64,000 bases of DNA from a virus (IMGVR_UViG_3300022562_001204:142551-206550); one strand, 5' to 3'. Counted from the stretch's first letter, positions 1 through 64,000 are shown. Notes: a model not told the origin generated them from the letters alone. Program-made: numbers and translations.

Positions 1-2511
1 AGCGATGGAGAACTGGACCACCCCAGAGAAGGGGGCTTCTAGGTCAACGATGTTACTGATCGCCGCTTCACCGTCTTCCAAGGTCGGTAGGATGTAATAC
101 CGGTAGGTTTGGTAAGGCTCGAGGTTGTTCTCGATGTAGGTTAGATCTGTCGTGGTCTCAATGAGTGTCATGACCGTGCAGCCACCACCGATACACCGAT
201 AAACCCCATAGTTGACAGCCGTCTCCAGGGAAGTCCATGTCAAGGTGATGGACCCAGCATCGGTGGAGATGCTCAGCTCAACCTTGGGGCGGGTATCGCC
301 TTCCAGCATAAGGTCGTAGGCTTTCTTGAAGTCAGACATCTTGGGCTGGGTCTGGAAATGAAACATTCTGGACATACTGCCGGCCCAGAAAGACCTAGTG
401 CTGTCTAGATTATTGTACCCTCTCGCCAGTTCACCGTAAGACGGCGTAGCGGTTATCGGAGTCGAAGATGCCCCGAACCATCTTGACTGAGCGACACCAT
501 TACAGGCGCTGAAGCCATAGAGGTTGACTGGGTCAATAAAGCCAGCCACGAATGTCCACACCTGGGAATAAGTGGTGCTGGCTGGGTTCATCGATAGTGC
601 TGAACCACCAACCTGGGTACCGGAGGAGTTCCAGCTATCGATCAGGTACTGGGTGCCGGCGTTAGCAATACGAACACCCATGTGGGGGTATTCCTGAGCA
701 TCAGCGACTCTCATCTGCCAGATATAGTCATATCCATCAGTTCCAGAACACCGTAGGAGGCCGCCATAACCAAATGTCCGAGTCGTTGACAGATCAGTAC
801 CTAGGGTCGTTGCGTAGTCCGAGGAGCCATTAAAGGTGAGGTAACTCTCGCTCGAAAGCGCACCAGGGAGGTCTCCGGACGTACTCCACGTCCCACCAGT
901 CAAGGCACCCACAGAGCCGCTGATGCTGTCAGCAATCAAAGTACCCGAACCTTCATTCAGAAGGTAGTAGACATCAGAGATACTCGTGACGACCCCGTCC
1001 ATCGACGTATAGTCGGAGTATGGCTCGCTATAGAAGTCACTGAGGTAGCGTTTCCAGTTGTTGTTATACAGGTACTGGATCTCATCGTTGGTCAGGCTAT
1101 CGTGGGCCCACCAGAGGTCAGAGATCCAGGCTCCGGTCGTTGGTGTACCACCGTAGGTTTCGTTGCCCAGTCCAAAGAGAGTGACCGTACGGTTTCTTCC
1201 AGTCGTCAGGACGGTACTGGCCTCCAAGACGCCATCGATGTAAAGCCCGACGGTGTTTGTGGTGTAGTCGTAGGTGCCGTATACATGGTGGTGATACCCG
1301 GCTACGAACGTACTCGTACTGGTGATCGTCCACCAGCCTGTATTACTGGTACCGACCGGCCTGCCAAAGAACACGATCTTACCGGCCGAATAGTTGAACC
1401 AAACCGACTCATGGTAACCAGAACTACCCCCGACGAACACAGAGAATGACTGTGTCAGGTTACTCAACGCTACCTTCATACCAAACGCCCAGCCCATCGA
1501 GGTATGGCAGAGATTAGACCCCGTGGCACCCAATGTCGAACTGGTATCCAGCTGTTCAGTCGTTGGACTGAGACAGTAGTGGTAATCCGACATCTCGGTG
1601 TACGTAGCCGTACCTGTGTAGCTGTTACCTGCCAGGCCCGTGTCGGTCAGGTTTTGGTCCAACATCCACCAGTTAGAGATCTTGGAACGTAGGGATGCTC
1701 GAACACTTGCCGTCGTATAGATACGAGCGGGTGTGGTAATGGACGCCTGGTTACTGGCGACCATGGTCGCCTGGGTGGAGATGGGAAGGACATAGTACGT
1801 ATACGTGGTCACCTCATCCAGTCCCTGGTGCCAGTACGTGTTGTCTTCGGTCTGATCCAGGTAGGTGAAGGTGGTCGCGTCGGTGCTGACGTAGATCTCG
1901 TAGTACTCGGCCGCACCACGTGTTGACCATGTCAGCACGGACCCCGCTGGGCCATCAGGTGCCTGGACAACGGCCAGGTCTGTAATGGGTGTGCTGTAGC
2001 TACAGTAGTAGAGACTCACGCCATAACCCAGCGTCGTGTCTCCGTACTCGACACCGCAGTCAAGCCCGATCATGCCAGACCCGTCAACGGAGGCAAGGTC
2101 GTCTTTCAGTGTCTGTAGTGAGTCAGAGATGGCGGTGAGTGCAGTCTGGAGACCGCTGATATCCTCGTACCCGACCTCAACGTTACCGTCGGTATCGGGG
2201 AGTTCTCCACAGACGCTCAGAACAGAGGTGCTATCGGTCAGTGGGAGTGTCCCGACCAACGTCCATGTCCCGTCAGTACCCTTCGAGTAGATCGATGAGG
2301 TGTCCAGGTCGATGTATCCATCGTCAACGCGACCCAAGTTGGTCGCGGGCGTTCCGCTACCCACCCACCAGTCACTGCCATCTAAAGTGGACAGTAGAAC
2401 CACCAGAATTCGTTTGTTTTGAGACTGTGTGTCGGTCTCGGATAGGTCTACGACGGGCAGGTAGTCCGTCAGATCCTTGGTATCCAGGGTTGGTAATTCT
2501 GAAATCTTCAT
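1..2511 (-). CDS. Tail fibre/adhesin-like virion protein, paralog of 7087..11673; truncated by the window edge (absent from the ORF track)
   Basis: Hand translation from ATG 2511 gives MKISELPTLDTKDLTDYLPVVDLS...; the same frame is open in the segments I translated and at base 1. Shares the MKIS N-terminal module, has FN3-like repeats (YRCIGGGCTVMT) and LamG-like segments (HHHVYGTYD), and ends in the window at a Calx-beta-like VVQFS. Confidence 0.8.
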   Translation of the reverse strand, partial: MKISELPTLDTKDLTDYLPVVDLSETDTQSQNKRILVVLLSTLDGSDWWVGSGTPATNLGRVDDGYIDLDTSSIYSKGTDGTWTLVGTLPLTDSTSVLSVCGELPDTDGNVEVGYEDISGLQTALTAISDSLQTLKDDLASVDGSGMIGLDCGVEYGDTTLGYGVSLYYCSYSTPITDLAVVQAPDGPAGSVLTWSTRGAAEYYEIYVSTDATTFTYLDQTEDNTYWHQGLDEVTTYTYYVLPISTQATMVASNQASITTPARIYTTASVRASLRSKISNWWMLDQNLTDTGLAGNSYTGTATYTEMSDYHYCLSPTTEQLDTSSTLGATGSNLCHTSMGWAFGMKVALSNLTQSFSVFVGGSSGYHESVWFNYSAGKIVFFGRPVGTSNTGWWTITSTSTFVAGYHHHVYGTYDYTTNTVGLYIDGVLEASTVLTTGRNRTVTLFGLGNETYGGTPTTGAWISDLWWAHDSLTNDEIQYLYNNNWKRYLSDFYSEPYSDYTSMDGVVTSISDVYYLLNEGSGTLIADSISGSVGALTGGTWSTSGDLPGALSSESYLTFNGSSDYATTLGTDLSTTRTFGYGGLLRCSGTDGYDYIWQMRVADAQEYPHMGVRIANAGTQYLIDSWNSSGTQVGGSALSMNPASTTYSQVWTFVAGFIDPVNLYGFSACNGVAQSRWFGASSTPITATPSYGELARGYNNLDSTRSFWAGSMSRMFHFQTQPKMSDFKKAYDLMLEGDTRPKVELSISTDAGSITLTWTSLETAVNYGVYRCIGGGCTVMTLIETTTDLTYIENNLEPYQTYRYYILPTLEDGEAAISNIVDLEAPFSGVVQFSIA

Positions 2512-2560
2512 CAGGTCAAAACCTCGAGAGACCCTCGGTTATAGTCATTTCATACAGAAT

Positions 2561-2595
2561 GGACAGGAGAGAGCCAGAAAGGCTCTCTCCTGTCC
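2561..2595. terminator. Intergenic hairpin
   Basis: GGACAGGAGAGAGCC-agaaa-GGCTCTCTCCTGTCC, 15-bp stem. Confidence 0.7.
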
Positions 2596-2605
2596 TAGTG
2601 TTGCC

Positions 2606-5600
2606 TTATGAGATCGTAACAGGATCTCCGAAGCTGATGCGGAGCTTGCTGTCGCTGATTGCGAAACCCGCTCTCTGGATGATGTACCCCGTAGCAGTAG
2701 CCGGGGAGTACGTCACAGTCCCGGACGTACCCAAGTGGTACTGACGCCCAGGCACCAAGCCTGTAAAGGCATCGACCTCTCCTTCACAATAGACGTTGAT
2801 GGAGGAGCCTGATACCACGGAAGCCAGGATGGCACCATTGGCATACCGGTCTGGGTCGGTACAGCTGGCTTGACGGATTCTCATGGCTGAGCCATTCGAA
2901 TAGATGTTCACCAGACCCGCCACACAGGCTTCCGAAGCAGTTGCCAGGACCGGAAGGGTCTTGCTGTACGAGGTGGTCAGTGACTTCTTGTAGATTCGAA
3001 TGAACGAACCGATGCCGTAACCATTGGCTGTGGTAGTCGTCAGGGTGTACGTGGTCAGGTTGGCTGTACTGCTCCAGCTTCCCGTGAAGAAATGGAGACC
3101 AATGGCGCTAGGGATGTCGCGATTCGACTGATAGTGGAATCTGACCGTACCGTCGGGCGCTTTGAAGATCTTCCCATGAACTACGCAGACAGCATTCGCG
3201 GTATTCAAACCAAACATGGACCGAGAAGCGGAGCTACTGAATGTCGTCGAAGTCCCACTGAAGTAAGCCTTCTGACTATAGTAGTTCGCATCCGTGGTAT
3301 CGGTGTTGTGGGTCAGGTTTGTGACCAGCGTGGACCCAGAGGAACCGTTGCCCAGAATACCGATCTCAATATCATAGACCAGGTCACTATCGAGGTCCAG
3401 ACCCGAGATCGACATCGTGTTCGATACCGAGGAGAGTAGGACAGAGCCTACCAGGTCATAGCGGCCAGACGGCTGAGCACCCTGATAAGCGGAGACCAAC
3501 GGTCCTGTGACCGAGAAGCACTTGGTCGACGAGGCCGCCAAGGTCAGGTCTTCACTCAGGTAGATAGCGGGTTCGACGTAGTCACCCGCGTAAAGGTAGA
3601 GGGTCGTACTCGCTGTGGACGTCAGCGAACTGTCTGCCGTACCACTATCATCTACGATTTCCCCATTCACCATGAGTCCGGCAGCACCTGAGACAGTTGT
3701 GGTGGTGTACCGAGTATAGTTGACGATGTAGGTCCCTTCACGTTTGATGTTGACACGAAGGTACGTGCTGTCCCAGAGACTCTTAGGATCCAGCAATACA
3801 CCATCCAGGGGGACCTTGGTCCAGGCGCTGGTAGCTGTCATGGGATAGCCCGTCGCTCGGTAGGCCTTCACGGCCGTAGAAGGTCCACCCACAGACTCTA
3901 ATGACTCCAGCATCGCTGGGATGTTATCCACCTCAATGGTGGACTCCGTGTTGGAGTACTCGGTAAAGTCCCAGGTTACTGCATCGGACGTACCGAAGTA
4001 GTCCCCGGAAGAGGTTGCGATGACGTAGGAAGTCCCTGCACTACCACCGAAGCGGACCATCCAACTGGTCTCGTCCAGGGTATCGACCGTCCAGTCATAT
4101 GCCAGGGTAAACGGCGTGGTGCCGTCGCCCCAGGTCGTTGCGACAGCATCGCTGCTTCCGACGCGGAATAACGCTACCGTAACCGCGGCACTGGTGTTGT
4201 TGGTCCAGCCGACGACTCGGATAGAGACTGTGTTTCCAAGGACCTTAGCAGAATAGACGTGAGTTTCGAACTCCTCACCATCGGTGATCTGCGGAACCTC
4301 AGTGCCGGAGGCGATGGTCAGAGTCGTACTGGACCCTGTGGTGTCGCGATACGTCACATGACGCACCACGACGCCTCCTACCCCGGTATTCTCGTAGGTC
4401 ACTGGTTCTACGGGGTCTACCCAGGTCGGAGCTCCGCTGGAGATGGAGAGTTGCTGATCCTCCGCACCGATCGGCAGTCGCGTGAGTTCACCACTCAAGG
4501 CGTAGAAGAGGTCGTAGTCTTCTGACCCTGATGGTAGCGTTATGCCACCCGAAGGATCGGCCCAGGCAGGGGTTCCAGACACCATGGTCAGTGTCTGACC
4601 ATCGGTTCCAACAGGAATTCGAGCCAGGTCGGAGCTGTCGGTGTCGTAATAGAACAAATCTCCTTCTGTAACCCCCGTGGGGAAACTGACATCCCCGGTC
4701 CCGGAGGCCGCATCGGTCCATACTGGGATTCCGCTGGCCAGTGACAGCACCTGCCCATCGGTACCCTTGGCTAGACGTGCCAGTACCCCACTGGAAATGT
4801 AGAGAATATCCCCATCCTGGATACCCGAGGGAAGAGCTGCTGCACCGACGGTTGAAGCAGTGACCGTCCCGTAGTAGGGCGCTGTCCCGTTGGTCATCAG
4901 GAACTGACCGTTGGTGCCAATGGGGAGCTGTACGATGGTCGAACCGTCGTAATAGAAGATCGCCCCCGCGGTCAATGACGCCGGTGCTGGTAGAGCGCCG
5001 AGACTCTCGGCAGTTACGTCAACATAACTGGGGAGCCCATCTACAATGCTCAGAAACTGACCGTCGCTACCGACGTTCAGTGCCGATAGAGCGGCGTTAT
5101 TCGCATAGAGCAGAGCGCCATCACCGGCATCTGACGGGAGTTCGAGCTGTTCTGTCGAAGCAAAGCGATAGACCTTGACCCAACTACCAACATCTACAGC
5201 CCCGGTGGTATCGCTACTGATACGGAGTGAGATGACTGAATCTGTACCGAGTCGAACAATACCCCGCACTGAAACGGCAGCATTTGTATTGTACTGACGA
5301 TGCATCGTCAGTACAGCTCTGGGTCGATTGTCAGCACCGACCGCCAAGCGACCTGAGCCTGAGAATGACTGTCCAGCATCCACCGTCTGAATGGTGGCCG
5401 TATTCTCTACGCCCGAAGTCTCCGAATCCGCCACCGTAACGTAATTGACCCGGTAATTGGTGTCTGTCGTATCTGCGTTGAGGAACCATTTAAAGATGGC
5501 CGAGGATGTACTGGCGTTCCTCAGCTCAAACTCAACGAAGTAACTCTGATCGGAGTCGAGGTCCATCCCCGTCACTTCCAGATAGTCCGCTGCGGTACTG

Positions 5601-7024
5601 GTGACTGTGGCCGACCCTACCAGGGAGTACCGAGGACCGGTATCTCCGGCATCCGGGGTCGTGTAGGCCGGGTATCCGTCTACGACACTCAGGCTCTGAC
5701 CATTGGTCCCAACCGGTAGGCGTGCTAGGGCGCCATCCTGCGCAAAGAACAGATCCCCGTCTACTGAACCATCGGGCAGACTGATTCCACCACCGCCGGT
5801 ACCGTTCTCCTCAATATCAGTAACCCGAGTGTCCAAGTCCGTGATGCTAGCTTCGGCCGCAGTCATCCGGGTACCCAGAGCGGTCTGACCAGTCTGGAGT
5901 GTGGTAATCTGGGTTGCCGTGGCTGCCGCACTGGTTTGAAGAGTGTCTATCTCCTCTTCAGCGGTAGTGAGACGTTCGAGAACTTCTGGGAACGTTGTGT
6001 TGGGTTCTGAGCCATCCGGCAGCATTTCCTCAAAGGACCACAGAACGCCATCGGTGTCCCCGAAGAACGTGCTAGTATCCGTTTGCAGAACGTAGGACAT
6101 GCCGTTATCTGAGGCATAGTTCAGCGTCCATGTCTGCTCGCTGAGTGTGTCGGCCGTCGTGACTGCCGTCAGTGAGAAGTAAAACGACTCAGCCGCCTGA
6201 CCTGTCTCAACAGCGACAGCATCTGTGGAGACCCCGTCGGTTAGCCAAACCGAGGGCACGCCATACGGCGCATATGCCCAACCTTTTACGGTAACCTTCA
6301 GCTTGTTGCTAATGGCTGAGGGTGTATAGGTCTGACTACTGAAGACATTACCATCTGAAGCGGTCGGTGCGGTATCTGCGAGGGCGTAGAGCTCCATCCC
6401 TGACGCTGGAGTGACCTCCTTATAGTAGGCAGTCTTGACCGTGACACCCGTACCGATGTTCTGGACTGAGGTTTGATCCAGGGGACCCAGCAGGATGAAG
6501 GGGTAGTTTGAGCCCAGCTGGAGGGTATACGACCCACTGTAGTAGACATACGGTTCGACGTAATCGCCGACTTCCAGCCGCTGAGCCGTCATCGAGAGCG
6601 AAGACAGGGCGCTGACGCCCTGGTTGCTACCGGTTGCGACCAATGACCCGTTTACAGCGATCATGGCGTCACTGACGAGCGAGGTCAACGAGCGACGCAG
6701 GTAAAACATCAGGTACACGCCGGCATTCTTAATGACAGCACGGCTGTTGGTGCTATCCCAGACACCTGTGTCGTCGTCGTCATAGGTGTCCATCGGGATC
6801 TTGACAGCACCCGTACCACTGACGTTGTAGACGTTTGATCGGTAGGCCTTGATGACCTTACAGGGACTCTCAGCCGAAGTAAAGGCATCGACCAGGTTCG
6901 TTAGGGTATCAACCTGATCCTGGACGTCCGTGAAGTTGGTGTTGACTTTGTCAAAAGCATCGCGTATCGCATCGCCAGTGCCGTCATTGGCAAGCGCGCC
7001 GATATTGATGGTATCAATGGCCAT
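2606..7024 (-). CDS. Long tail fibre/baseplate-attached protein (1472 aa) with a T4 gp9/gp10-like N-terminus, a coiled coil, six internal repeats and duplicated C1q-like domains
   Basis: N-terminal INIGALANDGTGDAIRDAFDKVNTNF resembles the gp9/gp10 motif; six LPxGxxDGDxFY...LARLPxGTxGQxL...GxPxW repeats; T/S/G-rich. Confidence 0.75.
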   Translation of the reverse strand: MAIDTINIGALANDGTGDAIRDAFDKVNTNFTDVQDQVDTLTNLVDAFTSAESPCKVIKAYRSNVYNVSGTGAVKIPMDTYDDDDTGVWDSTNSRAVIKNAGVYLMFYLRRSLTSLVSDAMIAVNGSLVATGSNQGVSALSSLSMTAQRLEVGDYVEPYVYYSGSYTLQLGSNYPFILLGPLDQTSVQNIGTGVTVKTAYYKEVTPASGMELYALADTAPTASDGNVFSSQTYTPSAISNKLKVTVKGWAYAPYGVPSVWLTDGVSTDAVAVETGQAAESFYFSLTAVTTADTLSEQTWTLNYASDNGMSYVLQTDTSTFFGDTDGVLWSFEEMLPDGSEPNTTFPEVLERLTTAEEEIDTLQTSAAATATQITTLQTGQTALGTRMTAAEASITDLDTRVTDIEENGTGGGGISLPDGSVDGDLFFAQDGALARLPVGTNGQSLSVVDGYPAYTTPDAGDTGPRYSLVGSATVTSTAADYLEVTGMDLDSDQSYFVEFELRNASTSSAIFKWFLNADTTDTNYRVNYVTVADSETSGVENTATIQTVDAGQSFSGSGRLAVGADNRPRAVLTMHRQYNTNAAVSVRGIVRLGTDSVISLRISSDTTGAVDVGSWVKVYRFASTEQLELPSDAGDGALLYANNAALSALNVGSDGQFLSIVDGLPSYVDVTAESLGALPAPASLTAGAIFYYDGSTIVQLPIGTNGQFLMTNGTAPYYGTVTASTVGAAALPSGIQDGDILYISSGVLARLAKGTDGQVLSLASGIPVWTDAASGTGDVSFPTGVTEGDLFYYDTDSSDLARIPVGTDGQTLTMVSGTPAWADPSGGITLPSGSEDYDLFYALSGELTRLPIGAEDQQLSISSGAPTWVDPVEPVTYENTGVGGVVVRHVTYRDTTGSSTTLTIASGTEVPQITDGEEFETHVYSAKVLGNTVSIRVVGWTNNTSAAVTVALFRVGSSDAVATTWGDGTTPFTLAYDWTVDTLDETSWMVRFGGSAGTSYVIATSSGDYFGTSDAVTWDFTEYSNTESTIEVDNIPAMLESLESVGGPSTAVKAYRATGYPMTATSAWTKVPLDGVLLDPKSLWDSTYLRVNIKREGTYIVNYTRYTTTTVSGAAGLMVNGEIVDDSGTADSSLTSTASTTLYLYAGDYVEPAIYLSEDLTLAASSTKCFSVTGPLVSAYQGAQPSGRYDLVGSVLLSSVSNTMSISGLDLDSDLVYDIEIGILGNGSSGSTLVTNLTHNTDTTDANYYSQKAYFSGTSTTFSSSASRSMFGLNTANAVCVVHGKIFKAPDGTVRFHYQSNRDIPSAIGLHFFTGSWSSTANLTTYTLTTTTANGYGIGSFIRIYKKSLTTSYSKTLPVLATASEACVAGLVNIYSNGSAMRIRQASCTDPDRYANGAILASVVSGSSINVYCEGEVDAFTGLVPGRQYHLGTSGTVTYSPATATGYIIQRAGFAISDSKLRISFGDPVTIS

Positions 7025-7053
7025 AAAAGAGATTCCAAGTCATGTCACTGGAT

Positions 7054-7080
7054 GCCGGGTAGGGGATAACCCTACCCGGC
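7054..7080. terminator. Intergenic hairpin
   Basis: GCCGGGTAGGG-gataa-CCCTACCCGGC. Confidence 0.65.
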
Positions 7081-7086
7081 TTGTTG

Positions 7087-10000
7087 TTATACGTTGCTTT
7101 CGTCTGCGGTGTGTTCCGTGGTATCCGCGGTCACGGTATCACTGTCTGCGGTGAGTGCATCGAGGTTGGTGAGGAGTGTCGTATCCACCCCACCCACGGC
7201 ACAGCGCCAGCCTGGGTTCAGCAGTCCTAACGTGAACCTGGAACCAGCAGCGGGGTCTGCGACCACCTCTACCGACACGTCCTGAGAAAGCTGGTCCTCC
7301 GAAAAGGTCAGTGTCTGGAGCATCTCGGTGTATTCTCCAACCAGGAGAGGGAGTGGACGGAAGAAGGCGTGGAACTCAGCAGTGTGTCGACACACCCCTT
7401 GGGTGTACCGCATCTGCGTCATCGACCCTTCGTAGTAACGTTCCGTTGAGTTATTGTAAAGGTACCCGATCTTCAACACGGTTCCTGAGACATTAGGCTG
7501 GGTCGCCATGGCCACGTAGTGGCTGAGCTGTCCATCCACAAAGAAGTACAGATTACCCGTGTCGTCTCTGGAGAACTCAATGTGATACCATTCTCCTGAC
7601 TGAAGCGGAATGCTCTGCACCACCCCTGTAGAAGTGTAATAGGCAGTCCCGTCGTCACCTTGGAGGATACCTCTGGCTGTCATGACCCCATCAGTGGTGA
7701 CAATCTGCATCACTGCTCTCTGAGCGTATAGGGTAGGTTGGGCAAAGCCAAAGACCCCGCCATTGGTCCCCACGGTAGGTTTGACCCAGGCGTCCAGTGT
7801 AAATGCCCCGGTACCTGGGGCTACCATACTGGCTGTACAGACCGAGTCCGCTGTACCATCCAGGTTGAGTTCGAAGCGGCTGGGACCTGTGTCGACGTAG
7901 AACTTCCTAAGCGTAGACCCTACCGTCCAACTGTTACCGAGATCGTCGATGACATAGGCGCTCTCGTCCATGGTCCGAATGAGGGACTTTACAGAGTCAA
8001 AGTACGGGTCACCCGGACGGGCATTGCCGGCAGGGGGTACGAAGTTCTCGTGGTAACGGCATGCCCCAATGGTAGCTCGGAACGCAAAGATGCTACCCTT
8101 GAAGTACTTGGAGATGGGTGACCTGGGATCAGCACCGACTGAGATGATCGATGCTGCCGGTATAACGCTGTCAGACACGTCTGACGAGTAGATCAATGTT
8201 CCATCCTTGTAGATCTGGATGTCCCGGGTGTTCTGACAGAATGCCAGATGTGAACGGACACCCACGGTCAGGGTCGGAGAACCCGTATATGTGGCGACCG
8301 TTGAGCTGTCGTGGATCAGCGTACCCGAACTGTTCCAGATTCGGACTGTCGGGCGATTCTTGACGATCAAGAGCTGAAACCCAGCGGGTGTGGTCGTACT
8401 GGTCGCCATGGCTGAGAACAAGCAGTACGTGCTGGCGCTGTTCAGTTCTGTCGGGGTGATGTCGATGTCGATCGAATACCGAGAGCTTGCTGAAAGGTTC
8501 CAGGCGGACGTGAAGGCTGTTGTCGCATAACCAGAACCCGTAAGCCGAAGCCCCGTCAGGATACCCCCTGGATTGATGGCGGTGGTTCCGACCAGTGTCC
8601 AGTCGATCCCCGTCTTGTCGGTGATCTCCGTCTGAGTCGTCGCAGAGGTCCACTCAAAGATGGAAGCCAGGCACTCGGAGTAGGGGTCTCCAGACCCCAC
8701 CAGGTAGCCCGTGGTTGAAGAGACGTCAATACTGCGGTCTGCTTCCACCTGGGTACGGACCACAGTAGCCGTAGTGGAGGTGCCGACCAGGGTATAGTCG
8801 GGTTCGTCGAACTCGAAGGTTGAGATCGAGGCCGGTGTACCGACCGGGTAGGGGGCAATCGGGGGTTGAAACACATCTGAATACCTGGCTTTACCCAGAC
8901 TATCGCGAAAGTTCTCAAAATACCCCACAGTGAGCGTTCCATCACCAGCGGACCCGATACGGAACCCTTCGCCATTGTCGAAGTTCTCTCCAGTCATCGT
9001 ACCCGTAAGGTACACCTGTCCTTCTATATAGAGCGTGAAGTTCAGTTCGTCCTGAACCAGTGCCATGTGGTACCAGGTGTCAGCAACGATCGCTGTGGTG
9101 CCTTCGACGTCCAGAATGACATCGCCAGAGTTTGCAGCGCCATAGACCGTCAGATGCAGTAAGCCTGTGTTAGTGACATAGAGTCTCCACCCGTCGTCGT
9201 CCTGGTTAGACTGATACGGCGCCCGGGTCCAGAGGGTCTGCTCAGCCCCTATGGTGGTCAGGTTAAAGTGCATCTCAATGGTGCGCTGGTCGGTGCTCCC
9301 CAAGGTCAGACCGCTGTCGGTCGGAAAGAAAATACCGGCAGCCCCGTTTGGAAGGTAGACACTACCGTTCCCAAAATACGTCTTGACACGACTGGTCGTC
9401 GCCGTTCCAATCAACGTCCAACTGTCGTTGACCTCGTCGAAGATGGTTGTACCCGAGGTATACCCGTCTGTGCGAAGGAGCGATCGAACGATTTCCCAGT
9501 AGGGGTCCTGCCAGGGAGCGTTGTCTTTAAAGAGATGGGAGGTCGGAAGATTGTCGTACAGCTGGTAGGAGTCGGCGGCATACCCGATCATACGCTGTCG
9601 GTCATGGCCCAGTAGCTCCAGGCCAGCACCCATGGATGCGGCCATCAGGTCGATCTGAGAGTAGGTACTGCTGCCCAGTCTAGCGAACTGGTAATCGATG
9701 ATATTCGTAGCCGGCCAGGTACTCGATACGGTCGTCGTGGAGACCGATAGCATGCCATTCAGCCAGAAGTTGGCGATTCCTGCTGCTGTATTGACTTCCG
9801 TCAGGACAATAATCCAGTCTGTCCCGACGTCTACCTGGGGTTGAAGCTCGGTGTATGCCCCATCACTGTCTGAGAATCGATAGTGTAAACCGATCAGGTC
9901 AGCGCTGCTAGTGACTTCGTAGTAGGTGACATACCGACCCGACGTAGTCGTGACTCGAGGCTGGATGACGCCGGTCTCTTTGACTGCGGTACCTAGGTTT

Positions 10001-11673
10001 CTCACAACGACGAAGGACCATATCGACCGAACGCCATTCAGCATGGCTAGGCTGTCTGTCGCGTTCAGTGACAGATAGTCGTCAGTACCATCGAACCTTA
10101 CCGCGTCCTCGTCATTCAACGCTGCTGAGAGGACGGATGGTTGATTGGCAGCACCCGTAATGCTGGCTGCGCCGCCGATAGGTCCACGATCACTCCAGCT
10201 GGATACCAAAGACCCCGAAGAGATAGTCTTGCTAGACTGGTGGTCCAGCAGGAACGCCAGATTACGGACAGATAGAATCGGATCCCATTTGTCATTGATA
10301 CGAACCAGGCAGAGGTCCTTATCGCCTACTGCCGCAGACCCGCCCGTGGTGAGTTTGAAGTAGAAACTCTTGGGGAACCCCTCGGTCAGGTAGAGGGGGA
10401 CTTTGACCAACTTATCGGCGCTGTCCAGGTCGTCCCAACTTAGCGTACTGGCGACACCTAGGTAATCAGTACCCAGTTCAGCCGTGTTATCGATGAATGT
10501 GTAGCCTACGTTCAGGGCAGAGGTGTTCCCGTCAATGCGCTGAACCCTGATCGTGGCATACTGTCCAGCCACATCCAGTTCAGAGAACTGGAGCTCGACA
10601 TACCCAGCGCTACCAGTGACAGCATCGACAGGATCGCTAGAGAGATAGGTGAAGGCATCCCCGAGCGGCAAAACCACGTACCGATAGGTCGTGTCTGCCA
10701 ACAAACCGGTAGCGTAGTACGTTGCGGCAGTGACCGTCGTCACGACGGTCATGCTGGTACACCCACCCCCGACACACATGGAGATCTGGTACGAAGAGGC
10801 ACCCTGAATAACGTTCCAGGTCAGAGTTGCCGCCGTGCCCGATACGGTCACTGCGACCGTAGGCTGGACGATGACCGGCGGGGTCATGATGTTGACTTTG
10901 TTACTCTGAGGGTACTCCAAAGTCCCTTGTACGGGGACGATGTAAAAGTAGTACGTGGTGTACCCATTCAGCCCGGTAACTGTATAGGCCCCCGTGACGT
11001 CATCTGACAGGGTGATTAGACCGTAGTCCAGATAGGTCGTCCCATTCGTGCTGTAGTACAGCTCGTACGTGGTTATACCAGACACGGGTGTCCAGGTCAG
11101 GGCGATATCCTGAGAGTCGTTAGCGACCAGAGCCGCTTCGAGATCCAAGATCTCAGCATCCTCATGGCAATACACCACCGACAGACTCTCGCCCAGAGTG
11201 TCCCCGTCGTAGGTGACGGCGCAAGTCAAGCCGATGAGACCGGCGCCTGACGTGGCTGCTAGGTCATCTTTCAATGACTGAAGCGAGGCGGAGATACTGC
11301 TCAGGGAGCTCACGATGTCTGAGAATGCCGTATAAGGCAGAGAAATGTTTCCATCAGTATCGACTGTCTGACCGTTGACGGAGGAGATACTGGTGTCCAT
11401 CTGCATGACACCATAAGTCGTCCAGGTCGACGAACCGGTCTTTTGGTAGACCGTAGCGGTCACCAGGTTCATGAACCAGTCGTCGATGGTCCCCTCACTC
11501 TCAGTAGGATCACGTTCTTCGACGATCCAGGTATTTCCATTGATGAGGTCATACAGTGCAACAGGCAGAACCCTACGGTTCTGGTTGTAACTGCTGGTCT
11601 GCGAAAGGTCCACGAGGGGGAGTGACTCGTTGCCCGACAGACTGGCTTTTAGTGTAAGATCCGATATTTTCAT
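7087..11673 (-). CDS. Large tail fibre/adhesin-like virion protein (1528 aa): MKIS module, FN3 repeats, Calx-beta and several LamG-like domains
   Basis: FN3-like LTWTPVSGITTYELYYS and CVGGGC; Calx-beta-like ATIRVQRIDG...GTDY; LamG-like WYHMALVQD, WYHIEFSRD. Confidence 0.75.
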   Translation of the reverse strand: MKISDLTLKASLSGNESLPLVDLSQTSSYNQNRRVLPVALYDLINGNTWIVEERDPTESEGTIDDWFMNLVTATVYQKTGSSTWTTYGVMQMDTSISSVNGQTVDTDGNISLPYTAFSDIVSSLSSISASLQSLKDDLAATSGAGLIGLTCAVTYDGDTLGESLSVVYCHEDAEILDLEAALVANDSQDIALTWTPVSGITTYELYYSTNGTTYLDYGLITLSDDVTGAYTVTGLNGYTTYYFYIVPVQGTLEYPQSNKVNIMTPPVIVQPTVAVTVSGTAATLTWNVIQGASSYQISMCVGGGCTSMTVVTTVTAATYYATGLLADTTYRYVVLPLGDAFTYLSSDPVDAVTGSAGYVELQFSELDVAGQYATIRVQRIDGNTSALNVGYTFIDNTAELGTDYLGVASTLSWDDLDSADKLVKVPLYLTEGFPKSFYFKLTTGGSAAVGDKDLCLVRINDKWDPILSVRNLAFLLDHQSSKTISSGSLVSSWSDRGPIGGAASITGAANQPSVLSAALNDEDAVRFDGTDDYLSLNATDSLAMLNGVRSIWSFVVVRNLGTAVKETGVIQPRVTTTSGRYVTYYEVTSSADLIGLHYRFSDSDGAYTELQPQVDVGTDWIIVLTEVNTAAGIANFWLNGMLSVSTTTVSSTWPATNIIDYQFARLGSSTYSQIDLMAASMGAGLELLGHDRQRMIGYAADSYQLYDNLPTSHLFKDNAPWQDPYWEIVRSLLRTDGYTSGTTIFDEVNDSWTLIGTATTSRVKTYFGNGSVYLPNGAAGIFFPTDSGLTLGSTDQRTIEMHFNLTTIGAEQTLWTRAPYQSNQDDDGWRLYVTNTGLLHLTVYGAANSGDVILDVEGTTAIVADTWYHMALVQDELNFTLYIEGQVYLTGTMTGENFDNGEGFRIGSAGDGTLTVGYFENFRDSLGKARYSDVFQPPIAPYPVGTPASISTFEFDEPDYTLVGTSTTATVVRTQVEADRSIDVSSTTGYLVGSGDPYSECLASIFEWTSATTQTEITDKTGIDWTLVGTTAINPGGILTGLRLTGSGYATTAFTSAWNLSASSRYSIDIDITPTELNSASTYCLFSAMATSTTTPAGFQLLIVKNRPTVRIWNSSGTLIHDSSTVATYTGSPTLTVGVRSHLAFCQNTRDIQIYKDGTLIYSSDVSDSVIPAASIISVGADPRSPISKYFKGSIFAFRATIGACRYHENFVPPAGNARPGDPYFDSVKSLIRTMDESAYVIDDLGNSWTVGSTLRKFYVDTGPSRFELNLDGTADSVCTASMVAPGTGAFTLDAWVKPTVGTNGGVFGFAQPTLYAQRAVMQIVTTDGVMTARGILQGDDGTAYYTSTGVVQSIPLQSGEWYHIEFSRDDTGNLYFFVDGQLSHYVAMATQPNVSGTVLKIGYLYNNSTERYYEGSMTQMRYTQGVCRHTAEFHAFFRPLPLLVGEYTEMLQTLTFSEDQLSQDVSVEVVADPAAGSRFTLGLLNPGWRCAVGGVDTTLLTNLDALTADSDTVTADTTEHTADESNV

Positions 11674-11726
11674 AGGGCACCGAGACCGGTTAAGCCACAG
11701 AAGTGTTCATTGGATACCCGCCATAC

Positions 11727-11762
11727 TGACAGGAGAGACGGGATATCCCGTCTCTCCTGTCA
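11727..11762. repeat. Perfect 36-bp palindrome (hairpin family)
   Basis: TGACAGGAGAGACGGGAT|ATCCCGTCTCTCCTGTCA. Confidence 0.85.
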
Positions 11763-11766
11763 TGAC

Positions 11767-12270
11767 TCACGTGTAGACCTGCTTCAACGCGTATCCCACC
11801 GTACCTTCCGCATAATCGGTAGTTGAATCGAATCCGATCAGACTGGCGCCGTCGGTCGCCAAGAGTGCCGTCTTGTAATCATCGATGAGTGTCTGAAGTG
11901 CCGTCAGTTGGTCCTGAAGCCCGGTGATGTTCGAAATGGTCAGTGTCACAGCGCCAGCGGAGTCCGGCTGTACAGAGTTGACTGACTTGACCAGGCCCTG
12001 GATACCTGAGAGGGTACCTTTACTGGTCCAGGTTCCGGACACATTCTGGTAGACGACTCGGGTACTCAGGACAATCGCGACATCACCATCGACACCCTGG
12101 GTAGTCGGCGCCGCCGACAGGATGAACCATTGCGCTCCATCGACACCCTGAAGCTCAGACACAGCGATCGCTTTGTTTCGATCAGCGGCTTCGGATTCGC
12201 TGGGGTCATAGATGGGTACCAGCTCGTCACCCGTCAAGGTTGTCTTGACGGTCATGTCCGAAATCTTCAT
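11767..12270 (-). CDS. Short paralog consisting only of the MKIS N-terminal module (167 aa)
   Basis: MKISDMTVKTTLTGDELVPIYD...SVNSVQPDSAGAVTL...LATDGASLIG aligns with the N-termini of 7087..11673 and 1..2511. Confidence 0.8.
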   Translation of the reverse strand: MKISDMTVKTTLTGDELVPIYDPSESEAADRNKAIAVSELQGVDGAQWFILSAAPTTQGVDGDVAIVLSTRVVYQNVSGTWTSKGTLSGIQGLVKSVNSVQPDSAGAVTLTISNITGLQDQLTALQTLIDDYKTALLATDGASLIGFDSTTDYAEGTVGYALKQVYT

Positions 12271-12311
12271 AGCAGCCTCAATAGGGAATAAAGGGAGTCA
12301 CTGGATACTGA

Positions 12312-13727
12312 CTAGGTAGGATCGGGTATCCACTCAAAGGCGCTGACCCGCTGATCTGGCTCTATGCTGAGTAGTTGGTCTGGTGTATAAGCCGTCCAGT
12401 CCTCTACCTTGTAAATGATCAACCAGGGGTCTGCGCTCTGACCGACCATCAGGTACGCCCCGTCCGGTGTGAAGGAACACCCTCGACTCAAGACGGGTTC
12501 GGTGCTCGGTGTGGACAAGTAGGACCAGTCGCTGGCTTGGAATACCGTGAGGTACGGGGCATTTTCGCTTACAACAGCCAGGAGTGTGCTATCGGGAGAC
12601 CAGGCCAGTCCATACACCTGCCCCAAGTCACCACCAGGCCCTGAACTGAGTCTGGTTCGGCTAAGTGACGGAACAGGATAAATGGTGACGGTACCTTTGG
12701 TACCGACAGCAATCCAATTCCCGTCAGGTGAGTTACGGACGTCCATGACATACTCGGGATCCGGGTTGTTCCCCGGGGGACTGCCAGGATTCTCGAACTC
12801 CCAGCTAGAAACCTGCCACCTCAGGAAACAATACTCCTGACTTCCATAGAACCCCAAACAAAGATAGCTGCCGTCAGCTGACCAGTCAACAACATAAGCG
12901 GGAGTTTCGTCTCCGAGTTCGTATTCAAAGACCACGGACCAGTCCGTGTAATCGTAAACCCGCAGTCCAGCTATCCCAGCTCCAGTGTTCTCTACTGAAG
13001 CGACGGCGAAGTACGTGTCGGTCGGACTGAACGCAACGCCATACCGTGTACCCAGGCTAGCTTCTGGGATGGTGATCGTTGTAATTTCGGTCAGTGTGTA
13101 ACCACTGATGGTGTAAAATGAGATGTCGGTATACGTACTGACCGCCAGCATCGTGTGTTCTTTGTTGACTGACAGGCCCCGACGGTTGGTCGCTTGACCT
13201 GATGTCAGAACGTTTTGCTGCTCGAACCCAGGGTAGTCGTAATACCGAACGTTGTTTGAGGCAGCTGCTTCCTGCCCCATAAAGAACGCATACGTGACAT
13301 CGCCGCCAGTGTCGCCACCACCCGAGTCATCATCGTCGAGGTCAACACCTTCATTCTGGTAACGTTCCAGAACCGGGAAGACTCTCGGAAGAATGGCGAT
13401 ACTGACCCAGGTCTCCCCAGATTCACCAGCTGACGTCCCCTGAAGCATTTCTTGGCGATAGGGGTGAATGTCCCCAACTTCTTTGAACCCGAGGACGTGC
13501 ATCCGAAGACTGACGGTCTTGCCACCCGTGGTGTCATACACCTCAAACCCATATTTGCAACCCGGACGTGGGGAGATGAATCGATAACTTATCGTGGTTT
13601 CATCCAGTTGGATCCTCTGATAGAGGTAGAAATAGAGAACCATGAGCTTGGCCAGCTCGTCGGTCTCAAAGGTGGGAATCAAAGATTGTGAGATCATGGG
13701 CCGTCCTGGTGGCGAAGCAGTGTCCAA
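12312..13727 (-). CDS. WD40-like beta-propeller protein with an N-terminal domain and an acidic/Gly linker
   Basis: Repeated blades VAFSPTDTYFAV, VDWSADGSYLCLG, VRNSPDGNWIAVG, LAWSPDSTLLAV, CSFTPDGAYLMVG. Confidence 0.75.
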   Translation of the reverse strand: MDTASPPGRPMISQSLIPTFETDELAKLMVLYFYLYQRIQLDETTISYRFISPRPGCKYGFEVYDTTGGKTVSLRMHVLGFKEVGDIHPYRQEMLQGTSAGESGETWVSIAILPRVFPVLERYQNEGVDLDDDDSGGGDTGGDVTYAFFMGQEAAASNNVRYYDYPGFEQQNVLTSGQATNRRGLSVNKEHTMLAVSTYTDISFYTISGYTLTEITTITIPEASLGTRYGVAFSPTDTYFAVASVENTGAGIAGLRVYDYTDWSVVFEYELGDETPAYVVDWSADGSYLCLGFYGSQEYCFLRWQVSSWEFENPGSPPGNNPDPEYVMDVRNSPDGNWIAVGTKGTVTIYPVPSLSRTRLSSGPGGDLGQVYGLAWSPDSTLLAVVSENAPYLTVFQASDWSYLSTPSTEPVLSRGCSFTPDGAYLMVGQSADPWLIIYKVEDWTAYTPDQLLSIEPDQRVSAFEWIPDPT

Positions 13728-13770
13728 ATCATGCGCGACATATTTAAGACAAAAAGAAAAGAGGAAGACG

Positions 13771-13808
13771 GTCTCTCCCCAGGTAGTCCGGGGAGAGACT
13801 CTATGTCA
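13771..13808. terminator. Intergenic hairpin with a minus-strand T-tract
   Basis: GTCTCTCCCC...GGGGAGAGAC then TCTATGTCA. Confidence 0.7.
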
Positions 13809-14396
13809 TAGCTCATTCACAATCCCGAAGGCTACCCGCCATAGGGAGAGATCGCCATCAGTGAGGATCTCAAGGATTTCCCGCTTCTCACGGAAGTATA
13901 CCTCGGCAAACTTGGGATCCTGGCGTTTGAGCAGCCTGGTATTGTCAATGATGTCTGCCAGCTTGACGGTCTTGGCACGTTTGGAAATACCTGCCAGTCG
14001 TGCTTTTATATATGAGTGACGGATACTCCTGCGGAGTAAGCGGAGCTCTGGAGGGTCGGTCAGTTCCTCGATGAGATTCGCTGCATCAGACCCTAGGAGA
14101 CACTCTAGTTCCTGAGCAGTGATACTCGTGTTCTCCAGCAAATCATGTCCCCAGGCCGCCGCCAGCATGGCGTTATCATGTCGGACAGACCGAACAATCG
14201 AGGCCACCCTTCGAGGATGGTCAATATAAGGAGTGTTCTCGTAGCGACGAGTCTCTCCATCATGCGCAATGAAGGACAGCTTGAGAGCCTCTCTCTCGAG
14301 AGGACTAATACGTTCCGGCCCGCCGTTCAATTGGAAGAGATTCTCCACGACAGCGTCGGTTAACCGGTTTCGTCGGTGTTCCAACTGTAGCAACAT
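13806..14396 (-). CDS. HD-domain hydrolase, RelA/SpoT-hydrolase (Mesh1/SAH)-like
   Basis: AHDGETRR...PYIDHPRRVA...AAWGHDLLENT...VKLADIIDN. Start moved to ATG 14396 to avoid overlap with the + strand gene. Confidence 0.8.
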   Translation of the reverse strand: MLLQLEHRRNRLTDAVVENLFQLNGGPERISPLEREALKLSFIAHDGETRRYENTPYIDHPRRVASIVRSVRHDNAMLAAAWGHDLLENTSITAQELECLLGSDAANLIEELTDPPELRLLRRSIRHSYIKARLAGISKRAKTVKLADIIDNTRLLKRQDPKFAEVYFREKREILEILTDGDLSLWRVAFGIVNEL

Positions 14397-14423
14397 GGCC
14401 AAACCCCTAAGGAATTCATCAGA

Positions 14424-14799
14424 TTGAACGCGACCAGCTATTTCATCCTGGGCCTTTCTCCTGAGACACGGTACCACATTCCGGTACTCTTCCTGCTCCT
14501 GCTGGTCTGTCACTTCTTGACAGACTTCCTGTTCCAGGGAGACTTCATTGCCAAAGAAAAGAGTCTCTGGGGTATGCCCTGGAGTACCCTGGTGGCTATT
14601 CATGGGTTACCACGGGTTCTTTCATGGGGCTTTGGTCTTCATGGTGACGGGAAATTGGTTGTTCTTGCTTATTGAATGGGTTTCGCACGCGACCATTGAC
14701 TGGTACAAGTGCAAGGGACGAATCAGTTTCATGGAAGATCAAGCACTCCACCTCCTTTTGAAGGTGGTCTACGCCGCGAGTTTCCTGATTACGCTGTAG
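14424..14799 (+). pseudogene. DUF3307-like membrane protein split across two frames near 14553-14563
   Basis: Frame 1 gives CHFLTDFLFQGDFIAKEK; frame 2 gives PGVPW...HGFFHG...HATIDWYKCKGRISFMEDQALH. These are the two halves of one family pattern. Confidence 0.7.
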
Positions 14800-14807
14800 G
14801 GAGTATC

Positions 14808-15092
14808 ATGAGTCAGCTATCGCTGTTGCCTGATGAACCTGGTTTCACCATGACTGTCCGTCCGCCCACGGAGGTGTTGAGAGACTCGCTGACGCGACAT
14901 CTCGCCTCGGAATCTGGGCACTTTGACGGTCGTGAAGCTGAGATGGACCGACCATTACCCATGCTGGAGAACCAGCCCGCTTACTGCGCATGGTCCGGTA
15001 AAGCCGACCGCATCATGGCCGTCGTGAACAACACGCTTCGAATGTACTGCAATGCCACGCTGGACGAGCTGGTCAGAAACTCGTCAGAATAA
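14808..15092 (+). CDS. Hypothetical protein
   Basis: AGGGAG SD before ATG 14808; ends at hairpin 15097. Confidence 0.6.
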   Translation: MSQLSLLPDEPGFTMTVRPPTEVLRDSLTRHLASESGHFDGREAEMDRPLPMLENQPAYCAWSGKADRIMAVVNNTLRMYCNATLDELVRNSSE

Positions 15093-15096
15093 GACC

Positions 15097-15136
15097 TAGG
15101 AGAGAGCCCCATCAGGGGCTCTCTCCTATGCCGTCA
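15097..15136. terminator. Hairpin between convergent genes with a TATGCCGTCA flank
   Basis: TAGGAGAGAGCCC...GGGCTCTCTCCTA-TGCCGTCA. Confidence 0.75.
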
Positions 15137-15631
15137 CTCATGGTAGGTCAGGACACTCTCGAGCATTGCGGACAGTTCTGAACGAGCCTCCCAGTCATTC
15201 GTCTCAGAATTCTTCGGGATCGAGTCAAAGGTCGTCTTGTGGTCCCTCATCCACTTACGGAGTTCTGTGACGTCAGCTGTATAGAACGGAGGCCGCTCCA
15301 TACCCGTCGAAGCGTAGGCTTCTTTATAGATGGTCTCCGCTTCATCGTAGATCATCAGACCGGCGGAGGCTGTTTCTTCTAGGGCAGAGGTCGTCGCTCG
15401 GCACCATTTGGCACGAGGGCCAGTTGGAATCACCGCTGAGTAGAGGTGGTTATCCATACAGGCGATCTCCACAACGGATTCATCCCCCACGACTCGTACA
15501 GCATAAGGTCCTGGACCGTTCGTTGAGAGATGGACCTCCAAGTCCCTGTCCGAAATGACGGTACCCGGTAACACCGCCCGACCCACTTCCCTGAGAGGGA
15601 TCACGAAAATATTGGCGTCATCCGACAGCAT
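15134..15631 (-). CDS. Hypothetical protein
   Basis: Start moved to ATG 15631 (GAGG SD); stop codon is part of the hairpin flank. Confidence 0.65.
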   Translation of the reverse strand: MLSDDANIFVIPLREVGRAVLPGTVISDRDLEVHLSTNGPGPYAVRVVGDESVVEIACMDNHLYSAVIPTGPRAKWCRATTSALEETASAGLMIYDEAETIYKEAYASTGMERPPFYTADVTELRKWMRDHKTTFDSIPKNSETNDWEARSELSAMLESVLTYHE

Positions 15632-16325
15632 GTCCTCGAGCCCGAGAAACGACGGGTTTCCGTTTCTTTTGTACACGACCGTCGAGAAGGCTATCGTTCC
15701 GCTTGCGAGGACGACGAGGTTTTGCCCGTAATAGTACATTGTAGGCTTCCTGGGTGCTCTCGAGACTGACTTCGTCGTAGGCTCGACTACAGAGGGTGGT
15801 GCCGGTGGCGACTAGTTCGTGGATCTTTTTCCGACTCAGAGGCGGCGTGGCGCGGCAAAATACTGAAGCGAAGTTACTGCCAGCGCCGTGGACAATGGTG
15901 GTGTCAATATGTCGTTCACAGAACCCCATGGCGGCTTCTTCGGGATCTTGGTTGTCTGGGATCTGCCAGGTAAACACCCGCCCCGCCACCATGAAGATGT
16001 AGGAGGAGCCTGACGTGGTCGTCTGAAGATGGTACTTCGTCAGGATGGTGCAGATCCCAGACACCTTGGTGAGGGTACTGAATTCGTCGCCATCAACGAC
16101 AGGAGCTTCGCCGTCCAGGGGGAGGACGAAGGTCTTGAGCGCCGTTTCGATCTTCTTCCAAATATCGGGGTGAGGTAAGAATCCCGTGCTGACCCCAACA
16201 AACATGCCGTCCTCGGATCTGTAGATCTTACAGACCTTTTCGAAGGGACTGTTAGTATGCTCCCCATTGTAGATGACGGAGCGATCGGCACTGAGTAGCC
16301 GCTTATGGTAAATGAGTACGGTCAT
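15618..16325 (-). CDS. Putative Ntn-hydrolase (HslV/proteasome-beta-like) protein
   Basis: MTVLIYHKRLLSADRS...KI (N-terminal Thr, xADS/R motif) and a later GAGSNFA; basic C-terminal tail. Confidence 0.55.
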   Translation of the reverse strand: MTVLIYHKRLLSADRSVIYNGEHTNSPFEKVCKIYRSEDGMFVGVSTGFLPHPDIWKKIETALKTFVLPLDGEAPVVDGDEFSTLTKVSGICTILTKYHLQTTTSGSSYIFMVAGRVFTWQIPDNQDPEEAAMGFCERHIDTTIVHGAGSNFASVFCRATPPLSRKKIHELVATGTTLCSRAYDEVSLESTQEAYNVLLRAKPRRPRKRNDSLLDGRVQKKRKPVVSRARGHAVG

Positions 16326-16334
16326 GAGACCTCC

Positions 16335-16376
16335 GACAGCATAGACGGATACCCGGATAGTCCGGGTATCCGTCTA
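16335..16376. terminator. Hairpin with a GACAGCATA flank
   Basis: TAGACGGATACCCGGA-tag-TCCGGGTATCCGTCTA. Confidence 0.7.
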
Positions 16377-16380
16377 GTGT

Positions 16381-16821
16381 TTAGAAGTGGGGACGCGGAT
16401 TCTGCATGCAGCCCTGGCGACTTTCCACCTTGGAGACCGCTTTCTTGTCGGGCGTGACCGACGTAGTGGGTTTGGTTTCCAGCACGGCCGGGGTTTCAGC
16501 TGCGGATGGACCGTCGCCGGGAGCGACACCTTCGGCATAGGCGTACAACGAGGCGCCGTCACCGACCAGTTTCTTGCTGATGGCCACCACCACCTCGGAC
16601 CCCTTGGGTCCGGCCTGGACATACTGCTGTTGGGTGATGTCACTCAGGGTGTAGGTCTTGCTGCCACACTCCACGGTCAGGATGAACTCGTCATCCGACA
16701 GGAGGTTTTCCTTCTGCATGCGGGAAACGATGCGCGCCACCTTGTAGGTACGCTGCTTCGAGGAGAGGGTATCGAAGTCCAGCTGCGAGCCGTCTTCGAA
16801 GCGGATGAAGGTCTTGCCCAT
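16381..16821 (-). CDS. Hypothetical protein
   Basis: TATATAAAGGAG leader before ATG 16821. Confidence 0.7.
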   Translation of the reverse strand: MGKTFIRFEDGSQLDFDTLSSKQRTYKVARIVSRMQKENLLSDDEFILTVECGSKTYTLSDITQQQYVQAGPKGSEVVVAISKKLVGDGASLYAYAEGVAPGDGPSAAETPAVLETKPTTSVTPDKKAVSKVESRQGCMQNPRPHF

Positions 16822-16852
16822 GGGAGTCACTCCTTTATATACAACCGGTTGT

Positions 16853-17599
16853 TTACAGCGTGCTGCGGACGTTCGTGATATCCGCAGTGATGAACTTCAC
16901 GATCATGCTCGACCAGTTCTCGTACTCGTCGAGCGTGGCGAGGATCTCGTTCAGGGGTACCCAGCCGATGGTGATGAGATGCTCGTCCGCCACGATGAGT
17001 TCGACGGTCTCGTCGAGCTGATAGAAGCGAGAGAAGCCCAGATGGGCGCGACCCACGTCATTGGAGTCGTCACGAACCATCATCACCGTCCCTGTTCCCT
17101 CCGGAACAAACTCCACGCCATCGGAGGACATCAGGATGATCTCTTCGGAAGTTTCCCGATCAAAGCCGGATTCTAGCGTGCGCTGGAAGTCCAAAACCCA
17201 GGAAGCCTCATCCACGCCCGGAATACCTTCCAGGTAATCAGCGTCATCCAGCTCGATGTGGCCGCCAAAGCCGAAGGACTTCTTGCCGACCAGCCGGGAC
17301 TCGCCCACGCCCTTGCTGCGCTGATAGACGAAGATCTCCGTGCTCTCGTCCTCACCACGAACGAAGACGTTGTAGTTGACGATCTGTCGGAAGGTCATCA
17401 GCTTATTGCAGACCCAGCGAGGCAGGAATGAGCCGGTGCACTGGAGTTCGGCACAGACGGCGTCATAATCACGAACCGTGACGCCCTCAGGGATCAATGC
17501 ATCGGAGAACTCCGTGGGAACCGTCAGCACCAATTCGTGGTGTTTCGGGAAATCCTGGAGGGCCTGCATTCGCATGTCGTTGTACATGGATGTGGACAT
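16853..17599 (-). CDS. NUDIX-like phosphoesterase (YmaB-type)
   Basis: FRQIVNY...YQRSKGVGESRLVGKKSFGFGGHIE...RETSEEI...DVGRAHLG. Confidence 0.65.
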   Translation of the reverse strand: MSTSMYNDMRMQALQDFPKHHELVLTVPTEFSDALIPEGVTVRDYDAVCAELQCTGSFLPRWVCNKLMTFRQIVNYNVFVRGEDESTEIFVYQRSKGVGESRLVGKKSFGFGGHIELDDADYLEGIPGVDEASWVLDFQRTLESGFDRETSEEIILMSSDGVEFVPEGTGTVMMVRDDSNDVGRAHLGFSRFYQLDETVELIVADEHLITIGWVPLNEILATLDEYENWSSMIVKFITADITNVRSTL

Positions 17600-17616
17600 G
17601 GGTCTGGTCCTTGTGT

Positions 17617-18501
17617 TTAGACGAAGTCGTTGATGTATTCGCCGTTTTCAACAGCGAGGGTGAAAACGCGGAGAAGCGTACCGCTTACAGAGACGGCCAG
17701 CTGCACGGAGATGTTCTCCTCTTGCATGGGCTGAATGGCGAAGGTGTATGCTGGATGGGTGGTGTCCTCAGAACCCCTGAGTTCACGTAGCGTCGAGAAG
17801 ATCCGCTTGCCAGTCTTGCGATCGAGCATGTAGGACTTCCCTTCCAGGAACCGAGTGAGTTCCTTGAGGGCGTCGACGTCTGACAGTTCTGAGGAGGAGG
17901 ATGCGTAGAGATGGGCGGCGCTGTACCACTCCTTGACCCCGAAGCCCAGGGTCGCCGTCGGGTCTGTGTTTCCGTCGACCATGACCCAGCCACGCTTCTC
18001 GGGATTCCACTCGCGGAGCGTGTAGAGATTCCCGGCAGAGCCGGTCTTCAGCCAGTGAAGACCGCGGACCTCCCGGTATTCCATCGGAGGGATTGGGATC
18101 TTGATGATGTACGTGTAGTACGTCTCCTCGTCCAAGGCTTCAATCTCGGCCTGTGTATCCGGGAGACGCCGAGGCAGCGGAATGTCCCCAGAGGCCACCG
18201 CCTTCTCGAAGAGCCCGATGGCGTTGGCGACCACTGCTTCCGAAAGCTTGTCGGTAATCTCAAAGGCCCGACTCAGGTAGAGGTACTGCTCAAACCCCTT
18301 GTGAGTCATCAGGGTCTGCCCGGCCGGGTAGTCCATGATGGGGTCTTCCATCGCCGTCTCACTGAAGGCCAGCTGGAGTAGGACTCCAAACTCATTGGCA
18401 CGGAGTACGAAGGCCAGCGGTTGTCTGGAGAACTCATTGATCCAGTACTGCCCGGCCTTGTACGTGGGCGCAACCTTCTCTGTGGGAACCACGTCGTTCA
18501 T
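17617..18501 (-). CDS. Hypothetical protein (294 aa)
   Basis: Long ORF tiled in an operon; GC3-rich codons. Confidence 0.7.
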   Translation of the reverse strand: MNDVVPTEKVAPTYKAGQYWINEFSRQPLAFVLRANEFGVLLQLAFSETAMEDPIMDYPAGQTLMTHKGFEQYLYLSRAFEITDKLSEAVVANAIGLFEKAVASGDIPLPRRLPDTQAEIEALDEETYYTYIIKIPIPPMEYREVRGLHWLKTGSAGNLYTLREWNPEKRGWVMVDGNTDPTATLGFGVKEWYSAAHLYASSSSELSDVDALKELTRFLEGKSYMLDRKTGKRIFSTLRELRGSEDTTHPAYTFAIQPMQEENISVQLAVSVSGTLLRVFTLAVENGEYINDFV

Positions 18502-19145
18502 GCAACTCTCCGGTTTTCGGTCTCCGCAGTCGGAAGACCGTTAAGAATTCGATGCCCTCGAATCACGAGGGTCTTTTGCTCCTCCCACTTTGGATGGGAG
18601 GCTGTCAGGTTCAGGGTGACCCTGGGTTTGTTGTCCACGATCGGAGCCAAATGGTCCGTGGTCAAAACAAGGGTGCAACGGGTAAGCTGCCGCCAGTCTT
18701 TGACCCTGGCCTCCTGACCAAAGAGGTTCAGCCCGATGGTCTCCATCATCTGCTGGGTCTTTTCTGAGTCGCTACCCAGGCAGATGCGGTCAAAACAGTC
18801 GACGCCCCGGATCACCTTGGTATTCAGCAGGTGATGATCCGTCGGCGCCACAAACAGGCAAGGTGCCCCCTTCATGGGGAGGTCATCCGTATTCAGCAGC
18901 TCACCCACGAAGTTCAAAGGGTGAAGTTCTCGGACATGTTCCGCAAACAGGTAGACGTTCGTCACCTTGTTCTTCTCACGGACAGAGATCACGAACCTCT
19001 TGAAGTTCGGATGGGCGGCCTCAGCCTCCACACAAGGGAGTATGTACAACTCATCCCAGCTAGAAAAGCTCTCCGTCCTGGAGGGCTTCGCATTTCGGTT
19101 CAACCGTCCATCCTTCGTGACGGCGATGAGCTTGATCTGTGGCAT
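18498..19145 (-). CDS. Hypothetical protein
   Basis: ATGA overlap with the next gene; likely start ATG 19145 (GGAAGG SD). Confidence 0.7.
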   Translation of the reverse strand: MPQIKLIAVTKDGRLNRNAKPSRTESFSSWDELYILPCVEAEAAHPNFKRFVISVREKNKVTNVYLFAEHVRELHPLNFVGELLNTDDLPMKGAPCLFVAPTDHHLLNTKVIRGVDCFDRICLGSDSEKTQQMMETIGLNLFGQEARVKDWRQLTRCTLVLTTDHLAPIVDNKPRVTLNLTASHPKWEEQKTLVIRGHRILNGLPTAETENRRVA

Positions 19146-19205
19146 ACCTTCCCTTCCCAGTACTGCGTTGAACACTAGATACCCTGCGACCAGCTGATTT
19201 TACAG

Positions 19206-19418
19206 CTACTCAATCTGAAGGTGCTCGTACTTTTTGGGTTTGTTTGCGCATCGTGAAGCTGCGGTTTTCTTCGACTTGACCGCCATCTCTACCACGAATT
19301 TTTCCAGAATCTCGGTGTCTTTCTGATGTTCGCCAGTATTGGCACTCAATTTCCGCCAGCCGGTCTTGGTCTTGAATGACTTTGCTATCGACCATCTGTT
19401 AGTTCGCATGCTCTTCAT
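19206..19418 (-). CDS. Small basic protein (70 aa), paralog 1
   Basis: MKSMRTNRWS...ANKPKKYEHLQIE. Confidence 0.75.
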   Translation of the reverse strand: MKSMRTNRWSIAKSFKTKTGWRKLSANTGEHQKDTEILEKFVVEMAVKSKKTAASRCANKPKKYEHLQIE

Positions 19419-19482
19419 GAATATTTTCCATTCCCAGTACTGGGTTGAACACCCAGTACCTTACGACAAGTTGGTTTTACAG

Positions 19483-19695
19483 CTACTTAATCCGAAGATG
19501 TTCGTGCTTCAGGGGTTTGTTGGCATAGTGCGAAAGCAGGTTCTTATCCGACCGGACGTCCACAGCTGCCGAGACTTTGTACAGGATCGCGGTGACTTTC
19601 CCTTCCTCGCCAATGTCAGCGGTCAGCTTATGCCAGCCCGGCTGGGTCTTGAACGACGGCAGTGTCGACCATTTGTTATCGCGCATGCTCTTCAT
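19483..19695 (-). CDS. Small basic protein (70 aa), paralog 2
   Basis: MKSMRDNKWS...ANKPLKHEHLRIK. Confidence 0.75.
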   Translation of the reverse strand: MKSMRDNKWSTLPSFKTQPGWHKLTADIGEEGKVTAILYKVSAAVDVRSDKNLLSHYANKPLKHEHLRIK

Positions 19696-20101
19696 GGGTG
19701 CCTTGCCTTCTGATAACTCGATATGCCTCCCTCCACGACTCCTCGGATTCTCTGTACTTTACAATTGTTCTGAATCTATCGAAGAAGATCTGAGGACAAG
19801 CTGACTTGAAGTCGAATGTCGTATTTCCAACCTGATTCTTATTAATCAAGTTGCCAGGATACTCGGGTTTTCCAAGACTGCGGGGAAGGAACGACTTTGA
19901 AACACAGCTTTCTGCGTTAACAAGCAGTTTGACATCAGGGTAGTAAAGAACTTCAACTTTAGACCATTCTCGTGGCTTTACTGCCCAGGGTAGTTGGGTG
20001 ATCAGCTGCTCTGTATAGAGAGTCTTATGGATGAGCGGTGACCACACCGAGAGATACGTGTCCGGCTCGGGTACCTTCTTAGCTGGCTTAATACGTCTCA
20101 T
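19676..20101 (-). CDS. Small basic hypothetical protein (MRRIKPAKK...)
   Basis: Start moved to ATG 20101 (AGGAG SD). Confidence 0.6.
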   Translation of the reverse strand: MRRIKPAKKVPEPDTYLSVWSPLIHKTLYTEQLITQLPWAVKPREWSKVEVLYYPDVKLLVNAESCVSKSFLPRSLGKPEYPGNLINKNQVGNTTFDFKSACPQIFFDRFRTIVKYRESEESWREAYRVIRRQGTHEEHAR

Positions 20102-20109
20102 AGCACTAG

Positions 20110-20433
20110 CTACTCCTGAGGAGGTTCCCACCAGCGGGTGGGCTTGAGCGCTTCGATAGATGTTTTCGACGCACCCGCACTGTAGTCCAAGGGGTTCTTG
20201 TAGCAGGTGCTGATTTGCATCAGCGTAAACCTGACTTTCTCATGGGGTCGATTCCTGCAAGGGTTCTTACCCAGTCGAAGATCCCTGGCAGCTGGCGCCA
20301 TATACGACGGTATCGACGTTTCCGGGTCCTGTAGCTTGGTTCGACCTGTCTCGACGATCTCTCCCCTGATCTTAAAACCAGGAGGTTTTCGAGAGCGGAA
20401 GATGGTTTTCCCCCCGCACGCCAGTCGTTTCAT
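20110..20433 (-). CDS. Small basic hypothetical protein (MKRLACGGK...)
   Basis: GGAGG SD; tiles with its neighbours. Confidence 0.6.
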   Translation of the reverse strand: MKRLACGGKTIFRSRKPPGFKIRGEIVETGRTKLQDPETSIPSYMAPAARDLRLGKNPCRNRPHEKVRFTLMQISTCYKNPLDYSAGASKTSIEALKPTRWWEPPQE

Positions 20434-20448
20434 GTGTACCTACCTCCA

Positions 20449-20472
20449 GGAGTAGCCTGAACAGGCTACTCC
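20449..20472. terminator. Intergenic hairpin
   Basis: GGAGTAGCCTG-aa-CAGGCTACTCC. Confidence 0.6.
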
Positions 20473-20482
20473 TTTATGACAG

Positions 20483-20761
20483 CTATCTGGTAAACCAGGA
20501 AAGCATTGCGGAAATGTCACCAGAGAAAGCTTTATCTGCCAGTCCCTGGACCGGAGAAGTGTCTTTCTCTAGGTATGTCCTCATCAACTTCTCTTCGAGC
20601 GAGCGGTCTTTATAGAGAACAGCCGCACTGAACCGGCAGTCGTCCTTTTTAAGATCGTCGTGAATGACGGGCTTGTCCCTGATACATTCAGGGGTTCTGA
20701 TAGTCATGCTCCGACGAGACGACCCTTTCGGGATCTTTTTCCACGGAGTGAGCCGGTTCAT
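20483..20761 (-). CDS. Small basic hypothetical protein (MNRLTPWKK...)
   Basis: ATGA overlap with the upstream ORF; hairpin follows the stop. Confidence 0.6.
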   Translation of the reverse strand: MNRLTPWKKIPKGSSRRSMTIRTPECIRDKPVIHDDLKKDDCRFSAAVLYKDRSLEEKLMRTYLEKDTSPVQGLADKAFSGDISAMLSWFTR

Positions 20762-20955
20762 GGCTCATCAAGGACGTCGGTGTCTTTTTCCAGGTCATGG
20801 ACCTGCTTAATGCCAGTATTATCGACTGCTGCCTTTTGGCCGGACAGACGTTCGAGGGGTTTACCGCTGCATGCATACTTATCCAGAGACACCCTGTCCT
20901 TGACTTCGGATAAGTACGTCATGAGGAAACGACCACCTGAGTTGACTCGACGCAT
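20758..20955 (-). CDS. Small hypothetical protein (MRRVNSGGR...)
   Basis: TATATAAAGGAG leader. Confidence 0.65.
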   Translation of the reverse strand: MRRVNSGGRFLMTYLSEVKDRVSLDKYACSGKPLERLSGQKAAVDNTGIKQVHDLEKDTDVLDEP

Positions 20956-20980
20956 GGTGTTACTCCTTTATATATGTCAG

Positions 20981-21014
20981 CATGAGAGCACTAGGGTCCC
21001 CTAGTGCTCTCATG
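20981..21014. terminator. Intergenic hairpin
   Basis: CATGAGAGCACTAGGG-tc-CCCTAGTGCTCTCATG. Confidence 0.7.
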
Positions 21015-21019
21015 TATGG

Positions 21020-21364
21020 TTATTCAAGAATTTCATCATCATCCCAGGGAAACCATCCCAGGATCTTAAAAAGATACTGCTGAGTCTCATTAGCGCCAAT
21101 CATCGCCTTGGCTTCGATGTTACCGTCGGGGCTATTGGACGGTTTTCCATCTCCATACCCGGAACAGTCCAGCTTTTGATCAACGACCTCCGCAATACGG
21201 GCCTCTCTGTAGAGGGCCTGGGCGTCACACGTCGTGTCCTTCGTGGTGTTCCCCATATAGCAGCCATGTTTGACGATAAACTCATAGTCGACATTAACCA
21301 TGGTAACCCAGCGCCGTGGACGAACCTTAGTCATCTGTCCGCCAAAACCTCCAGTTCTTCTCAT
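21020..21364 (-). CDS. Small hypothetical protein (MRRTGGFGG...)
   Basis: AAGGAA SD; hairpin follows the stop. Confidence 0.55.
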   Translation of the reverse strand: MRRTGGFGGQMTKVRPRRWVTMVNVDYEFIVKHGCYMGNTTKDTTCDAQALYREARIAEVVDQKLDCSGYGDGKPSNSPDGNIEAKAMIGANETQQYLFKILGWFPWDDDEILE

Positions 21365-21584
21365 TCGAGTGTTCCTTGTGCGGCTTATGGGCAGCGTCTA
21401 TTTTAGCTTTGGCGGTCGGAATCTGCCACTCTGCTACGGTTTTCATACCCAGGGAGCGGTCATTCTTCGATTTCAAGCAAAAGAGACTGAAGTATTCTGA
21501 GGTACTGCTGGACAGAGGTTCCAGGTTGATCAGCTTGAACGCCGTACGGTGGTCTTTTCTCCACCGAGGAGGTCTGATAGCCAT
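21327..21584 (-). CDS. Small basic hypothetical protein
   Basis: Tiles in the minus-strand run. Confidence 0.5.
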   Translation of the reverse strand: MAIRPPRWRKDHRTAFKLINLEPLSSSTSEYFSLFCLKSKNDRSLGMKTVAEWQIPTAKAKIDAAHKPHKEHSNEKNWRFWRTDD

Positions 21585-21588
21585 GGTA

Positions 21589-21903
21589 TCACTGAGGGGG
21601 GTTTAGAGGGGATAGGCTGTACTTCCATGGCCTGTAGGTAAAGATCAACGTATGTGGCTTAGTGGGGTTCGTACAGTCGTGCTTGACTTTCCACGTCGTT
21701 TGGATCCCTATATACTTCTCTGCCATATCCATGTATATCCAACTACCTACGTCAAGTCTCGGCGTGCTAAGCTGTGTCTTTTCGAGGTCTATCATTCTCT
21801 CTTTACGAAGTACTTTATAAGGAGCCATTCGCTTGTTGACTTTATCGACGCTAGCCACTACGAACTTTGGCAGGTTCTTCTTGACGATTGGTAGCCGTTT
21901 CAT
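21589..21903 (-). CDS. Small basic hypothetical protein (MKRLPIVKK...)
   Basis: AAAGGA SD. Confidence 0.6.
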   Translation of the reverse strand: MKRLPIVKKNLPKFVVASVDKVNKRMAPYKVLRKERMIDLEKTQLSTPRLDVGSWIYMDMAEKYIGIQTTWKVKHDCTNPTKPHTLIFTYRPWKYSLSPLNPPQ

Positions 21904-22237
21904 ACCCGTCCTTTAAGTCCTTCGTACTGACGAAAACCATCTGACCGGTGATGTCATCCCTTACAGCCGCATACTGGTACTTACCATTGATAGCGAACCT
22001 CTCTTTCATTGAGAGATGGTTCACGTCACCCTTCTGTTTTTCGTCACTAGCCACCCCACGATGTTTCCGTTGGATGTAGCGCCGTTCCTTCTGAGCCACC
22101 ATTTCATCAGACAAGCAATCTCGACCGAACGTCGAGAAGTAGTCTTGATAACTCTCCTTCTGGTAGGGCTGATCAGAGTAAGCGGGACCTCGTCCTACCC
22201 GGATTTTCTCAGAGTGGGTCCATCGTGAATGGTTCAT
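21851..22237 (-). CDS. Small hypothetical protein
   Basis: Tiles in the minus-strand run. Confidence 0.55.
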   Translation of the reverse strand: MNHSRWTHSEKIRVGRGPAYSDQPYQKESYQDYFSTFGRDCLSDEMVAQKERRYIQRKHRGVASDEKQKGDVNHLSMKERFAINGKYQYAAVRDDITGQMVFVSTKDLKDGYETATNRQEEPAKVRSG

Positions 22238-22258
22238 GGTTCGATACCTATCGAAATT

Positions 22259-22600
22259 TTACGGTTTAGTCGACTTAGTGATAGGTTTGATGCGCTCAAA
22301 CCCGAAGGCAGTGCCGTCCGTTACTAAAACAAAACGGTGCTTGTCAATGCCGTAGGCCCTCTCTTTTTTTGCGGTGGTGCCCACGACGTGGTCTATTTTG
22401 TCTAAGTCTAATGCAGCCATCCGTTTTTGGGCAGAATAACGTTTCTTCGTATCCTCCACCCGTTTGTTCGATATGGCACTCCGATCACCCACGACGAGGT
22501 CATAGTCGTGGCCTATCTTTCGCCAGATACGTGAACCACAGAGTACCGTGTCTCGCACTACGACGACACGGTTAGTGAGGTTCCAGCGAGTTCCTTTCAC
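22259..22600 (-). CDS. Small basic hypothetical protein
   Basis: GTGA overlap with the upstream ORF. Confidence 0.55.
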   Translation of the reverse strand: MKGTRWNLTNRVVVVRDTVLCGSRIWRKIGHDYDLVVGDRSAISNKRVEDTKKRYSAQKRMAALDLDKIDHVVGTTAKKERAYGIDKHRFVLVTDGTAFGFERIKPITKSTKP

Positions 22601-22950
22601 GACCTGCCCTTTGGTTTTATTACGTAGTCGAGTGAAACGAATCTAGTATGGCCACAGCCATTGTCGATAAGACAACCTCTGAACTTACCGGTCGGTACCA
22701 TATGAACCTTCAGGTCGGAGAAATACACGAAGGAAAACATCTGGCTATCGCTGTTTTTGACTTGGGGTGTGGACTTACGGGTACGGGTCAATTCGAACTT
22801 AGTGTCCTCGACGGCACTCGACGGCCTGTTCTTTTCTACAAGGAAACCATGGTGCCAGATTCGGTGCTCCTCCTCTTTGCCACATAGTGCGTCGGTAAGA
22901 CGATGCTCGGTAGGAGGGAATGGCGGTCGTTTGAAGATCGGTCTATGCAT
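22597..22950 (-). CDS. Small basic hypothetical protein
   Basis: Tiles in the minus-strand run. Confidence 0.5.
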   Translation of the reverse strand: MHRPIFKRPPFPPTEHRLTDALCGKEEEHRIWHHGFLVEKNRPSSAVEDTKFELTRTRKSTPQVKNSDSQMFSFVYFSDLKVHMVPTGKFRGCLIDNGCGHTRFVSLDYVIKPKGRS

Positions 22951-22978
22951 GGGCCGAGTGCTCTAACATCTATGATGC

Positions 22979-23326
22979 TTAGGGTTGAACGACGCGTGCG
23001 TAATAGTTAACCAGGATGGTGCCCTTACGCGTAACTAGTTTTATGCTCCTGTGCTTACCAGAACGATCTGAGAGAATCTTTCCGGTGATGGTCTTTCTCA
23101 CGATCATTATCTTGTCTTCGAAATCCTCAGAATCCCTCGGAACCAAATTGAACCGTCTATTAAGATACTTTTTCTGGTTCAAGACAGTCTGGTCTACGTC
23201 CTTCTCTGGTAGAAAGTCGAATTTTTCGGTAAACTCTTTATCATCGTTGGAGATAGAGTCTTCGTAGCGATAGATGTAGACCTGGGTAGTCGTCATCGGT
23301 GTTTTCTTAAAAGTCAGTTTACGCAT
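22979..23326 (-). CDS. Small basic hypothetical protein (MRKLTFKK...)
   Basis: Tiles in the minus-strand run. Confidence 0.6.
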   Translation of the reverse strand: MRKLTFKKTPMTTTQVYIYRYEDSISNDDKEFTEKFDFLPEKDVDQTVLNQKKYLNRRFNLVPRDSEDFEDKIMIVRKTITGKILSDRSGKHRSIKLVTRKGTILVNYYARVVQP

Positions 23327-23342
23327 GACTGATCCATTCTTC

Positions 23343-23702
23343 TTACTTTCGGAGATTGAAGATCTGGTTGGGTAGGCGTTCCTTGTAGAACCCCCGGAAG
23401 ATCCCGCGACTCACCTTGAGCCCATAGACGCGGTCGAAGACCCAGTCGCTGATATACTCGTCGCTGAGGTCGTGGTTGATCTGCTCCTTGGAGTTCTGGA
23501 TCTCGCAGACTTCTGTGCAGTACCAGGCCTTGTCCTCGATGACCGGGGTGTCTTTGTCGATACCCCGGTCGGAGTCTTCTTTGTACTCCAGGTCCGGATG
23601 AAGCACCCGCTTGTTCCGCTCTGCCCCGTAATCCCTCCGGAAGAGCTTCTTTTCAATCCGTGCTGCGAGTGTGTCTTTGGATAGCGATGGAATTCTACGC
23701 AT
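23343..23702 (-). CDS. Small hypothetical protein (MRRIPSLSK...)
   Basis: TATATAAAGGAG leader before ATG 23702; the longer ORF-track start runs through a hairpin. Confidence 0.65.
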   Translation of the reverse strand: MRRIPSLSKDTLAARIEKKLFRRDYGAERNKRVLHPDLEYKEDSDRGIDKDTPVIEDKAWYCTEVCEIQNSKEQINHDLSDEYISDWVFDRVYGLKVSRGIFRGFYKERLPNQIFNLRK

Positions 23703-23734
23703 GACCACTCCTTTATATAGTCTCGACAAAAAGA

Positions 23735-23770
23735 ATAGAGAGAGGCGGGGATATCCCCGCCTCTCTCTAT
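23735..23770. repeat. Perfect 36-bp palindrome (hairpin family)
   Basis: ATAGAGAGAGGCGGGGAT|ATCCCCGCCTCTCTCTAT. Confidence 0.85.
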
Positions 23771-23773
23771 GCA

Positions 23774-24961
23774 TCACTTCGACGGAATCATGCCGATCAC
23801 ACGCGCCGGCGCGACGGTGAAACCGTTGTCCGGATCGTAGTTGAGTGCTTCCGAGAGAGTGATGCTCGTGAAATCAACATCGGTCGGCAGCGTATCCTTG
23901 CCGACTTCGGCACGGGCCAGATCAGCCTGCTCACGGGTCAGCGGCAGGAAGGTGATCACCCGGAACATACGACCCGGACGCAGCAGCGCCTTGTCCACGT
24001 CATTGATGCTGGGTAGGTTGGTCGAGATGATGACCTTCCGCTTGACACCGATGACGCCGTCCACCAGGTTCAACAGAGCCGACATGCCCGTGTTGCCCTT
24101 CTCGCGAGACTGGATGTAGACGTCCGCGTCCTCCAGGGCCACGATGGAATCGTCACCGAAGCTGGTGAGCCAGCCCGTGATGTTCGGCGATTCCAGCGCC
24201 TGGCCGTTGCTGCAAATGCCGTATTCCTTGCGATCCATCTTTTCGAAGATGGTGCGAAGGAGCGTGGACTTGCCGGTGCCCGGGGGACCGACCAGCAGCA
24301 GGACGTTGGCGTTGGAGTCTTCGAAGTCCGTCACCAGCTTGTCAACGCCGTCCTTGATGCAGGGGTAGAAGTTGTCGAAGCCGCGGTTCTTCTCGTCGAC
24401 ATACAGCAGACGGTCATGGAAAACGAAGCTGCCATCAGCGTTCACGCCAGTGAGGATCTGGATCTTCTTGCGATCGGTGGCCGCAAAGCGGTCCTTCATG
24501 GATGCATAGACCTGGTTCACCAGCTCCTTGTCACCGACCACGGAGAGGGTGAAGGGCTGGCTGCGGCCGTAGTGCGACAGGAAGACCATCAGGTGCGGAC
24601 TGCGATACTTGTCCTCGTTCGGAACGATGCCGCGCCAGACCAGGTCGGACTTGAACTCCATCGTCAGACCCATGGCATCCCAGAACTCCTGGAAGTCGGA
24701 GAAGTCAAACTTCTCGCTGTCCGGAACCTGCTCCAGGAAGGCGGCCGTCGGCACGTTCTCGTCACCACGGATCGCCCAGAGGAGCTCCGTGAAACGGATG
24801 GTGTCGATGTCCAGGTTAGTGATGATGTCCTGGAGAACCTGGAAGAAGGTGGCCTGTTGGTTGCCATTCTTCAGGGCTTCCTGCATGGCAGCGGCCAGTT
24901 CGGCGTTGGTCATGTCAGCGCTGAGTTCTTTCTTGGAGAGGTTTGCGGTGTTCGATGACAT
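23774..24961 (-). CDS. AAA+ ATPase
   Basis: Walker A GPPGTGKST; Walker B region ALEDAD; LLNLVDG; DKALLRPGR arginine finger. Confidence 0.9.
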   Translation of the reverse strand: MSSNTANLSKKELSADMTNAELAAAMQEALKNGNQQATFFQVLQDIITNLDIDTIRFTELLWAIRGDENVPTAAFLEQVPDSEKFDFSDFQEFWDAMGLTMEFKSDLVWRGIVPNEDKYRSPHLMVFLSHYGRSQPFTLSVVGDKELVNQVYASMKDRFAATDRKKIQILTGVNADGSFVFHDRLLYVDEKNRGFDNFYPCIKDGVDKLVTDFEDSNANVLLLVGPPGTGKSTLLRTIFEKMDRKEYGICSNGQALESPNITGWLTSFGDDSIVALEDADVYIQSREKGNTGMSALLNLVDGVIGVKRKVIISTNLPSINDVDKALLRPGRMFRVITFLPLTREQADLARAEVGKDTLPTDVDFTSITLSEALNYDPDNGFTVAPARVIGMIPSK

Positions 24962-24975
24962 CTGGTTCTTTCCTT

Positions 24976-25404
24976 TTAGTTGAATGATGCAGCGATGAAA
25001 CGGTAGCCGTTGATCGGGCGGGGTGTCCCCGAGAGTTCCGACTTCAGGCAGGTACGAATGATGGATCTGGCTACTTTGGTCGCTCGATGGGCCGACATGA
25101 CAGACTCGTGATAGACACGAGTCTGTCCATTATCGACATACACGGGCAAATAAGCACGGGTGTTGTTCAGCAGGAGGTCTTGGACTTCCTGCTTGCTTGG
25201 GAACTTCTCTTCCATTCGCTTGACGATAAACCGACCTCGTACCATCCCAAAGGTTCGATGACCCACTGTCGTCAGTGAAGAGTAGAGAGCTGCCGAGGTG
25301 ACAAAGAGGGCGGTACTGGCCAAGTGGAGAGAGTCGTAGTTCTTCACGGTGTCGGTCTGGGTGTCCCAGACCTTGACCTTGATTCGACGATATCTCGGCA
25401 TCAC
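24976..25404 (-). CDS. NUMOD1/IENR1-like DNA-binding repeat protein (two modules, no nuclease domain)
   Basis: IKVKVWDTQTDTVKNYDSLHLAS...GRFIVKR and YHESVMSAHRATKVARSIIRTCLKS...INGYRF. Confidence 0.6.
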   Translation of the reverse strand: MMPRYRRIKVKVWDTQTDTVKNYDSLHLASTALFVTSAALYSSLTTVGHRTFGMVRGRFIVKRMEEKFPSKQEVQDLLLNNTRAYLPVYVDNGQTRVYHESVMSAHRATKVARSIIRTCLKSELSGTPRPINGYRFIAASFN

Positions 25405-25841
25405 AAGCCCTTACCACTAGCCGCGCGGGTGAACCGATATCCACGGACAGTCCGGGGTACTCCTCGACGCTCCGATTTCAGACACTGCCGGATGGCGTAA
25501 TCGGAGATCGTCAGGAGTCTGGAGGCCAGTGCGATGGAGCAGTAGGTAGTCCGAGTGGCACCGTCATAAGCGGTCACCGGCTGAGGGGGTCGCCCGCCAG
25601 GTTTTCTGTAGCTCAGAATTTCCGCAAGGTCCGGGAATTCTTCGTCGAGTCGTCTGACGATGTACCGTTTTCGAATGACGCTGAATTTTCCCTGCTTGGA
25701 TTTTGCCATCGCGACATAGACCGCGTCCGCGGTTGCGCCGATGGCTCGAGCAGCTAGCCGAATGCAGTCGTATTGCTTGATGCTGTCGGTTCTGATATCC
25801 AGGACCTTGACCTTGACTCGGTTCGGGGCTTTGTAGTTCAT
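25401..25841 (-). CDS. NUMOD1/IENR1-like DNA-binding repeat protein, paralog of 24976..25404
   Basis: VKVKVLDIRTDSIKQYDCIRLAARAIG...YCSIALASRLLTISDYAIRQCLKS...VRGYRF. Confidence 0.6.
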   Translation of the reverse strand: MNYKAPNRVKVKVLDIRTDSIKQYDCIRLAARAIGATADAVYVAMAKSKQGKFSVIRKRYIVRRLDEEFPDLAEILSYRKPGGRPPQPVTAYDGATRTTYCSIALASRLLTISDYAIRQCLKSERRGVPRTVRGYRFTRAASGKGL

Positions 25842-26398
25842 ACTCTCTTGACGGGGACCACCCTGAAAGAAAGGAGACCAGAAGTATCGGTTCGAAGCTT
25901 CTGGAGCAGAACCTCGTGTGTCAGTTCACCCACGTAGCGGCCATGACCACGGACTTCGAGATCGAAAGGGTCCTGACCTGGATGCTGGTTGAGGCAGAGA
26001 TCTCTGGAGGGCTTGAATTCCGAAACGAAGATGCCATAGGCGATCTCCGGGTGTTCGAAGCCATCCTTGTAGATTGCTTTCAGAATTGTGTAAGCATTCC
26101 CGGAGTCGCAAACACCACCCAGGAACCCTTTCAGTGCCACTGAGGAGTGACCTCGTCCGCCAATACGCTTGCCAAACAAGTTCGAAGAGAGCTGTACGGC
26201 GACGGCGTAGTCTCTGCTATCAGGAGTGATGGGCGTGCAGACTTTCCGATTGATCAATGCGCCGCAGATTTGGTGATTGATCTTCCAGATGCCGGTGTCG
26301 ATCTGTTCGATCTTCGGGTCACCGTCGGTGATTGACATCAATACCGCGCCTGCCACCCCTGGGAATTCGGAGGTCAGGTCAGCGTCTGTCATGTACAT
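25838..26398 (-). CDS. Hypothetical protein
   Basis: ORF downstream of the promoter-like motif at 26451. Confidence 0.65.
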   Translation of the reverse strand: MYMTDADLTSEFPGVAGAVLMSITDGDPKIEQIDTGIWKINHQICGALINRKVCTPITPDSRDYAVAVQLSSNLFGKRIGGRGHSSVALKGFLGGVCDSGNAYTILKAIYKDGFEHPEIAYGIFVSEFKPSRDLCLNQHPGQDPFDLEVRGHGRYVGELTHEVLLQKLRTDTSGLLSFRVVPVKRV

Positions 26399-26450
26399 AT
26401 GCGGAAAACCTCAAGGGTTTGTAGACAGTAAAAGAGAGATAGGAGGATAT

Positions 26451-26490
26451 CTCACGTAGAGTATATCCTCCTGTATAAGGTTAGGAACGG
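26451..26490 (-). promoter_or_regulatory. Bipartite promoter-like motif
   Basis: Minus strand CCGTTCCTAA-N14-ATATACTCTACGTGAG upstream of 26398. Confidence 0.65.
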
Positions 26491-27101
26491 TCTTCTGGGG
26501 ACTTGACGGACAACACGAAGTCCCCCTGGAAGTTATTGTCCTGGTACTTGAAGCATAACCGAATGGAGCCATCCTCGGTAGTAGCGTACCAGACCGTCCC
26601 CGTATCCTCCACGAACATCTCCGCCCGTAAGCGGATCACCGTGGTCTGTTCGTCATCCTTGACCATAAGCCAGCTCCTGATTTTCTGAATCAGCCGGAAG
26701 ACCAGGGACTGTTTGGTCTTATCAGACTGTAGGCTGTACTGGTGTACACCCGTCTGAGCGACCATGTTGCCCAGGGTCTCAGATGAAGCTTTCCATTGCT
26801 TCAACATCTTTTCGTCTTTCCAACAGCCGCAAGCTACCAACTTACCCATTCCATCTCGTTCTTCCTTCCAGGATACGAGGGGTTTGGCACCGTTGGCGAA
26901 GATACATTCTAACGACCGACCCTGGTCTCCGTATGACATACGGTAGCTTCGCGGGTCGGATTCGTTCATTCCGTAAACTTTGGCAATCTCTCGTCCAGAT
27001 GCGTCGAACTTGAATTGCCAGCTCCTGGGGTCCTTTGGATTCTTCTCGAATATTTCTCCGACCCGGCGACCATGACCATCATAAATAAAAACGCTGGACA
27101 C
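26481..27101 (-). CDS. DP-x-x-P-x-S-[YFW] repeat family protein (isolated member)
   Basis: EIFEKNPKDPRSWQF and KVYGMNESDPRSYRM. Confidence 0.65.
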   Translation of the reverse strand: MSSVFIYDGHGRRVGEIFEKNPKDPRSWQFKFDASGREIAKVYGMNESDPRSYRMSYGDQGRSLECIFANGAKPLVSWKEERDGMGKLVACGCWKDEKMLKQWKASSETLGNMVAQTGVHQYSLQSDKTKQSLVFRLIQKIRSWLMVKDDEQTTVIRLRAEMFVEDTGTVWYATTEDGSIRLCFKYQDNNFQGDFVLSVKSPEDRS

Positions 27102-27138
27102 AGTGGGGTTCTCCGTTAATTAAGGGGGTGGAATCACC

Positions 27139-27570
27139 TCATATCCCCTCATCTCGGAAGATCTGAATACACTCGTCCATAGGAAATCGGGGGTCAAACG
27201 CCCCTCTTTCGTTAATTCTCTGAATATTCAGATGGATAGCTTCCTGGGTAGGTTCATAGTTACTGAACCAACCTTCGGGGATCCCGTAGCTTAAAGGGAC
27301 AACTGAATAGTAGGAGAGCTGATATCCTCGACGTAGCAATTCATCCACAATTCGGTCAAACCGATGTATCAGGTAGAGCAATCTGGGGTAGAAGAACCGG
27401 ACGTGTCCGGGTCCCAGGGTGTACTTTAGGGGGAAAACGCCCGTCTCTGGGGTCTCTCCTCGCTGGATGGCCGCTTTGACGTTACCGAAGATCCTCGGTA
27501 GCTCGCGGTATTCTGCCAGAAGGTGCTCGTTTCTGAGCGTCTCTGGGTCTACGACATTAATTCGAGTCAT
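27139..27570 (-). CDS. denV: Pyrimidine-dimer DNA glycosylase (T4 endonuclease V-like)
   Basis: MTRINVV...HLLAEYRELPRIF...YTLGPGHVRFFY. Confidence 0.93.
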   Translation of the reverse strand: MTRINVVDPETLRNEHLLAEYRELPRIFGNVKAAIQRGETPETGVFPLKYTLGPGHVRFFYPRLLYLIHRFDRIVDELLRRGYQLSYYSVVPLSYGIPEGWFSNYEPTQEAIHLNIQRINERGAFDPRFPMDECIQIFRDEGI

Positions 27571-27582
27571 GGTCGCTCCCGG

Positions 27583-27623
27583 TCTCTAGGGAGTATATCG
27601 GTCTATACGTCCTTTAATAAAGG
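27583..27623 (-). promoter_or_regulatory. Bipartite promoter-like motif
   Basis: CCTTTATTAAA-N14-ATATACTCCCTAGAGA upstream of denV. Confidence 0.55.
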
Positions 27624-27630
27624 AGTGGTT

Positions 27631-28887
27631 ATGAAGAACAGCTACTACAAGCTGGCCTTGGAGGGGATGAATAACACCCCCTCTCCGGAGAGTGAGGAGT
27701 CGGCGATCACGGTTGACGGGTACGATGACATCATGAAGGAAGCCCGTGATGCCATGGTGGAGGCTCAGTACGAGATGAAGATCGTCACTGAGGGACTGGG
27801 GTATCGGCGGGATCTCTCCAACGTTCTTTCCTTTATTAAAGGAAAGAGTGATGCTTGGAGTGTCGGGTATGCCACGGCATCATACCAGCGTATCCAGTCA
27901 GACCTGGGAATGACGACCGTCACTCTGGAGTCCATGGTCAACGAGATCCCCACTCCTTCGCTGGAGGGGTCGATCTATGACACGGTCAAGCGTATCCTCC
28001 AGAAGCTGCTGGAGTACCTGAAGAAAGCCATAGCCTATATGGCAAAAGCTGTCAAGGAGTTTGCGACAGGGCTGAAAGCCCTGGACGCCCGCTGCGGTAA
28101 GCTGATCGCGGCATTTGACAACCTCATCATCACGGGAAACTGGAAAACAGCACCGAATCCAGAAGCCGCCCCTCCCGCGGTTATCCCACCGTTCGCCAAG
28201 GTGTTGACCTATGGTGGCGACTGCGACTTCCAGTCAGTTCTTCGATACATCAAAACCCTGGAGGACATTCACGGATTCCGGGAGAGCCTCGGTAACGAGA
28301 TGATCACCCTGACGGGATCCATGACCACGGTTCTTGAATCCATGACGGAGGGGAGTTACCTGGAGTTTCTGAAGAACATCGATGAGTTCCAAATGCGACT
28401 CCCGGCGTCTGACTCGGTCAATCGTTCGATTGATAACACCGAGATTTCCCCGATCTCCAAGAGCGGTACGATTCGTATCCTCGGACTCGGTCAGTCCTCT
28501 GGAGCTTACGGATCCCCGAACTGGCTGAAGATTGAGTTTGTCAAGAGTAGCGACCTGGAACCCGCCCTCCCGGCACTTCTCACCCCTGAAGAAGGCAAGA
28601 AGGTGGTTGACCTCATCCAGAGCGAGGTCACGAAATCACGGGAGTACTACCACCAGTCTCAGACGAAGGACCTGGTGGAGGATGTCTCCAAGAAGATCAG
28701 GGAGGCTATCAGTAAGACAGCCATCACTGAGAACACGTCCGCCTGGCTCCCGTCATTCGGGGACTACGTGGTTCGGATCTTGGCCTTCTACAACAGCATC
28801 GACACCTACATGTGTCGCGAGCTCAACATCATCCTGGCCGCTACCACGGAGTACAGCGCCTACTGTCTCCAGCGATACGAAAAATAA
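27631..28887 (+). CDS. phiKZ-type inner head (internal virion) protein
   Basis: AAAGGAG SD; propeptide with ALE/TLE/SLE sites (S/A/G-x-E-type head-protease motif) followed by SLEGSIYDTVKRILQKLLEYLKK helix. Confidence 0.7.
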   Translation: MKNSYYKLALEGMNNTPSPESEESAITVDGYDDIMKEARDAMVEAQYEMKIVTEGLGYRRDLSNVLSFIKGKSDAWSVGYATASYQRIQSDLGMTTVTLESMVNEIPTPSLEGSIYDTVKRILQKLLEYLKKAIAYMAKAVKEFATGLKALDARCGKLIAAFDNLIITGNWKTAPNPEAAPPAVIPPFAKVLTYGGDCDFQSVLRYIKTLEDIHGFRESLGNEMITLTGSMTTVLESMTEGSYLEFLKNIDEFQMRLPASDSVNRSIDNTEISPISKSGTIRILGLGQSSGAYGSPNWLKIEFVKSSDLEPALPALLTPEEGKKVVDLIQSEVTKSREYYHQSQTKDLVEDVSKKIREAISKTAITENTSAWLPSFGDYVVRILAFYNSIDTYMCRELNIILAATTEYSAYCLQRYEK

Positions 28888-28898
28888 GGGCGTACCGC

Positions 28899-28939
28899 AC
28901 ACAGAGACCGGGAGTTCCCGGTCTCTGTGTATGCTGTCA
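28899..28939. terminator. Hairpin between convergent genes with a TATGCTGTCA flank
   Basis: ACACAGAGACCGGGA-gt-TCCCGGTCTCTGTGT-ATGCTGTCA. Confidence 0.75.
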
Positions 28940-29176
28940 GTCTGACGAACTGCTGGAACCATCGTCGTTCGAAGCAGGCTCACCCCAGGCAGAACCGTTG
29001 GCATCTTCAATGATCTTGACCACGCCGCCAAGGTTGGGGTCCGCCTTACGAGCCGACGCTTCTTCATTGAGATGAAGGTTGCAGCGCCAGTCTGGATCCC
29101 CACCTTTGGCACCAGCGCGGTACAGTGTGTGTCCCGTCTTGGGGCCACGGTGACACATTGAGCAGGTTACCGCCAT
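28937..29176 (-). CDS. Small Cys/His protein, possible Zn-binder
   Basis: CSMC...WRCNLH; TATATAAAGGAG leader. Confidence 0.65.
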   Translation of the reverse strand: MAVTCSMCHRGPKTGHTLYRAGAKGGDPDWRCNLHLNEEASARKADPNLGGVVKIIEDANGSAWGEPASNDDGSSSSSD

Positions 29177-29203
29177 GATACTACTCCTTTATATACAGCC
29201 AGA

Positions 29204-29662
29204 CTAGCCGGCGAAGAACGCACCGTGGTCGCCAGCAGCACCGAGTATCTCGATGACTCGATCAAGAAACCCGTGCGCATTGGCTGGGATGACGGTTTTC
29301 AATTCGTCACGGTGTTTCTGAAGAGATCCTCGAAGCAGTCGCGTGGCAGTTGGACCGTAGGGTACCTCGTAAAGCCCCATCCGTTCGACCAGGTAGAGTT
29401 CGTCTGGGTAGTGTTCCTGATACCACTCGCTCAGTAGTCTGACAAAGTAACGCATGAACACACCAGACTGGCTGGCAGTTGACTGAACTTCCTGGTACTG
29501 ATAAACAACCGTGGGATCAAGCCCAGCTTCCAAATAACAACCTACGGTATCTGCTTTTCCATCTGGGGTATAGATGAACGGGCCTTCGTCGAGGTTGTCC
29601 CAGTCACCATCCCAGGTGTACGCAGGCGTTATATTGGAGTAACCGCGTAGTACAACGGTCAT
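29204..29662 (-). CDS. Hypothetical protein, paralog A
   Basis: MTVVLRGYSNITPAYTWDGDWDNLDE; aligns with 29693..30175 over its full length. Confidence 0.8.
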   Translation of the reverse strand: MTVVLRGYSNITPAYTWDGDWDNLDEGPFIYTPDGKADTVGCYLEAGLDPTVVYQYQEVQSTASQSGVFMRYFVRLLSEWYQEHYPDELYLVERMGLYEVPYGPTATRLLRGSLQKHRDELKTVIPANAHGFLDRVIEILGAAGDHGAFFAG

Positions 29663-29692
29663 GTAACCGACTCCTTTATATATGTCGGTAGG

Positions 29693-30175
29693 TTACCCCA
29701 CCACGAGAGCGCCGTTATCTCCGGCTACCACGAGGACCTCGATGAGTCCATCGAGAAACCCCGAGCTGGTAGACGTACTGACCTCCGGGAGGCTGGTGAG
29801 GAGCACGTCGAGTAGCTCGTCACGGTGGTTCTGAAGGCTTGTCCGAAGAAGACGGACTGCTTCAGGCCCGTAGGGAACCTGCTGATCACCGAGGGAGGTG
29901 ATCAGCCAGAGCTCTTCTGGGGAGTGAACGCGGTACCACTCCGCCAGAGACCCAACCCTACGTTGCGTGAGTGCACTCGACCAGTCACCGGTCGAGTGCA
30001 TCTCCTGGTAGCGGTAGACGAGTTCGGGGTCCAGACCAGCCGAGGGATGTGTTTCTGTTGTATAACCCCGCCCATTCGGGCAGTGCAGATGGGTATCCTC
30101 GTCAAGAGAGTCCCAGTCGCCGTCCCACGGATGGGCGGGTGTCAAATTGGAGTGACCATAGAAGACCACGGACAT
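29693..30175 (-). CDS. Hypothetical protein, paralog B
   Basis: MSVVFYGHSNLTPAHPWDGDWDSLDE. Confidence 0.8.
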   Translation of the reverse strand: MSVVFYGHSNLTPAHPWDGDWDSLDEDTHLHCPNGRGYTTETHPSAGLDPELVYRYQEMHSTGDWSSALTQRRVGSLAEWYRVHSPEELWLITSLGDQQVPYGPEAVRLLRTSLQNHRDELLDVLLTSLPEVSTSTSSGFLDGLIEVLVVAGDNGALVVG

Positions 30176-30187
30176 GATACGTTTCCT

Positions 30188-30565
30188 TTATATTTTCTTG
30201 AGGAGATGCTCTGGGAGACTGTGGGGGTGGTTATGGTGGACCGCACCAATCAGGTCAGCCAGATGGAGGATGTCGTTGAAGGATTGTGTTTGGGTGGAGA
30301 TACCTTTCTCACCCATTTCGTACGCCACTCTGAGTTCAGCACTCAGTTTGGTGTCATTGTCCAGCAGACCCAGGACAAGTTCATGGAAGACCTCTGAGGG
30401 AAGGTTCCTGGCAGATTCGACCTTGGAAAGGTCGACCACTGGGATACCCAAGCGGCCTGCGTACTCACTGAGCGTCATTTTCTGCTCAATGCGATACGCC
30501 CGAATCAACTGCCCATAGACACTTGTCTTTCGTTCAAACGTCCGACTGTTCAAAAAAAGGGTCAT
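30188..30565 (-). CDS. XRE-family HTH protein
   Basis: GQLIRAYRIEQKMTLSEYAGRLGIPVVDLSKVE; start moved to ATG 30565. Confidence 0.75.
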   Translation of the reverse strand: MTLFLNSRTFERKTSVYGQLIRAYRIEQKMTLSEYAGRLGIPVVDLSKVESARNLPSEVFHELVLGLLDNDTKLSAELRVAYEMGEKGISTQTQSFNDILHLADLIGAVHHNHPHSLPEHLLKKI

Positions 30566-30956
30566 TATGCGCTCCAGAGTAGAACTCGTGCAGGGTATCA
30601 TCCTCTTCCTTGAGGATGACGACGTGGTGGCCAAGCGTTCGACACTCGTACAGCCGACGGTACGTCCTGATGGCCTCCAGGATGAACTTCTTGTCTGAGT
30701 ACGACAAGTCGGTGTCCCGTCGATCCTTGGACAGCTCAGCAATCAGCCGATCGAAGTTGCCCATACACCCCATGTCCATAGTGACCGTCACTGGAGACAG
30801 GTCGGTCAATGGTTCGTTAGCGGCTTCGTGCTCGATGGGGAGATAAAACGACCCATTCCCCGCAGGGAGGAGGACGGGCTTCTTTGGGGCAGGAGGACCT
30901 TGGTGTTCGGTCGGTTTAACCTTGTTCAGCAGTGCCTTCAGTAGATCGATGAACAT
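30534..30956 (-). CDS. Hypothetical protein
   Basis: Tiled ORF. Confidence 0.6.
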   Translation of the reverse strand: MFIDLLKALLNKVKPTEHQGPPAPKKPVLLPAGNGSFYLPIEHEAANEPLTDLSPVTVTMDMGCMGNFDRLIAELSKDRRDTDLSYSDKKFILEAIRTYRRLYECRTLGHHVVILKEEDDTLHEFYSGAHNDPFFEQSDV

Positions 30957-31296
30957 GGGGTTCCAGTGTCGGTTCGCTGGGGTGTCGGCCGTACATACGG
31001 TGCGACCTACCGTTCTCGGTGACCAGCATCAGGAGATACCCATCCGTCTGGAGCTTTTCGAAGGCTTGTTGTGGTTGACAGTGGGGACAGGTGTACAGAT
31101 AGGAGAGGTACCGCTCAAGGATCCTGGCGACGATCGGAAGATGGCCGAATTCATTGAGGTCGATGATCAACCGTTCACGAACAGCTTCGAAGGAGGTCTT
31201 CTGGTCCACGTAGTGTGGGGAGGTCAAGACGCGCCAGGCTGATTTCAGACGTGACCAGAAGCTGGGTTTGATGCTCACTTCTCCGAACGTCTGCAT
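30916..31296 (-). CDS. Hypothetical protein
   Basis: Start ATG 31296 directly follows the upstream stop. Confidence 0.6.
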   Translation of the reverse strand: MQTFGEVSIKPSFWSRLKSAWRVLTSPHYVDQKTSFEAVRERLIIDLNEFGHLPIVARILERYLSYLYTCPHCQPQQAFEKLQTDGYLLMLVTENGRSHRMYGRHPSEPTLEPHVHRSTEGTAEQG

Positions 31297-31297
31297 G

Positions 31298-31699
31298 TCA
31301 CACCACCTCGCTTTCTTGTGGGGTAGCTGAACTGTGAGGAACAAAACGCCCGTCACTGCCTCTCAATCGGTTTCGTTTCTTTGTCCGTTTCGTCCTTCTT
31401 CGAGCCAGGCCGTTCTTGGCGCCCTTAATGTGGTTCGTTGTCTTGAGGAAAACCGTACTGAAGAAATACGGATTGTCAAGATCGATTTCGAATCGATAAT
31501 GGCAAGCTGCCGCGTAGGCCACGACGTGCGCAAGCGTCAGAGGTCGCCTTGCGTTGGTCTCCATTCGACAAACCGTAGCGTTGTCCACACCCATTCTTTT
31601 TGCAACCTCTTTTTGGGTAAGACCCACGCGGGTCCTGATCCGAAGGAGTTCCTCGCGAATTCGACTTTCAAGAGTGGGAATGTGGATGTTACTTATCAT
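31298..31699 (-). CDS. XRE-family HTH protein with a basic tail
   Basis: LRIRTRVGLTQKEVAKRMGVDNATVCRME. Confidence 0.85.
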   Translation of the reverse strand: MISNIHIPTLESRIREELLRIRTRVGLTQKEVAKRMGVDNATVCRMETNARRPLTLAHVVAYAAACHYRFEIDLDNPYFFSTVFLKTTNHIKGAKNGLARRRTKRTKKRNRLRGSDGRFVPHSSATPQESEVV

Positions 31700-32069
31700 C
31701 AGTAGTCACTCCTTCTTTGTCACCAAAGCTTGCCTTGAGGATGTATCCTAACGTATAACCGTAACGAATCATGTCGTTGACCGTCACGATTTGACTGCCG
31801 TGTTCCAACATCAGTACCTTTCGACGACTCATACCCGTCTTACGGGCGATCTCGTTGACGGTGAGCATGGATTCCTTTCTGGCTGCCACCAACTGACTGA
31901 TGATTTCCTCGGAGGTCCCGACGAGTCGGTCATCGAGTCGGTCAGGATTTGGTTTGAAAACGTTCCAGACTGCCTCGACCACCACCTCCTGAGGGATCCC
32001 ATCTTCCTTCAACTCAGTCAGGATCTTCTCCACCCGGGCCAGTTTGCGCTTGTATGTACGTGGGTCCAT
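31689..32069 (-). CDS. XRE-family HTH protein
   Basis: LVAARKESMLTVNEIARKTGMSRRKVLMLEHG. Confidence 0.8.
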   Translation of the reverse strand: MDPRTYKRKLARVEKILTELKEDGIPQEVVVEAVWNVFKPNPDRLDDRLVGTSEEIISQLVAARKESMLTVNEIARKTGMSRRKVLMLEHGSQIVTVNDMIRYGYTLGYILKASFGDKEGVTTDDK

Positions 32070-32094
32070 GATGCTCTCTCAGTCAAAATAGTAG

Positions 32095-32134
32095 TGACTC
32101 CCTGGCTTTTTTAGCCAGGGAGTCATCTATGTCA
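32095..32134. terminator. Hairpin after the RNAP gene
   Basis: TGACTCCCTGGCT-ttttt-AGCCAGGGAGTCA-TCTATGTCA. Confidence 0.7.
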
Positions 32135-33559
32135 GTCTTCTTCTTCAGCCAGCCACATCCCGGTCGTTGCAATGAACGGCTTGGGTAACTGGATGTTCTT
32201 GGTGATACCGAACGGTTTCTTCATGTCCCAAATGTTGAACTTAGGGGCCAGGGCATACCAGCGATCCGCCATCTTCTTGTCCAGGCAGAGAGAGATGACC
32301 ATCTGGTCACCATCAAAGTCTGCATTGGGGGCGGTTGTGACCAAGATCGGGGTACCGAAGGTCTTGTCCGTCGGGTCGGTCTTGATATACGGGATGAACA
32401 TCTGCTGAATGGATCCCTGGAGTAGGGACGGAAACCGGATGAAGATGATCGGGTATCGACCTCCGGGTGCTTCGCTGATGATCTCCTTCAGATACTTGTC
32501 GATCAGCGGATGGAAGTGATGTACGTGGCCCATCAGCAGGCCGATGGCTGAATTCAGCTCCAAGCCGGACTTCGTCATCAGCTTGTTGATCAGCATCGGC
32601 CTGAAGATCACCACACCTACGCCCCAGGGTACCAGCAGCTCATCGTACCGATGAGCGTCAGTGACCGAGGAGATGACCGCTCGGGCCGAGTAGTCCACCT
32701 TGGCGCCACCCACATTTCGACGCAACATGCCGGGTTTCCCGGAGATGTGCTTCTTGAAGTGGTTGTAGTAGAACCCGCAGGACAGCACATACATGGCCCT
32801 GGCCGTACGGTTCTGCTTGACCTGGCTACTCTGGTCATAGAAGTCCCGGTCGATCGACACCAGCATTTCGATTGCTTCAATGGCCAGCGGTACCGTTGCC
32901 AAGTCGACAAACACACCCACTGGGGTCTTCTCGACCACCAGCAGTGACTTGTTAACCAGGGGGATGTTGTCCGAGAACAGGATGTCCTTGTTATCCTCCA
33001 GGAACTTGAGGAGGTAATTGGTCTGGTTTCTGGTCTTCCTGAACTCATTCAGTCCGAAGAGGACCGACATGATGTCCCAGAAGTTATGAACGAAGTTGTT
33101 ATAACCCCGTCCTACCCCTGCCGCGATGATCTTGGCCAGCACCGGGGGTTTCTTGATCTGGGGGGAGTACGAGGTATCCGTCAGCCACTGCAGGATGCTG
33201 AACCCGCTCTTCTTGAACTCGTTCTCCAGCATGATCCAGACAATCGGAGAGAGGATCTTCTCCACCCCCTCCGGCTTTCTGAACCAGATAATCGGCTCAA
33301 TGGAGTTCTCGATGGTCGAGACCACCGGGGTATCGCATCGATCACAGATGACGTTTCGTGTGAACTCACCTTTGGTAGCGCCGCATCGACACGACGGTAA
33401 CAGGGAGACCATATCCCCGGAATACCGCGTGTAGACCAGCCGTTTGATGTGGTCTCTGTCCTCCGTAGTGCTGTTCGGAAGATCGTTGATGATGATCGGT
33501 GGCTGTGGCAGGTTCTGATAGAGCTTATCCAGATCCACCAACTGCTGAATGATAGGCAC
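32132..33559 (-). CDS. Phage multisubunit RNA polymerase beta-prime N-terminal subunit (non-virion RNAP, phiKZ gp55-like)
   Basis: Zn-binding CRCG...CDRC; RFPSLLQGS; catalytic NADFDGD; next to chmA as in phiKZ gp54-gp55. Confidence 0.92.
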   Translation of the reverse strand: MPIIQQLVDLDKLYQNLPQPPIIINDLPNSTTEDRDHIKRLVYTRYSGDMVSLLPSCRCGATKGEFTRNVICDRCDTPVVSTIENSIEPIIWFRKPEGVEKILSPIVWIMLENEFKKSGFSILQWLTDTSYSPQIKKPPVLAKIIAAGVGRGYNNFVHNFWDIMSVLFGLNEFRKTRNQTNYLLKFLEDNKDILFSDNIPLVNKSLLVVEKTPVGVFVDLATVPLAIEAIEMLVSIDRDFYDQSSQVKQNRTARAMYVLSCGFYYNHFKKHISGKPGMLRRNVGGAKVDYSARAVISSVTDAHRYDELLVPWGVGVVIFRPMLINKLMTKSGLELNSAIGLLMGHVHHFHPLIDKYLKEIISEAPGGRYPIIFIRFPSLLQGSIQQMFIPYIKTDPTDKTFGTPILVTTAPNADFDGDQMVISLCLDKKMADRWYALAPKFNIWDMKKPFGITKNIQLPKPFIATTGMWLAEEED

Positions 33560-33584
33560 CGAGTGAAACCCTCACGTTCTGAGA

Positions 33585-33619
33585 CAAAGAAAAAGAGCCT
33601 CCCCCTAGACGGGGGAGGC
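33585..33619 (-). terminator. Intrinsic terminator between chmA and the RNAP gene
   Basis: GCCTCCCCC-gtcta-GGGGGAGGC-TCTTTTTCTTTGTC on the minus strand. Confidence 0.75.
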
Positions 33620-33662
33620 AGGCAGTTCAGCGCACGGTTGAATACACGCCGAAAGGTTTGAC

Positions 33663-35528
33663 TCAGTAGCGGAAGCTGGTGTAGCCCATGTTGGAGTAGC
33701 CGGCCGGGTTGTAGCCATTGCGGGTATAGAAGGACGCCGACGGATCGATCATACCGTCCATGGCGTAGTTCGCCGTCGGGCGACTGGCCATGTAGTCCTG
33801 ACCCGAGGCCGGGGTGTGGACCGTGACCGGCAGACCGGCGTCGCGGATCGAAGTCACCAGCGCGTTCATCAGTGCCGAGTGGAACATGTGACGGGTGCTG
33901 CGGCCGGTGAAGACGGCCGTATTGTTCGACATGACGTTGATCATGTTCATACGAGTGGCCAGACGAATTTCCTGAGGCCGGTCGACGGCCAGGAAGGTAT
34001 CGGTCCAGTCGCGGATCATGGTCGGGTTCTTCGTACCGACGATGTTGGCCACGGCGGTGTAGTCGAACTCGCGGATGTCACGACGACGGCCCTGGTCATC
34101 TTCCCAATAGCCGTTCAGAATGGTTTCTGACATCGACGTGAAGATCGGGGAGTTTCGCGCGAACAGCTCACCGAAGCGACCATTGGTCAGGTTGTTGCAG
34201 GCCGTGATGAACATGTTGTACGCTTCTTCGTTACGAGAAGCGACGGCGCTCATGAAGGAGAGGTAGGTCATGGACGGGCCATATTCCGGCACGTCGATGG
34301 CGATGGTGGCGTAGGGGTGGAACAGCGCGCTCAGGAACATGTTGAACTGCTGAGGACCAAAGTTGGCGCTCTTGGTGTCCATCGGCTTGCCGAACTGGTT
34401 CGGCGAGGTCACGTCGGACGAGGCCATCGGGAGGTTGCCTTCGATGTTGAGGGCGCCGATGTCAGTCATGTCCAGTTCGTTCGGGCTGGTGTTACGCACC
34501 TTGAATGCCTGAACCCAGGTGTTGTACTGCATCAGCGACGTGGCCGTGGCCACACCGAGAACCACCGCTTCCGGTGTCTGCGGGTGGGTGTTCATGTCGG
34601 TGATAACGAAGCGCGGCATGAACCGGCGCAGTGCGTCCGTGCTGCGATGCTGCGGAACGAAGCCCTGGATCGGGGCAGCGTCCTGGCTCGGAGCCCAGAG
34701 CACATCCATGAAGCCGGTCAGGTCGACGATACGACGTTCGCTGGAACCGCTGTTGAATTCGCGGTTCTGATCGGCCGTGGCGCCCAGGCGGTTGGTGGTG
34801 GTGATGACGACGTCCGAGCGGATCGGCAGGCCGGTGATGTCTTCCAGGCTGTTGCGCTGAATGGCCACGTTGACGGCCACAGCGCCTTCACGACCCATCA
34901 GAGCCAGATTGATCGGCTGGGTGTTCGGCTTCAGGCGGGCCAGTTCGGAATAGGCAGCGGTGGCCGCATGGGCAGCAACCCGCAGAATGTTGGCCTTGTC
35001 ATTGACGTTGAAAGTCCGCGGAACCACGAGACCATCGACGTAGCGAACCTTCTGGGTGCCGGATTCCTTGCGCACCTGCGTCAGGACTTCATTGATCATG
35101 ATCCGGTTGACCGCGTCGCAGGGGAAGTACTGCACGCTGACGGTCTGACCGTTGATGTTCTGCTGCCGCGGCTCGATCTTGTTGCCGGTGGCTTCGAGCA
35201 GGAGGAGATAGGCGGACACGCCCAGCTCAGGGTGCTGACGCAGCTTGGCGGTGACGATCAGGCAGGAGAAGTCCAGCGACTTGATGATGTCGCGGTTCAT
35301 CTCGACCACCGAGATGGTCATTTCCTGGGCGGCTGTCGGCGACACGGCGGCGAAGGTTTCTTTCAGACCTTCCAACATCTTCGTGTAGACTTCATTGCCC
35401 GGCGTGCTGGAGATCGGCAGATTGCCGAAGTCGAACGAGTCCCAGGTCATGCGGGAGGTGCGGCCGGAATCGCTGCTCGGGCGCTGACCGTTGTCGAAGC
35501 TGCCGGAGGTGCTGTCATTGACTGCCAT
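33663..35528 (-). CDS. chmA: Chimallin, the phage nucleus shell protein
   Basis: Blocks match 201phi2-1 gp105 as I recall it: GLPIRSDVVITT, DIGALN...MDTKSANF, GYWEDDQGRRRDIREFD, FTGRSTR...AGLPVT; aromatic C-terminus; 621 aa; directly upstream of the nvRNAP subunit. Confidence 0.92.
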   Translation of the reverse strand: MAVNDSTSGSFDNGQRPSSDSGRTSRMTWDSFDFGNLPISSTPGNEVYTKMLEGLKETFAAVSPTAAQEMTISVVEMNRDIIKSLDFSCLIVTAKLRQHPELGVSAYLLLLEATGNKIEPRQQNINGQTVSVQYFPCDAVNRIMINEVLTQVRKESGTQKVRYVDGLVVPRTFNVNDKANILRVAAHAATAAYSELARLKPNTQPINLALMGREGAVAVNVAIQRNSLEDITGLPIRSDVVITTTNRLGATADQNREFNSGSSERRIVDLTGFMDVLWAPSQDAAPIQGFVPQHRSTDALRRFMPRFVITDMNTHPQTPEAVVLGVATATSLMQYNTWVQAFKVRNTSPNELDMTDIGALNIEGNLPMASSDVTSPNQFGKPMDTKSANFGPQQFNMFLSALFHPYATIAIDVPEYGPSMTYLSFMSAVASRNEEAYNMFITACNNLTNGRFGELFARNSPIFTSMSETILNGYWEDDQGRRRDIREFDYTAVANIVGTKNPTMIRDWTDTFLAVDRPQEIRLATRMNMINVMSNNTAVFTGRSTRHMFHSALMNALVTSIRDAGLPVTVHTPASGQDYMASRPTANYAMDGMIDPSASFYTRNGYNPAGYSNMGYTSFRY

Positions 35529-35674
35529 GGTAAATCCTTCTGGTTCTTGATCAAGATACTGCTATTTGGGTACTGCGTGTTGCAAGAGGTTCGAATCGTT
35601 GGGCGCCTTCTGTGATCCTTACTCCTTCACCGTTAGTCTTTCTGATGAAATGTGAGGATGATTGACCAGATCTC

Positions 35675-35715
35675 CTCACGTAGAATATATCCGTCCATAC
35701 TGTTTTTAGAAACGG
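35675..35715 (-). promoter_or_regulatory. Bipartite promoter-like motif upstream of chmA
   Basis: CCGTTTCTAAA-N14-ATATATTCTACGTGAG. Confidence 0.7.
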
Positions 35716-35872
35716 GTAAACCCGATTTTGGGCAGTACGTCGGCGAGCTACCGTCGGTTTCCCGTCGGTAGTGGTTCGCTACAGCATTAGTGATCTGCGT
35801 ATATTTTTTTACCTGGACGGATCTTTGACCCAGGCGCTCAATGGTATGACCCTTTACCCTCGCGGAGTTAGT

Positions 35873-36964
35873 GTGTACTCACTCTTTGAATCGCGTTATC
35901 GCCCCAACACTGGCGTGATCCGTCCCGCTGGGGCGGAGTACGTACGCCGCGTCTACCAGCGGGAAGTGGACAAAGTCATCCACTACCACCAGTCTCGCTT
36001 CTTCTATTTAAAGAATGACCACATCCTGGTCAGACTGATCGTGACGGCCTTCCGAGATGCGGCACATACGCTACCCGCCTACGTCGAGAGTATCCGAGAC
36101 CGCACGGACGCTCTGGCGAAGTCATTTCAGTTCACCAGCCCGGTCAGCCGGGGAAAGATCTGGGATGGAGACTTCTATGGTCCGGGTAGCCAGGAGATCA
36201 TCCTGGCTGTTGATGACGAGTTTGACATCGGAGAGGTTCAGCTGAAGTGGAGGGAGCTCGCCTCCGTCACGGTGCTGACCCACCCTGTCTCGAATCTCCA
36301 GCTACTCCTGCCCGATGGGAGTTCGCAGGGGAATATCGATGGACTCTCCGTCATCTGCGTGAACATCCCCCTGCTCCTGCTGCAATTTCGACTCTGGGTC
36401 GACGAGCAGGAGAAGCTGGGTGAGAGCACCAACCAGGTGGCGGTCTCTGGCTTTGTGAGGAAGTACGTCCTTCCGAACATGATGAAGACGCACACAGACC
36501 TCGCTGCTCTGAACCTGGCGCTCTGTAGCTACTACGAGATCCCCAGAACCCGGCCAGCCCGGTACAACCCCTTCATGGTGGTGGACTACGAGGACAAAGC
36601 CATCGCTATATATAAGGAGACGATGGACCATTTCGAGAACGGAATGAAGCTTTACCTGCCGTTCATGAAGAGTCTCTTCTCGATCTTTGCTGAGGATGCC
36701 CAGGAAGCCCTGCTGATGCCAGACATGGCCAGGACTCGTCAGGTCTGGTGGGCGCTGATCCTGGCCAGGCTCCCCTTCATGCAGTTCTTGATGACCTACG
36801 GCGGGCACGAGGGGGTTCAGTCCAATCGGAGGCTGTGGAACAGTATCAAGATCGATCTGGAGCGTCTCAGAGGTGATCAGGGTTTCTCCACCACACTCCC
36901 CAGGGAGATGCAGACCCGCATCCTGGCTGATGTGGATAGTATCCTCTCTTATATAAAGGAGTAA
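35873..36964 (+). CDS. Conserved phiKZ-like protein, probably virion structural
   Basis: Long ORF; probable GTG start at 35873 with GGAG SD; divergent from chmA. Confidence 0.6.
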   Translation: MYSLFESRYRPNTGVIRPAGAEYVRRVYQREVDKVIHYHQSRFFYLKNDHILVRLIVTAFRDAAHTLPAYVESIRDRTDALAKSFQFTSPVSRGKIWDGDFYGPGSQEIILAVDDEFDIGEVQLKWRELASVTVLTHPVSNLQLLLPDGSSQGNIDGLSVICVNIPLLLLQFRLWVDEQEKLGESTNQVAVSGFVRKYVLPNMMKTHTDLAALNLALCSYYEIPRTRPARYNPFMVVDYEDKAIAIYKETMDHFENGMKLYLPFMKSLFSIFAEDAQEALLMPDMARTRQVWWALILARLPFMQFLMTYGGHEGVQSNRRLWNSIKIDLERLRGDQGFSTTLPREMQTRILADVDSILSYIKE

Positions 36965-36967
36965 ATC

Positions 36968-37804
36968 ATGAGCAGCCCCGGTTCAGCTTTTAACTACGCC
37001 CTGAAACAGATCCGGTTCAACATCCCGCCGCAGATCCTGAATTATGTCTTTGGGAATGAGTTCTACCAGGACTGGCGCCGTGAGGCACCAGCTTCTGTGG
37101 ATGAAATGATCCGAATGAAGGTCATTCGTGATCGCGTGTTCGTGGACTGCGATATCGTGGGTGGCACTCATGCGATCATTTCACTGGACGGTCTGGAGCC
37201 CTATGTCCCGGACAGTTACTCGACGATCTTCGAGATTCCTCAGTCAAGGCTAGGGGATCGAGACATTGTCTCAGCGCTGTCCGTCAACTACATGCCCCAT
37301 TCAGCCGCCATGGGGGCGCTGGGTACGCCGTATGGGTCAGTAAACCCGATCACGGCATCGGACGTCACCAATACCGCTCAGCGGGTGGTCGATAGCTTCG
37401 CTACCGTCCCCCATATCTCTTCGTCAAACGTCGAAGTGATCGCCCACAACACCATCGTGATCCGAGACCGTATGAAAGCGGTCACGGTCTACGAACTGAG
37501 GTGCATCCTTTCGAACGAGTCGGAAATGTCGAACCTCAGTGTCAGAACCTACCCACTACTGGCTGAGGCCTGTGTATTGGCGTGTAAGGCCTATATCTAC
37601 AACACTGCGATCATCCAACTGGGAAGTGGCTACCTGGAGCAGGGTCGTGAGCTAGGGGTCTTCAAGGACACTATCGATAGCTACGCAGATGCCAATGAAC
37701 TGTACGCCACCTTTCGAAGGGAGCGTCTTGCCAAGGGACTCTTCATGAATGACGTCGAGAGCCATGGACGTCTCATTAAGTTGCAAATCAATCCAGGACT
37801 GTGA
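36968..37804 (+). CDS. Conserved phiKZ-like protein, probably virion structural
   Basis: TATATAAAGGAG leader; operon with the previous gene. Confidence 0.6.
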   Translation: MSSPGSAFNYALKQIRFNIPPQILNYVFGNEFYQDWRREAPASVDEMIRMKVIRDRVFVDCDIVGGTHAIISLDGLEPYVPDSYSTIFEIPQSRLGDRDIVSALSVNYMPHSAAMGALGTPYGSVNPITASDVTNTAQRVVDSFATVPHISSSNVEVIAHNTIVIRDRMKAVTVYELRCILSNESEMSNLSVRTYPLLAEACVLACKAYIYNTAIIQLGSGYLEQGRELGVFKDTIDSYADANELYATFRRERLAKGLFMNDVESHGRLIKLQINPGL

Positions 37805-37805
37805 A

Positions 37806-37851
37806 ACAGCATAGAGAGAGCTCCCCTAGGGGAGCTCTCTCTATGTCGTCA
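37806..37851. repeat. Perfect 36-bp palindrome between convergent genes, with conserved flanks
   Basis: CATAGAGAGAGCTCCCCT|AGGGGAGCTCTCTCTATG, flanked by ACAG and TCGTCA. Confidence 0.85.
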
Positions 37852-38244
37852 GAGGATCTCCACCGTGTAGGAGACACCTAGGGCGTTCAGGGCTGCCGCA
37901 ATGTTGGCCATCTCCGTGGAGCTGCTGTTCACCACGGTGTACTGGGCTGAGATGGTCGTCACAGCGGTCACCGTAGTCAGGTCAATCCACGGTTCTGCCA
38001 TCACCGAGGTCTCGCCAGCGCTTGTGGTGAAGATATAGAAGGTCACATTCTCCGGGGAAGACGGGTAACCTGAGGGCAGAGACGGGTAGATGTTGCGGTA
38101 CTTTGCCTTGATGTTCTCGACCTTCATGGCGGTCGAGTAGTCGCAGATTGACTTCAGAACCGCGTTCGTTACCGTAGAGCCCAGGATACCTGGAGCCTGC
38201 GTGCTGAATGAGAAGGTACCGTTGATGGTCAGGGTGTCGGCCAT
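37849..38244 (-). CDS. Hypothetical protein, T/S/A-rich (possibly structural)
   Basis: ORF ending at a palindrome. Confidence 0.7.
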   Translation of the reverse strand: MADTLTINGTFSFSTQAPGILGSTVTNAVLKSICDYSTAMKVENIKAKYRNIYPSLPSGYPSSPENVTFYIFTTSAGETSVMAEPWIDLTTVTAVTTISAQYTVVNSSSTEMANIAAALNALGVSYTVEIL

Positions 38245-38315
38245 GAGAGTCTCAAGAGGGGGTCTAAAGAATACCTAAGGACAAAAAAGAAAGCGAGTGA
38301 GGACACTCACCGTCC

Positions 38316-38828
38316 TTAGACGGTGAGTGTCTCATACACCTTGATGTGGACGTAGTCTTCCATAGCTCGGATAACCGAGTACGTCAGGTTCCTGGGTTCT
38401 GCACAGATTGGTGGTAACCGTTCCACCACCATCATCCCGTAGGCTTTGGTCTGAAGGTCCATATACCGGATGGCTTCGTAGGGCAGGATCTCGTAAATAT
38501 GCTCCAAACCAAACCCATCCAGGATAGGTTGGTTTTGCAGCAGCCTCGGGGGACCTCCCATCGAGGTCCCCAAGTGGTGAAAGACCTGTCTGACCGCGTT
38601 ATCGAACACGATCGCCACGGTATGGTTGGAGACCTCTTGCTTGGACAAGGGACCTTGGTCAGGGGTATCTGAATCCAGGACCCGGAGGATCTGCTGGAGG
38701 TTCCGTCTGAACTGCGTGCCGAATGGGTAGGTATCGATTCCCGTATGAAACAGCAAGTTGGTGACCGAGTCATACGCGACAGCCGGTCCCATCAACGTCT
38801 GAATAGCGTCATCCCTGGCAGTATTCAT
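38316..38828 (-). CDS. Hypothetical protein
   Basis: Operon downstream of phuZ. Confidence 0.7.
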   Translation of the reverse strand: MNTARDDAIQTLMGPAVAYDSVTNLLFHTGIDTYPFGTQFRRNLQQILRVLDSDTPDQGPLSKQEVSNHTVAIVFDNAVRQVFHHLGTSMGGPPRLLQNQPILDGFGLEHIYEILPYEAIRYMDLQTKAYGMMVVERLPPICAEPRNLTYSVIRAMEDYVHIKVYETLTV

Positions 38829-39411
38829 TTTCCCACTCTCCTTCCATTTCGGGTCGGGTCCTCTCGATCTCTGAGTCAGCCATCCCTGCGTCGCAGAACC
38901 TGGGCTTCTTCAGACATACGACGTATCGGTCAATCCATCGATGGAAGACGTAACTCTGAACCGACCCGAACAGAGGAAACCGTCGGGAGATGTACTGATC
39001 GATGCTAAGCATCAGGCTCTCATAGACCAGCTGTAGCTCAAAGGGGTCTAACCGGTCCATCATCCGGTCGAGTCGGACCTCTGTTTCGACAATGATGTCC
39101 GAGATGTACTGGTCGTACCCGTTAGGGTTCCCGGTCTCCTCCATGCTCGTTGAGAGAAAGACCGCTACCAGATCTCTGGCTGGGAACCTGCTGATGAGTT
39201 CACGTAGCGAGGGGTCGGTTTCCAGATGGACGATGAGCTCTCGCATGTCGATGTTGACATACTCGGGGATGTGGTAATACCCGTTGTGATGATGGAAGGG
39301 TTGGCTGTACTCCGTCACCCCCTCCTGCCGAGTCCCCAGAATTGGCTGAATCAAGCCGACGATGGGGTAATACGTCTGATGACTCTGAGCCATCTTCTTC
39401 ATGTGCCCCAT
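38809..39411 (-). CDS. Hypothetical protein
   Basis: Operon downstream of phuZ. Confidence 0.7.
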   Translation of the reverse strand: MGHMKKMAQSHQTYYPIVGLIQPILGTRQEGVTEYSQPFHHHNGYYHIPEYVNIDMRELIVHLETDPSLRELISRFPARDLVAVFLSTSMEETGNPNGYDQYISDIIVETEVRLDRMMDRLDPFELQLVYESLMLSIDQYISRRFPLFGSVQSYVFHRWIDRYVVCLKKPRFCDAGMADSEIERTRPEMEGEWENEYCQG

Positions 39412-39423
39412 AGACCCTCGTGG

Positions 39424-40116
39424 TTAGTAGAAGCCGATGCCTGCCATCTGGCCTTCCTGGCTCTCTTCGTACTCTTCAGTTTTGATGCGGTGCCAGTCAT
39501 AGATCCGAAAGTCAACCATCTTCTTCAGGATGAGGGTGGTATTGCGGACTTCCCAGAAGTACATGTTCCAGGTATCCTCCCCTACGAACATCCGCACCTT
39601 CTCCAGGAGGTCAGAGAATGCGACGTGGTACTCCTCGTCCTGAAACTCCTTGCCATACGAAGGCAGGACGAAGTTGTCTGGGTTGTACTTCCAGGAGTGG
39701 GCGTGTGTGTAAGGACAGAGGCTGTCCAGGTACTCAACAGTCAGTCCAACTGCTAGCAGGCAAGCAGATGCCGGAACATTCGGTGCCGGGTCCATCAGGC
39801 GCCTGAACCGGTTATAGGTGTCCCGGTCCATGACGCAGCTACCTTCCTCATTGAGAATCGGGCCGGCAACCATGGGATCGATCTCCAAACCCTTGCGTTC
39901 CACCACGAGTAGTGTTTTTGCTTGGACGTAGAAATACGACTGGTCAGCTCTGAACTTCGGTGTGATGCTCCCTGGCAAATACAGACCTTCTTCAGATGGC
40001 TGGAGCCCCTGCACCAGTTTCTTTGGAAGTTTCTCCGCGTGGGGCAGGAGTTCGATGACCCCAATGGCTAAGGGTTTCTTCAGCAATTCGCTATGCCGCA
40101 TGACACTCTTGTTCAC
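39424..40116 (-). CDS. Hypothetical protein, probably conserved in phiKZ-like phages
   Basis: Operon downstream of phuZ. Confidence 0.7.
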   Translation of the reverse strand: MNKSVMRHSELLKKPLAIGVIELLPHAEKLPKKLVQGLQPSEEGLYLPGSITPKFRADQSYFYVQAKTLLVVERKGLEIDPMVAGPILNEEGSCVMDRDTYNRFRRLMDPAPNVPASACLLAVGLTVEYLDSLCPYTHAHSWKYNPDNFVLPSYGKEFQDEEYHVAFSDLLEKVRMFVGEDTWNMYFWEVRNTTLILKKMVDFRIYDWHRIKTEEYEESQEGQMAGIGFY

Positions 40117-40127
40117 GTCGCTTCCTT

Positions 40128-40502
40128 TTAGGTATCGTTCCAGACTTGAGCGTACCCGACCATCATCACGTTACCCATGACCAGTAACTGCATGCTACTC
40201 TGGGGTCGAACCTCGTCCAGCAACCTCATTGGTCCAAGGACGTATGAGAGCTGAGCGACCATCCACGACCTGACCTGGTCGTACATGCATCGCGCCATGT
40301 CGTCGTATGGGTGGCCAATCAGAGGTCGTAGGCTGTAATGGATGAACGATTCCTCCACACACCAGCTGTAGACCTCATCCGCTCGTTTCTCAAGACCCAG
40401 GAGTTCGAGGTGTTGTTTGATATCCTCGCCTTCTGAGAAGATCTTGAAGATCCTATCGATCCGAACCAATCTAAACGCTGTGATCGGGCTATGTGCGCTC
40501 AT
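40128..40502 (-). CDS. Hypothetical protein
   Basis: Tiled ORF. Confidence 0.65.
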   Translation of the reverse strand: MSAHSPITAFRLVRIDRIFKIFSEGEDIKQHLELLGLEKRADEVYSWCVEESFIHYSLRPLIGHPYDDMARCMYDQVRSWMVAQLSYVLGPMRLLDEVRPQSSMQLLVMGNVMMVGYAQVWNDT

Positions 40503-40556
40503 AAGTCCCCCTGTTGCACATCATATTAGCATCTTCAGCTGTTTTTCTATGATGCG

Positions 40557-40931
40557 TCAGGTGAAGCTGATCAGCAGGGTGTTGCCGGCGATCATGGTCC
40601 TCACATCGGTCAGTGACCACCAGTTACAGCTAAAGATGAACTCGTGGAAGCTGTTCCTTAATCCCATTTCGATCGCGGGTCCCATTGCCTTGTAGAGGAT
40701 TTCGGCCTCAGGTCCTGGGTGATAGCCAATGATCCTCGTAGCGCCTAGGCGAATGAGGCCTGTCTGGACCAGGCTCAGTAAAGCGAGCTGTGGGTCTTCT
40801 ATCTTGGCCCTTTGAAGCAGGAGCTCCAGCCCTGGGTAGTGGTTGAAGTACGCCACGACTTCTCGGATGTCGTAGAGTAGAAGCTTATACGACTCGACAG
40901 GTTTCAGCATGGTAATGTTTGGCATTGTCAC
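40557..40931 (-). CDS. Hypothetical protein
   Basis: Tiled ORF. Confidence 0.65.
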   Translation of the reverse strand: MTMPNITMLKPVESYKLLLYDIREVVAYFNHYPGLELLLQRAKIEDPQLALLSLVQTGLIRLGATRIIGYHPGPEAEILYKAMGPAIEMGLRNSFHEFIFSCNWWSLTDVRTMIAGNTLLISFT

Positions 40932-40949
40932 TCAAAGGGCAAACACGAA

Positions 40950-40984
40950 CAAAAAAATCACCAGGGGTGTGAGCCCCTGGTGAT
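40950..40984 (-). terminator. Intrinsic terminator after phuZ
   Basis: ATCACCAGGGG...CCCCTGGTGAT-TTTTTTG on the minus strand. Confidence 0.7.
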
Positions 40985-41011
40985 CCAGACCATGTCGCCG
41001 CTGAGAACCTG

Positions 41012-42016
41012 TTACAGCACCAGCCCTTCGTCGTTGTAGTCATCGTCCGAGGACGAGATACCGCGATTGCTCGAGGTGGAGGAGATCTCGCTGTATCGAG
41101 CAAGCGTCGCTTCCAGAGCCTTGATGATCGGCTGGAAGTACCCGCTGAAGGTCACCATGTGCATCTGGTCGTTACCGTTGATGTTCTCCAGCACCGCCGC
41201 GTTGCAGCGGCCGGAGGCATGGTAACCGACCAGCACGTTCAGCTCCTCGGCATCTTCATCGGCCAACAACGAAGCGACCGACACCGGCGTGCAGCGGTCC
41301 GGGGTCTTGATCGGGCCAACGAAGAAATCCAAGGCCGTGAGGCGCGGTTCGAAGTCGGTGACCTTCTGATACTGAAGAAAATTGCGCAGATCAGAGGAGT
41401 CCATGCCGTGGTTCGTACCCGACCAGAAGGCCAGGCTCATGTTGATGTAGCCGGTCATTTCCTTGTCGACCTTGGAACGGGGCTTGGTCACCGAGTTCTC
41501 GAGATACATCATGCAGACCGGCTGCTTTCGGTTTGCCGAGATATTCTCGTAGGACTTCAGGGTCTTGGCGGTGTTGTCCGTTTCGATCTGAGACTTCGTA
41601 CCGCCCACGCAGAACACCAGGACGTTCTTGTCACGGGCCAGTAGCTGGCTGACCAGCAGCGGGCCGATCACCGAACCGGAGCCGCCGGTGGAGGAGTGCA
41701 GCACGATGTTCAGATCACCCGGCGAGAACTGGTGCAGAATGGAATTCATCTTGGAGGAATCCTTGATGACATCGTAATTCTTGCTTTTGCGTTCTTTGCC
41801 GTTTCCGTCGAGGAGCTTCCCTTCATCGTCGAAGATGTAGATGAAGTTGTCCGGGATGTCCTTCCCGACCAGATTCGACTTCGAGGTGTCGATGAAGAAC
41901 GTACGAACCTCGGCCAACCCGCGAACGGGGTCGACGGCCTTGCCGACATACGGCAGGAACGCACTGCCGATGTTGATGCCTGTACCGCCAACAGCGTAGA
42001 TGTTGACAATGCTCAC
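41012..42016 (-). CDS. phuZ: PhuZ phage tubulin
   Basis: IYAVGGTGINIG, FIDTS, HSSTGGSGSVIGP tubulin signature, acidic C-tail DDDYNDEGLVL; GTG start at 42016 with AAGGGA SD. Confidence 0.93.
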   Translation of the reverse strand: MSIVNIYAVGGTGINIGSAFLPYVGKAVDPVRGLAEVRTFFIDTSKSNLVGKDIPDNFIYIFDDEGKLLDGNGKERKSKNYDVIKDSSKMNSILHQFSPGDLNIVLHSSTGGSGSVIGPLLVSQLLARDKNVLVFCVGGTKSQIETDNTAKTLKSYENISANRKQPVCMMYLENSVTKPRSKVDKEMTGYINMSLAFWSGTNHGMDSSDLRNFLQYQKVTDFEPRLTALDFFVGPIKTPDRCTPVSVASLLADEDAEELNVLVGYHASGRCNAAVLENINGNDQMHMVTFSGYFQPIIKALEATLARYSEISSTSSNRGISSSDDDYNDEGLVL

Positions 42017-42065
42017 TTGTTGTTTCCCTTTTGGCGATGAAGAACGTAGAGCCTTTGGTAGGCAT

Positions 42066-42106
42066 CTCACGTACAGTATATAGGTCTGAGGGGGTTTTAA
42101 GAAGGG
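42066..42106 (-). promoter_or_regulatory. Bipartite promoter-like motif upstream of phuZ
   Basis: CCCTTCTTAAA-N14-ATATACTGTACGTGAG. Confidence 0.7.
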
Positions 42107-42142
42107 GTGCTGCTGGAAGACTCTAGCGATTACCCAGTGAGG

Positions 42143-42694
42143 TCAGAGCTTATCCAGTCGCTTCCAGACAAGGTGTTTGGGGACATTACGAGTAACCACT
42201 TCGCCATCCCCATACCGCCGAGTCAGTTGCAGACCAGCATCCGTCTCGACAACCTCAGTGACAAACGAGTGCTCTGAGGCGGGGTTCTGACCCACGACCA
42301 TGCTCAGAACGATGGGGTGGCGATCCTCACAATAGTCCGACAGCTTGAGAACCACGGAGTTCTTATTGGTGGGATCGCCACCAAAGATGGCTTCGACCGT
42401 GTTGAGGCCGAAGTGCTGTGTCAAAACCAGGCTGTATTCGTGACTGGGGTCTGAATTGAGGATTGCCTCGCTCCGAGCATAGATCCCAGAGCCATCGACA
42501 CTCTCAGTCTCGGTGACCAGAAGCCGGTCCTTCGGATCGGTGGGGCAGGTAATCGCCTTGATGGCCCCCCGTGAGGCGTACTCGATGAGGTAGGGCTCCT
42601 CCTTCGGTAGCAGTATCTTGATGTACCCGATATGGGGGCCCAGCGGGTACATCAGGACAACATGTTCGGTCGTTTGTTCGCTGACAAGGATCAT
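42143..42694 (-). CDS. DP-x-x-P-x-S repeat family protein
   Basis: AILNSDPSHEYSLVL, AIFGGDPTNKNSVVL, MVVGQNPASEHSFVT. Confidence 0.7.
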   Translation of the reverse strand: MILVSEQTTEHVVLMYPLGPHIGYIKILLPKEEPYLIEYASRGAIKAITCPTDPKDRLLVTETESVDGSGIYARSEAILNSDPSHEYSLVLTQHFGLNTVEAIFGGDPTNKNSVVLKLSDYCEDRHPIVLSMVVGQNPASEHSFVTEVVETDAGLQLTRRYGDGEVVTRNVPKHLVWKRLDKL

Positions 42695-42709
42695 GGCACT
42701 TCCTTTCTG

Positions 42710-43255
42710 TTAGAGTTTCAGGATCTCGTCTTCTGACAAGGTCCGAATATCGGCTCTCTGGATGACGGCATCCTTACCGACCCCGGTACCGCCAGTGTAT
42801 GTGGTCTGCACGATCAGGTCGTTGAACTCCGTATACGTGCAGTGGTACGACCTGGGGTCGTTCTCATCCTCGCTGTAGACCTGCTTCAGTGGGAGAAACG
42901 CCCCGTTCATCATCACTCGGGTCTGGTGGAGCTGGTAGGACTTCGGATGCTTGGGGTTGTTTGAATGCACGTATGACGTCACGCCGATGATCCGGGTCAT
43001 GAACACGATGAAGCTGTCAGGATGGTCCAGGTTATCGCAGTGAGTCACCTTCAGAAGCTTCGTCTCGCCGTCATCCGTGCTGAGCGACCCGATGGTCACC
43101 GTGAAGACGGGAGTTTCTTCTGAAATGGGTCTGACGTTGCTGATCCGCCCCTCTTCATCGGTGGTGATCTCCATCTGGACGGATGCCGGGAGGGCGACCT
43201 TGACCGTGACTGGCATCCAGGCCAGACGGTAGGTGTTTTCGATGATGCTGCTCAT
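42710..43255 (-). CDS. DP-x-x-P-x-S repeat family protein
   Basis: DNLDHPDSFIV, NNPKHPKSYQL, EDENDPRSYHC. Confidence 0.7.
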   Translation of the reverse strand: MSSIIENTYRLAWMPVTVKVALPASVQMEITTDEEGRISNVRPISEETPVFTVTIGSLSTDDGETKLLKVTHCDNLDHPDSFIVFMTRIIGVTSYVHSNNPKHPKSYQLHQTRVMMNGAFLPLKQVYSEDENDPRSYHCTYTEFNDLIVQTTYTGGTGVGKDAVIQRADIRTLSEDEILKL

Positions 43256-43271
43256 GACACTCCTTTATTAA

Positions 43272-43307
43272 AGCATAGGGAGGGCTTAGGCCCTCCCTAT
43301 GCTGTCA
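43272..43307. terminator. Hairpin with a TATGCTGTCA flank
   Basis: AGCATAGGGAGGGC-ttag-GCCCTCCCTATGCT-GTCA. Confidence 0.75.
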
Positions 43308-43835
43308 GTATTTGAAGAACGACTGAATCGCTGTTACGGTCTTCGGATCAGTGATGACTCGCTCACTTACCTTCTTACTCGCATATTCCCGCCGTTCAAC
43401 GTACCCCTCTCCTTCAGGGGTGTATGTCGACAAGAACCCCAAGTGGTTGTACTCCGTGCCTGTCATGGTCCGTTCAAGGATCAGCTCCGTACCAGGGAGG
43501 TAGGTCGAGATACTGGACTTGTAGACTGTCGGGTTTTGGCCATACACCTTTGAGACGGTATGGGTCTTCGGGTCAAAGGTCAGCACGTAGCTATGCTTTT
43601 TCTTTGGGTCTCCCATGATCATCACTGACAGGACATTCTCGTTAGGCTGTCTAACACGATAGGTTACCCACCCGGTGTCGGAGTGACCCATTTCCTTGAC
43701 ACGCCCCTTCTCATCCGTGAGAAAGTACCAGGAAGCATCCCGTGGGAGTGGAAACTCCAGGTACACCGGAATGTGCCCTATCATGAACTTTGACAGGATG
43801 CTGCTACAGTTTCTGACTGTCTCTCTTGCACCCAT
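43305..43835 (-). CDS. DP-x-x-P-x-S repeat family protein
   Basis: MIMGDPKKKHSYVL, VYGQNPTVYKSSIS. Confidence 0.7.
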   Translation of the reverse strand: MGARETVRNCSSILSKFMIGHIPVYLEFPLPRDASWYFLTDEKGRVKEMGHSDTGWVTYRVRQPNENVLSVMIMGDPKKKHSYVLTFDPKTHTVSKVYGQNPTVYKSSISTYLPGTELILERTMTGTEYNHLGFLSTYTPEGEGYVERREYASKKVSERVITDPKTVTAIQSFFKY

Positions 43836-43840
43836 GCGAC

Positions 43841-44182
43841 TCAGGTCTCGAGCTCAGTCGGGTGAATCAAGGCGCTCTCGCAGACCAGCACCAGCCGGTT
43901 GGGGTCTTTGGAGAACATCAGGGCGATCTCCTGGGTCTCTGGGTAGTACAACACCTCGAAACTCATGGGGTGCAGGGTATCCCCCTCCACGATCACCCGC
44001 TCTAGCCGATGACCCGACCACTCTGTCATGGGCACCACCTGCTTGTAGCGAGGGACCACCAGGAGGATCTGACGATCCCCCAGCAGTGTCGGCACCGTAT
44101 ACGACCCCCGATAGTCCGTGAGGTCCTCCCAGGTGATCATCGGAGCCGCATCAAACAGAGGTAGTTTCGTGAGCGCACCCAT
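43841..44182 (-). CDS. Short member of the DP-x-x-P-x-S repeat family
   Basis: VIVEGDTLHPMSFEV. Confidence 0.55.
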   Translation of the reverse strand: MGALTKLPLFDAAPMITWEDLTDYRGSYTVPTLLGDRQILLVVPRYKQVVPMTEWSGHRLERVIVEGDTLHPMSFEVLYYPETQEIALMFSKDPNRLVLVCESALIHPTELET

Positions 44183-44811
44183 CAGCTCACCTCCTTCTGA
44201 CCCAGCAATCGCTCGAAGTGCTTGGACCAGGCCAGGTATTCATCGTAGCTCTTCAGGTACCAGGTCGACAGCTCCGTGGGGTCGATACGGCCCACGGTCT
44301 TCAGGTATTGCCTGATTCCCTTGATATCTTCCGCATCTTCAACGGTCGAATTGGTCTTCTTGCCGATCCCCGAGGTGGTGATCTGCTCGACATGACCCCG
44401 CCAATCCTGGTAGTACCGAGACTCGTAGGACCGATGACCCTTCTGGTTCCGTCCGTAGATCGTCACCAGGTGCACCCCGGTCTCCTTATCCCGGAACACC
44501 ACGCGAGAGTTGAACCCACGAGGCTGTCGCTCATAGAGCCGATTCACCCCGATCGCCCCATAGGGGTTCTTCACCAGAAAGACGACATACGAGTCATGAT
44601 TGCAGGGGTCCATCCCGTAAGTGACCCACAACACATCGTCAAGCTTGATGATCCCGAAGCTCCGGGGATCTCGAGGATCCCCTCCCACGACACACTGCTG
44701 GATGTTCCCGTTCTCCTCTTTGACCACTCGGACCATCGTGTCATCCGGGATGTCCAAGTTCACCGGGACACGGACGCCATCCAGCTCGTGTACGTTCAGA
44801 TGCTTTCCCAC
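44182..44811 (-). CDS. DP-x-x-P-x-S repeat family protein
   Basis: VVGGDPRDPRSFG, TYGMDPCNHDSYVV, IYGRNQKGHRSYES. Confidence 0.7.
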   Translation of the reverse strand: MGKHLNVHELDGVRVPVNLDIPDDTMVRVVKEENGNIQQCVVGGDPRDPRSFGIIKLDDVLWVTYGMDPCNHDSYVVFLVKNPYGAIGVNRLYERQPRGFNSRVVFRDKETGVHLVTIYGRNQKGHRSYESRYYQDWRGHVEQITTSGIGKKTNSTVEDAEDIKGIRQYLKTVGRIDPTELSTWYLKSYDEYLAWSKHFERLLGQKEVS

Positions 44812-44846
44812 GGTTCTCTCCTTTATAATGAGTCAGCCCCATGCTG

Positions 44847-44886
44847 CTCACTTAGAATATGTCGCACCATGCTACTTTAAGAACGG
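44847..44886 (-). promoter_or_regulatory. Bipartite promoter-like motif upstream of the repeat-protein array
   Basis: CCGTTCTTAAA...CATATTCTAAGTGAG. Confidence 0.65.
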
Positions 44887-44888
44887 AG

Positions 44889-44941
44889 TGACGCCATACC
44901 CCTACAGACCCCTCTAACCAGGGTCTGTAGGGTCTTGTATG
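44889..44941. terminator. Hairpin with a TGACGCCATA flank
   Basis: CCCTACAGACCC...GGGTCTGTAGGG. Confidence 0.6.
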
Positions 44942-45260
44942 TAATTAATTCTTTTTTATACACATGTACTGATATAGAGATATTACTCTTTTGTAATAAG
45001 CAAATTTTAAAGGGGCTCCGCCCCTATGGTGGGGGAGGGCGGGCGACCATCGTCAGATGGGGAGCCAGGTTCCGTAGCGTCCGTGAGGGTGGGGGCTCTT
45101 CGTCTTCGACTCAGATCCTTCCTTCGGGGCCGGGGAGCTCGAGGGGATGCCTTCTATCAGTGCAGCGTTCACAACATACGCATACATGTAAAAAAATACA
45201 TGGACAGAGAAACCCCGCGTAGACGGGCAATCAGGTGACTTCTACCAGACAGGTACGCCC
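44941..45260. other. Long intergenic element: AT-rich tract plus a G-rich structured core
   Basis: No credible ORF; see the finding for this interval. Confidence 0.5.
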
Positions 45261-45806
45261 ATGTCCGTCTTCCTTATTCGTAAAGAGAAACCAACCAAGA
45301 CTCCTCCGAAGGAGGAGGGAACGGAGAACGAGAAACTTCAGCAAGGCGCGGCGGGCGACGACGGCGAGACGCCGGAGACGGCGACCGATGACGAGCTGGC
45401 CACCCTGGCCAAGGATCCCGAGCTGAACAACTCCGTCATCCTCGATGGTCCGCTGAGTCGGTACTACACAGCAGCCCTCAACAAGGCCTACGCCAATGAG
45501 GACCTGTTCATGATGATGCCGATGACCACGACGGACCTCACGAAGCAACCGGAACCTGAAGACCAGACGGATTACTTCTTCGTCACCTCTCCGGAGGAGA
45601 TCCAGGAGAACTACCTGGATACCTTCACCCAGCTGAACACCGCGTTAGAACACTGCCGGAGCGTGACCCTCTGTGTGGAGAATGCCAGGCATGGTACGCC
45701 CAGGGCTTTTGAAATGATGGACTACGTTCGTCGGCGGGGTGGTAAGGTGGTCTACACGCAGGATGGGGCCCTGGAGGCTCTGAAGCTCTCCTTCGAGAGT
45801 CTCTGA
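45261..45806 (+). CDS. Hypothetical protein, possibly virion-associated
   Basis: First gene of the + strand operon leading to the terminase. Confidence 0.7.
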   Translation: MSVFLIRKEKPTKTPPKEEGTENEKLQQGAAGDDGETPETATDDELATLAKDPELNNSVILDGPLSRYYTAALNKAYANEDLFMMMPMTTTDLTKQPEPEDQTDYFFVTSPEEIQENYLDTFTQLNTALEHCRSVTLCVENARHGTPRAFEMMDYVRRRGGKVVYTQDGALEALKLSFESL

Positions 45807-45807
45807 G

Positions 45808-47091
45808 ATGGCTTCGGTCTCTGAGGTCCTCGCCAGTATCGAGGGCCAGCGTAGCCTGGCCCTCGAGGCATTCTCCAACAAGACCATCCGGGAGGTCATG
45901 GCGGATCACTTCAAGGACGTCGTCTTTGACGAAGCCCTGGAGAAGCGGATCTACCAGTTCCAGATCGGGTATGTCAACATCTCTCGGGATTACATCGAGT
46001 TCTTTGGCTCGAACCTCCTGGGGGTTCACGTCATCCGCTTCCGTGAAGCGGATGTCCTCAGGTTCTTCGACGATGTCCTGGATGTCGACTATGACAGCCT
46101 GAAGGCAGACATCCGGATGACCAAGACGATCGACCACAACTGGAAGATCGCTGGGGACATCTTCAACCTGACCTTGGTGTACGTCATACATAAAGCCCTG
46201 ACGACCCCCAAGAACAAGGAGACCCGGGAGCGGATGGCCTATAACACCGCCCTGGTCTTCTTTTACCGGTGTATCGCTGCGATCCTCAGCGACTGGATCA
46301 AGTACCCGACAGACCCGAAGATCGCCCAGGCTGCCTACGCCAACCTCAGCAACAAGTTCCTGATCAAGCGTCTGGAGTCCTGGCACCAGGTCATGGACTA
46401 CCGTGCTAAGGAGCTCTCCGGTAAGGAGGGGTTGCATCGGAAACGTCTGGAGCAGCTGGGATCGGACGACGATATGGTCCGAGTCATCAATGACTCAGCC
46501 AACCGTATCCGGGACATGCTCCTGAACTACTACGCGGTCTTCAAGAAGGCCCACGACCAGGGTGACCGGCTCGGGGTGACCTCCTCGACCATCAAGGACG
46601 CCGACGGCCAGGAGGTCCTTAAGGACACCACCCGGCATGTGGACGGGGCGATCACCCTAATTAAGGAGTACCTCAGTGACAGCACAGCGCTGTCCAAGGA
46701 CAGCCTGATCCGGGTGGTCATCAACCTGAACTCCAATACCAGCTACCGAATGCTCCGGGATACGCTGACATGGATGTCTGCGAACTACCAGGGCAAGGAC
46801 TTCAAGCTGATTGACGAATTTGTAACATCGTCCATCGTGTACTCCTACCACCTTATCGACTCGAAACTCGAACCCAACCGCGTGAAGGATCTCGGGTATG
46901 TCCTCCAGCAGCTCAAGAACTTCTACTTGAGTACCCGGAGTACAGACCCAGATCTAATGAAGATCCGAGGCTTAGCAGAACAGATTCTCAAGAAGGCGCA
47001 CGGGAACATCTCGACGCCCCTGATGCTTGCCACCAGAACTGCCACGATCTTGTACATCACGTTCCGCGTTCTCGTCGGTAAACGAGCTTAA
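45808..47091 (+). CDS. Conserved phiKZ-like protein, probably a head protein
   Basis: 427 aa; N-terminal ALE candidate protease site. Confidence 0.6.
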   Translation: MASVSEVLASIEGQRSLALEAFSNKTIREVMADHFKDVVFDEALEKRIYQFQIGYVNISRDYIEFFGSNLLGVHVIRFREADVLRFFDDVLDVDYDSLKADIRMTKTIDHNWKIAGDIFNLTLVYVIHKALTTPKNKETRERMAYNTALVFFYRCIAAILSDWIKYPTDPKIAQAAYANLSNKFLIKRLESWHQVMDYRAKELSGKEGLHRKRLEQLGSDDDMVRVINDSANRIRDMLLNYYAVFKKAHDQGDRLGVTSSTIKDADGQEVLKDTTRHVDGAITLIKEYLSDSTALSKDSLIRVVINLNSNTSYRMLRDTLTWMSANYQGKDFKLIDEFVTSSIVYSYHLIDSKLEPNRVKDLGYVLQQLKNFYLSTRSTDPDLMKIRGLAEQILKKAHGNISTPLMLATRTATILYITFRVLVGKRA

Positions 47092-47105
47092 AGGGACTTT
47101 ATGCC

Positions 47106-47489
47106 ATGCTCATCAGGCTATTCTTTCGACTGTACCTCTTCATTTTCGGTATGACGTTCAGGGAGACGGAGATCCCTGCGACGGCTGTAGAGTTCCACAG
47201 TGTCCGCACTGGGGATAACCACGGAGGGCTAGTCTCCTTCACGTTCTTTCGGGACGTCCCACGACAACTCAAGTTTCATTGGGGTATCCTACGGACAATC
47301 TACATCCCGACCTACTACGTGAAGGCTTCGTTTGATGGGCGGCTGAGTGACATGGTCGTGCGGTATAACACCATCCGGATCGGCGTAGATGGTCGGTACT
47401 TCGCCAATATCTCCGATGATGTCGTGGCCAGGCTCCTGATGGAGCTATACCTGGACTACATGAACGCTCAAATTGTCAAGCTTATTTAA
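47106..47489 (+). CDS. Hypothetical protein upstream of the terminase
   Basis: Tiled ORF. Confidence 0.6.
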   Translation: MLIRLFFRLYLFIFGMTFRETEIPATAVEFHSVRTGDNHGGLVSFTFFRDVPRQLKFHWGILRTIYIPTYYVKASFDGRLSDMVVRYNTIRIGVDGRYFANISDDVVARLLMELYLDYMNAQIVKLI

Positions 47490-47495
47490 CGCAAC

Positions 47496-47531
47496 ATACC
47501 CGAGAGCCTCCCATACGGGGCTCTCGGGTAT
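47496..47531. terminator. Hairpin upstream of the terminase gene
   Basis: ATACCCGAGAGCC...GGCTCTCGGGTAT. Confidence 0.6.
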
Positions 47532-47543
47532 CAAGGACTGACT

Positions 47544-49685
47544 ATGATCTTATTTCAGAAAGATTGGGACGAATACCCAACAGCTATCGTCGACGACACC
47601 TGCGTAAACCGGACTTTCCTGGACTACGCCCTGCTGTTGAAGGAAATGGGTGTCAAGAACTACCTATGGCCTCTGGCATTGTTCCAGCCTGAACTGAAGG
47701 GCGTGGACCCCTTTGACCCGAATCTGTCGAAAGAACAGGTCATGATGCTCGTTGCGGAATTCAAGGCAAATCCTTTTGCTTATTTCCGCATGTGTGCTAG
47801 AATCCCCGGTAGTACCAGGAACAACCCCCTGTACTTTCGGGCTGATCGCGCGAACATGTCCACGTACTGGCTGTATTTCAATCACATCACCAACTCCAAG
47901 GTTCAGCCTCGACAGACGGGTAAGACCCACGGGGTTGCTCAGCTGGACGTTTATCTGACCAATGTGAAGTCCAGGGACGGAAGAACCCTCCTTTTGACCA
48001 AGGACGATGGCCTGCGTGCCAAGACCCTGAAAGAACTGGAATCCGTCATGGAGACCATGCCGTTCTACTTGAGGCAACACACCAAGAAGGACGTGATGAA
48101 CCGCGAGGAATTCAAGGTCTCCAGCCTGGATAACGAGTACAAGGGCCTGGTGGCCCGTAGTTCGGCAGCGGACGCAGACAAGGTAGGTCGTGGTCATACC
48201 GTCGAAAACCCCAGGTTCGATGAGTTCGCCTATCTGGTCAACATCGACATCTCCATGTCCGTCGTGATGGCCGCCACCACCGCAGCACGTGCCCGTGCCG
48301 AGGCTATGGGGAACCCTTATGGGGACATCTTCATGACGACGGCTGGGAAGAAGGATGAGCGGGAAGGGGAATACGCTTACAACTACATCCACGACTCCGC
48401 CCCCTGGTCGGAGTTCTTTATGGATGCTCGAGATGAAACCGATCTTAGGAACCTCATTCGAACGGCCTCTCGGGATGGCAAGACCCTCCGTGTGAACTCC
48501 ACTTTCAGTCACCGGCAGTTGGGTTACACGGACGAGTGGTTGGAAGAGGTTACCAGGAACGCGAACTCCACGGGCGCCGCTAAGGATCGCGACTACCTGA
48601 ACATCTGGACATCGGGTACGACCCTCTCCCCACTCTCAGTGGAGACAGCCCAGCGTATCCGAGGATCCCAGTCCGAGGTGAGGTTTGGAGAGATCTCCAA
48701 GCACGGGAGCATCTTCTTCCGGTGGTACATACCCGAAGACCAGATCGACCAGTATATCAGTAAGACCTACGTGGTCCTCTCCGGGGATACCAGCGATGCC
48801 GTGGGTCGAGACGATATCGGTCTCGTCATCACTGACCTCCGGGATGGCGCGGTCTTGGGTGCGGCTACGATCAATGAGATCAACCTCTTTACCGGCTCGC
48901 ACTATCTGGTCGACATGCTGATCCGTTTCCCGACCATGACGATGATCCTGGAACGCCGCAGTAGCGGCTCCTCGATCTACGACTTTGTCCATAGGCTCCT
49001 GATCTCGAAGAATCAGAACCCCTTTGTTCGACTGTTCAACTTCTGTGTTCAGGACTACGACCAGTACCCAGAACGGTACAAGCTGATCAGCGATGAGCGG
49101 AATGCTCGGAACGAACAGTTCTTGGCCAAGAACAAGAAGACCTTCGGCTTCTCGACCAGTGGGGGTGGCGTCACTTCCCGCGATGACCTCTATGGGACCA
49201 CCCTTAACAGTGCGGGTCGGTATACGGGACATCTGGTCAGGGATAAGCCTTTGATCGACCAGATTCTGTCTCTGGTCGTCCGTAATGGGCGTATCGACCA
49301 TCAGACTGGTGGGCATGACGACCTCTGTATCGCCTGGCTGCTGGGCCATTGGTTCATGACCATGGGTCGTAACCTTCAGCACTATGGCATCCCCTCTGGG
49401 TACGTGCTCTCCACAAACCAGGTCGTCCATAGCCGTGAGAACAAGGAACTCCAGGAGAAAGCGAACCATCAGAAGAAGGTTCGTGACTGGTTGGACCAGG
49501 CGTTCGAGATCGCTGAGGAAGAACATGACCGCTTTGTCCTGGAGAAGATGTATGCTGAGATCACCCGGGTGGTCAAGATGCTGGAGGATGACTCGTCGTA
49601 TAGCGCCTCCATCGACGAGCTCATCAATAAGCTCAAGACCAAGAGTCGCGTCATGATGGGTTACAAGCAGTCGATCTTCCGGTAA
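47544..49685 (+). CDS. terL: Terminase large subunit (phiKZ gp25-like)
   Basis: Walker A QPRQTGKT, Walker B FDEFAY, coupling motif MTTAG, nuclease SGDTS...HDDLCIAWLL; synteny. Confidence 0.93.
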   Translation: MILFQKDWDEYPTAIVDDTCVNRTFLDYALLLKEMGVKNYLWPLALFQPELKGVDPFDPNLSKEQVMMLVAEFKANPFAYFRMCARIPGSTRNNPLYFRADRANMSTYWLYFNHITNSKVQPRQTGKTHGVAQLDVYLTNVKSRDGRTLLLTKDDGLRAKTLKELESVMETMPFYLRQHTKKDVMNREEFKVSSLDNEYKGLVARSSAADADKVGRGHTVENPRFDEFAYLVNIDISMSVVMAATTAARARAEAMGNPYGDIFMTTAGKKDEREGEYAYNYIHDSAPWSEFFMDARDETDLRNLIRTASRDGKTLRVNSTFSHRQLGYTDEWLEEVTRNANSTGAAKDRDYLNIWTSGTTLSPLSVETAQRIRGSQSEVRFGEISKHGSIFFRWYIPEDQIDQYISKTYVVLSGDTSDAVGRDDIGLVITDLRDGAVLGAATINEINLFTGSHYLVDMLIRFPTMTMILERRSSGSSIYDFVHRLLISKNQNPFVRLFNFCVQDYDQYPERYKLISDERNARNEQFLAKNKKTFGFSTSGGGVTSRDDLYGTTLNSAGRYTGHLVRDKPLIDQILSLVVRNGRIDHQTGGHDDLCIAWLLGHWFMTMGRNLQHYGIPSGYVLSTNQVVHSRENKELQEKANHQKKVRDWLDQAFEIAEEEHDRFVLEKMYAEITRVVKMLEDDSSYSASIDELINKLKTKSRVMMGYKQSIFR

Positions 49686-49703
49686 AGAAAAAAGAAAAGA
49701 CAC

Positions 49704-49746
49704 CTCCCTACGCCCCGGATAGACCAGGGCGTAGGGAGTATGTTCA
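49704..49746. terminator. Hairpin between convergent genes
   Basis: CTCCCTACGCCC...GGGCGTAGGGAG-TATGTTCA; A-rich tract on the left. Confidence 0.7.
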
Positions 49747-50550
49747 CATGCCGTGTGCGACAGAGACGTTGTGGTTGCTGGTGAAACCGACTGGGAAGGG
49801 CGTGTTGGTCTGGTAAGTGACCACCGTTCCACGGACCTGGGGCACGGCCCAGTACTGCCCGGCCACAGTCAGCAGTCGTTTGACGGCGTACCAGAGGACG
49901 TCGTCACAACTGACTGTGTAGACTGCCACCGATCCGCGGGTATCGCTGGACAGCATGCGACGGCTGCTGGCCCGGACGAACCGGTTCTTGGCGGCACTGA
50001 CGGCTGACTGATACGCTTTGATCCGTTCGGACTCCGTCAGGGTTTGGGTTTCCCGCTCGTTGAACAGGTAGTCGTAGGCCTGCTCGATGTAGTACCACGC
50101 CACCGAAAGACCATCGACCGCCAAATCCTGACCACAGAAGTTCTTGATCAGGTACCCGACATGCAGCCAGCCCGCCAGTTCCTTCTTCATCTCCTCGGAG
50201 ATCTCTTCAAGAGCCTCCTGGAGCCAGAGAGCAACTTTCTCGGTGATGCCGAGGTCGTTGTAGGTGAACTTCAGAAAGTCCGGGATCTCCGGGGCACAGT
50301 AGACCACATTGGGTTTGTTGGAAACCAACCCGTCTTGCCGCAGGAAGACCAGGCTGTGTCGGGCCTTGGCTCCTCGTGGCAGTTCCTTCTTTGGATCGCA
50401 GCCCAGCCACATGACGGTTTCGTACTTCTCCAGCTTGGAGAAGTCCACTTTGTCCAGGGTCACGTAGTCCCACCCTGTTTTCTTCGCCATGACCGCTGCA
50501 CCGACCAGGGCGTCTTCCGACGTCTTGTTGAAGATGATCAGATTGTTCAT
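49744..50550 (-). CDS. Hypothetical protein, possible degenerate DHH-like N-terminus
   Basis: IIFNKTSEDALVGAAV resembles a DHH motif I; no DHH triad seen. Confidence 0.5.
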   Translation of the reverse strand: MNNLIIFNKTSEDALVGAAVMAKKTGWDYVTLDKVDFSKLEKYETVMWLGCDPKKELPRGAKARHSLVFLRQDGLVSNKPNVVYCAPEIPDFLKFTYNDLGITEKVALWLQEALEEISEEMKKELAGWLHVGYLIKNFCGQDLAVDGLSVAWYYIEQAYDYLFNERETQTLTESERIKAYQSAVSAAKNRFVRASSRRMLSSDTRGSVAVYTVSCDDVLWYAVKRLLTVAGQYWAVPQVRGTVVTYQTNTPFPVGFTSNHNVSVAHGM

Positions 50551-50586
50551 GCTGATACTCCTTTATAATGAATGAGATTGGGATCT

Positions 50587-50626
50587 CTCACAGGGAGTGT
50601 ATCTAACCGAAATGCGACAGAAAGGG
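50587..50626 (-). promoter_or_regulatory. Degenerate copy of the bipartite motif
   Basis: CCCTTTCTGTC...ATACACTCCCTGTGAG upstream of 50550. Confidence 0.45.
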
Positions 50627-50659
50627 TAGAGTCTCTGGGATTACCCCAGAGACTCTACC
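50625..50659. terminator. Intergenic hairpin
   Basis: GGTAGAGTCTCTGGG-attac-CCCAGAGACTCTACC. Confidence 0.7.
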
Positions 50660-50663
50660 TCAC

Positions 50664-52352
50664 TTACGCGGTGTATGGCAGGATGATCTGTCCGGAAACA
50701 GACAGGAGTAGATCGCTACTGCCGGTGATGCGCTTGATGAACAGCAAGTACAGATTGGTGTAGGTGGTCACCGTGGTAGGAATCACCACACCCGCATCCT
50801 TCCAATCATTCCAGTCCTCCATGGCCACCTCAGTGGTGGTGCCATCGTAGATGACCTGAACGTGGGTCGGATCAGGAGCGGCACCTTCCAAACGAGCGTC
50901 GTACAGCGGCCAGTTGGATTGGTAGGTACGGGTCAACCAGTTGGCATTACCCGCAGTTCCCACAGCGATATCGACTGTATTGGTGTCGATCAGGTTGGCT
51001 ACCGCGTACTTGGTGTAGTACGGCAGCGTATCTGGACCCTGTTGGGAGACACCCCACGGTACGGCTGTGGTCGTGGCATCTCCGTACAGGATAATGTCCA
51101 TGACCTGCGAGTGCGTGTAGTCATTGAACGAGGCTGAGACCGTCTGAAGGTCGATGGAGACCGTACGACGCTGGATGCTGCCATAGTTCAGCGGGTCATA
51201 GGCGTCTTCATCGGCATCCCAGGTAATCAGACTACTGACATCCTGAAAGATGTTTCTGCTCAGATTGAGGAGATAGAACTTCAGGGTGTTATACCCCACA
51301 CTCGACCCACCCCAGACTGGGTAGACGTAGAGCTTGACCGCGTAGCTGTTGTTGGTAGCTGTGGTCTTCAGGGTATAGGCCGCCCCGATGGTTTTGTTCG
51401 GAGAACCATTGATAGCGTAGCTCCGCTCATCCGTATCCAGCCGGTAGATCAGGGAGAGCGGAATACTCTCCCCCGTGACCGTGGTCGGGCGAGCATCCGC
51501 ACCATACAGGCTGAAGTGGGTACCGTCTACCGGATAAGTGGTGGACGTACCGTCGGAGTAGTTGACTACACCCTGGAAGTTCAGGGCACTGATGGGTACC
51601 CCCATCGGCATGTCGATGACCGTGTCATCGGTCGCCGAAATGAACGGGCTGTCCAGTTGGATGGAAGTGATGTACCGTTCACCGAAACTCAGTGGTCGGA
51701 CGAAGGTGGTTTCTACCACGACCAATTGCTGCATCATGGTGACCACGCCGGCCTGGGTGTAGAACACTGCAGTAACCACTTCCCCGTCATCAATATCATC
51801 CACAACCGAGAAGGTCGGCATGGATTTCATGTTGTACAGGGTATCCCCGGTCGTTGGGTTGGTCCCTGAGACCACCTCCAGGGTAATATTCTCAGAGGTG
51901 ACGACCCCTGAGTTATTGATGACCCGGCTGACCACGGTACCGGAATCACTGGTATCTGACCCCAGAAAGACCTTCCCGTACTTGCTTTCACTACCGGGTA
52001 CCATGATGCGATTGTCGATCGACATGGTGTACGGACTGGTGGTCTTGTCGTAGTAAGCCCTCAGGGACCCGATATATGGGTAGATGACCTCGTTGACATC
52101 ATCCACAGACTGATCGGCAGCTGCGGGGGTGATCAGGCGAAGCGTGGGGATGTACGTGACGGGATCGACGTGATCCACGATCCAGGTCTGGTAGGTTGTG
52201 GGATCTCGGACATAGTCCAGCGCCTTTGCGATATACTTGTTAGCACCCGTGGTCCCCGTCCAGATCTCGAAGAGCGCCCAGGTCTTCCAGGGATCATCCG
52301 GAAGGTAGGTCGGAATGACGCCGTCACTCCCCGCTATTGGTCCATCTGCCAT
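50664..52352 (-). CDS. Virion structural protein, baseplate (phiKZ gp26-like position)
   Basis: Size, composition and position between terminase and sheath. Confidence 0.75.
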   Translation of the reverse strand: MADGPIAGSDGVIPTYLPDDPWKTWALFEIWTGTTGANKYIAKALDYVRDPTTYQTWIVDHVDPVTYIPTLRLITPAAADQSVDDVNEVIYPYIGSLRAYYDKTTSPYTMSIDNRIMVPGSESKYGKVFLGSDTSDSGTVVSRVINNSGVVTSENITLEVVSGTNPTTGDTLYNMKSMPTFSVVDDIDDGEVVTAVFYTQAGVVTMMQQLVVVETTFVRPLSFGERYITSIQLDSPFISATDDTVIDMPMGVPISALNFQGVVNYSDGTSTTYPVDGTHFSLYGADARPTTVTGESIPLSLIYRLDTDERSYAINGSPNKTIGAAYTLKTTATNNSYAVKLYVYPVWGGSSVGYNTLKFYLLNLSRNIFQDVSSLITWDADEDAYDPLNYGSIQRRTVSIDLQTVSASFNDYTHSQVMDIILYGDATTTAVPWGVSQQGPDTLPYYTKYAVANLIDTNTVDIAVGTAGNANWLTRTYQSNWPLYDARLEGAAPDPTHVQVIYDGTTTEVAMEDWNDWKDAGVVIPTTVTTYTNLYLLFIKRITGSSDLLLSVSGQIILPYTA

Positions 52353-52361
52353 TTCTTATCC

Positions 52362-54965
52362 TCAGGTCGAGACATAGCCATCCAGGTCGATATACCCTTT
52401 ACCATAAAGTTCAACAACTCGGGTAACGAAGTAGTATTCGACACTGCTTAAGGTGATCACGGTATCCAACTGGGTCGGTAGGACCTTCACCTGGGTCAGG
52501 TCGATACCATTCTCCTCATTCAGAGGATCGAACTCCCAGATCTCCGTGTAGGGCGTCAGTGCAGCGATCACCTCGGCATCCGTCATGGGGTTCTTCAACT
52601 CGCTCTCTGTAAAGAGGTCGTTGAGGAGGTCGTTGATGATGTGGCAAAAGTACGGACTGACCAGCTCGTAGGGGCTGGGGACATTCCAGTCTCCTAGGGA
52701 CGTGGTGTTGTTGTAGGTCGTCAGGTAGCTTTCGACCGACCTATCTACCACGCGTGCCGCCGTGCGCAGGATGTTCAGGTCCTGGGTGGTATACCCAGAC
52801 GGAGTCACCAGAATCTCAGCCACCTGGTAGGGTAGACCGTTGTTTGTATTGTCGGCATCCGCCTCCAAGGTGGTGTTCTCCTCCTGGAAGATCATGTTCT
52901 CCTTTAATTTAAGGAATCCACCCTGGATCACCCGCTGGATCTTGTCGTCACGGATGTTGAAGCCGTTTCCGTAGGACAGACAGTTGTGAGCGGTGTAACC
53001 GATGTCGTCCCCACTGTCAAAGGTGGTCAGATCTTCTGCGAAGCCAGTCATACGGACATGGATCCACTGTGCCGTCGTATCCGCAGGCTGGGCCAGGTGA
53101 GCCTTCGGGATCAGGTAGATCATCGGGAACCGGATGATGTAGTCGATGTTCCGGACCAGAGATCTGCCGTTCAGGAAGATGTCGATACGGGCTGAGGGGA
53201 ACCGCATGAGGTAGTTCTCAAGCCCGTCCCCACGGTCGACGTTCTCCGCTAGGGAGAAGTACACCGTTCCGGATACTGGCGTGACCTCGATGTCCTGGAT
53301 CACAAAGGTCTGGTCGCTGCGGACCATCAGGTACTGATCAGTGTCCGTACCCGCCCACACCACGACCTCGTTGTCGGTGTCGTAAGTGAAGTCCGTACTG
53401 GTCGTGATATCTGTCCAGACCTCGTCAGGCACGTCATCCACGATGTGACAGAGATAGATACGGTTGTTGTGATCCGGGTCGTACGGGACGTTGTCCGTAC
53501 CGAACTGCACCCAGGGGGTGTCCGTACCCGTACCACAGATGAACTCAGCGATGCGGGCGTCTTCGTTGTTCGGGGTGTAGTACTCCCCAGATGTATGGGC
53601 ATGGTATTCCAGCATGACGCCATCGGCGTCGTACTCGTAGACCACACAGCCCGTCTGAAGACCCGGTGGTACCGCCACCCGGTAGCCGTCACCCGTATCC
53701 TCCATCTCCGTGGGGTTCGCCCCCAGGACGGTGGAGATGGCATTGTAGCCATACCCCAGCTGAGTCAGGGCCAGGGTCAGGTTCTCCCGGTAGACCCCCA
53801 TCAGCTTCATGGGGTTCGATGCTTCCAGGGCAGCTGCCGACCAAGTCGGCATCACAGAACTGACACCCGTCATGACTGCATTACGCTTGGTCAGGTTTAT
53901 CTTGAACAGTTCGTGAGTACGGTTGGCATTATAATACTGAGTACGACGCCAGCCAGAGTTGCGGAGCTTCAACTCCAGCATCATGTTGGCCGTATCGCCT
54001 GCAATGGAGACCCACTCCGCCAGGGCATTCATGACGGACTGCACGTAGGTCGTGGGGACCGCGTAGTCTCGATACGTGATGTTTCGGTGGCTATCCGCAG
54101 CGTTTCTGTTGTAATAGCGTCCGACATAGACGCCCGTACGGATGGGGTAGAAGATATCGATGTCGATATCGTCCTCGAAGTAGACGTACTTGTCACTCGA
54201 CCCCTGGGAATACGCCAGGATGTATTTGTTCTTGCTGTCCAACGTGCTGGTGAAGCTAGCCAGGTTGGCAATACTGAACTGAACCGTCCTTTCCACGCTG
54301 CCGTCGTAGATATACTCCACGATGTCTCCCGCCGCCACGTCCAGCGTGGAGGGGGAGAGCATCCGGTTTCCATTGACATAGAGCCAGGCGTAGCCGCCAT
54401 TGTCGGAGACATGGGCGTTCATGGTTGCCAAGAAAGCAGTCAGGTCCGATGCAGCCGTGAGGGTCGTCCCCTCGCAGTACATGTAAGCCCCACCTGTGTT
54501 CTCGGCACTTCCAAAGTAGGCGTTTTTGTACAGACGGATGTAGAGGCTCTCGGTCCCATACGCGATATTGAACACACTGTTCATCGGTACGGCGAAAACC
54601 AAGGCCTTCTCATTGGTGTACATGTAGTAGCTGCGGTGAAGCGGGAGCATGCAGCCGTCCGAGTTGTAGATGTTCACCAGGACGTTGCTGTCGTTCAGCA
54701 TATCGCTGAACTTCACCCACTTCTCCATCTCCCACTCCCCGCGGTACGCGGTGAGGTTGATCAGAACTTCGTAGACCTGCCCGATCTGGTACAGATGGAA
54801 CAGGACTCCAGTTTCGGGGAGCGTCAGGCTTCTCCCCATGAATCGCATACGACCATACTCACCAGACGGTGGTGTCACCCGTTTAGCACTCAGGATAACT
54901 TGGTTATCCTGAGTGGGGTCGCACCAAACGTTCTGCATGGCATGGTCAACGAGATACTCGGCCAT
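52362..54965 (-). CDS. Virion structural protein, baseplate (phiKZ gp27-like)
   Basis: N-terminal HAMQNVWCDPTQDNQ; synteny; 867 aa. Confidence 0.8.
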   Translation of the reverse strand: MAEYLVDHAMQNVWCDPTQDNQVILSAKRVTPPSGEYGRMRFMGRSLTLPETGVLFHLYQIGQVYEVLINLTAYRGEWEMEKWVKFSDMLNDSNVLVNIYNSDGCMLPLHRSYYMYTNEKALVFAVPMNSVFNIAYGTESLYIRLYKNAYFGSAENTGGAYMYCEGTTLTAASDLTAFLATMNAHVSDNGGYAWLYVNGNRMLSPSTLDVAAGDIVEYIYDGSVERTVQFSIANLASFTSTLDSKNKYILAYSQGSSDKYVYFEDDIDIDIFYPIRTGVYVGRYYNRNAADSHRNITYRDYAVPTTYVQSVMNALAEWVSIAGDTANMMLELKLRNSGWRRTQYYNANRTHELFKINLTKRNAVMTGVSSVMPTWSAAALEASNPMKLMGVYRENLTLALTQLGYGYNAISTVLGANPTEMEDTGDGYRVAVPPGLQTGCVVYEYDADGVMLEYHAHTSGEYYTPNNEDARIAEFICGTGTDTPWVQFGTDNVPYDPDHNNRIYLCHIVDDVPDEVWTDITTSTDFTYDTDNEVVVWAGTDTDQYLMVRSDQTFVIQDIEVTPVSGTVYFSLAENVDRGDGLENYLMRFPSARIDIFLNGRSLVRNIDYIIRFPMIYLIPKAHLAQPADTTAQWIHVRMTGFAEDLTTFDSGDDIGYTAHNCLSYGNGFNIRDDKIQRVIQGGFLKLKENMIFQEENTTLEADADNTNNGLPYQVAEILVTPSGYTTQDLNILRTAARVVDRSVESYLTTYNNTTSLGDWNVPSPYELVSPYFCHIINDLLNDLFTESELKNPMTDAEVIAALTPYTEIWEFDPLNEENGIDLTQVKVLPTQLDTVITLSSVEYYFVTRVVELYGKGYIDLDGYVST

Positions 54966-54977
54966 TCCAGGTTCCTA

Positions 54978-55967
54978 TTAAAGAAGATCTTCCTTCACCA
55001 GCTGCCGGTAGCTTTCGCTAACCGTGTACCGCTGGAGTAAGTCCTTATAGTTCTGAGCGTAGATCTCCGAACCACTGCGTTTGCCGAGCCTTTCGGCGAT
55101 CTTGGCGATGAGGCTGTTCCGGAAGGTCCGTTCATTGACCGCTTCATAGACGATCGCAGCCCAGGTCGGAGGATGTTCAATGGCGACCGACAGTAGGACC
55201 CTGGCCCGTTCACCGAACCAACTGTTCTTGATGAGCGTCAGGAGACCCACCAGGTTGAAGCTGTTCAGCCGAACGTTCTGAACGACCGCTTTGATGTTGC
55301 TGGTCAGGTCTTCGGCCGACGCCACGGGCCCCATCATGCTAAAGACCCGTTCCACGGTGGCGCTGTCGGCTCTCGTCGCTTTTATTGTATGAACAACCCA
55401 TTTTGCCCGGGTCTCTTCATCAGGGGTTTGTCCCTTAATAAAGAGTGACAGATAGTAATAGGAGCAGACGATCGAAATGAGAAGCTGATCCTTTAGATCG
55501 AGGGCGTAGTTCTTGCTGATCACCTCAGCGATCCACATGGAGAACACGACCCCTGCAAAGTCCAGCTCCAGCTTCATATTGTCCACTTCACCATTGACCC
55601 AGGCCAGAGTGGCGATCTCCAGGGACCGGGTGAACGTGTAATCCGTCATTCGTTTGATAGACCGGTCGAGGTTGGCCAGGTTACCTTGGTAGACAGTCGG
55701 ATTGATCGCCAGCCGCATGTCAGCGCACAATACTTTCTCACCGTCCCTGGTTTTGACCAGGATTGGGAAGGTAAAGAGCGGGATTTCTGCTTCAGAGTCG
55801 TAAACCCCTGTCACAAAAACCGGATACGTGGGCCCATTCTTCTTTACATCCAGTGAGGACGAGAGAAGTGGATCCATGATGAGCGATTTGCTTATACCCC
55901 CTTCAACCTTGTCCACCCGCATCGTGGAGCCGGCTGTGGTGGTATATGCATCTTCAAAAATAGGCAT
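54978..55967 (-). CDS. Virion structural protein (phiKZ gp28-like position)
   Basis: Synteny; divergent from the sheath gene. Confidence 0.7.
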   Translation of the reverse strand: MPIFEDAYTTTAGSTMRVDKVEGGISKSLIMDPLLSSSLDVKKNGPTYPVFVTGVYDSEAEIPLFTFPILVKTRDGEKVLCADMRLAINPTVYQGNLANLDRSIKRMTDYTFTRSLEIATLAWVNGEVDNMKLELDFAGVVFSMWIAEVISKNYALDLKDQLLISIVCSYYYLSLFIKGQTPDEETRAKWVVHTIKATRADSATVERVFSMMGPVASAEDLTSNIKAVVQNVRLNSFNLVGLLTLIKNSWFGERARVLLSVAIEHPPTWAAIVYEAVNERTFRNSLIAKIAERLGKRSGSEIYAQNYKDLLQRYTVSESYRQLVKEDLL

Positions 55968-56007
55968 GGGGATCCTTTAGTTCGTTATTTTCAAGGAAAC
56001 ACAAATT

Positions 56008-58089
56008 ATGGCGACAACGATTGTGAACGGCGCAGGCATGAACATCCGCCTGGGCACAAATGACGTCTCGACGACGGTGGTTCCGACCGCTGCCGAACAG
56101 ATTCCACAGCATTTGCCGATTTTCTTCCTTTTCACCCAGAAGGGAAGCGGCCGTGCATTGGTTGATGGTGACAGCCGTACAAGCATCTTCGGCACCACCT
56201 CTTTCGATCCCCGAAGTGACTACTTCACCCACGCCACCGCCTTCTCGAATGAAGCGATGGCCCAGGGCAATGCTCACATCATCCAGCGTCTGCAGCCGGA
56301 TGACGCGGGTCCGAACGCGAACGCGATTCTCTGGCTCGACGTCCTCGAGACCACGGTGGACCTGTACCAGCGCAACAGCGATGGTTCGATCTACTACGAC
56401 ACCAACGGTGATCCGGTCGTGACCGACACCGCTGCTGGCATGAAGGTCAAGTGGGTGGTGACCTACAACAGCACGACCACGGCTGCCGCTGACTTTGGTT
56501 CACTGACCCAGACCGCGGGCGATCAGGTCGATGCCACCACGAGCGATACCTCCATCCGCTACCCGATCATGGAGATCGCCAACAGCTACTTCGGTGCTGA
56601 CGGCAACAACACCTGCTTCCGTCTTTGGGCCCCGACCGCCACGGCCGGTGCCTCTCTGCCGACGGACATGATGTCGAAGTACTCGGCCTATCCGTACTAC
56701 ATCCAGATCCTCTCCCGCGAAGACTCCACCGAGTCCCCGACCGTCGAGAAGACCACGTACGGCGAAGCCAGTGTCATGTTCACGTTCCAACAGGGCGTGA
56801 TCAACCCGCTGACCGACCAGCAGTTGTCCTGGGACAAGATCATCACCCAGTCCTACGATCAGATCGATGTGCCGGGTTACCCGGATGTTCGTGGTCGCAT
56901 CGGTGACATCTACGTCTACAATGACCAACTCGACACCGTGCTGACGATGTTCCACGGTTACGAGAAGGATTACATCACCGCCACCAGCGATATCACCTCG
57001 GATGTCTCGACCCGCGGTCTGCTGAACTTCGTGACTGGCGTGGACTCCACTGGTGTGGAGTACCAGTCCTACGTGTTCGTGGAAGCCGACAACGCCAGCC
57101 GTATGTCGCAGTACGACAACGTCTATCTGGCCGGCGGTAGCGATGGCACGATGGACAACGACACCTTCGAAGCCCTTGTGGTCGCGGAGATGAACAGGTA
57201 CGCCGATGCCACGGATGACGTGCAGGACACCGCGACGAACGTCGAATCGGTGTTCTACGACTCCGGGTTCTCGCTGGACACCAAGCTGGAGCTGGCCAGT
57301 CTCATCTCTGTCCGTAAGGACACGGTGGTGATCCTGGGTACGCACACCGTCGGTGAAGATGCCCTGACGGCGTCCGAAGAACACTCGTTGGCTGTGTCGC
57401 TCCGTACGCGACTTCAGATGTATCCGGAATCGACCTACTTCGGCACCCCAGTCTGCCGTGCCATGATCATGGGCCGTAGCGGTATCATCCGTGATTCCGA
57501 GTACACCGAACGCGTCCCGGCCACCTTCGAGGTTCTGAATCACCTCTCGAAGTACATGGGCTCCTCTGATGGTACCTGGAAGAACGGCTCGTCACCGGAA
57601 GGCAACCCGGGTTCTATCGTGTCCCGTCTGAAGAACGTGAACGTGTCTTGGGTCTCCGAGTCCGTCCGCAACCAAGACTGGAGTGTCGGTTTGAACTGGG
57701 TGCTGAATTACGATCGTTCCTCGCTCTTCATCCCGCACATGAAGACGGTATACGACGACGACACCAGTGTTCTGAACAGCATCCTGGTGGCGTTCGCCAT
57801 TGGTCAGCTGAACAAGGTCGCCGACAAGTGCTGGAGGTTCTTCTCGGGTCGTAGTGACCTGACGAACGCCCAGCTCACCTCTCGTGTGAACGAGTATATC
57901 CGTGCCAACACGGTGAACCGCTTTGACAGTCGTTACCTGATTGTCCCGACGGCGACCGTCACGGATATGGATGCCTTGCGTGGTTTCAGCTGGACCCTGA
58001 ACGTCAAGATCGGCGCCAACAACATGAAGACGGTGCAGACGAGCTACGTCCAATCCTACCGTTACGAAGACCTGGCCGCGGCTGCCTAA
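56008..58089 (+). CDS. Tail sheath protein (phiKZ gp29-like)
   Basis: 693 aa; IPQHLPIFFLFTQKG, YLAGGSDGT, FYDSGFSLDTK, YPESTYFGTPVCRA. Confidence 0.92.
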   Translation: MATTIVNGAGMNIRLGTNDVSTTVVPTAAEQIPQHLPIFFLFTQKGSGRALVDGDSRTSIFGTTSFDPRSDYFTHATAFSNEAMAQGNAHIIQRLQPDDAGPNANAILWLDVLETTVDLYQRNSDGSIYYDTNGDPVVTDTAAGMKVKWVVTYNSTTTAAADFGSLTQTAGDQVDATTSDTSIRYPIMEIANSYFGADGNNTCFRLWAPTATAGASLPTDMMSKYSAYPYYIQILSREDSTESPTVEKTTYGEASVMFTFQQGVINPLTDQQLSWDKIITQSYDQIDVPGYPDVRGRIGDIYVYNDQLDTVLTMFHGYEKDYITATSDITSDVSTRGLLNFVTGVDSTGVEYQSYVFVEADNASRMSQYDNVYLAGGSDGTMDNDTFEALVVAEMNRYADATDDVQDTATNVESVFYDSGFSLDTKLELASLISVRKDTVVILGTHTVGEDALTASEEHSLAVSLRTRLQMYPESTYFGTPVCRAMIMGRSGIIRDSEYTERVPATFEVLNHLSKYMGSSDGTWKNGSSPEGNPGSIVSRLKNVNVSWVSESVRNQDWSVGLNWVLNYDRSSLFIPHMKTVYDDDTSVLNSILVAFAIGQLNKVADKCWRFFSGRSDLTNAQLTSRVNEYIRANTVNRFDSRYLIVPTATVTDMDALRGFSWTLNVKIGANNMKTVQTSYVQSYRYEDLAAAA

Positions 58090-58101
58090 GGAGCACGATA
58101 A

Positions 58102-58977
58102 ATGACGCGCGCAACTGCAACAACTCTCGGCACCCAGGCCTTTGGCCAATACATGACCCAGAACGTCCTGGATCCCACCTATGGTGGTCAGAACGGCTGG
58201 GCCAACGACTACACCCAGTGGTTGAACAACCACGCTTACATCTCACGCCAGATCGTCCCGGTCGTGATGCAGGCACCTGGGTTCTTCCAGTACATGCAGG
58301 ATCCCCTCAAGTGGGTGCAGATCCTGCGTGCTTTCTTCGAAACGCACGCTCGGTCCATCGAAGGTCTGAACTCCGGCCTCGAGTGGGAATTCGAAGACCA
58401 CCCGGTGGGCGGCGCTGGCGAAGTGCAGTCTGAAGTCGCCAACGCCCGTCGTCAGGTTTCCGAACCCACGGTCGGCGTGATCGAAAAGGACGGCCTGCCC
58501 TTCCAGAACTTCCTCAAGTTCTGGGGCCAGTACGGCATGATGGATCCGGACACCAAGTACGCGCTCGCCAGCAACCTGTCTGACGACGATGATACCATCT
58601 GGACGCCGGACAAGTACACCGCCACGGTTATGTTCTTCGAGCCGGATGCCCGTCACCGTCGTGTGACCAAGGCCTGGCTGTGCACGAACATGATGCCTCG
58701 CTCCTCCGGAGAAGAGACGGGTCGTCGTGATCTGACGGCGGGTGGTGAGCTGCTGACGCTCTCCATTCAGTTCACCGCCCTGACCCAGACGGGCGTCGGT
58801 GTCCGCGCTCTGGCCCAGTCTCTGCTGGATGCCATGAATGTGTCCAACCCGAACCCGTACCTCCGTGCAGCGTTCCTCGACAGTATCGACTCCGATGTTG
58901 CTGCGGCAACCGACAGCTACGCCACGACGATTCAGACCGTCGCGGATCAGGCGGTCACGGACTCGGTGGCACCTTAA
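58102..58977 (+). CDS. Tail tube protein (phiKZ gp30-like)
   Basis: 291 aa directly after the sheath; AWLCTNMMPRSSGE...GGELL. Confidence 0.88.
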   Translation: MTRATATTLGTQAFGQYMTQNVLDPTYGGQNGWANDYTQWLNNHAYISRQIVPVVMQAPGFFQYMQDPLKWVQILRAFFETHARSIEGLNSGLEWEFEDHPVGGAGEVQSEVANARRQVSEPTVGVIEKDGLPFQNFLKFWGQYGMMDPDTKYALASNLSDDDDTIWTPDKYTATVMFFEPDARHRRVTKAWLCTNMMPRSSGEETGRRDLTAGGELLTLSIQFTALTQTGVGVRALAQSLLDAMNVSNPNPYLRAAFLDSIDSDVAAATDSYATTIQTVADQAVTDSVAP

Positions 58978-58985
58978 CCGGTGAG

Positions 58986-59030
58986 CATAGCTCCCAGGAT
59001 CCTTTCGGGGATCCTGGGAGCTATGTTGTC
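58986..59030 (+). terminator. Hairpin after the tail tube gene with a TATGTTGTCA flank
   Basis: CATAGCTCCCAGGATCC-tttcg-GGATCCTGGGAGCTATG-TTGTCA. Confidence 0.75.
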
Positions 59031-59057
59031 AAAAAAAAAGAGGGCCCGAAGGCCCTC
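59031..59057 (-). terminator. Canonical intrinsic terminator
   Basis: GAGGGCC-ttcg-GGCCCTC followed by a long T run on the minus strand. Confidence 0.8.
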
Positions 59058-59083
59058 GAAGTTCATCACCAAGGAAACAACGG

Positions 59084-59446
59084 TTAGGAGAGAAGTCCTT
59101 CGTTACCGAATTCCTGTTTAATGGAAAAATCTTCAAGACTGATTTTCTGATTGAGGACCCCATTCTGGCATTCCAGCACTCTGGGGGCTTCAATCAATCC
59201 CTTCTGAGCCTGTTCCACCAGGTACTGATAGCACGTCATCCCGACCTTGTCTGGGAACTCACGGTTGTCCATGTACTGATCGTAGACAATGACATAGTAG
59301 CTTCGTTCCAGAAGCCGACTCTGGAATTCAGCCACGTTCTTGGCCATGATCCACCGCACCGTGGGGTAGCGGCTGATGTATTCACCAGAGATATCCCGGT
59401 TGTCATCCAGATACAGCCCGTACCGCTTGATTTCATTCGTGTTCAT
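59084..59446 (-). CDS. Possible cyclic-phosphate-processing receiver-like domain protein
   Basis: LYLDDNRD...WIMAKNVAEF...IVYDQYMD...GMTCYQYLVE resembles the LxLDDxR...DHDLG...GY pattern. Confidence 0.5.
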   Translation of the reverse strand: MNTNEIKRYGLYLDDNRDISGEYISRYPTVRWIMAKNVAEFQSRLLERSYYVIVYDQYMDNREFPDKVGMTCYQYLVEQAQKGLIEAPRVLECQNGVLNQKISLEDFSIKQEFGNEGLLS

Positions 59447-59907
59447 AGCTTCCTCTTCGATGGTCGTCTCAGGCGTCTTTCGATTTTATCGAAATCCCAG
59501 GTGTTGAGCGCTTCATCGAACAGCCGGTGGTAAGCCTTGCTGTAGGGGTGGTTGAGTTTGCGTGCGATGTTTCTTCGGCATCCTGCTCCCAGCCAGGGAT
59601 CAAAACGACTGGCTTCGTAGTACCGACGGAGTCGGCACATCAGGGCCTCGGAGTCTCCATCCTTGAGCCGACGGAGGTACAAGCTCGGTATGGACGTCTC
59701 TTCAGCTTCAAACCGATTGACCAGGGTCATCTGCTTCATTCTGGTTTCAATCAGACTGGCAGCCTTCTGACGGCGTTCATACCGCAGAATGCTTCTGCGG
59801 AAGAGCTCGTTCTGAATCTTCACGATCGTCTTAAGTTCGTCCTTGTTAAAGACGTAGACGGGTATCCTTGTCTCGCGTTGCTTTCTCATACCCCACCCCT
59901 GTCTCAA
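59443..59907 (-). CDS. Basic hypothetical protein
   Basis: ATGA overlap with the next gene. Confidence 0.6.
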   Translation of the reverse strand: MRQGWGMRKQRETRIPVYVFNKDELKTIVKIQNELFRRSILRYERRQKAASLIETRMKQMTLVNRFEAEETSIPSLYLRRLKDGDSEALMCRLRRYYEASRFDPWLGAGCRRNIARKLNHPYSKAYHRLFDEALNTWDFDKIERRLRRPSKRKL

Positions 59908-59921
59908 TCACCTCACAGTCC

Positions 59922-60419
59922 CTAGAGTCGCGTCCAGGTGTCAAATGTGAATGGGAACTCGTGAGTCCCATCCACCGGATGGTGGACAGAACGGGATAGC
60001 TGGTAGCCTGGGAGGCTGCTGAAAGGAAACCACGTGTCAGCCTCAGGGAAGTCCCCATCGACCTGGGTGATATACACCTCACCGCAATAATCCAAAAGCT
60101 GACGGTAGATCTCAGCACCCCCGACGATGTAGAGATCCTTCTCTTCCTGGATACCCTGATAGGTCTCCAGGAGGTCATCAATGCTGGTAAACGCCAACAT
60201 CCCCGATTTGTAATACCGCGGGTCTCGAGTGAGGACCCAGTTCTCTCGATCCCTGAGAGGTTTTTCGAACCCATCAGCCGTCTTACGGCCCATGAGCACG
60301 ATATGTCCTTTGGTCTTTGCGGAAAAGTACCTCATGTCGTCGGGTAACCGCCAGGGTAGACCATTGTTAAAACCGATCTCCCTGTTCCTTCCCATGGCGA
60401 CAATCATCTTGATTGACAT
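59922..60419 (-). CDS. folA: Dihydrofolate reductase
   Basis: IVAMGRNREIGFNNGLPWRLPDDMRYF...VLMGRKT...PLRDRENWVLTR...IVGGAEIY...DTWFP. Confidence 0.96.
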   Translation of the reverse strand: MSIKMIVAMGRNREIGFNNGLPWRLPDDMRYFSAKTKGHIVLMGRKTADGFEKPLRDRENWVLTRDPRYYKSGMLAFTSIDDLLETYQGIQEEKDLYIVGGAEIYRQLLDYCGEVYITQVDGDFPEADTWFPFSSLPGYQLSRSVHHPVDGTHEFPFTFDTWTRL

Positions 60420-60456
60420 GCCCTGCTCCGATCTTGAATGGGGTGCACTACCCCAC

Positions 60457-60759
60457 TCAATAAAGACACTCGCTACATAACCCTGGTGCGTCGGTGTTCA
60501 GGTAGATACCCTCACTGGGGTATCTGAGCTGCCCGTTCTGCTCTGCCAGGACCCAGGCTTCCCTGCGGGTCAAGAACTTCCCATACTGGTCCACAAACCC
60601 ATCCACAGCCCCGTTACGCCGGATAAAGGACATTCCATCACTTCGGTTCTTGACGTTCTGATAATAGTCTGCTGATCCATGACGGATACAGGGGAGTACC
60701 TCCCCCTCCTTGTTCATCCAAGCAGCCGACACAATAAGACGTTGACCCCGTTCACCCAT
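60457..60759 (-). CDS. Small phage protein of a common type (IVSAA...RH...GFVDQYGKFLTRREA)
   Basis: Pattern recognised from other phage small proteins; start moved to ATG 60759. Confidence 0.65.
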   Translation of the reverse strand: MGERGQRLIVSAAWMNKEGEVLPCIRHGSADYYQNVKNRSDGMSFIRRNGAVDGFVDQYGKFLTRREAWVLAEQNGQLRYPSEGIYLNTDAPGLCSECLY

Positions 60760-60784
60760 GACCTTCTCCCAAAAAAGAAAGCAT

Positions 60785-60818
60785 AGCTCCCGCACCTGGA
60801 CGTCCAGGTGCGGGAGCT
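60785..60818. repeat. Perfect 34-bp palindrome (hairpin family)
   Basis: AGCTCCCGCACCTGGAC|GTCCAGGTGCGGGAGCT; T-tract follows on the minus strand. Confidence 0.85.
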
Positions 60819-60849
60819 CTGTGTTACTCTGTCAACCAGGTACGTCTTG

Positions 60850-61350
60850 TTACTTGCCCGTCAGCTGCTCTCGGGCATAGTCGCTGATCAAGGTACGCAC
60901 CTTGGCCAGCTCGCCGACGTTGGAAGCTGCACGGCACTTCAGGCTGGATGTCATGGCGCCCGGACGCACGACCGGATCGGCATTGCCGACCTTGTAGACG
61001 GCTTCGCGCTTGATGAGATGCGAGGCTTCGTCGGCCTTGCCGACATCCAGCGTGGCCACGACCTGTTGCAGGTCGGTGTGGTCGGTCATCATCGTGACGG
61101 CCATCATGCCGGCAGCATGGGCGGAAGCCGCCATGAAGTCCGAGCGATATGCGTCCACGGCATCGGAGGTTTCGCGGGTCAGGCCTTCCGGGAGGTTCTC
61201 GTAGTACGGCTCACCCGTCTGGCCGATGGTACCGTTGGTGGTATCAGGTTCCAGGCTGGTAATGATCTTTTCAGAGAGGGCTCTGATGCGTTCCTTCAGG
61301 ACCGGGGCCTTCTTCTCGGCTTTCGATGCGGCGTCTTTGACTTCGGACAT
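60850..61350 (-). CDS. Hypothetical protein, probably conserved in phiKZ-like phages
   Basis: AAGGAG SD before ATG 61350; own promoter-like motif at 61400. Confidence 0.7.
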   Translation of the reverse strand: MSEVKDAASKAEKKAPVLKERIRALSEKIITSLEPDTTNGTIGQTGEPYYENLPEGLTRETSDAVDAYRSDFMAASAHAAGMMAVTMMTDHTDLQQVVATLDVGKADEASHLIKREAVYKVGNADPVVRPGAMTSSLKCRAASNVGELAKVRTLISDYAREQLTGK

Positions 61351-61399
61351 CTGGTTCAACTCCTTTTTAGGATATGAGAACAACGAGACGGTGGTAAGT

Positions 61400-61440
61400 C
61401 TCTCAGAGAGTATATCTAATCCACCGTCATTTAAAAACGG
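61400..61440 (-). promoter_or_regulatory. Bipartite promoter-like motif
   Basis: CCGTTTTTAAA-N14-ATATACTCTCTGAGAG upstream of 61350. Confidence 0.65.
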
Positions 61441-61441
61441 C

Positions 61442-63568
61442 TCACTGAGCCATTCGAATCAACGGCAAGTCCCGTTTCGGGAAGTACCCCAGGGACTCCA
61501 GGACCATGCGGTGCGACTTGGTATGTGCCAGAAGCAGGGAATCTGCGTCAATTGCAGACATCAACTCGATAGGTAGCCCATGGCTGGAGACGAAGTCCAG
61601 GGGGAGGTAGATCGTGTTGAGATCCTTCCGTCCCGTCCGGGTCATCCAGTTTATCACCCGTTCACCGAAACTTTTATCCTCGAGCCGCTGAGCCCAGGCC
61701 AGGAGTCTGGCCTTGGTATCCAGGAGTGTCGGGATCTTGACGGCCTTATAAGGCGTCACAGCCTGGAATCCGTACTTAGGTACGAATAGCTCCTCCCAGA
61801 CCAGGTGGTAGCGATAGTTGCTGGACTCTGGCGTGCCCTTGTAGCTACCGGCGTCCTTGATGGTCAGACGACCTAGATAGGTCGTCCCACCTGTACGGAT
61901 ATCCTCGAGAATGGTCTTCTCGAGGTCTAGGACGTGGATGATCTGCTCAGTTAAAGAGATCTTCTTCCCATCCAGTACGGTCTGCATGATCGCTTCCATC
62001 TGGTTCTGGGCATCCTCGATCACGACCTTCGGGGAGGCCGAGTTCTTGAGATGGACGCCCTTGACCTCCTTCTCGTACTCCTTGTAGACCGACCCTTCCT
62101 TGATGAACACGTACGTGTAGTAGTGCTTGGCCACGGAAGTCAAAGAGAAGACCGGGAAGACAAACTCGGGCTTCATGGCCGCCTTATGGAGTTTACTACG
62201 TTCCACGTTGATGTTGGCGGAGTAGATGGCCAGGTTGTGACTGATGCACTGCGTGGCCATAAACATGACCGACCCAGACACCGCAAAGGCCTCGTCATCG
62301 AACTTCAGGTCATTGAAGTACCAAAGTGCCCACTCGTCGCAGCTGAACATCGTACTGTCGGTATCGGACAGTACGACTGTACGCCGGACAATATCCCGGA
62401 TGTAGGCGACAGAGCAGGGGAGGTTCTTTGACAAGAAGAACGCCCGGATAAACCCCTGATATTCCTCGAGGATGCTGACCACGTTGGCACAGGTGGCCGC
62501 TACGGTACAAGCTGCGTCGTGGGAGATCTTGGAGTAGTCCTTACCGATACCCCGGACTTCCGTGATGCAGACCTGGTGGACGTAGTTGACGATCAGTTCG
62601 TCGGTACTCCGGATGGACTTGACGGGATCGTCCATGTGGACGCCCGTGACCTTTTGACTCAAGCGACTTAAGAAGGTCCGGATAGCCAGGGGGTTGCAGA
62701 CCCGAATGTGGTACAGATCGCCTGTATAGACGATAGCTGCCCGTTCCACCGGCTCCAGTTTCTCAACGAATGATCGGATCTTCCCCAGCTTCTGGATATC
62801 TGACCAGTAGGGGGAAGTGCTTCGATAGAGACAGTCCATGGTCTGTTGGACATCGGGGTAGACCAGTCCATAGTCCGTGATGGCCTTGTGGATCTCATCG
62901 AAATCGCTGTTCGTGAGGATGCTGACCAGGTTGTTGAGAGTGATCTCAGGGGTCCGGTAGTGCCGATTACCCGAGATCATGCGTTCATTACCCGCGTTAC
63001 CAATAGAAGTCATGGTGCGGGTGGTTGAGGTCAGGGAGCTATGGGAGGTAGGGTTCCGGATGACGGACCCTCCTGCTTCAAAGGCTCCTGACGCGGCATT
63101 GTTGTAGATCTTGCGGTTTTCCTGTTCACCATTGAAGATGTTGAACTGGACGATGTTCCCTTCTGCCTTGTAGACCGCCGCCTTCTTCTTGGCCTTACTG
63201 CGAATAGCCGTGTTGGTGTCTGTGAACTCTGAGAGGATTGAAGGCTTCTCAGAACCATGGACGTAACACGTCATGGTGGGGGCGAGGGTCAGGTTCTCTG
63301 AACTGATCGTGCTGAGGTACTCCGTCAGAGGCATCTGCTCGACGAACTTATCCTCCCCAGCAGGGCGGTGGAAGAACTCCACCACCGGGTTCTTCATCTT
63401 CGGGAAGAACTTGGCCTTAATCGCTTCCTGAACTCCCTGACAGGCCTCCTTATAAGGAATGCCCTTCACCTTTGAGAGGTAGTATCCCGCCTGGAGCACA
63501 TATTCCCTCAGCGGGTTGATGTTCCTCTGATAGTAGGACTCATCCCTCAGAAACAGCTGATCTTGCAT
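61442..63568 (-). CDS. Family B DNA polymerase catalytic subunit (phiKZ gp50-like split polymerase)
   Basis: RKIYNNAASGA (motif B), VLSDTDST (motif C), AKHYY, KGVHLKNS. Confidence 0.9.
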   Translation of the reverse strand: MQDQLFLRDESYYQRNINPLREYVLQAGYYLSKVKGIPYKEACQGVQEAIKAKFFPKMKNPVVEFFHRPAGEDKFVEQMPLTEYLSTISSENLTLAPTMTCYVHGSEKPSILSEFTDTNTAIRSKAKKKAAVYKAEGNIVQFNIFNGEQENRKIYNNAASGAFEAGGSVIRNPTSHSSLTSTTRTMTSIGNAGNERMISGNRHYRTPEITLNNLVSILTNSDFDEIHKAITDYGLVYPDVQQTMDCLYRSTSPYWSDIQKLGKIRSFVEKLEPVERAAIVYTGDLYHIRVCNPLAIRTFLSRLSQKVTGVHMDDPVKSIRSTDELIVNYVHQVCITEVRGIGKDYSKISHDAACTVAATCANVVSILEEYQGFIRAFFLSKNLPCSVAYIRDIVRRTVVLSDTDSTMFSCDEWALWYFNDLKFDDEAFAVSGSVMFMATQCISHNLAIYSANINVERSKLHKAAMKPEFVFPVFSLTSVAKHYYTYVFIKEGSVYKEYEKEVKGVHLKNSASPKVVIEDAQNQMEAIMQTVLDGKKISLTEQIIHVLDLEKTILEDIRTGGTTYLGRLTIKDAGSYKGTPESSNYRYHLVWEELFVPKYGFQAVTPYKAVKIPTLLDTKARLLAWAQRLEDKSFGERVINWMTRTGRKDLNTIYLPLDFVSSHGLPIELMSAIDADSLLLAHTKSHRMVLESLGYFPKRDLPLIRMAQ

Positions 63569-63582
63569 CTATCTCTCCTGTG

Positions 63583-63987
63583 TCAGGAGATGGGGCTCAG
63601 GGAGCACTTAAGTGCCAGAGGCTCCCAGTTGGCCCGCATCCTCGCGATGACTTCCTCAGGGACGCCATGAATACTGCCGTACTGCTCGTGCTGCTCCCAG
63701 ACACCGATCGGGACCTTGAGGTCGCTGGCCAGATCGAAGTAGGGCTGCATCTCGGCATTGGTGATGAACGTATTCGACACCACTACAGACTGCGCCTGAA
63801 ACAGCAAGTCCCTCGTGGTGTCCAGACACCAGGTATGGGCCAGTCTGACATTTTCCGGCTTGTAGACGTATTCCCCATCCTCCATGTGGTACATGTCGGC
63901 TTCCAGGTGGTGGAAACCCTTCATCCTCATGGCAATCGTGGATTTACCGCTGCCTGGGAGTCCCCTGATCAAGATGATTTCGCACAT
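63583..63987 (-). CDS. P-loop kinase (AAA_33/polynucleotide-kinase-like)
   Basis: IILIRGLPGSGKST...EADMY...AHTWC...VVVSNTF...HGVPEEVIARM. Confidence 0.85.
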   Translation of the reverse strand: MCEIILIRGLPGSGKSTIAMRMKGFHHLEADMYHMEDGEYVYKPENVRLAHTWCLDTTRDLLFQAQSVVVSNTFITNAEMQPYFDLASDLKVPIGVWEQHEQYGSIHGVPEEVIARMRANWEPLALKCSLSPIS

Positions 63988-64000
63988 GACTTATATAAGG

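Follow-up and report, generated by a model that had tools for sequence, protein, structure and literature searches.

Candidate N-terminal peptide tag on a row of small ORFs beside a Bcs1/YjoB-like ATPase gene in a ChmA-encoding phage

Layout of the locus and coding status of its ORFs

The locus was studied in a window of 64,000 nt (the whole stretch of DNA analysed) from a phage genome of 257,149 bp, whose genes were called anew for genome-wide comparison. ChmA, already noticed in a preliminary description, is encoded together with PhuZ and a multisubunit RNA polymerase, a set that places the genome among the Chimalliviridae. Fourteen minus-strand ORFs in a row fill 97% of positions 19206–23702, with inter-ORF gaps of −53 to +64 nt and 4-nt stop–start overlaps at only 2 of the 13 junctions (table 1). 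All fourteen, with their N-termini, were found as previously described.

Directly upstream of this cassette lies the gene of a Bcs1/YjoB-like AAA+ ATPase, in an operon with two NUMOD1 DNA-binding genes. The promoter-like motif GATATACTCTAC would drive the gene at 26398, the NUMOD1 pair and then the ATPase; a near-identical copy stands at 35690, before chmA, from which an early class is suggested for the motif near 26466. The TATATAAAGGAG leader was rejected as an island-specific element because it is of a genome-wide type with 16 exact copies. No tRNA was detected, and Rfam matches were at the level of hairpins only. No homologue was found for the downstream gene (18498–19148).

Table 1. Features of the cassette and its upstream region (window coordinates).
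Feature	Coordinates	Strand	Remarks
Promoter-like motif GATATACTCTAC, near 26466	26398..26480	-	Class also found before chmA
AAA+ ATPase, 395 aa, phiKZ gp208 family, Bcs1/YjoB-like	23774..24961	-	Walker B = ED, hydrophilic N-terminus
Perfect 18-bp hairpin and T-run, terminator-like, between ATPase and cassette	23735..23770	-	
ORF, 119 aa, start MRRI, strong SD (AAGGAG)	23343..23702	-	
ORF, 115 aa, start MRKL..KK	22979..23326	-	
ORF, 117 aa, start MHRP, basic, without strict motif	22597..22950	-	
ORF, 113 aa, MKGTRW, GTG start overlapping upstream stop	22259..22600	-	Distant paralogue of 21851-22237
ORF, 128 aa, MNHSRW	21851..22237	-	Distant paralogue of 22259-22600
ORF, 104 aa, start MKRL..KK	21589..21903	-	
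ORF, 85 aa, start MAIRPPRW	21327..21584	-	
ORF, 114 aa, start MRRT, acidic body	21020..21364	-	Alternative start 21334 (MTKVRPRRW), better SD
Perfect 16-bp hairpin preceding TATATAAAGGAG leader	20981..21014	.	
ORF, 65 aa, start MRRV, strong SD	20758..20955	-	
ORF, 92 aa, start MNRL..KK, ATGA overlap with upstream stop	20483..20761	-	
ORF, 107 aa, start MKRL, after 11-bp hairpin	20110..20433	-	Sole start within first 30 codons
ORF, 141 aa, start MRRI..KK	19676..20101	-	
ORF, 70 aa, MKSMR, copy 1 of 277-nt tandem duplication	19483..19695	-	
ORF, 70 aa, MKSMR, copy 2 of 277-nt tandem duplication	19206..19418	-	54% aa identity to copy 1, dN/dS 0.49

All ten ORFs tested match a protein collection letter for letter, including those at 20101 and 23702, whose starts had been reassigned earlier. 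Differing start calls are on record for 23702, 22600, 21364 and 19695, and fresh gene calling favoured 21334 (MTKV) over 21364 and, because of weak codon bias, missed four of the ORFs altogether. The base composition by codon position is coding-like, and the cassette is probably translated. The isoelectric point falls between 8.5 and 10.2 in 12 of the 14 proteins. By charge–hydropathy only, 12 of the 14 are predicted to be unfolded, against 16% of 92 other small genes, so that the bodies are probably disordered; early expression and effector roles are presumed.

The bodies of these ORFs had been said not to align, and this holds for most, but not for the ORFs at 19418/19695, which are 54% identical, nor for those at 22237/22600 (23% identity over 95 aa, E about 1e-3). 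Both paralogue pairs, overlooked earlier together with the adjacent Bcs1/YjoB-like ATPase, lack the strict motif and belong to the remaining six ORFs. Against Pfam, PHROGs and NCBIfam none of the 14 scored above the cut-off (best E 0.0014). Deep homologue searches covered 5 of the 14: from 1.84 billion proteins, a profile of the 70-aa pair retrieved nothing besides itself and an artefactual repeat-protein match, and the 23702 ORF had no homologue in viral contigs. The sole metagenome match of the 22600 ORF was rejected as a shadow frame of a bacterial gene. The ESM Atlas gave no usable lead for two cassette ORFs, blastn of the island against phages returned no match, and no close relative of the phage was found via ChmA or the ATPase in viral or genome contigs.

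The N-terminal motif

Eight of the 14 cassette ORFs start with M[KRN][RK][ILVT], a pattern defined after seeing the data, against one of the 258 other genes (Fisher 4e-11). The enrichment check proposed in the preliminary description thus came out in its favour. That description had not seen the pattern in the other genes of the window; the lone match outside the cassette is a gene with the PHROG annotation 'polymerase'. It occurs in none of the 92 other small genes and in none of the 21 other genes with K+R of at least 15%. Shuffling residues within each protein gave a mean of 0.15 motif starts, and no shuffle out of 100,000 reached 8. Looser patterns are similarly enriched (M[KR], 10/14 versus 20/258; MxR, 8/14 versus 19/258), and when any start within 30 codons is permitted, 3 of the 258 outside genes match. 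Other genomes have motif rates similar to the one outside the cassette (0/364 to 9/463).

Residues 2–9 of the cassette proteins hold 42 K/R and one D/E across 112 positions. This stretch is acid-free in 13 of the 14 ORFs and in 98 of the 258 other genes (p 5e-5). A second basic pair is located at positions 7–10 in six of the eight strict-motif ORFs. The Arg codons under the motif are mixed (CGN/AGA), and the conservation is therefore, as proposed, at the peptide level.

Nothing indicates that translation-initiation bias produced the motif, since neither start-region folding (−6.05 versus −6.36 kcal/mol, p 0.81) nor the AT share of codons 2–4 (0.56 versus 0.53, p 0.37) differs. No h-region of a Sec signal was seen (best 12-residue hydropathy in the 14 ORFs at most 1.45), and the Tat pattern matches none of the 14.

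The neighbouring ATPase and tagged runs in other jumbo phages

The ATPase has a classic AAA domain with an ED Walker B, closest to Bcs1; BCS1 is its best PDB sequence match (E 2e-14), and Bcs1 and Bacillus subtilis YjoB are the best Foldseek matches. These alignments are full-length with low TM-scores (0.3–0.4 over the whole protein) and displaced domains, and the model carries a mixed alpha/beta N-terminal domain, for which no close relative was found among phages. Its 395 aa contain a single AAA domain and no tandem D1–D2, and by inspection of the hydrophilic N-terminus no transmembrane anchor is apparent there. Three database relatives bear basic N-terminal extensions.

In three ChmA-positive genomes (G001, G002 and G003), 7–8 small unrelated ORFs lie directly upstream of the same ATPase family. 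RKK occurs within residues 2–13 of 20 of these 23 ORFs, against a mean of 0.05 and a maximum of 2 in shuffles. Every one of the 20 words coding for RKK within these spans is in frame, at codon 5–10. Outside the runs, RKK is found in 1/305, 1/293 and 1/388 genes, respectively. The final tagged ORF reads in frame into the ATPase in both G001 and G003. The search that yielded the three genomes started from the ATPase, and their ATPases fall into a single clade, so that they may represent a single event; the deep nodes of the ATPase tree are weak. By estimate, and not by computation, such a second ATPase adjacency would arise by coincidence with a chance of roughly 1 in 10.

G003 has a second run, tagged EI[GPV], which is not basic and lies ~10 kb from the ATPase; here the DNA that ends one ORF also begins the next. 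In a further clade, runs starting with MR are under purifying selection; the L095/L096 orthologues flank the ATPase on both sides, with pS of 0.65–0.91 and pN of 0.25–0.46. The run in Phabio, a cultured phage of P. fluorescens SBW25, comprises PHABIO_299–306 and 309–311 around the ATPase PHABIO_308 and shows no clear basic tag. At 21 other ATPase loci, phiKZ included, no tagged run was found, and phiKZ, 201phi2-1, phiPA3, FLC9 and G010 have no comparable run. When small, unfolded, low-bias genes were scanned for without regard to the motif, with thresholds set after seeing the data, the ATPase was the site of the best run in 4 of 9 genomes (9, 7, 7 and 6 of 10 genes, against 2–5 in the other five).

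Analogous tagged runs thus exist in other ChmA-positive genomes, with tags that differ. The cassette motif is unlike RKK, the bodies are basic here and acidic in the RKK runs, and no similarity was found between the two sets of proteins. No description of such runs was found in the literature searched, which took in few subscription papers. Together, the cassette and the differently tagged runs elsewhere point to a putative, so far undescribed peptide-tag system.

A docking tag and competing explanations

The explanation placed first, though tentatively, is that the N-terminal peptide would serve as a docking tag, read by the neighbouring ATPase, on small proteins that would be made early, evolve fast and be largely unfolded. 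The cassette would have grown at least partly through tandem duplication, and only the short basic peptide (M-basic-basic-hydrophobic, commonly with a second KK) would have been kept constant because, as proposed, a single conserved partner recognises it. This partner would most likely be the Bcs1/YjoB-like ATPase encoded directly upstream, which may bind the tag, keep the unfolded client within its chamber and release it, driven by ATP, where the client acts. The client could be kept stable in the cytoplasm, or it could enter the prohead or a different phage compartment as cargo for the following infection. Both the binding of tag to ATPase and the destination are conjectured, and the terminator-like hairpin parting the ATPase from the cassette speaks against their link, as do the 21 ATPase loci without a tagged run, the distance of the second G003 run from the ATPase and the differences in tag and body between the cassette and the RKK runs. 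A broader version, in which this ATPase family and lineage-specific tags (M-K/R-R-hydrophobic; RKK) form a private sorting system of nucleus-forming phages that carries a library of unfolded, rapidly changing small effectors into virion, early infection vesicle or nucleus, is rather doubtful.

By analogy, the cassette is best read as working like T4 capsid targeting or like the PVC signal peptide with Pvc15, and as a member of neither. Similarly to the T-even ip locus, where small diverse phage proteins have only a short N-terminal peptide in common (PMC3012670), unrelated small proteins of one locus share such a peptide here; on the contrary, the cassette adjoins an AAA+ ATPase. The T4 targeting sequence is a propeptide of 10–20 residues cut after Glu by the prohead protease (PMC5694885), whereas the cassette tag is basic, lacks Glu throughout residues 2–9 and is not placed on other head genes. 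In PVC, a locus-encoded AAA+ ATPase stabilises and loads unrelated cargo via N-terminal peptides (PMC9054023, PMC11495950), and an AAA+ ATPase is likewise encoded in the cassette locus. However, Pvc15 has tandem AAA domains and the present ATPase a single Bcs1-like one; PVC needs about 50 residues (10 fail), against 4–10 in the cassette motif; and PVC is a bacterial device and the cassette is a phage one, with a tag–ATPase interaction that is a candidate.

The ED Walker B is as described for both Bcs1 and YjoB (PMC9565160). Unlike Bcs1, the ATPase has no apparent membrane anchor and is therefore closer to YjoB, a soluble, substrate-specific chamber chaperone (PMC9565160). Phage BCS1 orthologues have been proposed to carry proteins into the head, (PMC7824862); the accessible parts of these reports mention no neighbouring tagged cassette.

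Among the alternatives, a nucleic-acid-binding arm is unlikely, yet it has the most in its favour. The proteins would bind ribosomes, RNA or phage DNA with no protein reader, for host takeover or DNA condensation, and the ATPase adjacency would be synteny. This is consistent with the high isoelectric points, with the NUMOD1 pair in the operon and with the ribosome co-sedimentation of early phiKZ proteins (PMC10914614). However, charge alone needs neither a fixed position nor a hydrophobic fourth residue, the motif is enriched relative to other basic genes, the RKK-run bodies are acidic and the EI[GPV] run is not basic.

A relic of duplication, in which an ancestral small-gene 5′ end was copied repeatedly with stop–start overlap and the motif has no reader, is quite unlikely. 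The two paralogue pairs, the weak codon bias and the shared DNA at the ORF starts of the second G003 run agree with it. On the other hand, synonymous codons vary under the motif while the bodies are unalignable, so that selection on the peptide is needed; the stop–start overlaps are too few, and orthologous runs elsewhere are under purifying selection.

Somewhat less probable still is a T4-like capsid-targeting sequence that binds the prohead core without an ATPase, the proteins being injected as anti-defence factors. T-even internal proteins are diverse with only the targeting sequence conserved (PMC3012670), and the first 15 residues of SPN3US gp53 and gp54 are identical (PMC5694885). Known sequences are cleaved after Glu, though, which is missing from cassette residues 2–9; [SAG]xE sites occur less often than in the background (0.43 versus 0.68 per first 60 aa), although the phage's own protease motif may differ; and the motif is absent from 257 further called genes, among them those of head proteins.

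Just as improbable is a degron or decoy, by which an AAA+ protease of the host (ClpXP, Lon) would be supplied with the proteins; they would then be short-lived or tie up the protease or an immune sensor. Unfolded bodies with an exposed basic-hydrophobic N-terminus fit it, and host-specific targets would suit lineage-specific tags, but the ClpX N-terminal motif, Met followed by one basic and three hydrophobic residues, matches none of the 14. That pattern was not found in the accessible part of PMC8808172.

A peptide tag on a small-protein cassette, as inferred earlier, is upheld by the enrichment, the codons, the lack of an initiation cause and the analogous runs, whereas the suggested link to nucleus import is weak. 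In its favour, ChmA is encoded by every carrier tested, the motif is similar to a basic NLS of eukaryotes and the sole outside match is the 'polymerase'. A general import signal is unlikely because the motif is missing from the DNA polymerase and from an RNA polymerase beta subunit, and a linear signal specific to the cassette is very improbable, given that phiKZ and the other four genomes named above have no comparable run and PicA recognises cargo by folded surfaces (PMC11087766). PicA/Imp1 import concerns the same phage family and selective protein sorting, but it likewise relies on folded surfaces and not on a linear terminal signal (PMC11087766, PMC12908238), and sequence searches for such a signal among nuclear proteins failed (PMC11087766).

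The tagged runs bear on how chimalliviruses route accessory proteins to heads, vesicles and the nucleus, supplying a candidate signal of 4–10 residues and a candidate reader, the phiKZ gp208 family. They also offer dozens of candidate host-interaction proteins beyond the reach of homology searches. If the private sorting system is true, lineage-specific tags would stop co-infecting phages from using each other's machine, and a transplantable tag would also serve to load cargo into jumbo phages.

The island and its N-terminal motif

The virus record (257,149 bp) also encodes PhuZ, an RNA polymerase beta subunit and a DNA polymerase, and judged by its sequence the phage is a chimallivirus; no close relatives were found in the collections searched. 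The island is tiled by small ORFs, named here by their start coordinates. The preliminary description reported the start pattern M[KRN][RK][ILVT] for eight of these ORFs and did not see it in the other genes of the window; its enrichment was confirmed against a whole-genome set of 268 genes from a purpose-written gene caller: eight of the 14 island ORFs begin with the motif, versus one of the 258 remaining genes. None of the 92 small or 21 basic genes outside the island carries it, and only three of the 258 fit even when any start is permitted. Residue shuffles of the island proteins gave a mean of 0.15 motif starts, and eight were reached in 0 of 100,000. Other genomes showed the motif in 0/364, 9/463 and 3/404 genes, with at most two in any 14-gene stretch.

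The claim that conservation lies at the peptide level was likewise borne out. The position-3 Arg codons vary (CGT, CGA, CGG, AGA) and the start regions are neither less folded nor richer in AT than those elsewhere; thus, the constraint acts on the peptide. The proposed starts agreed exactly with database gene calls in all ten cases tested, and ORF 21364 has a competing alternative start. The bodies had been described as not alignable, which holds except for two paralogue pairs: a 70-aa pair that arose by a 277-nt duplication (dN/dS 0.49, modest evidence of selection) and the older pair 22237/22600. Family searches with the island ORFs, and homologue searches that were deep for five of the 14, returned no family and no homologue.

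Base composition by codon position resembles that of real genes, with weak codon adaptation (-0.12 to +0.16 per codon vs a median of 0.15 for long genes). Charge-hydropathy predicts 12 of the 14 proteins to be unfolded, compared with 16% of other small genes. Neither Sec nor Tat signals were detected in any of the 14.

Features of the window and of compared loci (window coordinates unless a genome or stretch is named)
Feature	Location	Remarks
phrog_8902 gene	16853-17599	homologue directly after the ATPase in L010-L012
Island	19206-23702	14 minus-strand ORFs of 65-141 aa, 97% occupied
Perfect hairpin followed by TATATAAAGGAG	20960-21014, 23705-23770	examples; ahead of many genes genome-wide
AAA+ ATPase	23774-24961	phiKZ gp208 family
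Two tandem paralogues	24976-25841	directly upstream of the ATPase, 38% identical
GATATA(C/T)TCT(A/C)C	26466, 35690, 42081, 61415	recurrent, intergenic; also elsewhere in the phage genome
Promoter-like motif common to chmA	26466	before an unknown gene, two NUMOD1 genes, then the ATPase
ChmA	33663-35528	best match FLC9, 30%
phrog_2943 'polymerase'	G000:C1:11835-13571 (L179)	phage's own genome; sole strict-motif gene beyond the island (MNRL start)
Last RKK ORF and ATPase in one frame, no intervening stop (G001 and G003)	L007:9236-10591, L009:9266-10582	internal ATG for the ATPase proper
Second run of G003	contig 43012-40199, minus strand (L072, ~199-3012)	14 overlapping ORFs of 48-103 aa, about 10 kb from the ATPase
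Further small, basic proteins, N-termini conserved across jumbo phages	G010 ~233-236 kb; L019:7195-7557; L003:10879-11040; L008:9254-9415	MSRT[FI]RRKN; M[AS]RS.. of phrog_7399

The ATPase and the surrounding genes

The solved structure nearest to the ATPase by sequence is Bcs1 (E 2e-14), and a fold search with its predicted model (pLDDT 77) ranked Bcs1 and YjoB best. YjoB is described as a soluble chambered hexamer and substrate-specific chaperone, having an ED Walker B in common with Bcs1 (PMC9565160). Jumbo-phage BCS1 orthologues have been proposed to carry folded proteins into the head (PMC7824862), and phiKZ gp208 is reported in large complexes on sedimentation (PMC10914614).

A terminator-like hairpin separates the ATPase from the island, and we infer that expression of the island is early and low. 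GATATA(C/T)TCT(A/C)C is a candidate early promoter; among the genes that it precedes by ~40-170 nt are chmA, phuZ and that of the DNA polymerase. The hairpins followed by TATATAAAGGAG are possibly RNA-processing or leader elements. One of the tandem paralogues has NUMOD1-type DNA-binding matches; a nuclease domain was not found. In L010-L012 the gene immediately after the ATPase is a phrog_8902 homologue; thus, in the window the island and two ORFans intervene between two genes that are neighbours in another chimallivirus.

Tagged runs in other jumbo phages

The search for such runs in related jumbo phages, suggested in the preliminary description, covered 23 loci in an ATPase-alignment scan and seven in a second scan, and analogous runs were found. 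Three complete ChmA-positive genomes (G001-G003) each have a contiguous series of 7-8 small ORFs immediately upstream of the ATPase. Arg-Lys-Lys (RKK) is carried near the N-terminus by 20 of these 23 ORFs (shuffle maximum 2), whose starts were picked after the motif had been seen. All 20 RKK-coding words in the run spans are in frame, at codons 5-10, with five Arg codon spellings, and only one gene per genome has RKK outside the runs. The bodies are acidic, not alignable with one another, and predicted unfolded in 23/23 cases. The promoter motif of G003's chmA also precedes its RKK run. Two ATPase isoforms are possible at the L007 and L009 loci, to judge from the shared frame; at L021 the last RKK ORF and the ATPase are in one frame too, with a single stop between them.

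At L095, L096 and L097, comparable ORFs, mostly with MR or MK starts, flank the ATPase on either side. The genomes holding L095 and L096 are ChmA-positive, and seven orthologous pairs between them are 41-62% identical (ATPase 88%), with pS 0.65-0.91 and pN 0.25-0.46; by these divergences they are genuine genes that evolve fast. In Phabio the run is paralogous and has no clear basic tag.

A motif-blind run scan of nine genomes, with thresholds chosen post hoc, placed the best runs exactly at the tagged sites (own genome 9/10, G002 7, G003 7 and 7, G001 6), and the best run was at most 5 in phiKZ, 201phi2-1, phiPA3, FLC9 and G010. A blind search for motifs found the runs of G002 and G003 and, in part, the island, but not the G001 run; its further clusters were judged spurious or membrane-protein runs.

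Most ORFs of G003's second run start with MKSxxEI[GPV] and end with [NH]EI. Read in a different frame, the closing N-E-I codons are the M-K-S of the next ORF; the codons of the N-terminal EI, by contrast, are variable. With a motif at either end, the ORFs may encode peptide precursors bearing recognition sites for a protease or ligase. The start pattern was seen neither in six further whole genomes nor in the window's own.

Putative roles of the tag

A short peptide kept constant ahead of variable bodies, predicted unfolded, has the appearance of a docking tag on exchangeable cargo. The adjacent ATPase is tentatively placed first as its reader. Against this link, tagged runs were absent at 21 other ATPase loci examined, and G003's second run lies about 10 kb from the ATPase. 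In the ATPase tree, whose deep nodes are weak, the seven run-bearing loci form one clade, and the island's ATPase groups outside it with P0016, a database relative. Since those seven share one clade, the runs amount to no more than two lineages, of which one was located by looking beside the ATPase. No sequence similarity was found between island ORFs and those of other runs.

The pI is 8.5-10.2 in 12 of the 14 proteins, and direct binding of the tag to nucleic acid or ribosomes is a rather unlikely second reading. That the tag is a functionless relic of duplication, a process seen in the 70-aa pair, is doubtful. Marginally more doubtful is T4-like capsid targeting. A degron or decoy on these proteins, mostly predicted unfolded, stands level with capsid targeting. 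Nuclear import is the least probable, as the PicA route is described as relying on folded surfaces (PMC11087766, PMC12908238).

As a docking tag, the peptide would work in the manner of the T-even internal-protein locus (PMC3012670, PMC5694885) and of the PVC signal peptides with Pvc15 (PMC9054023, PMC11495950), yet the island lacks one defining feature of each. The design principle is already known; the literature searched contained no description of such tagged runs. The island is a real feature and the functional role of its tag is putative; the particular case, the Bcs1-like gene beside it and the reappearance of such runs under tags peculiar to each lineage appear to be new.
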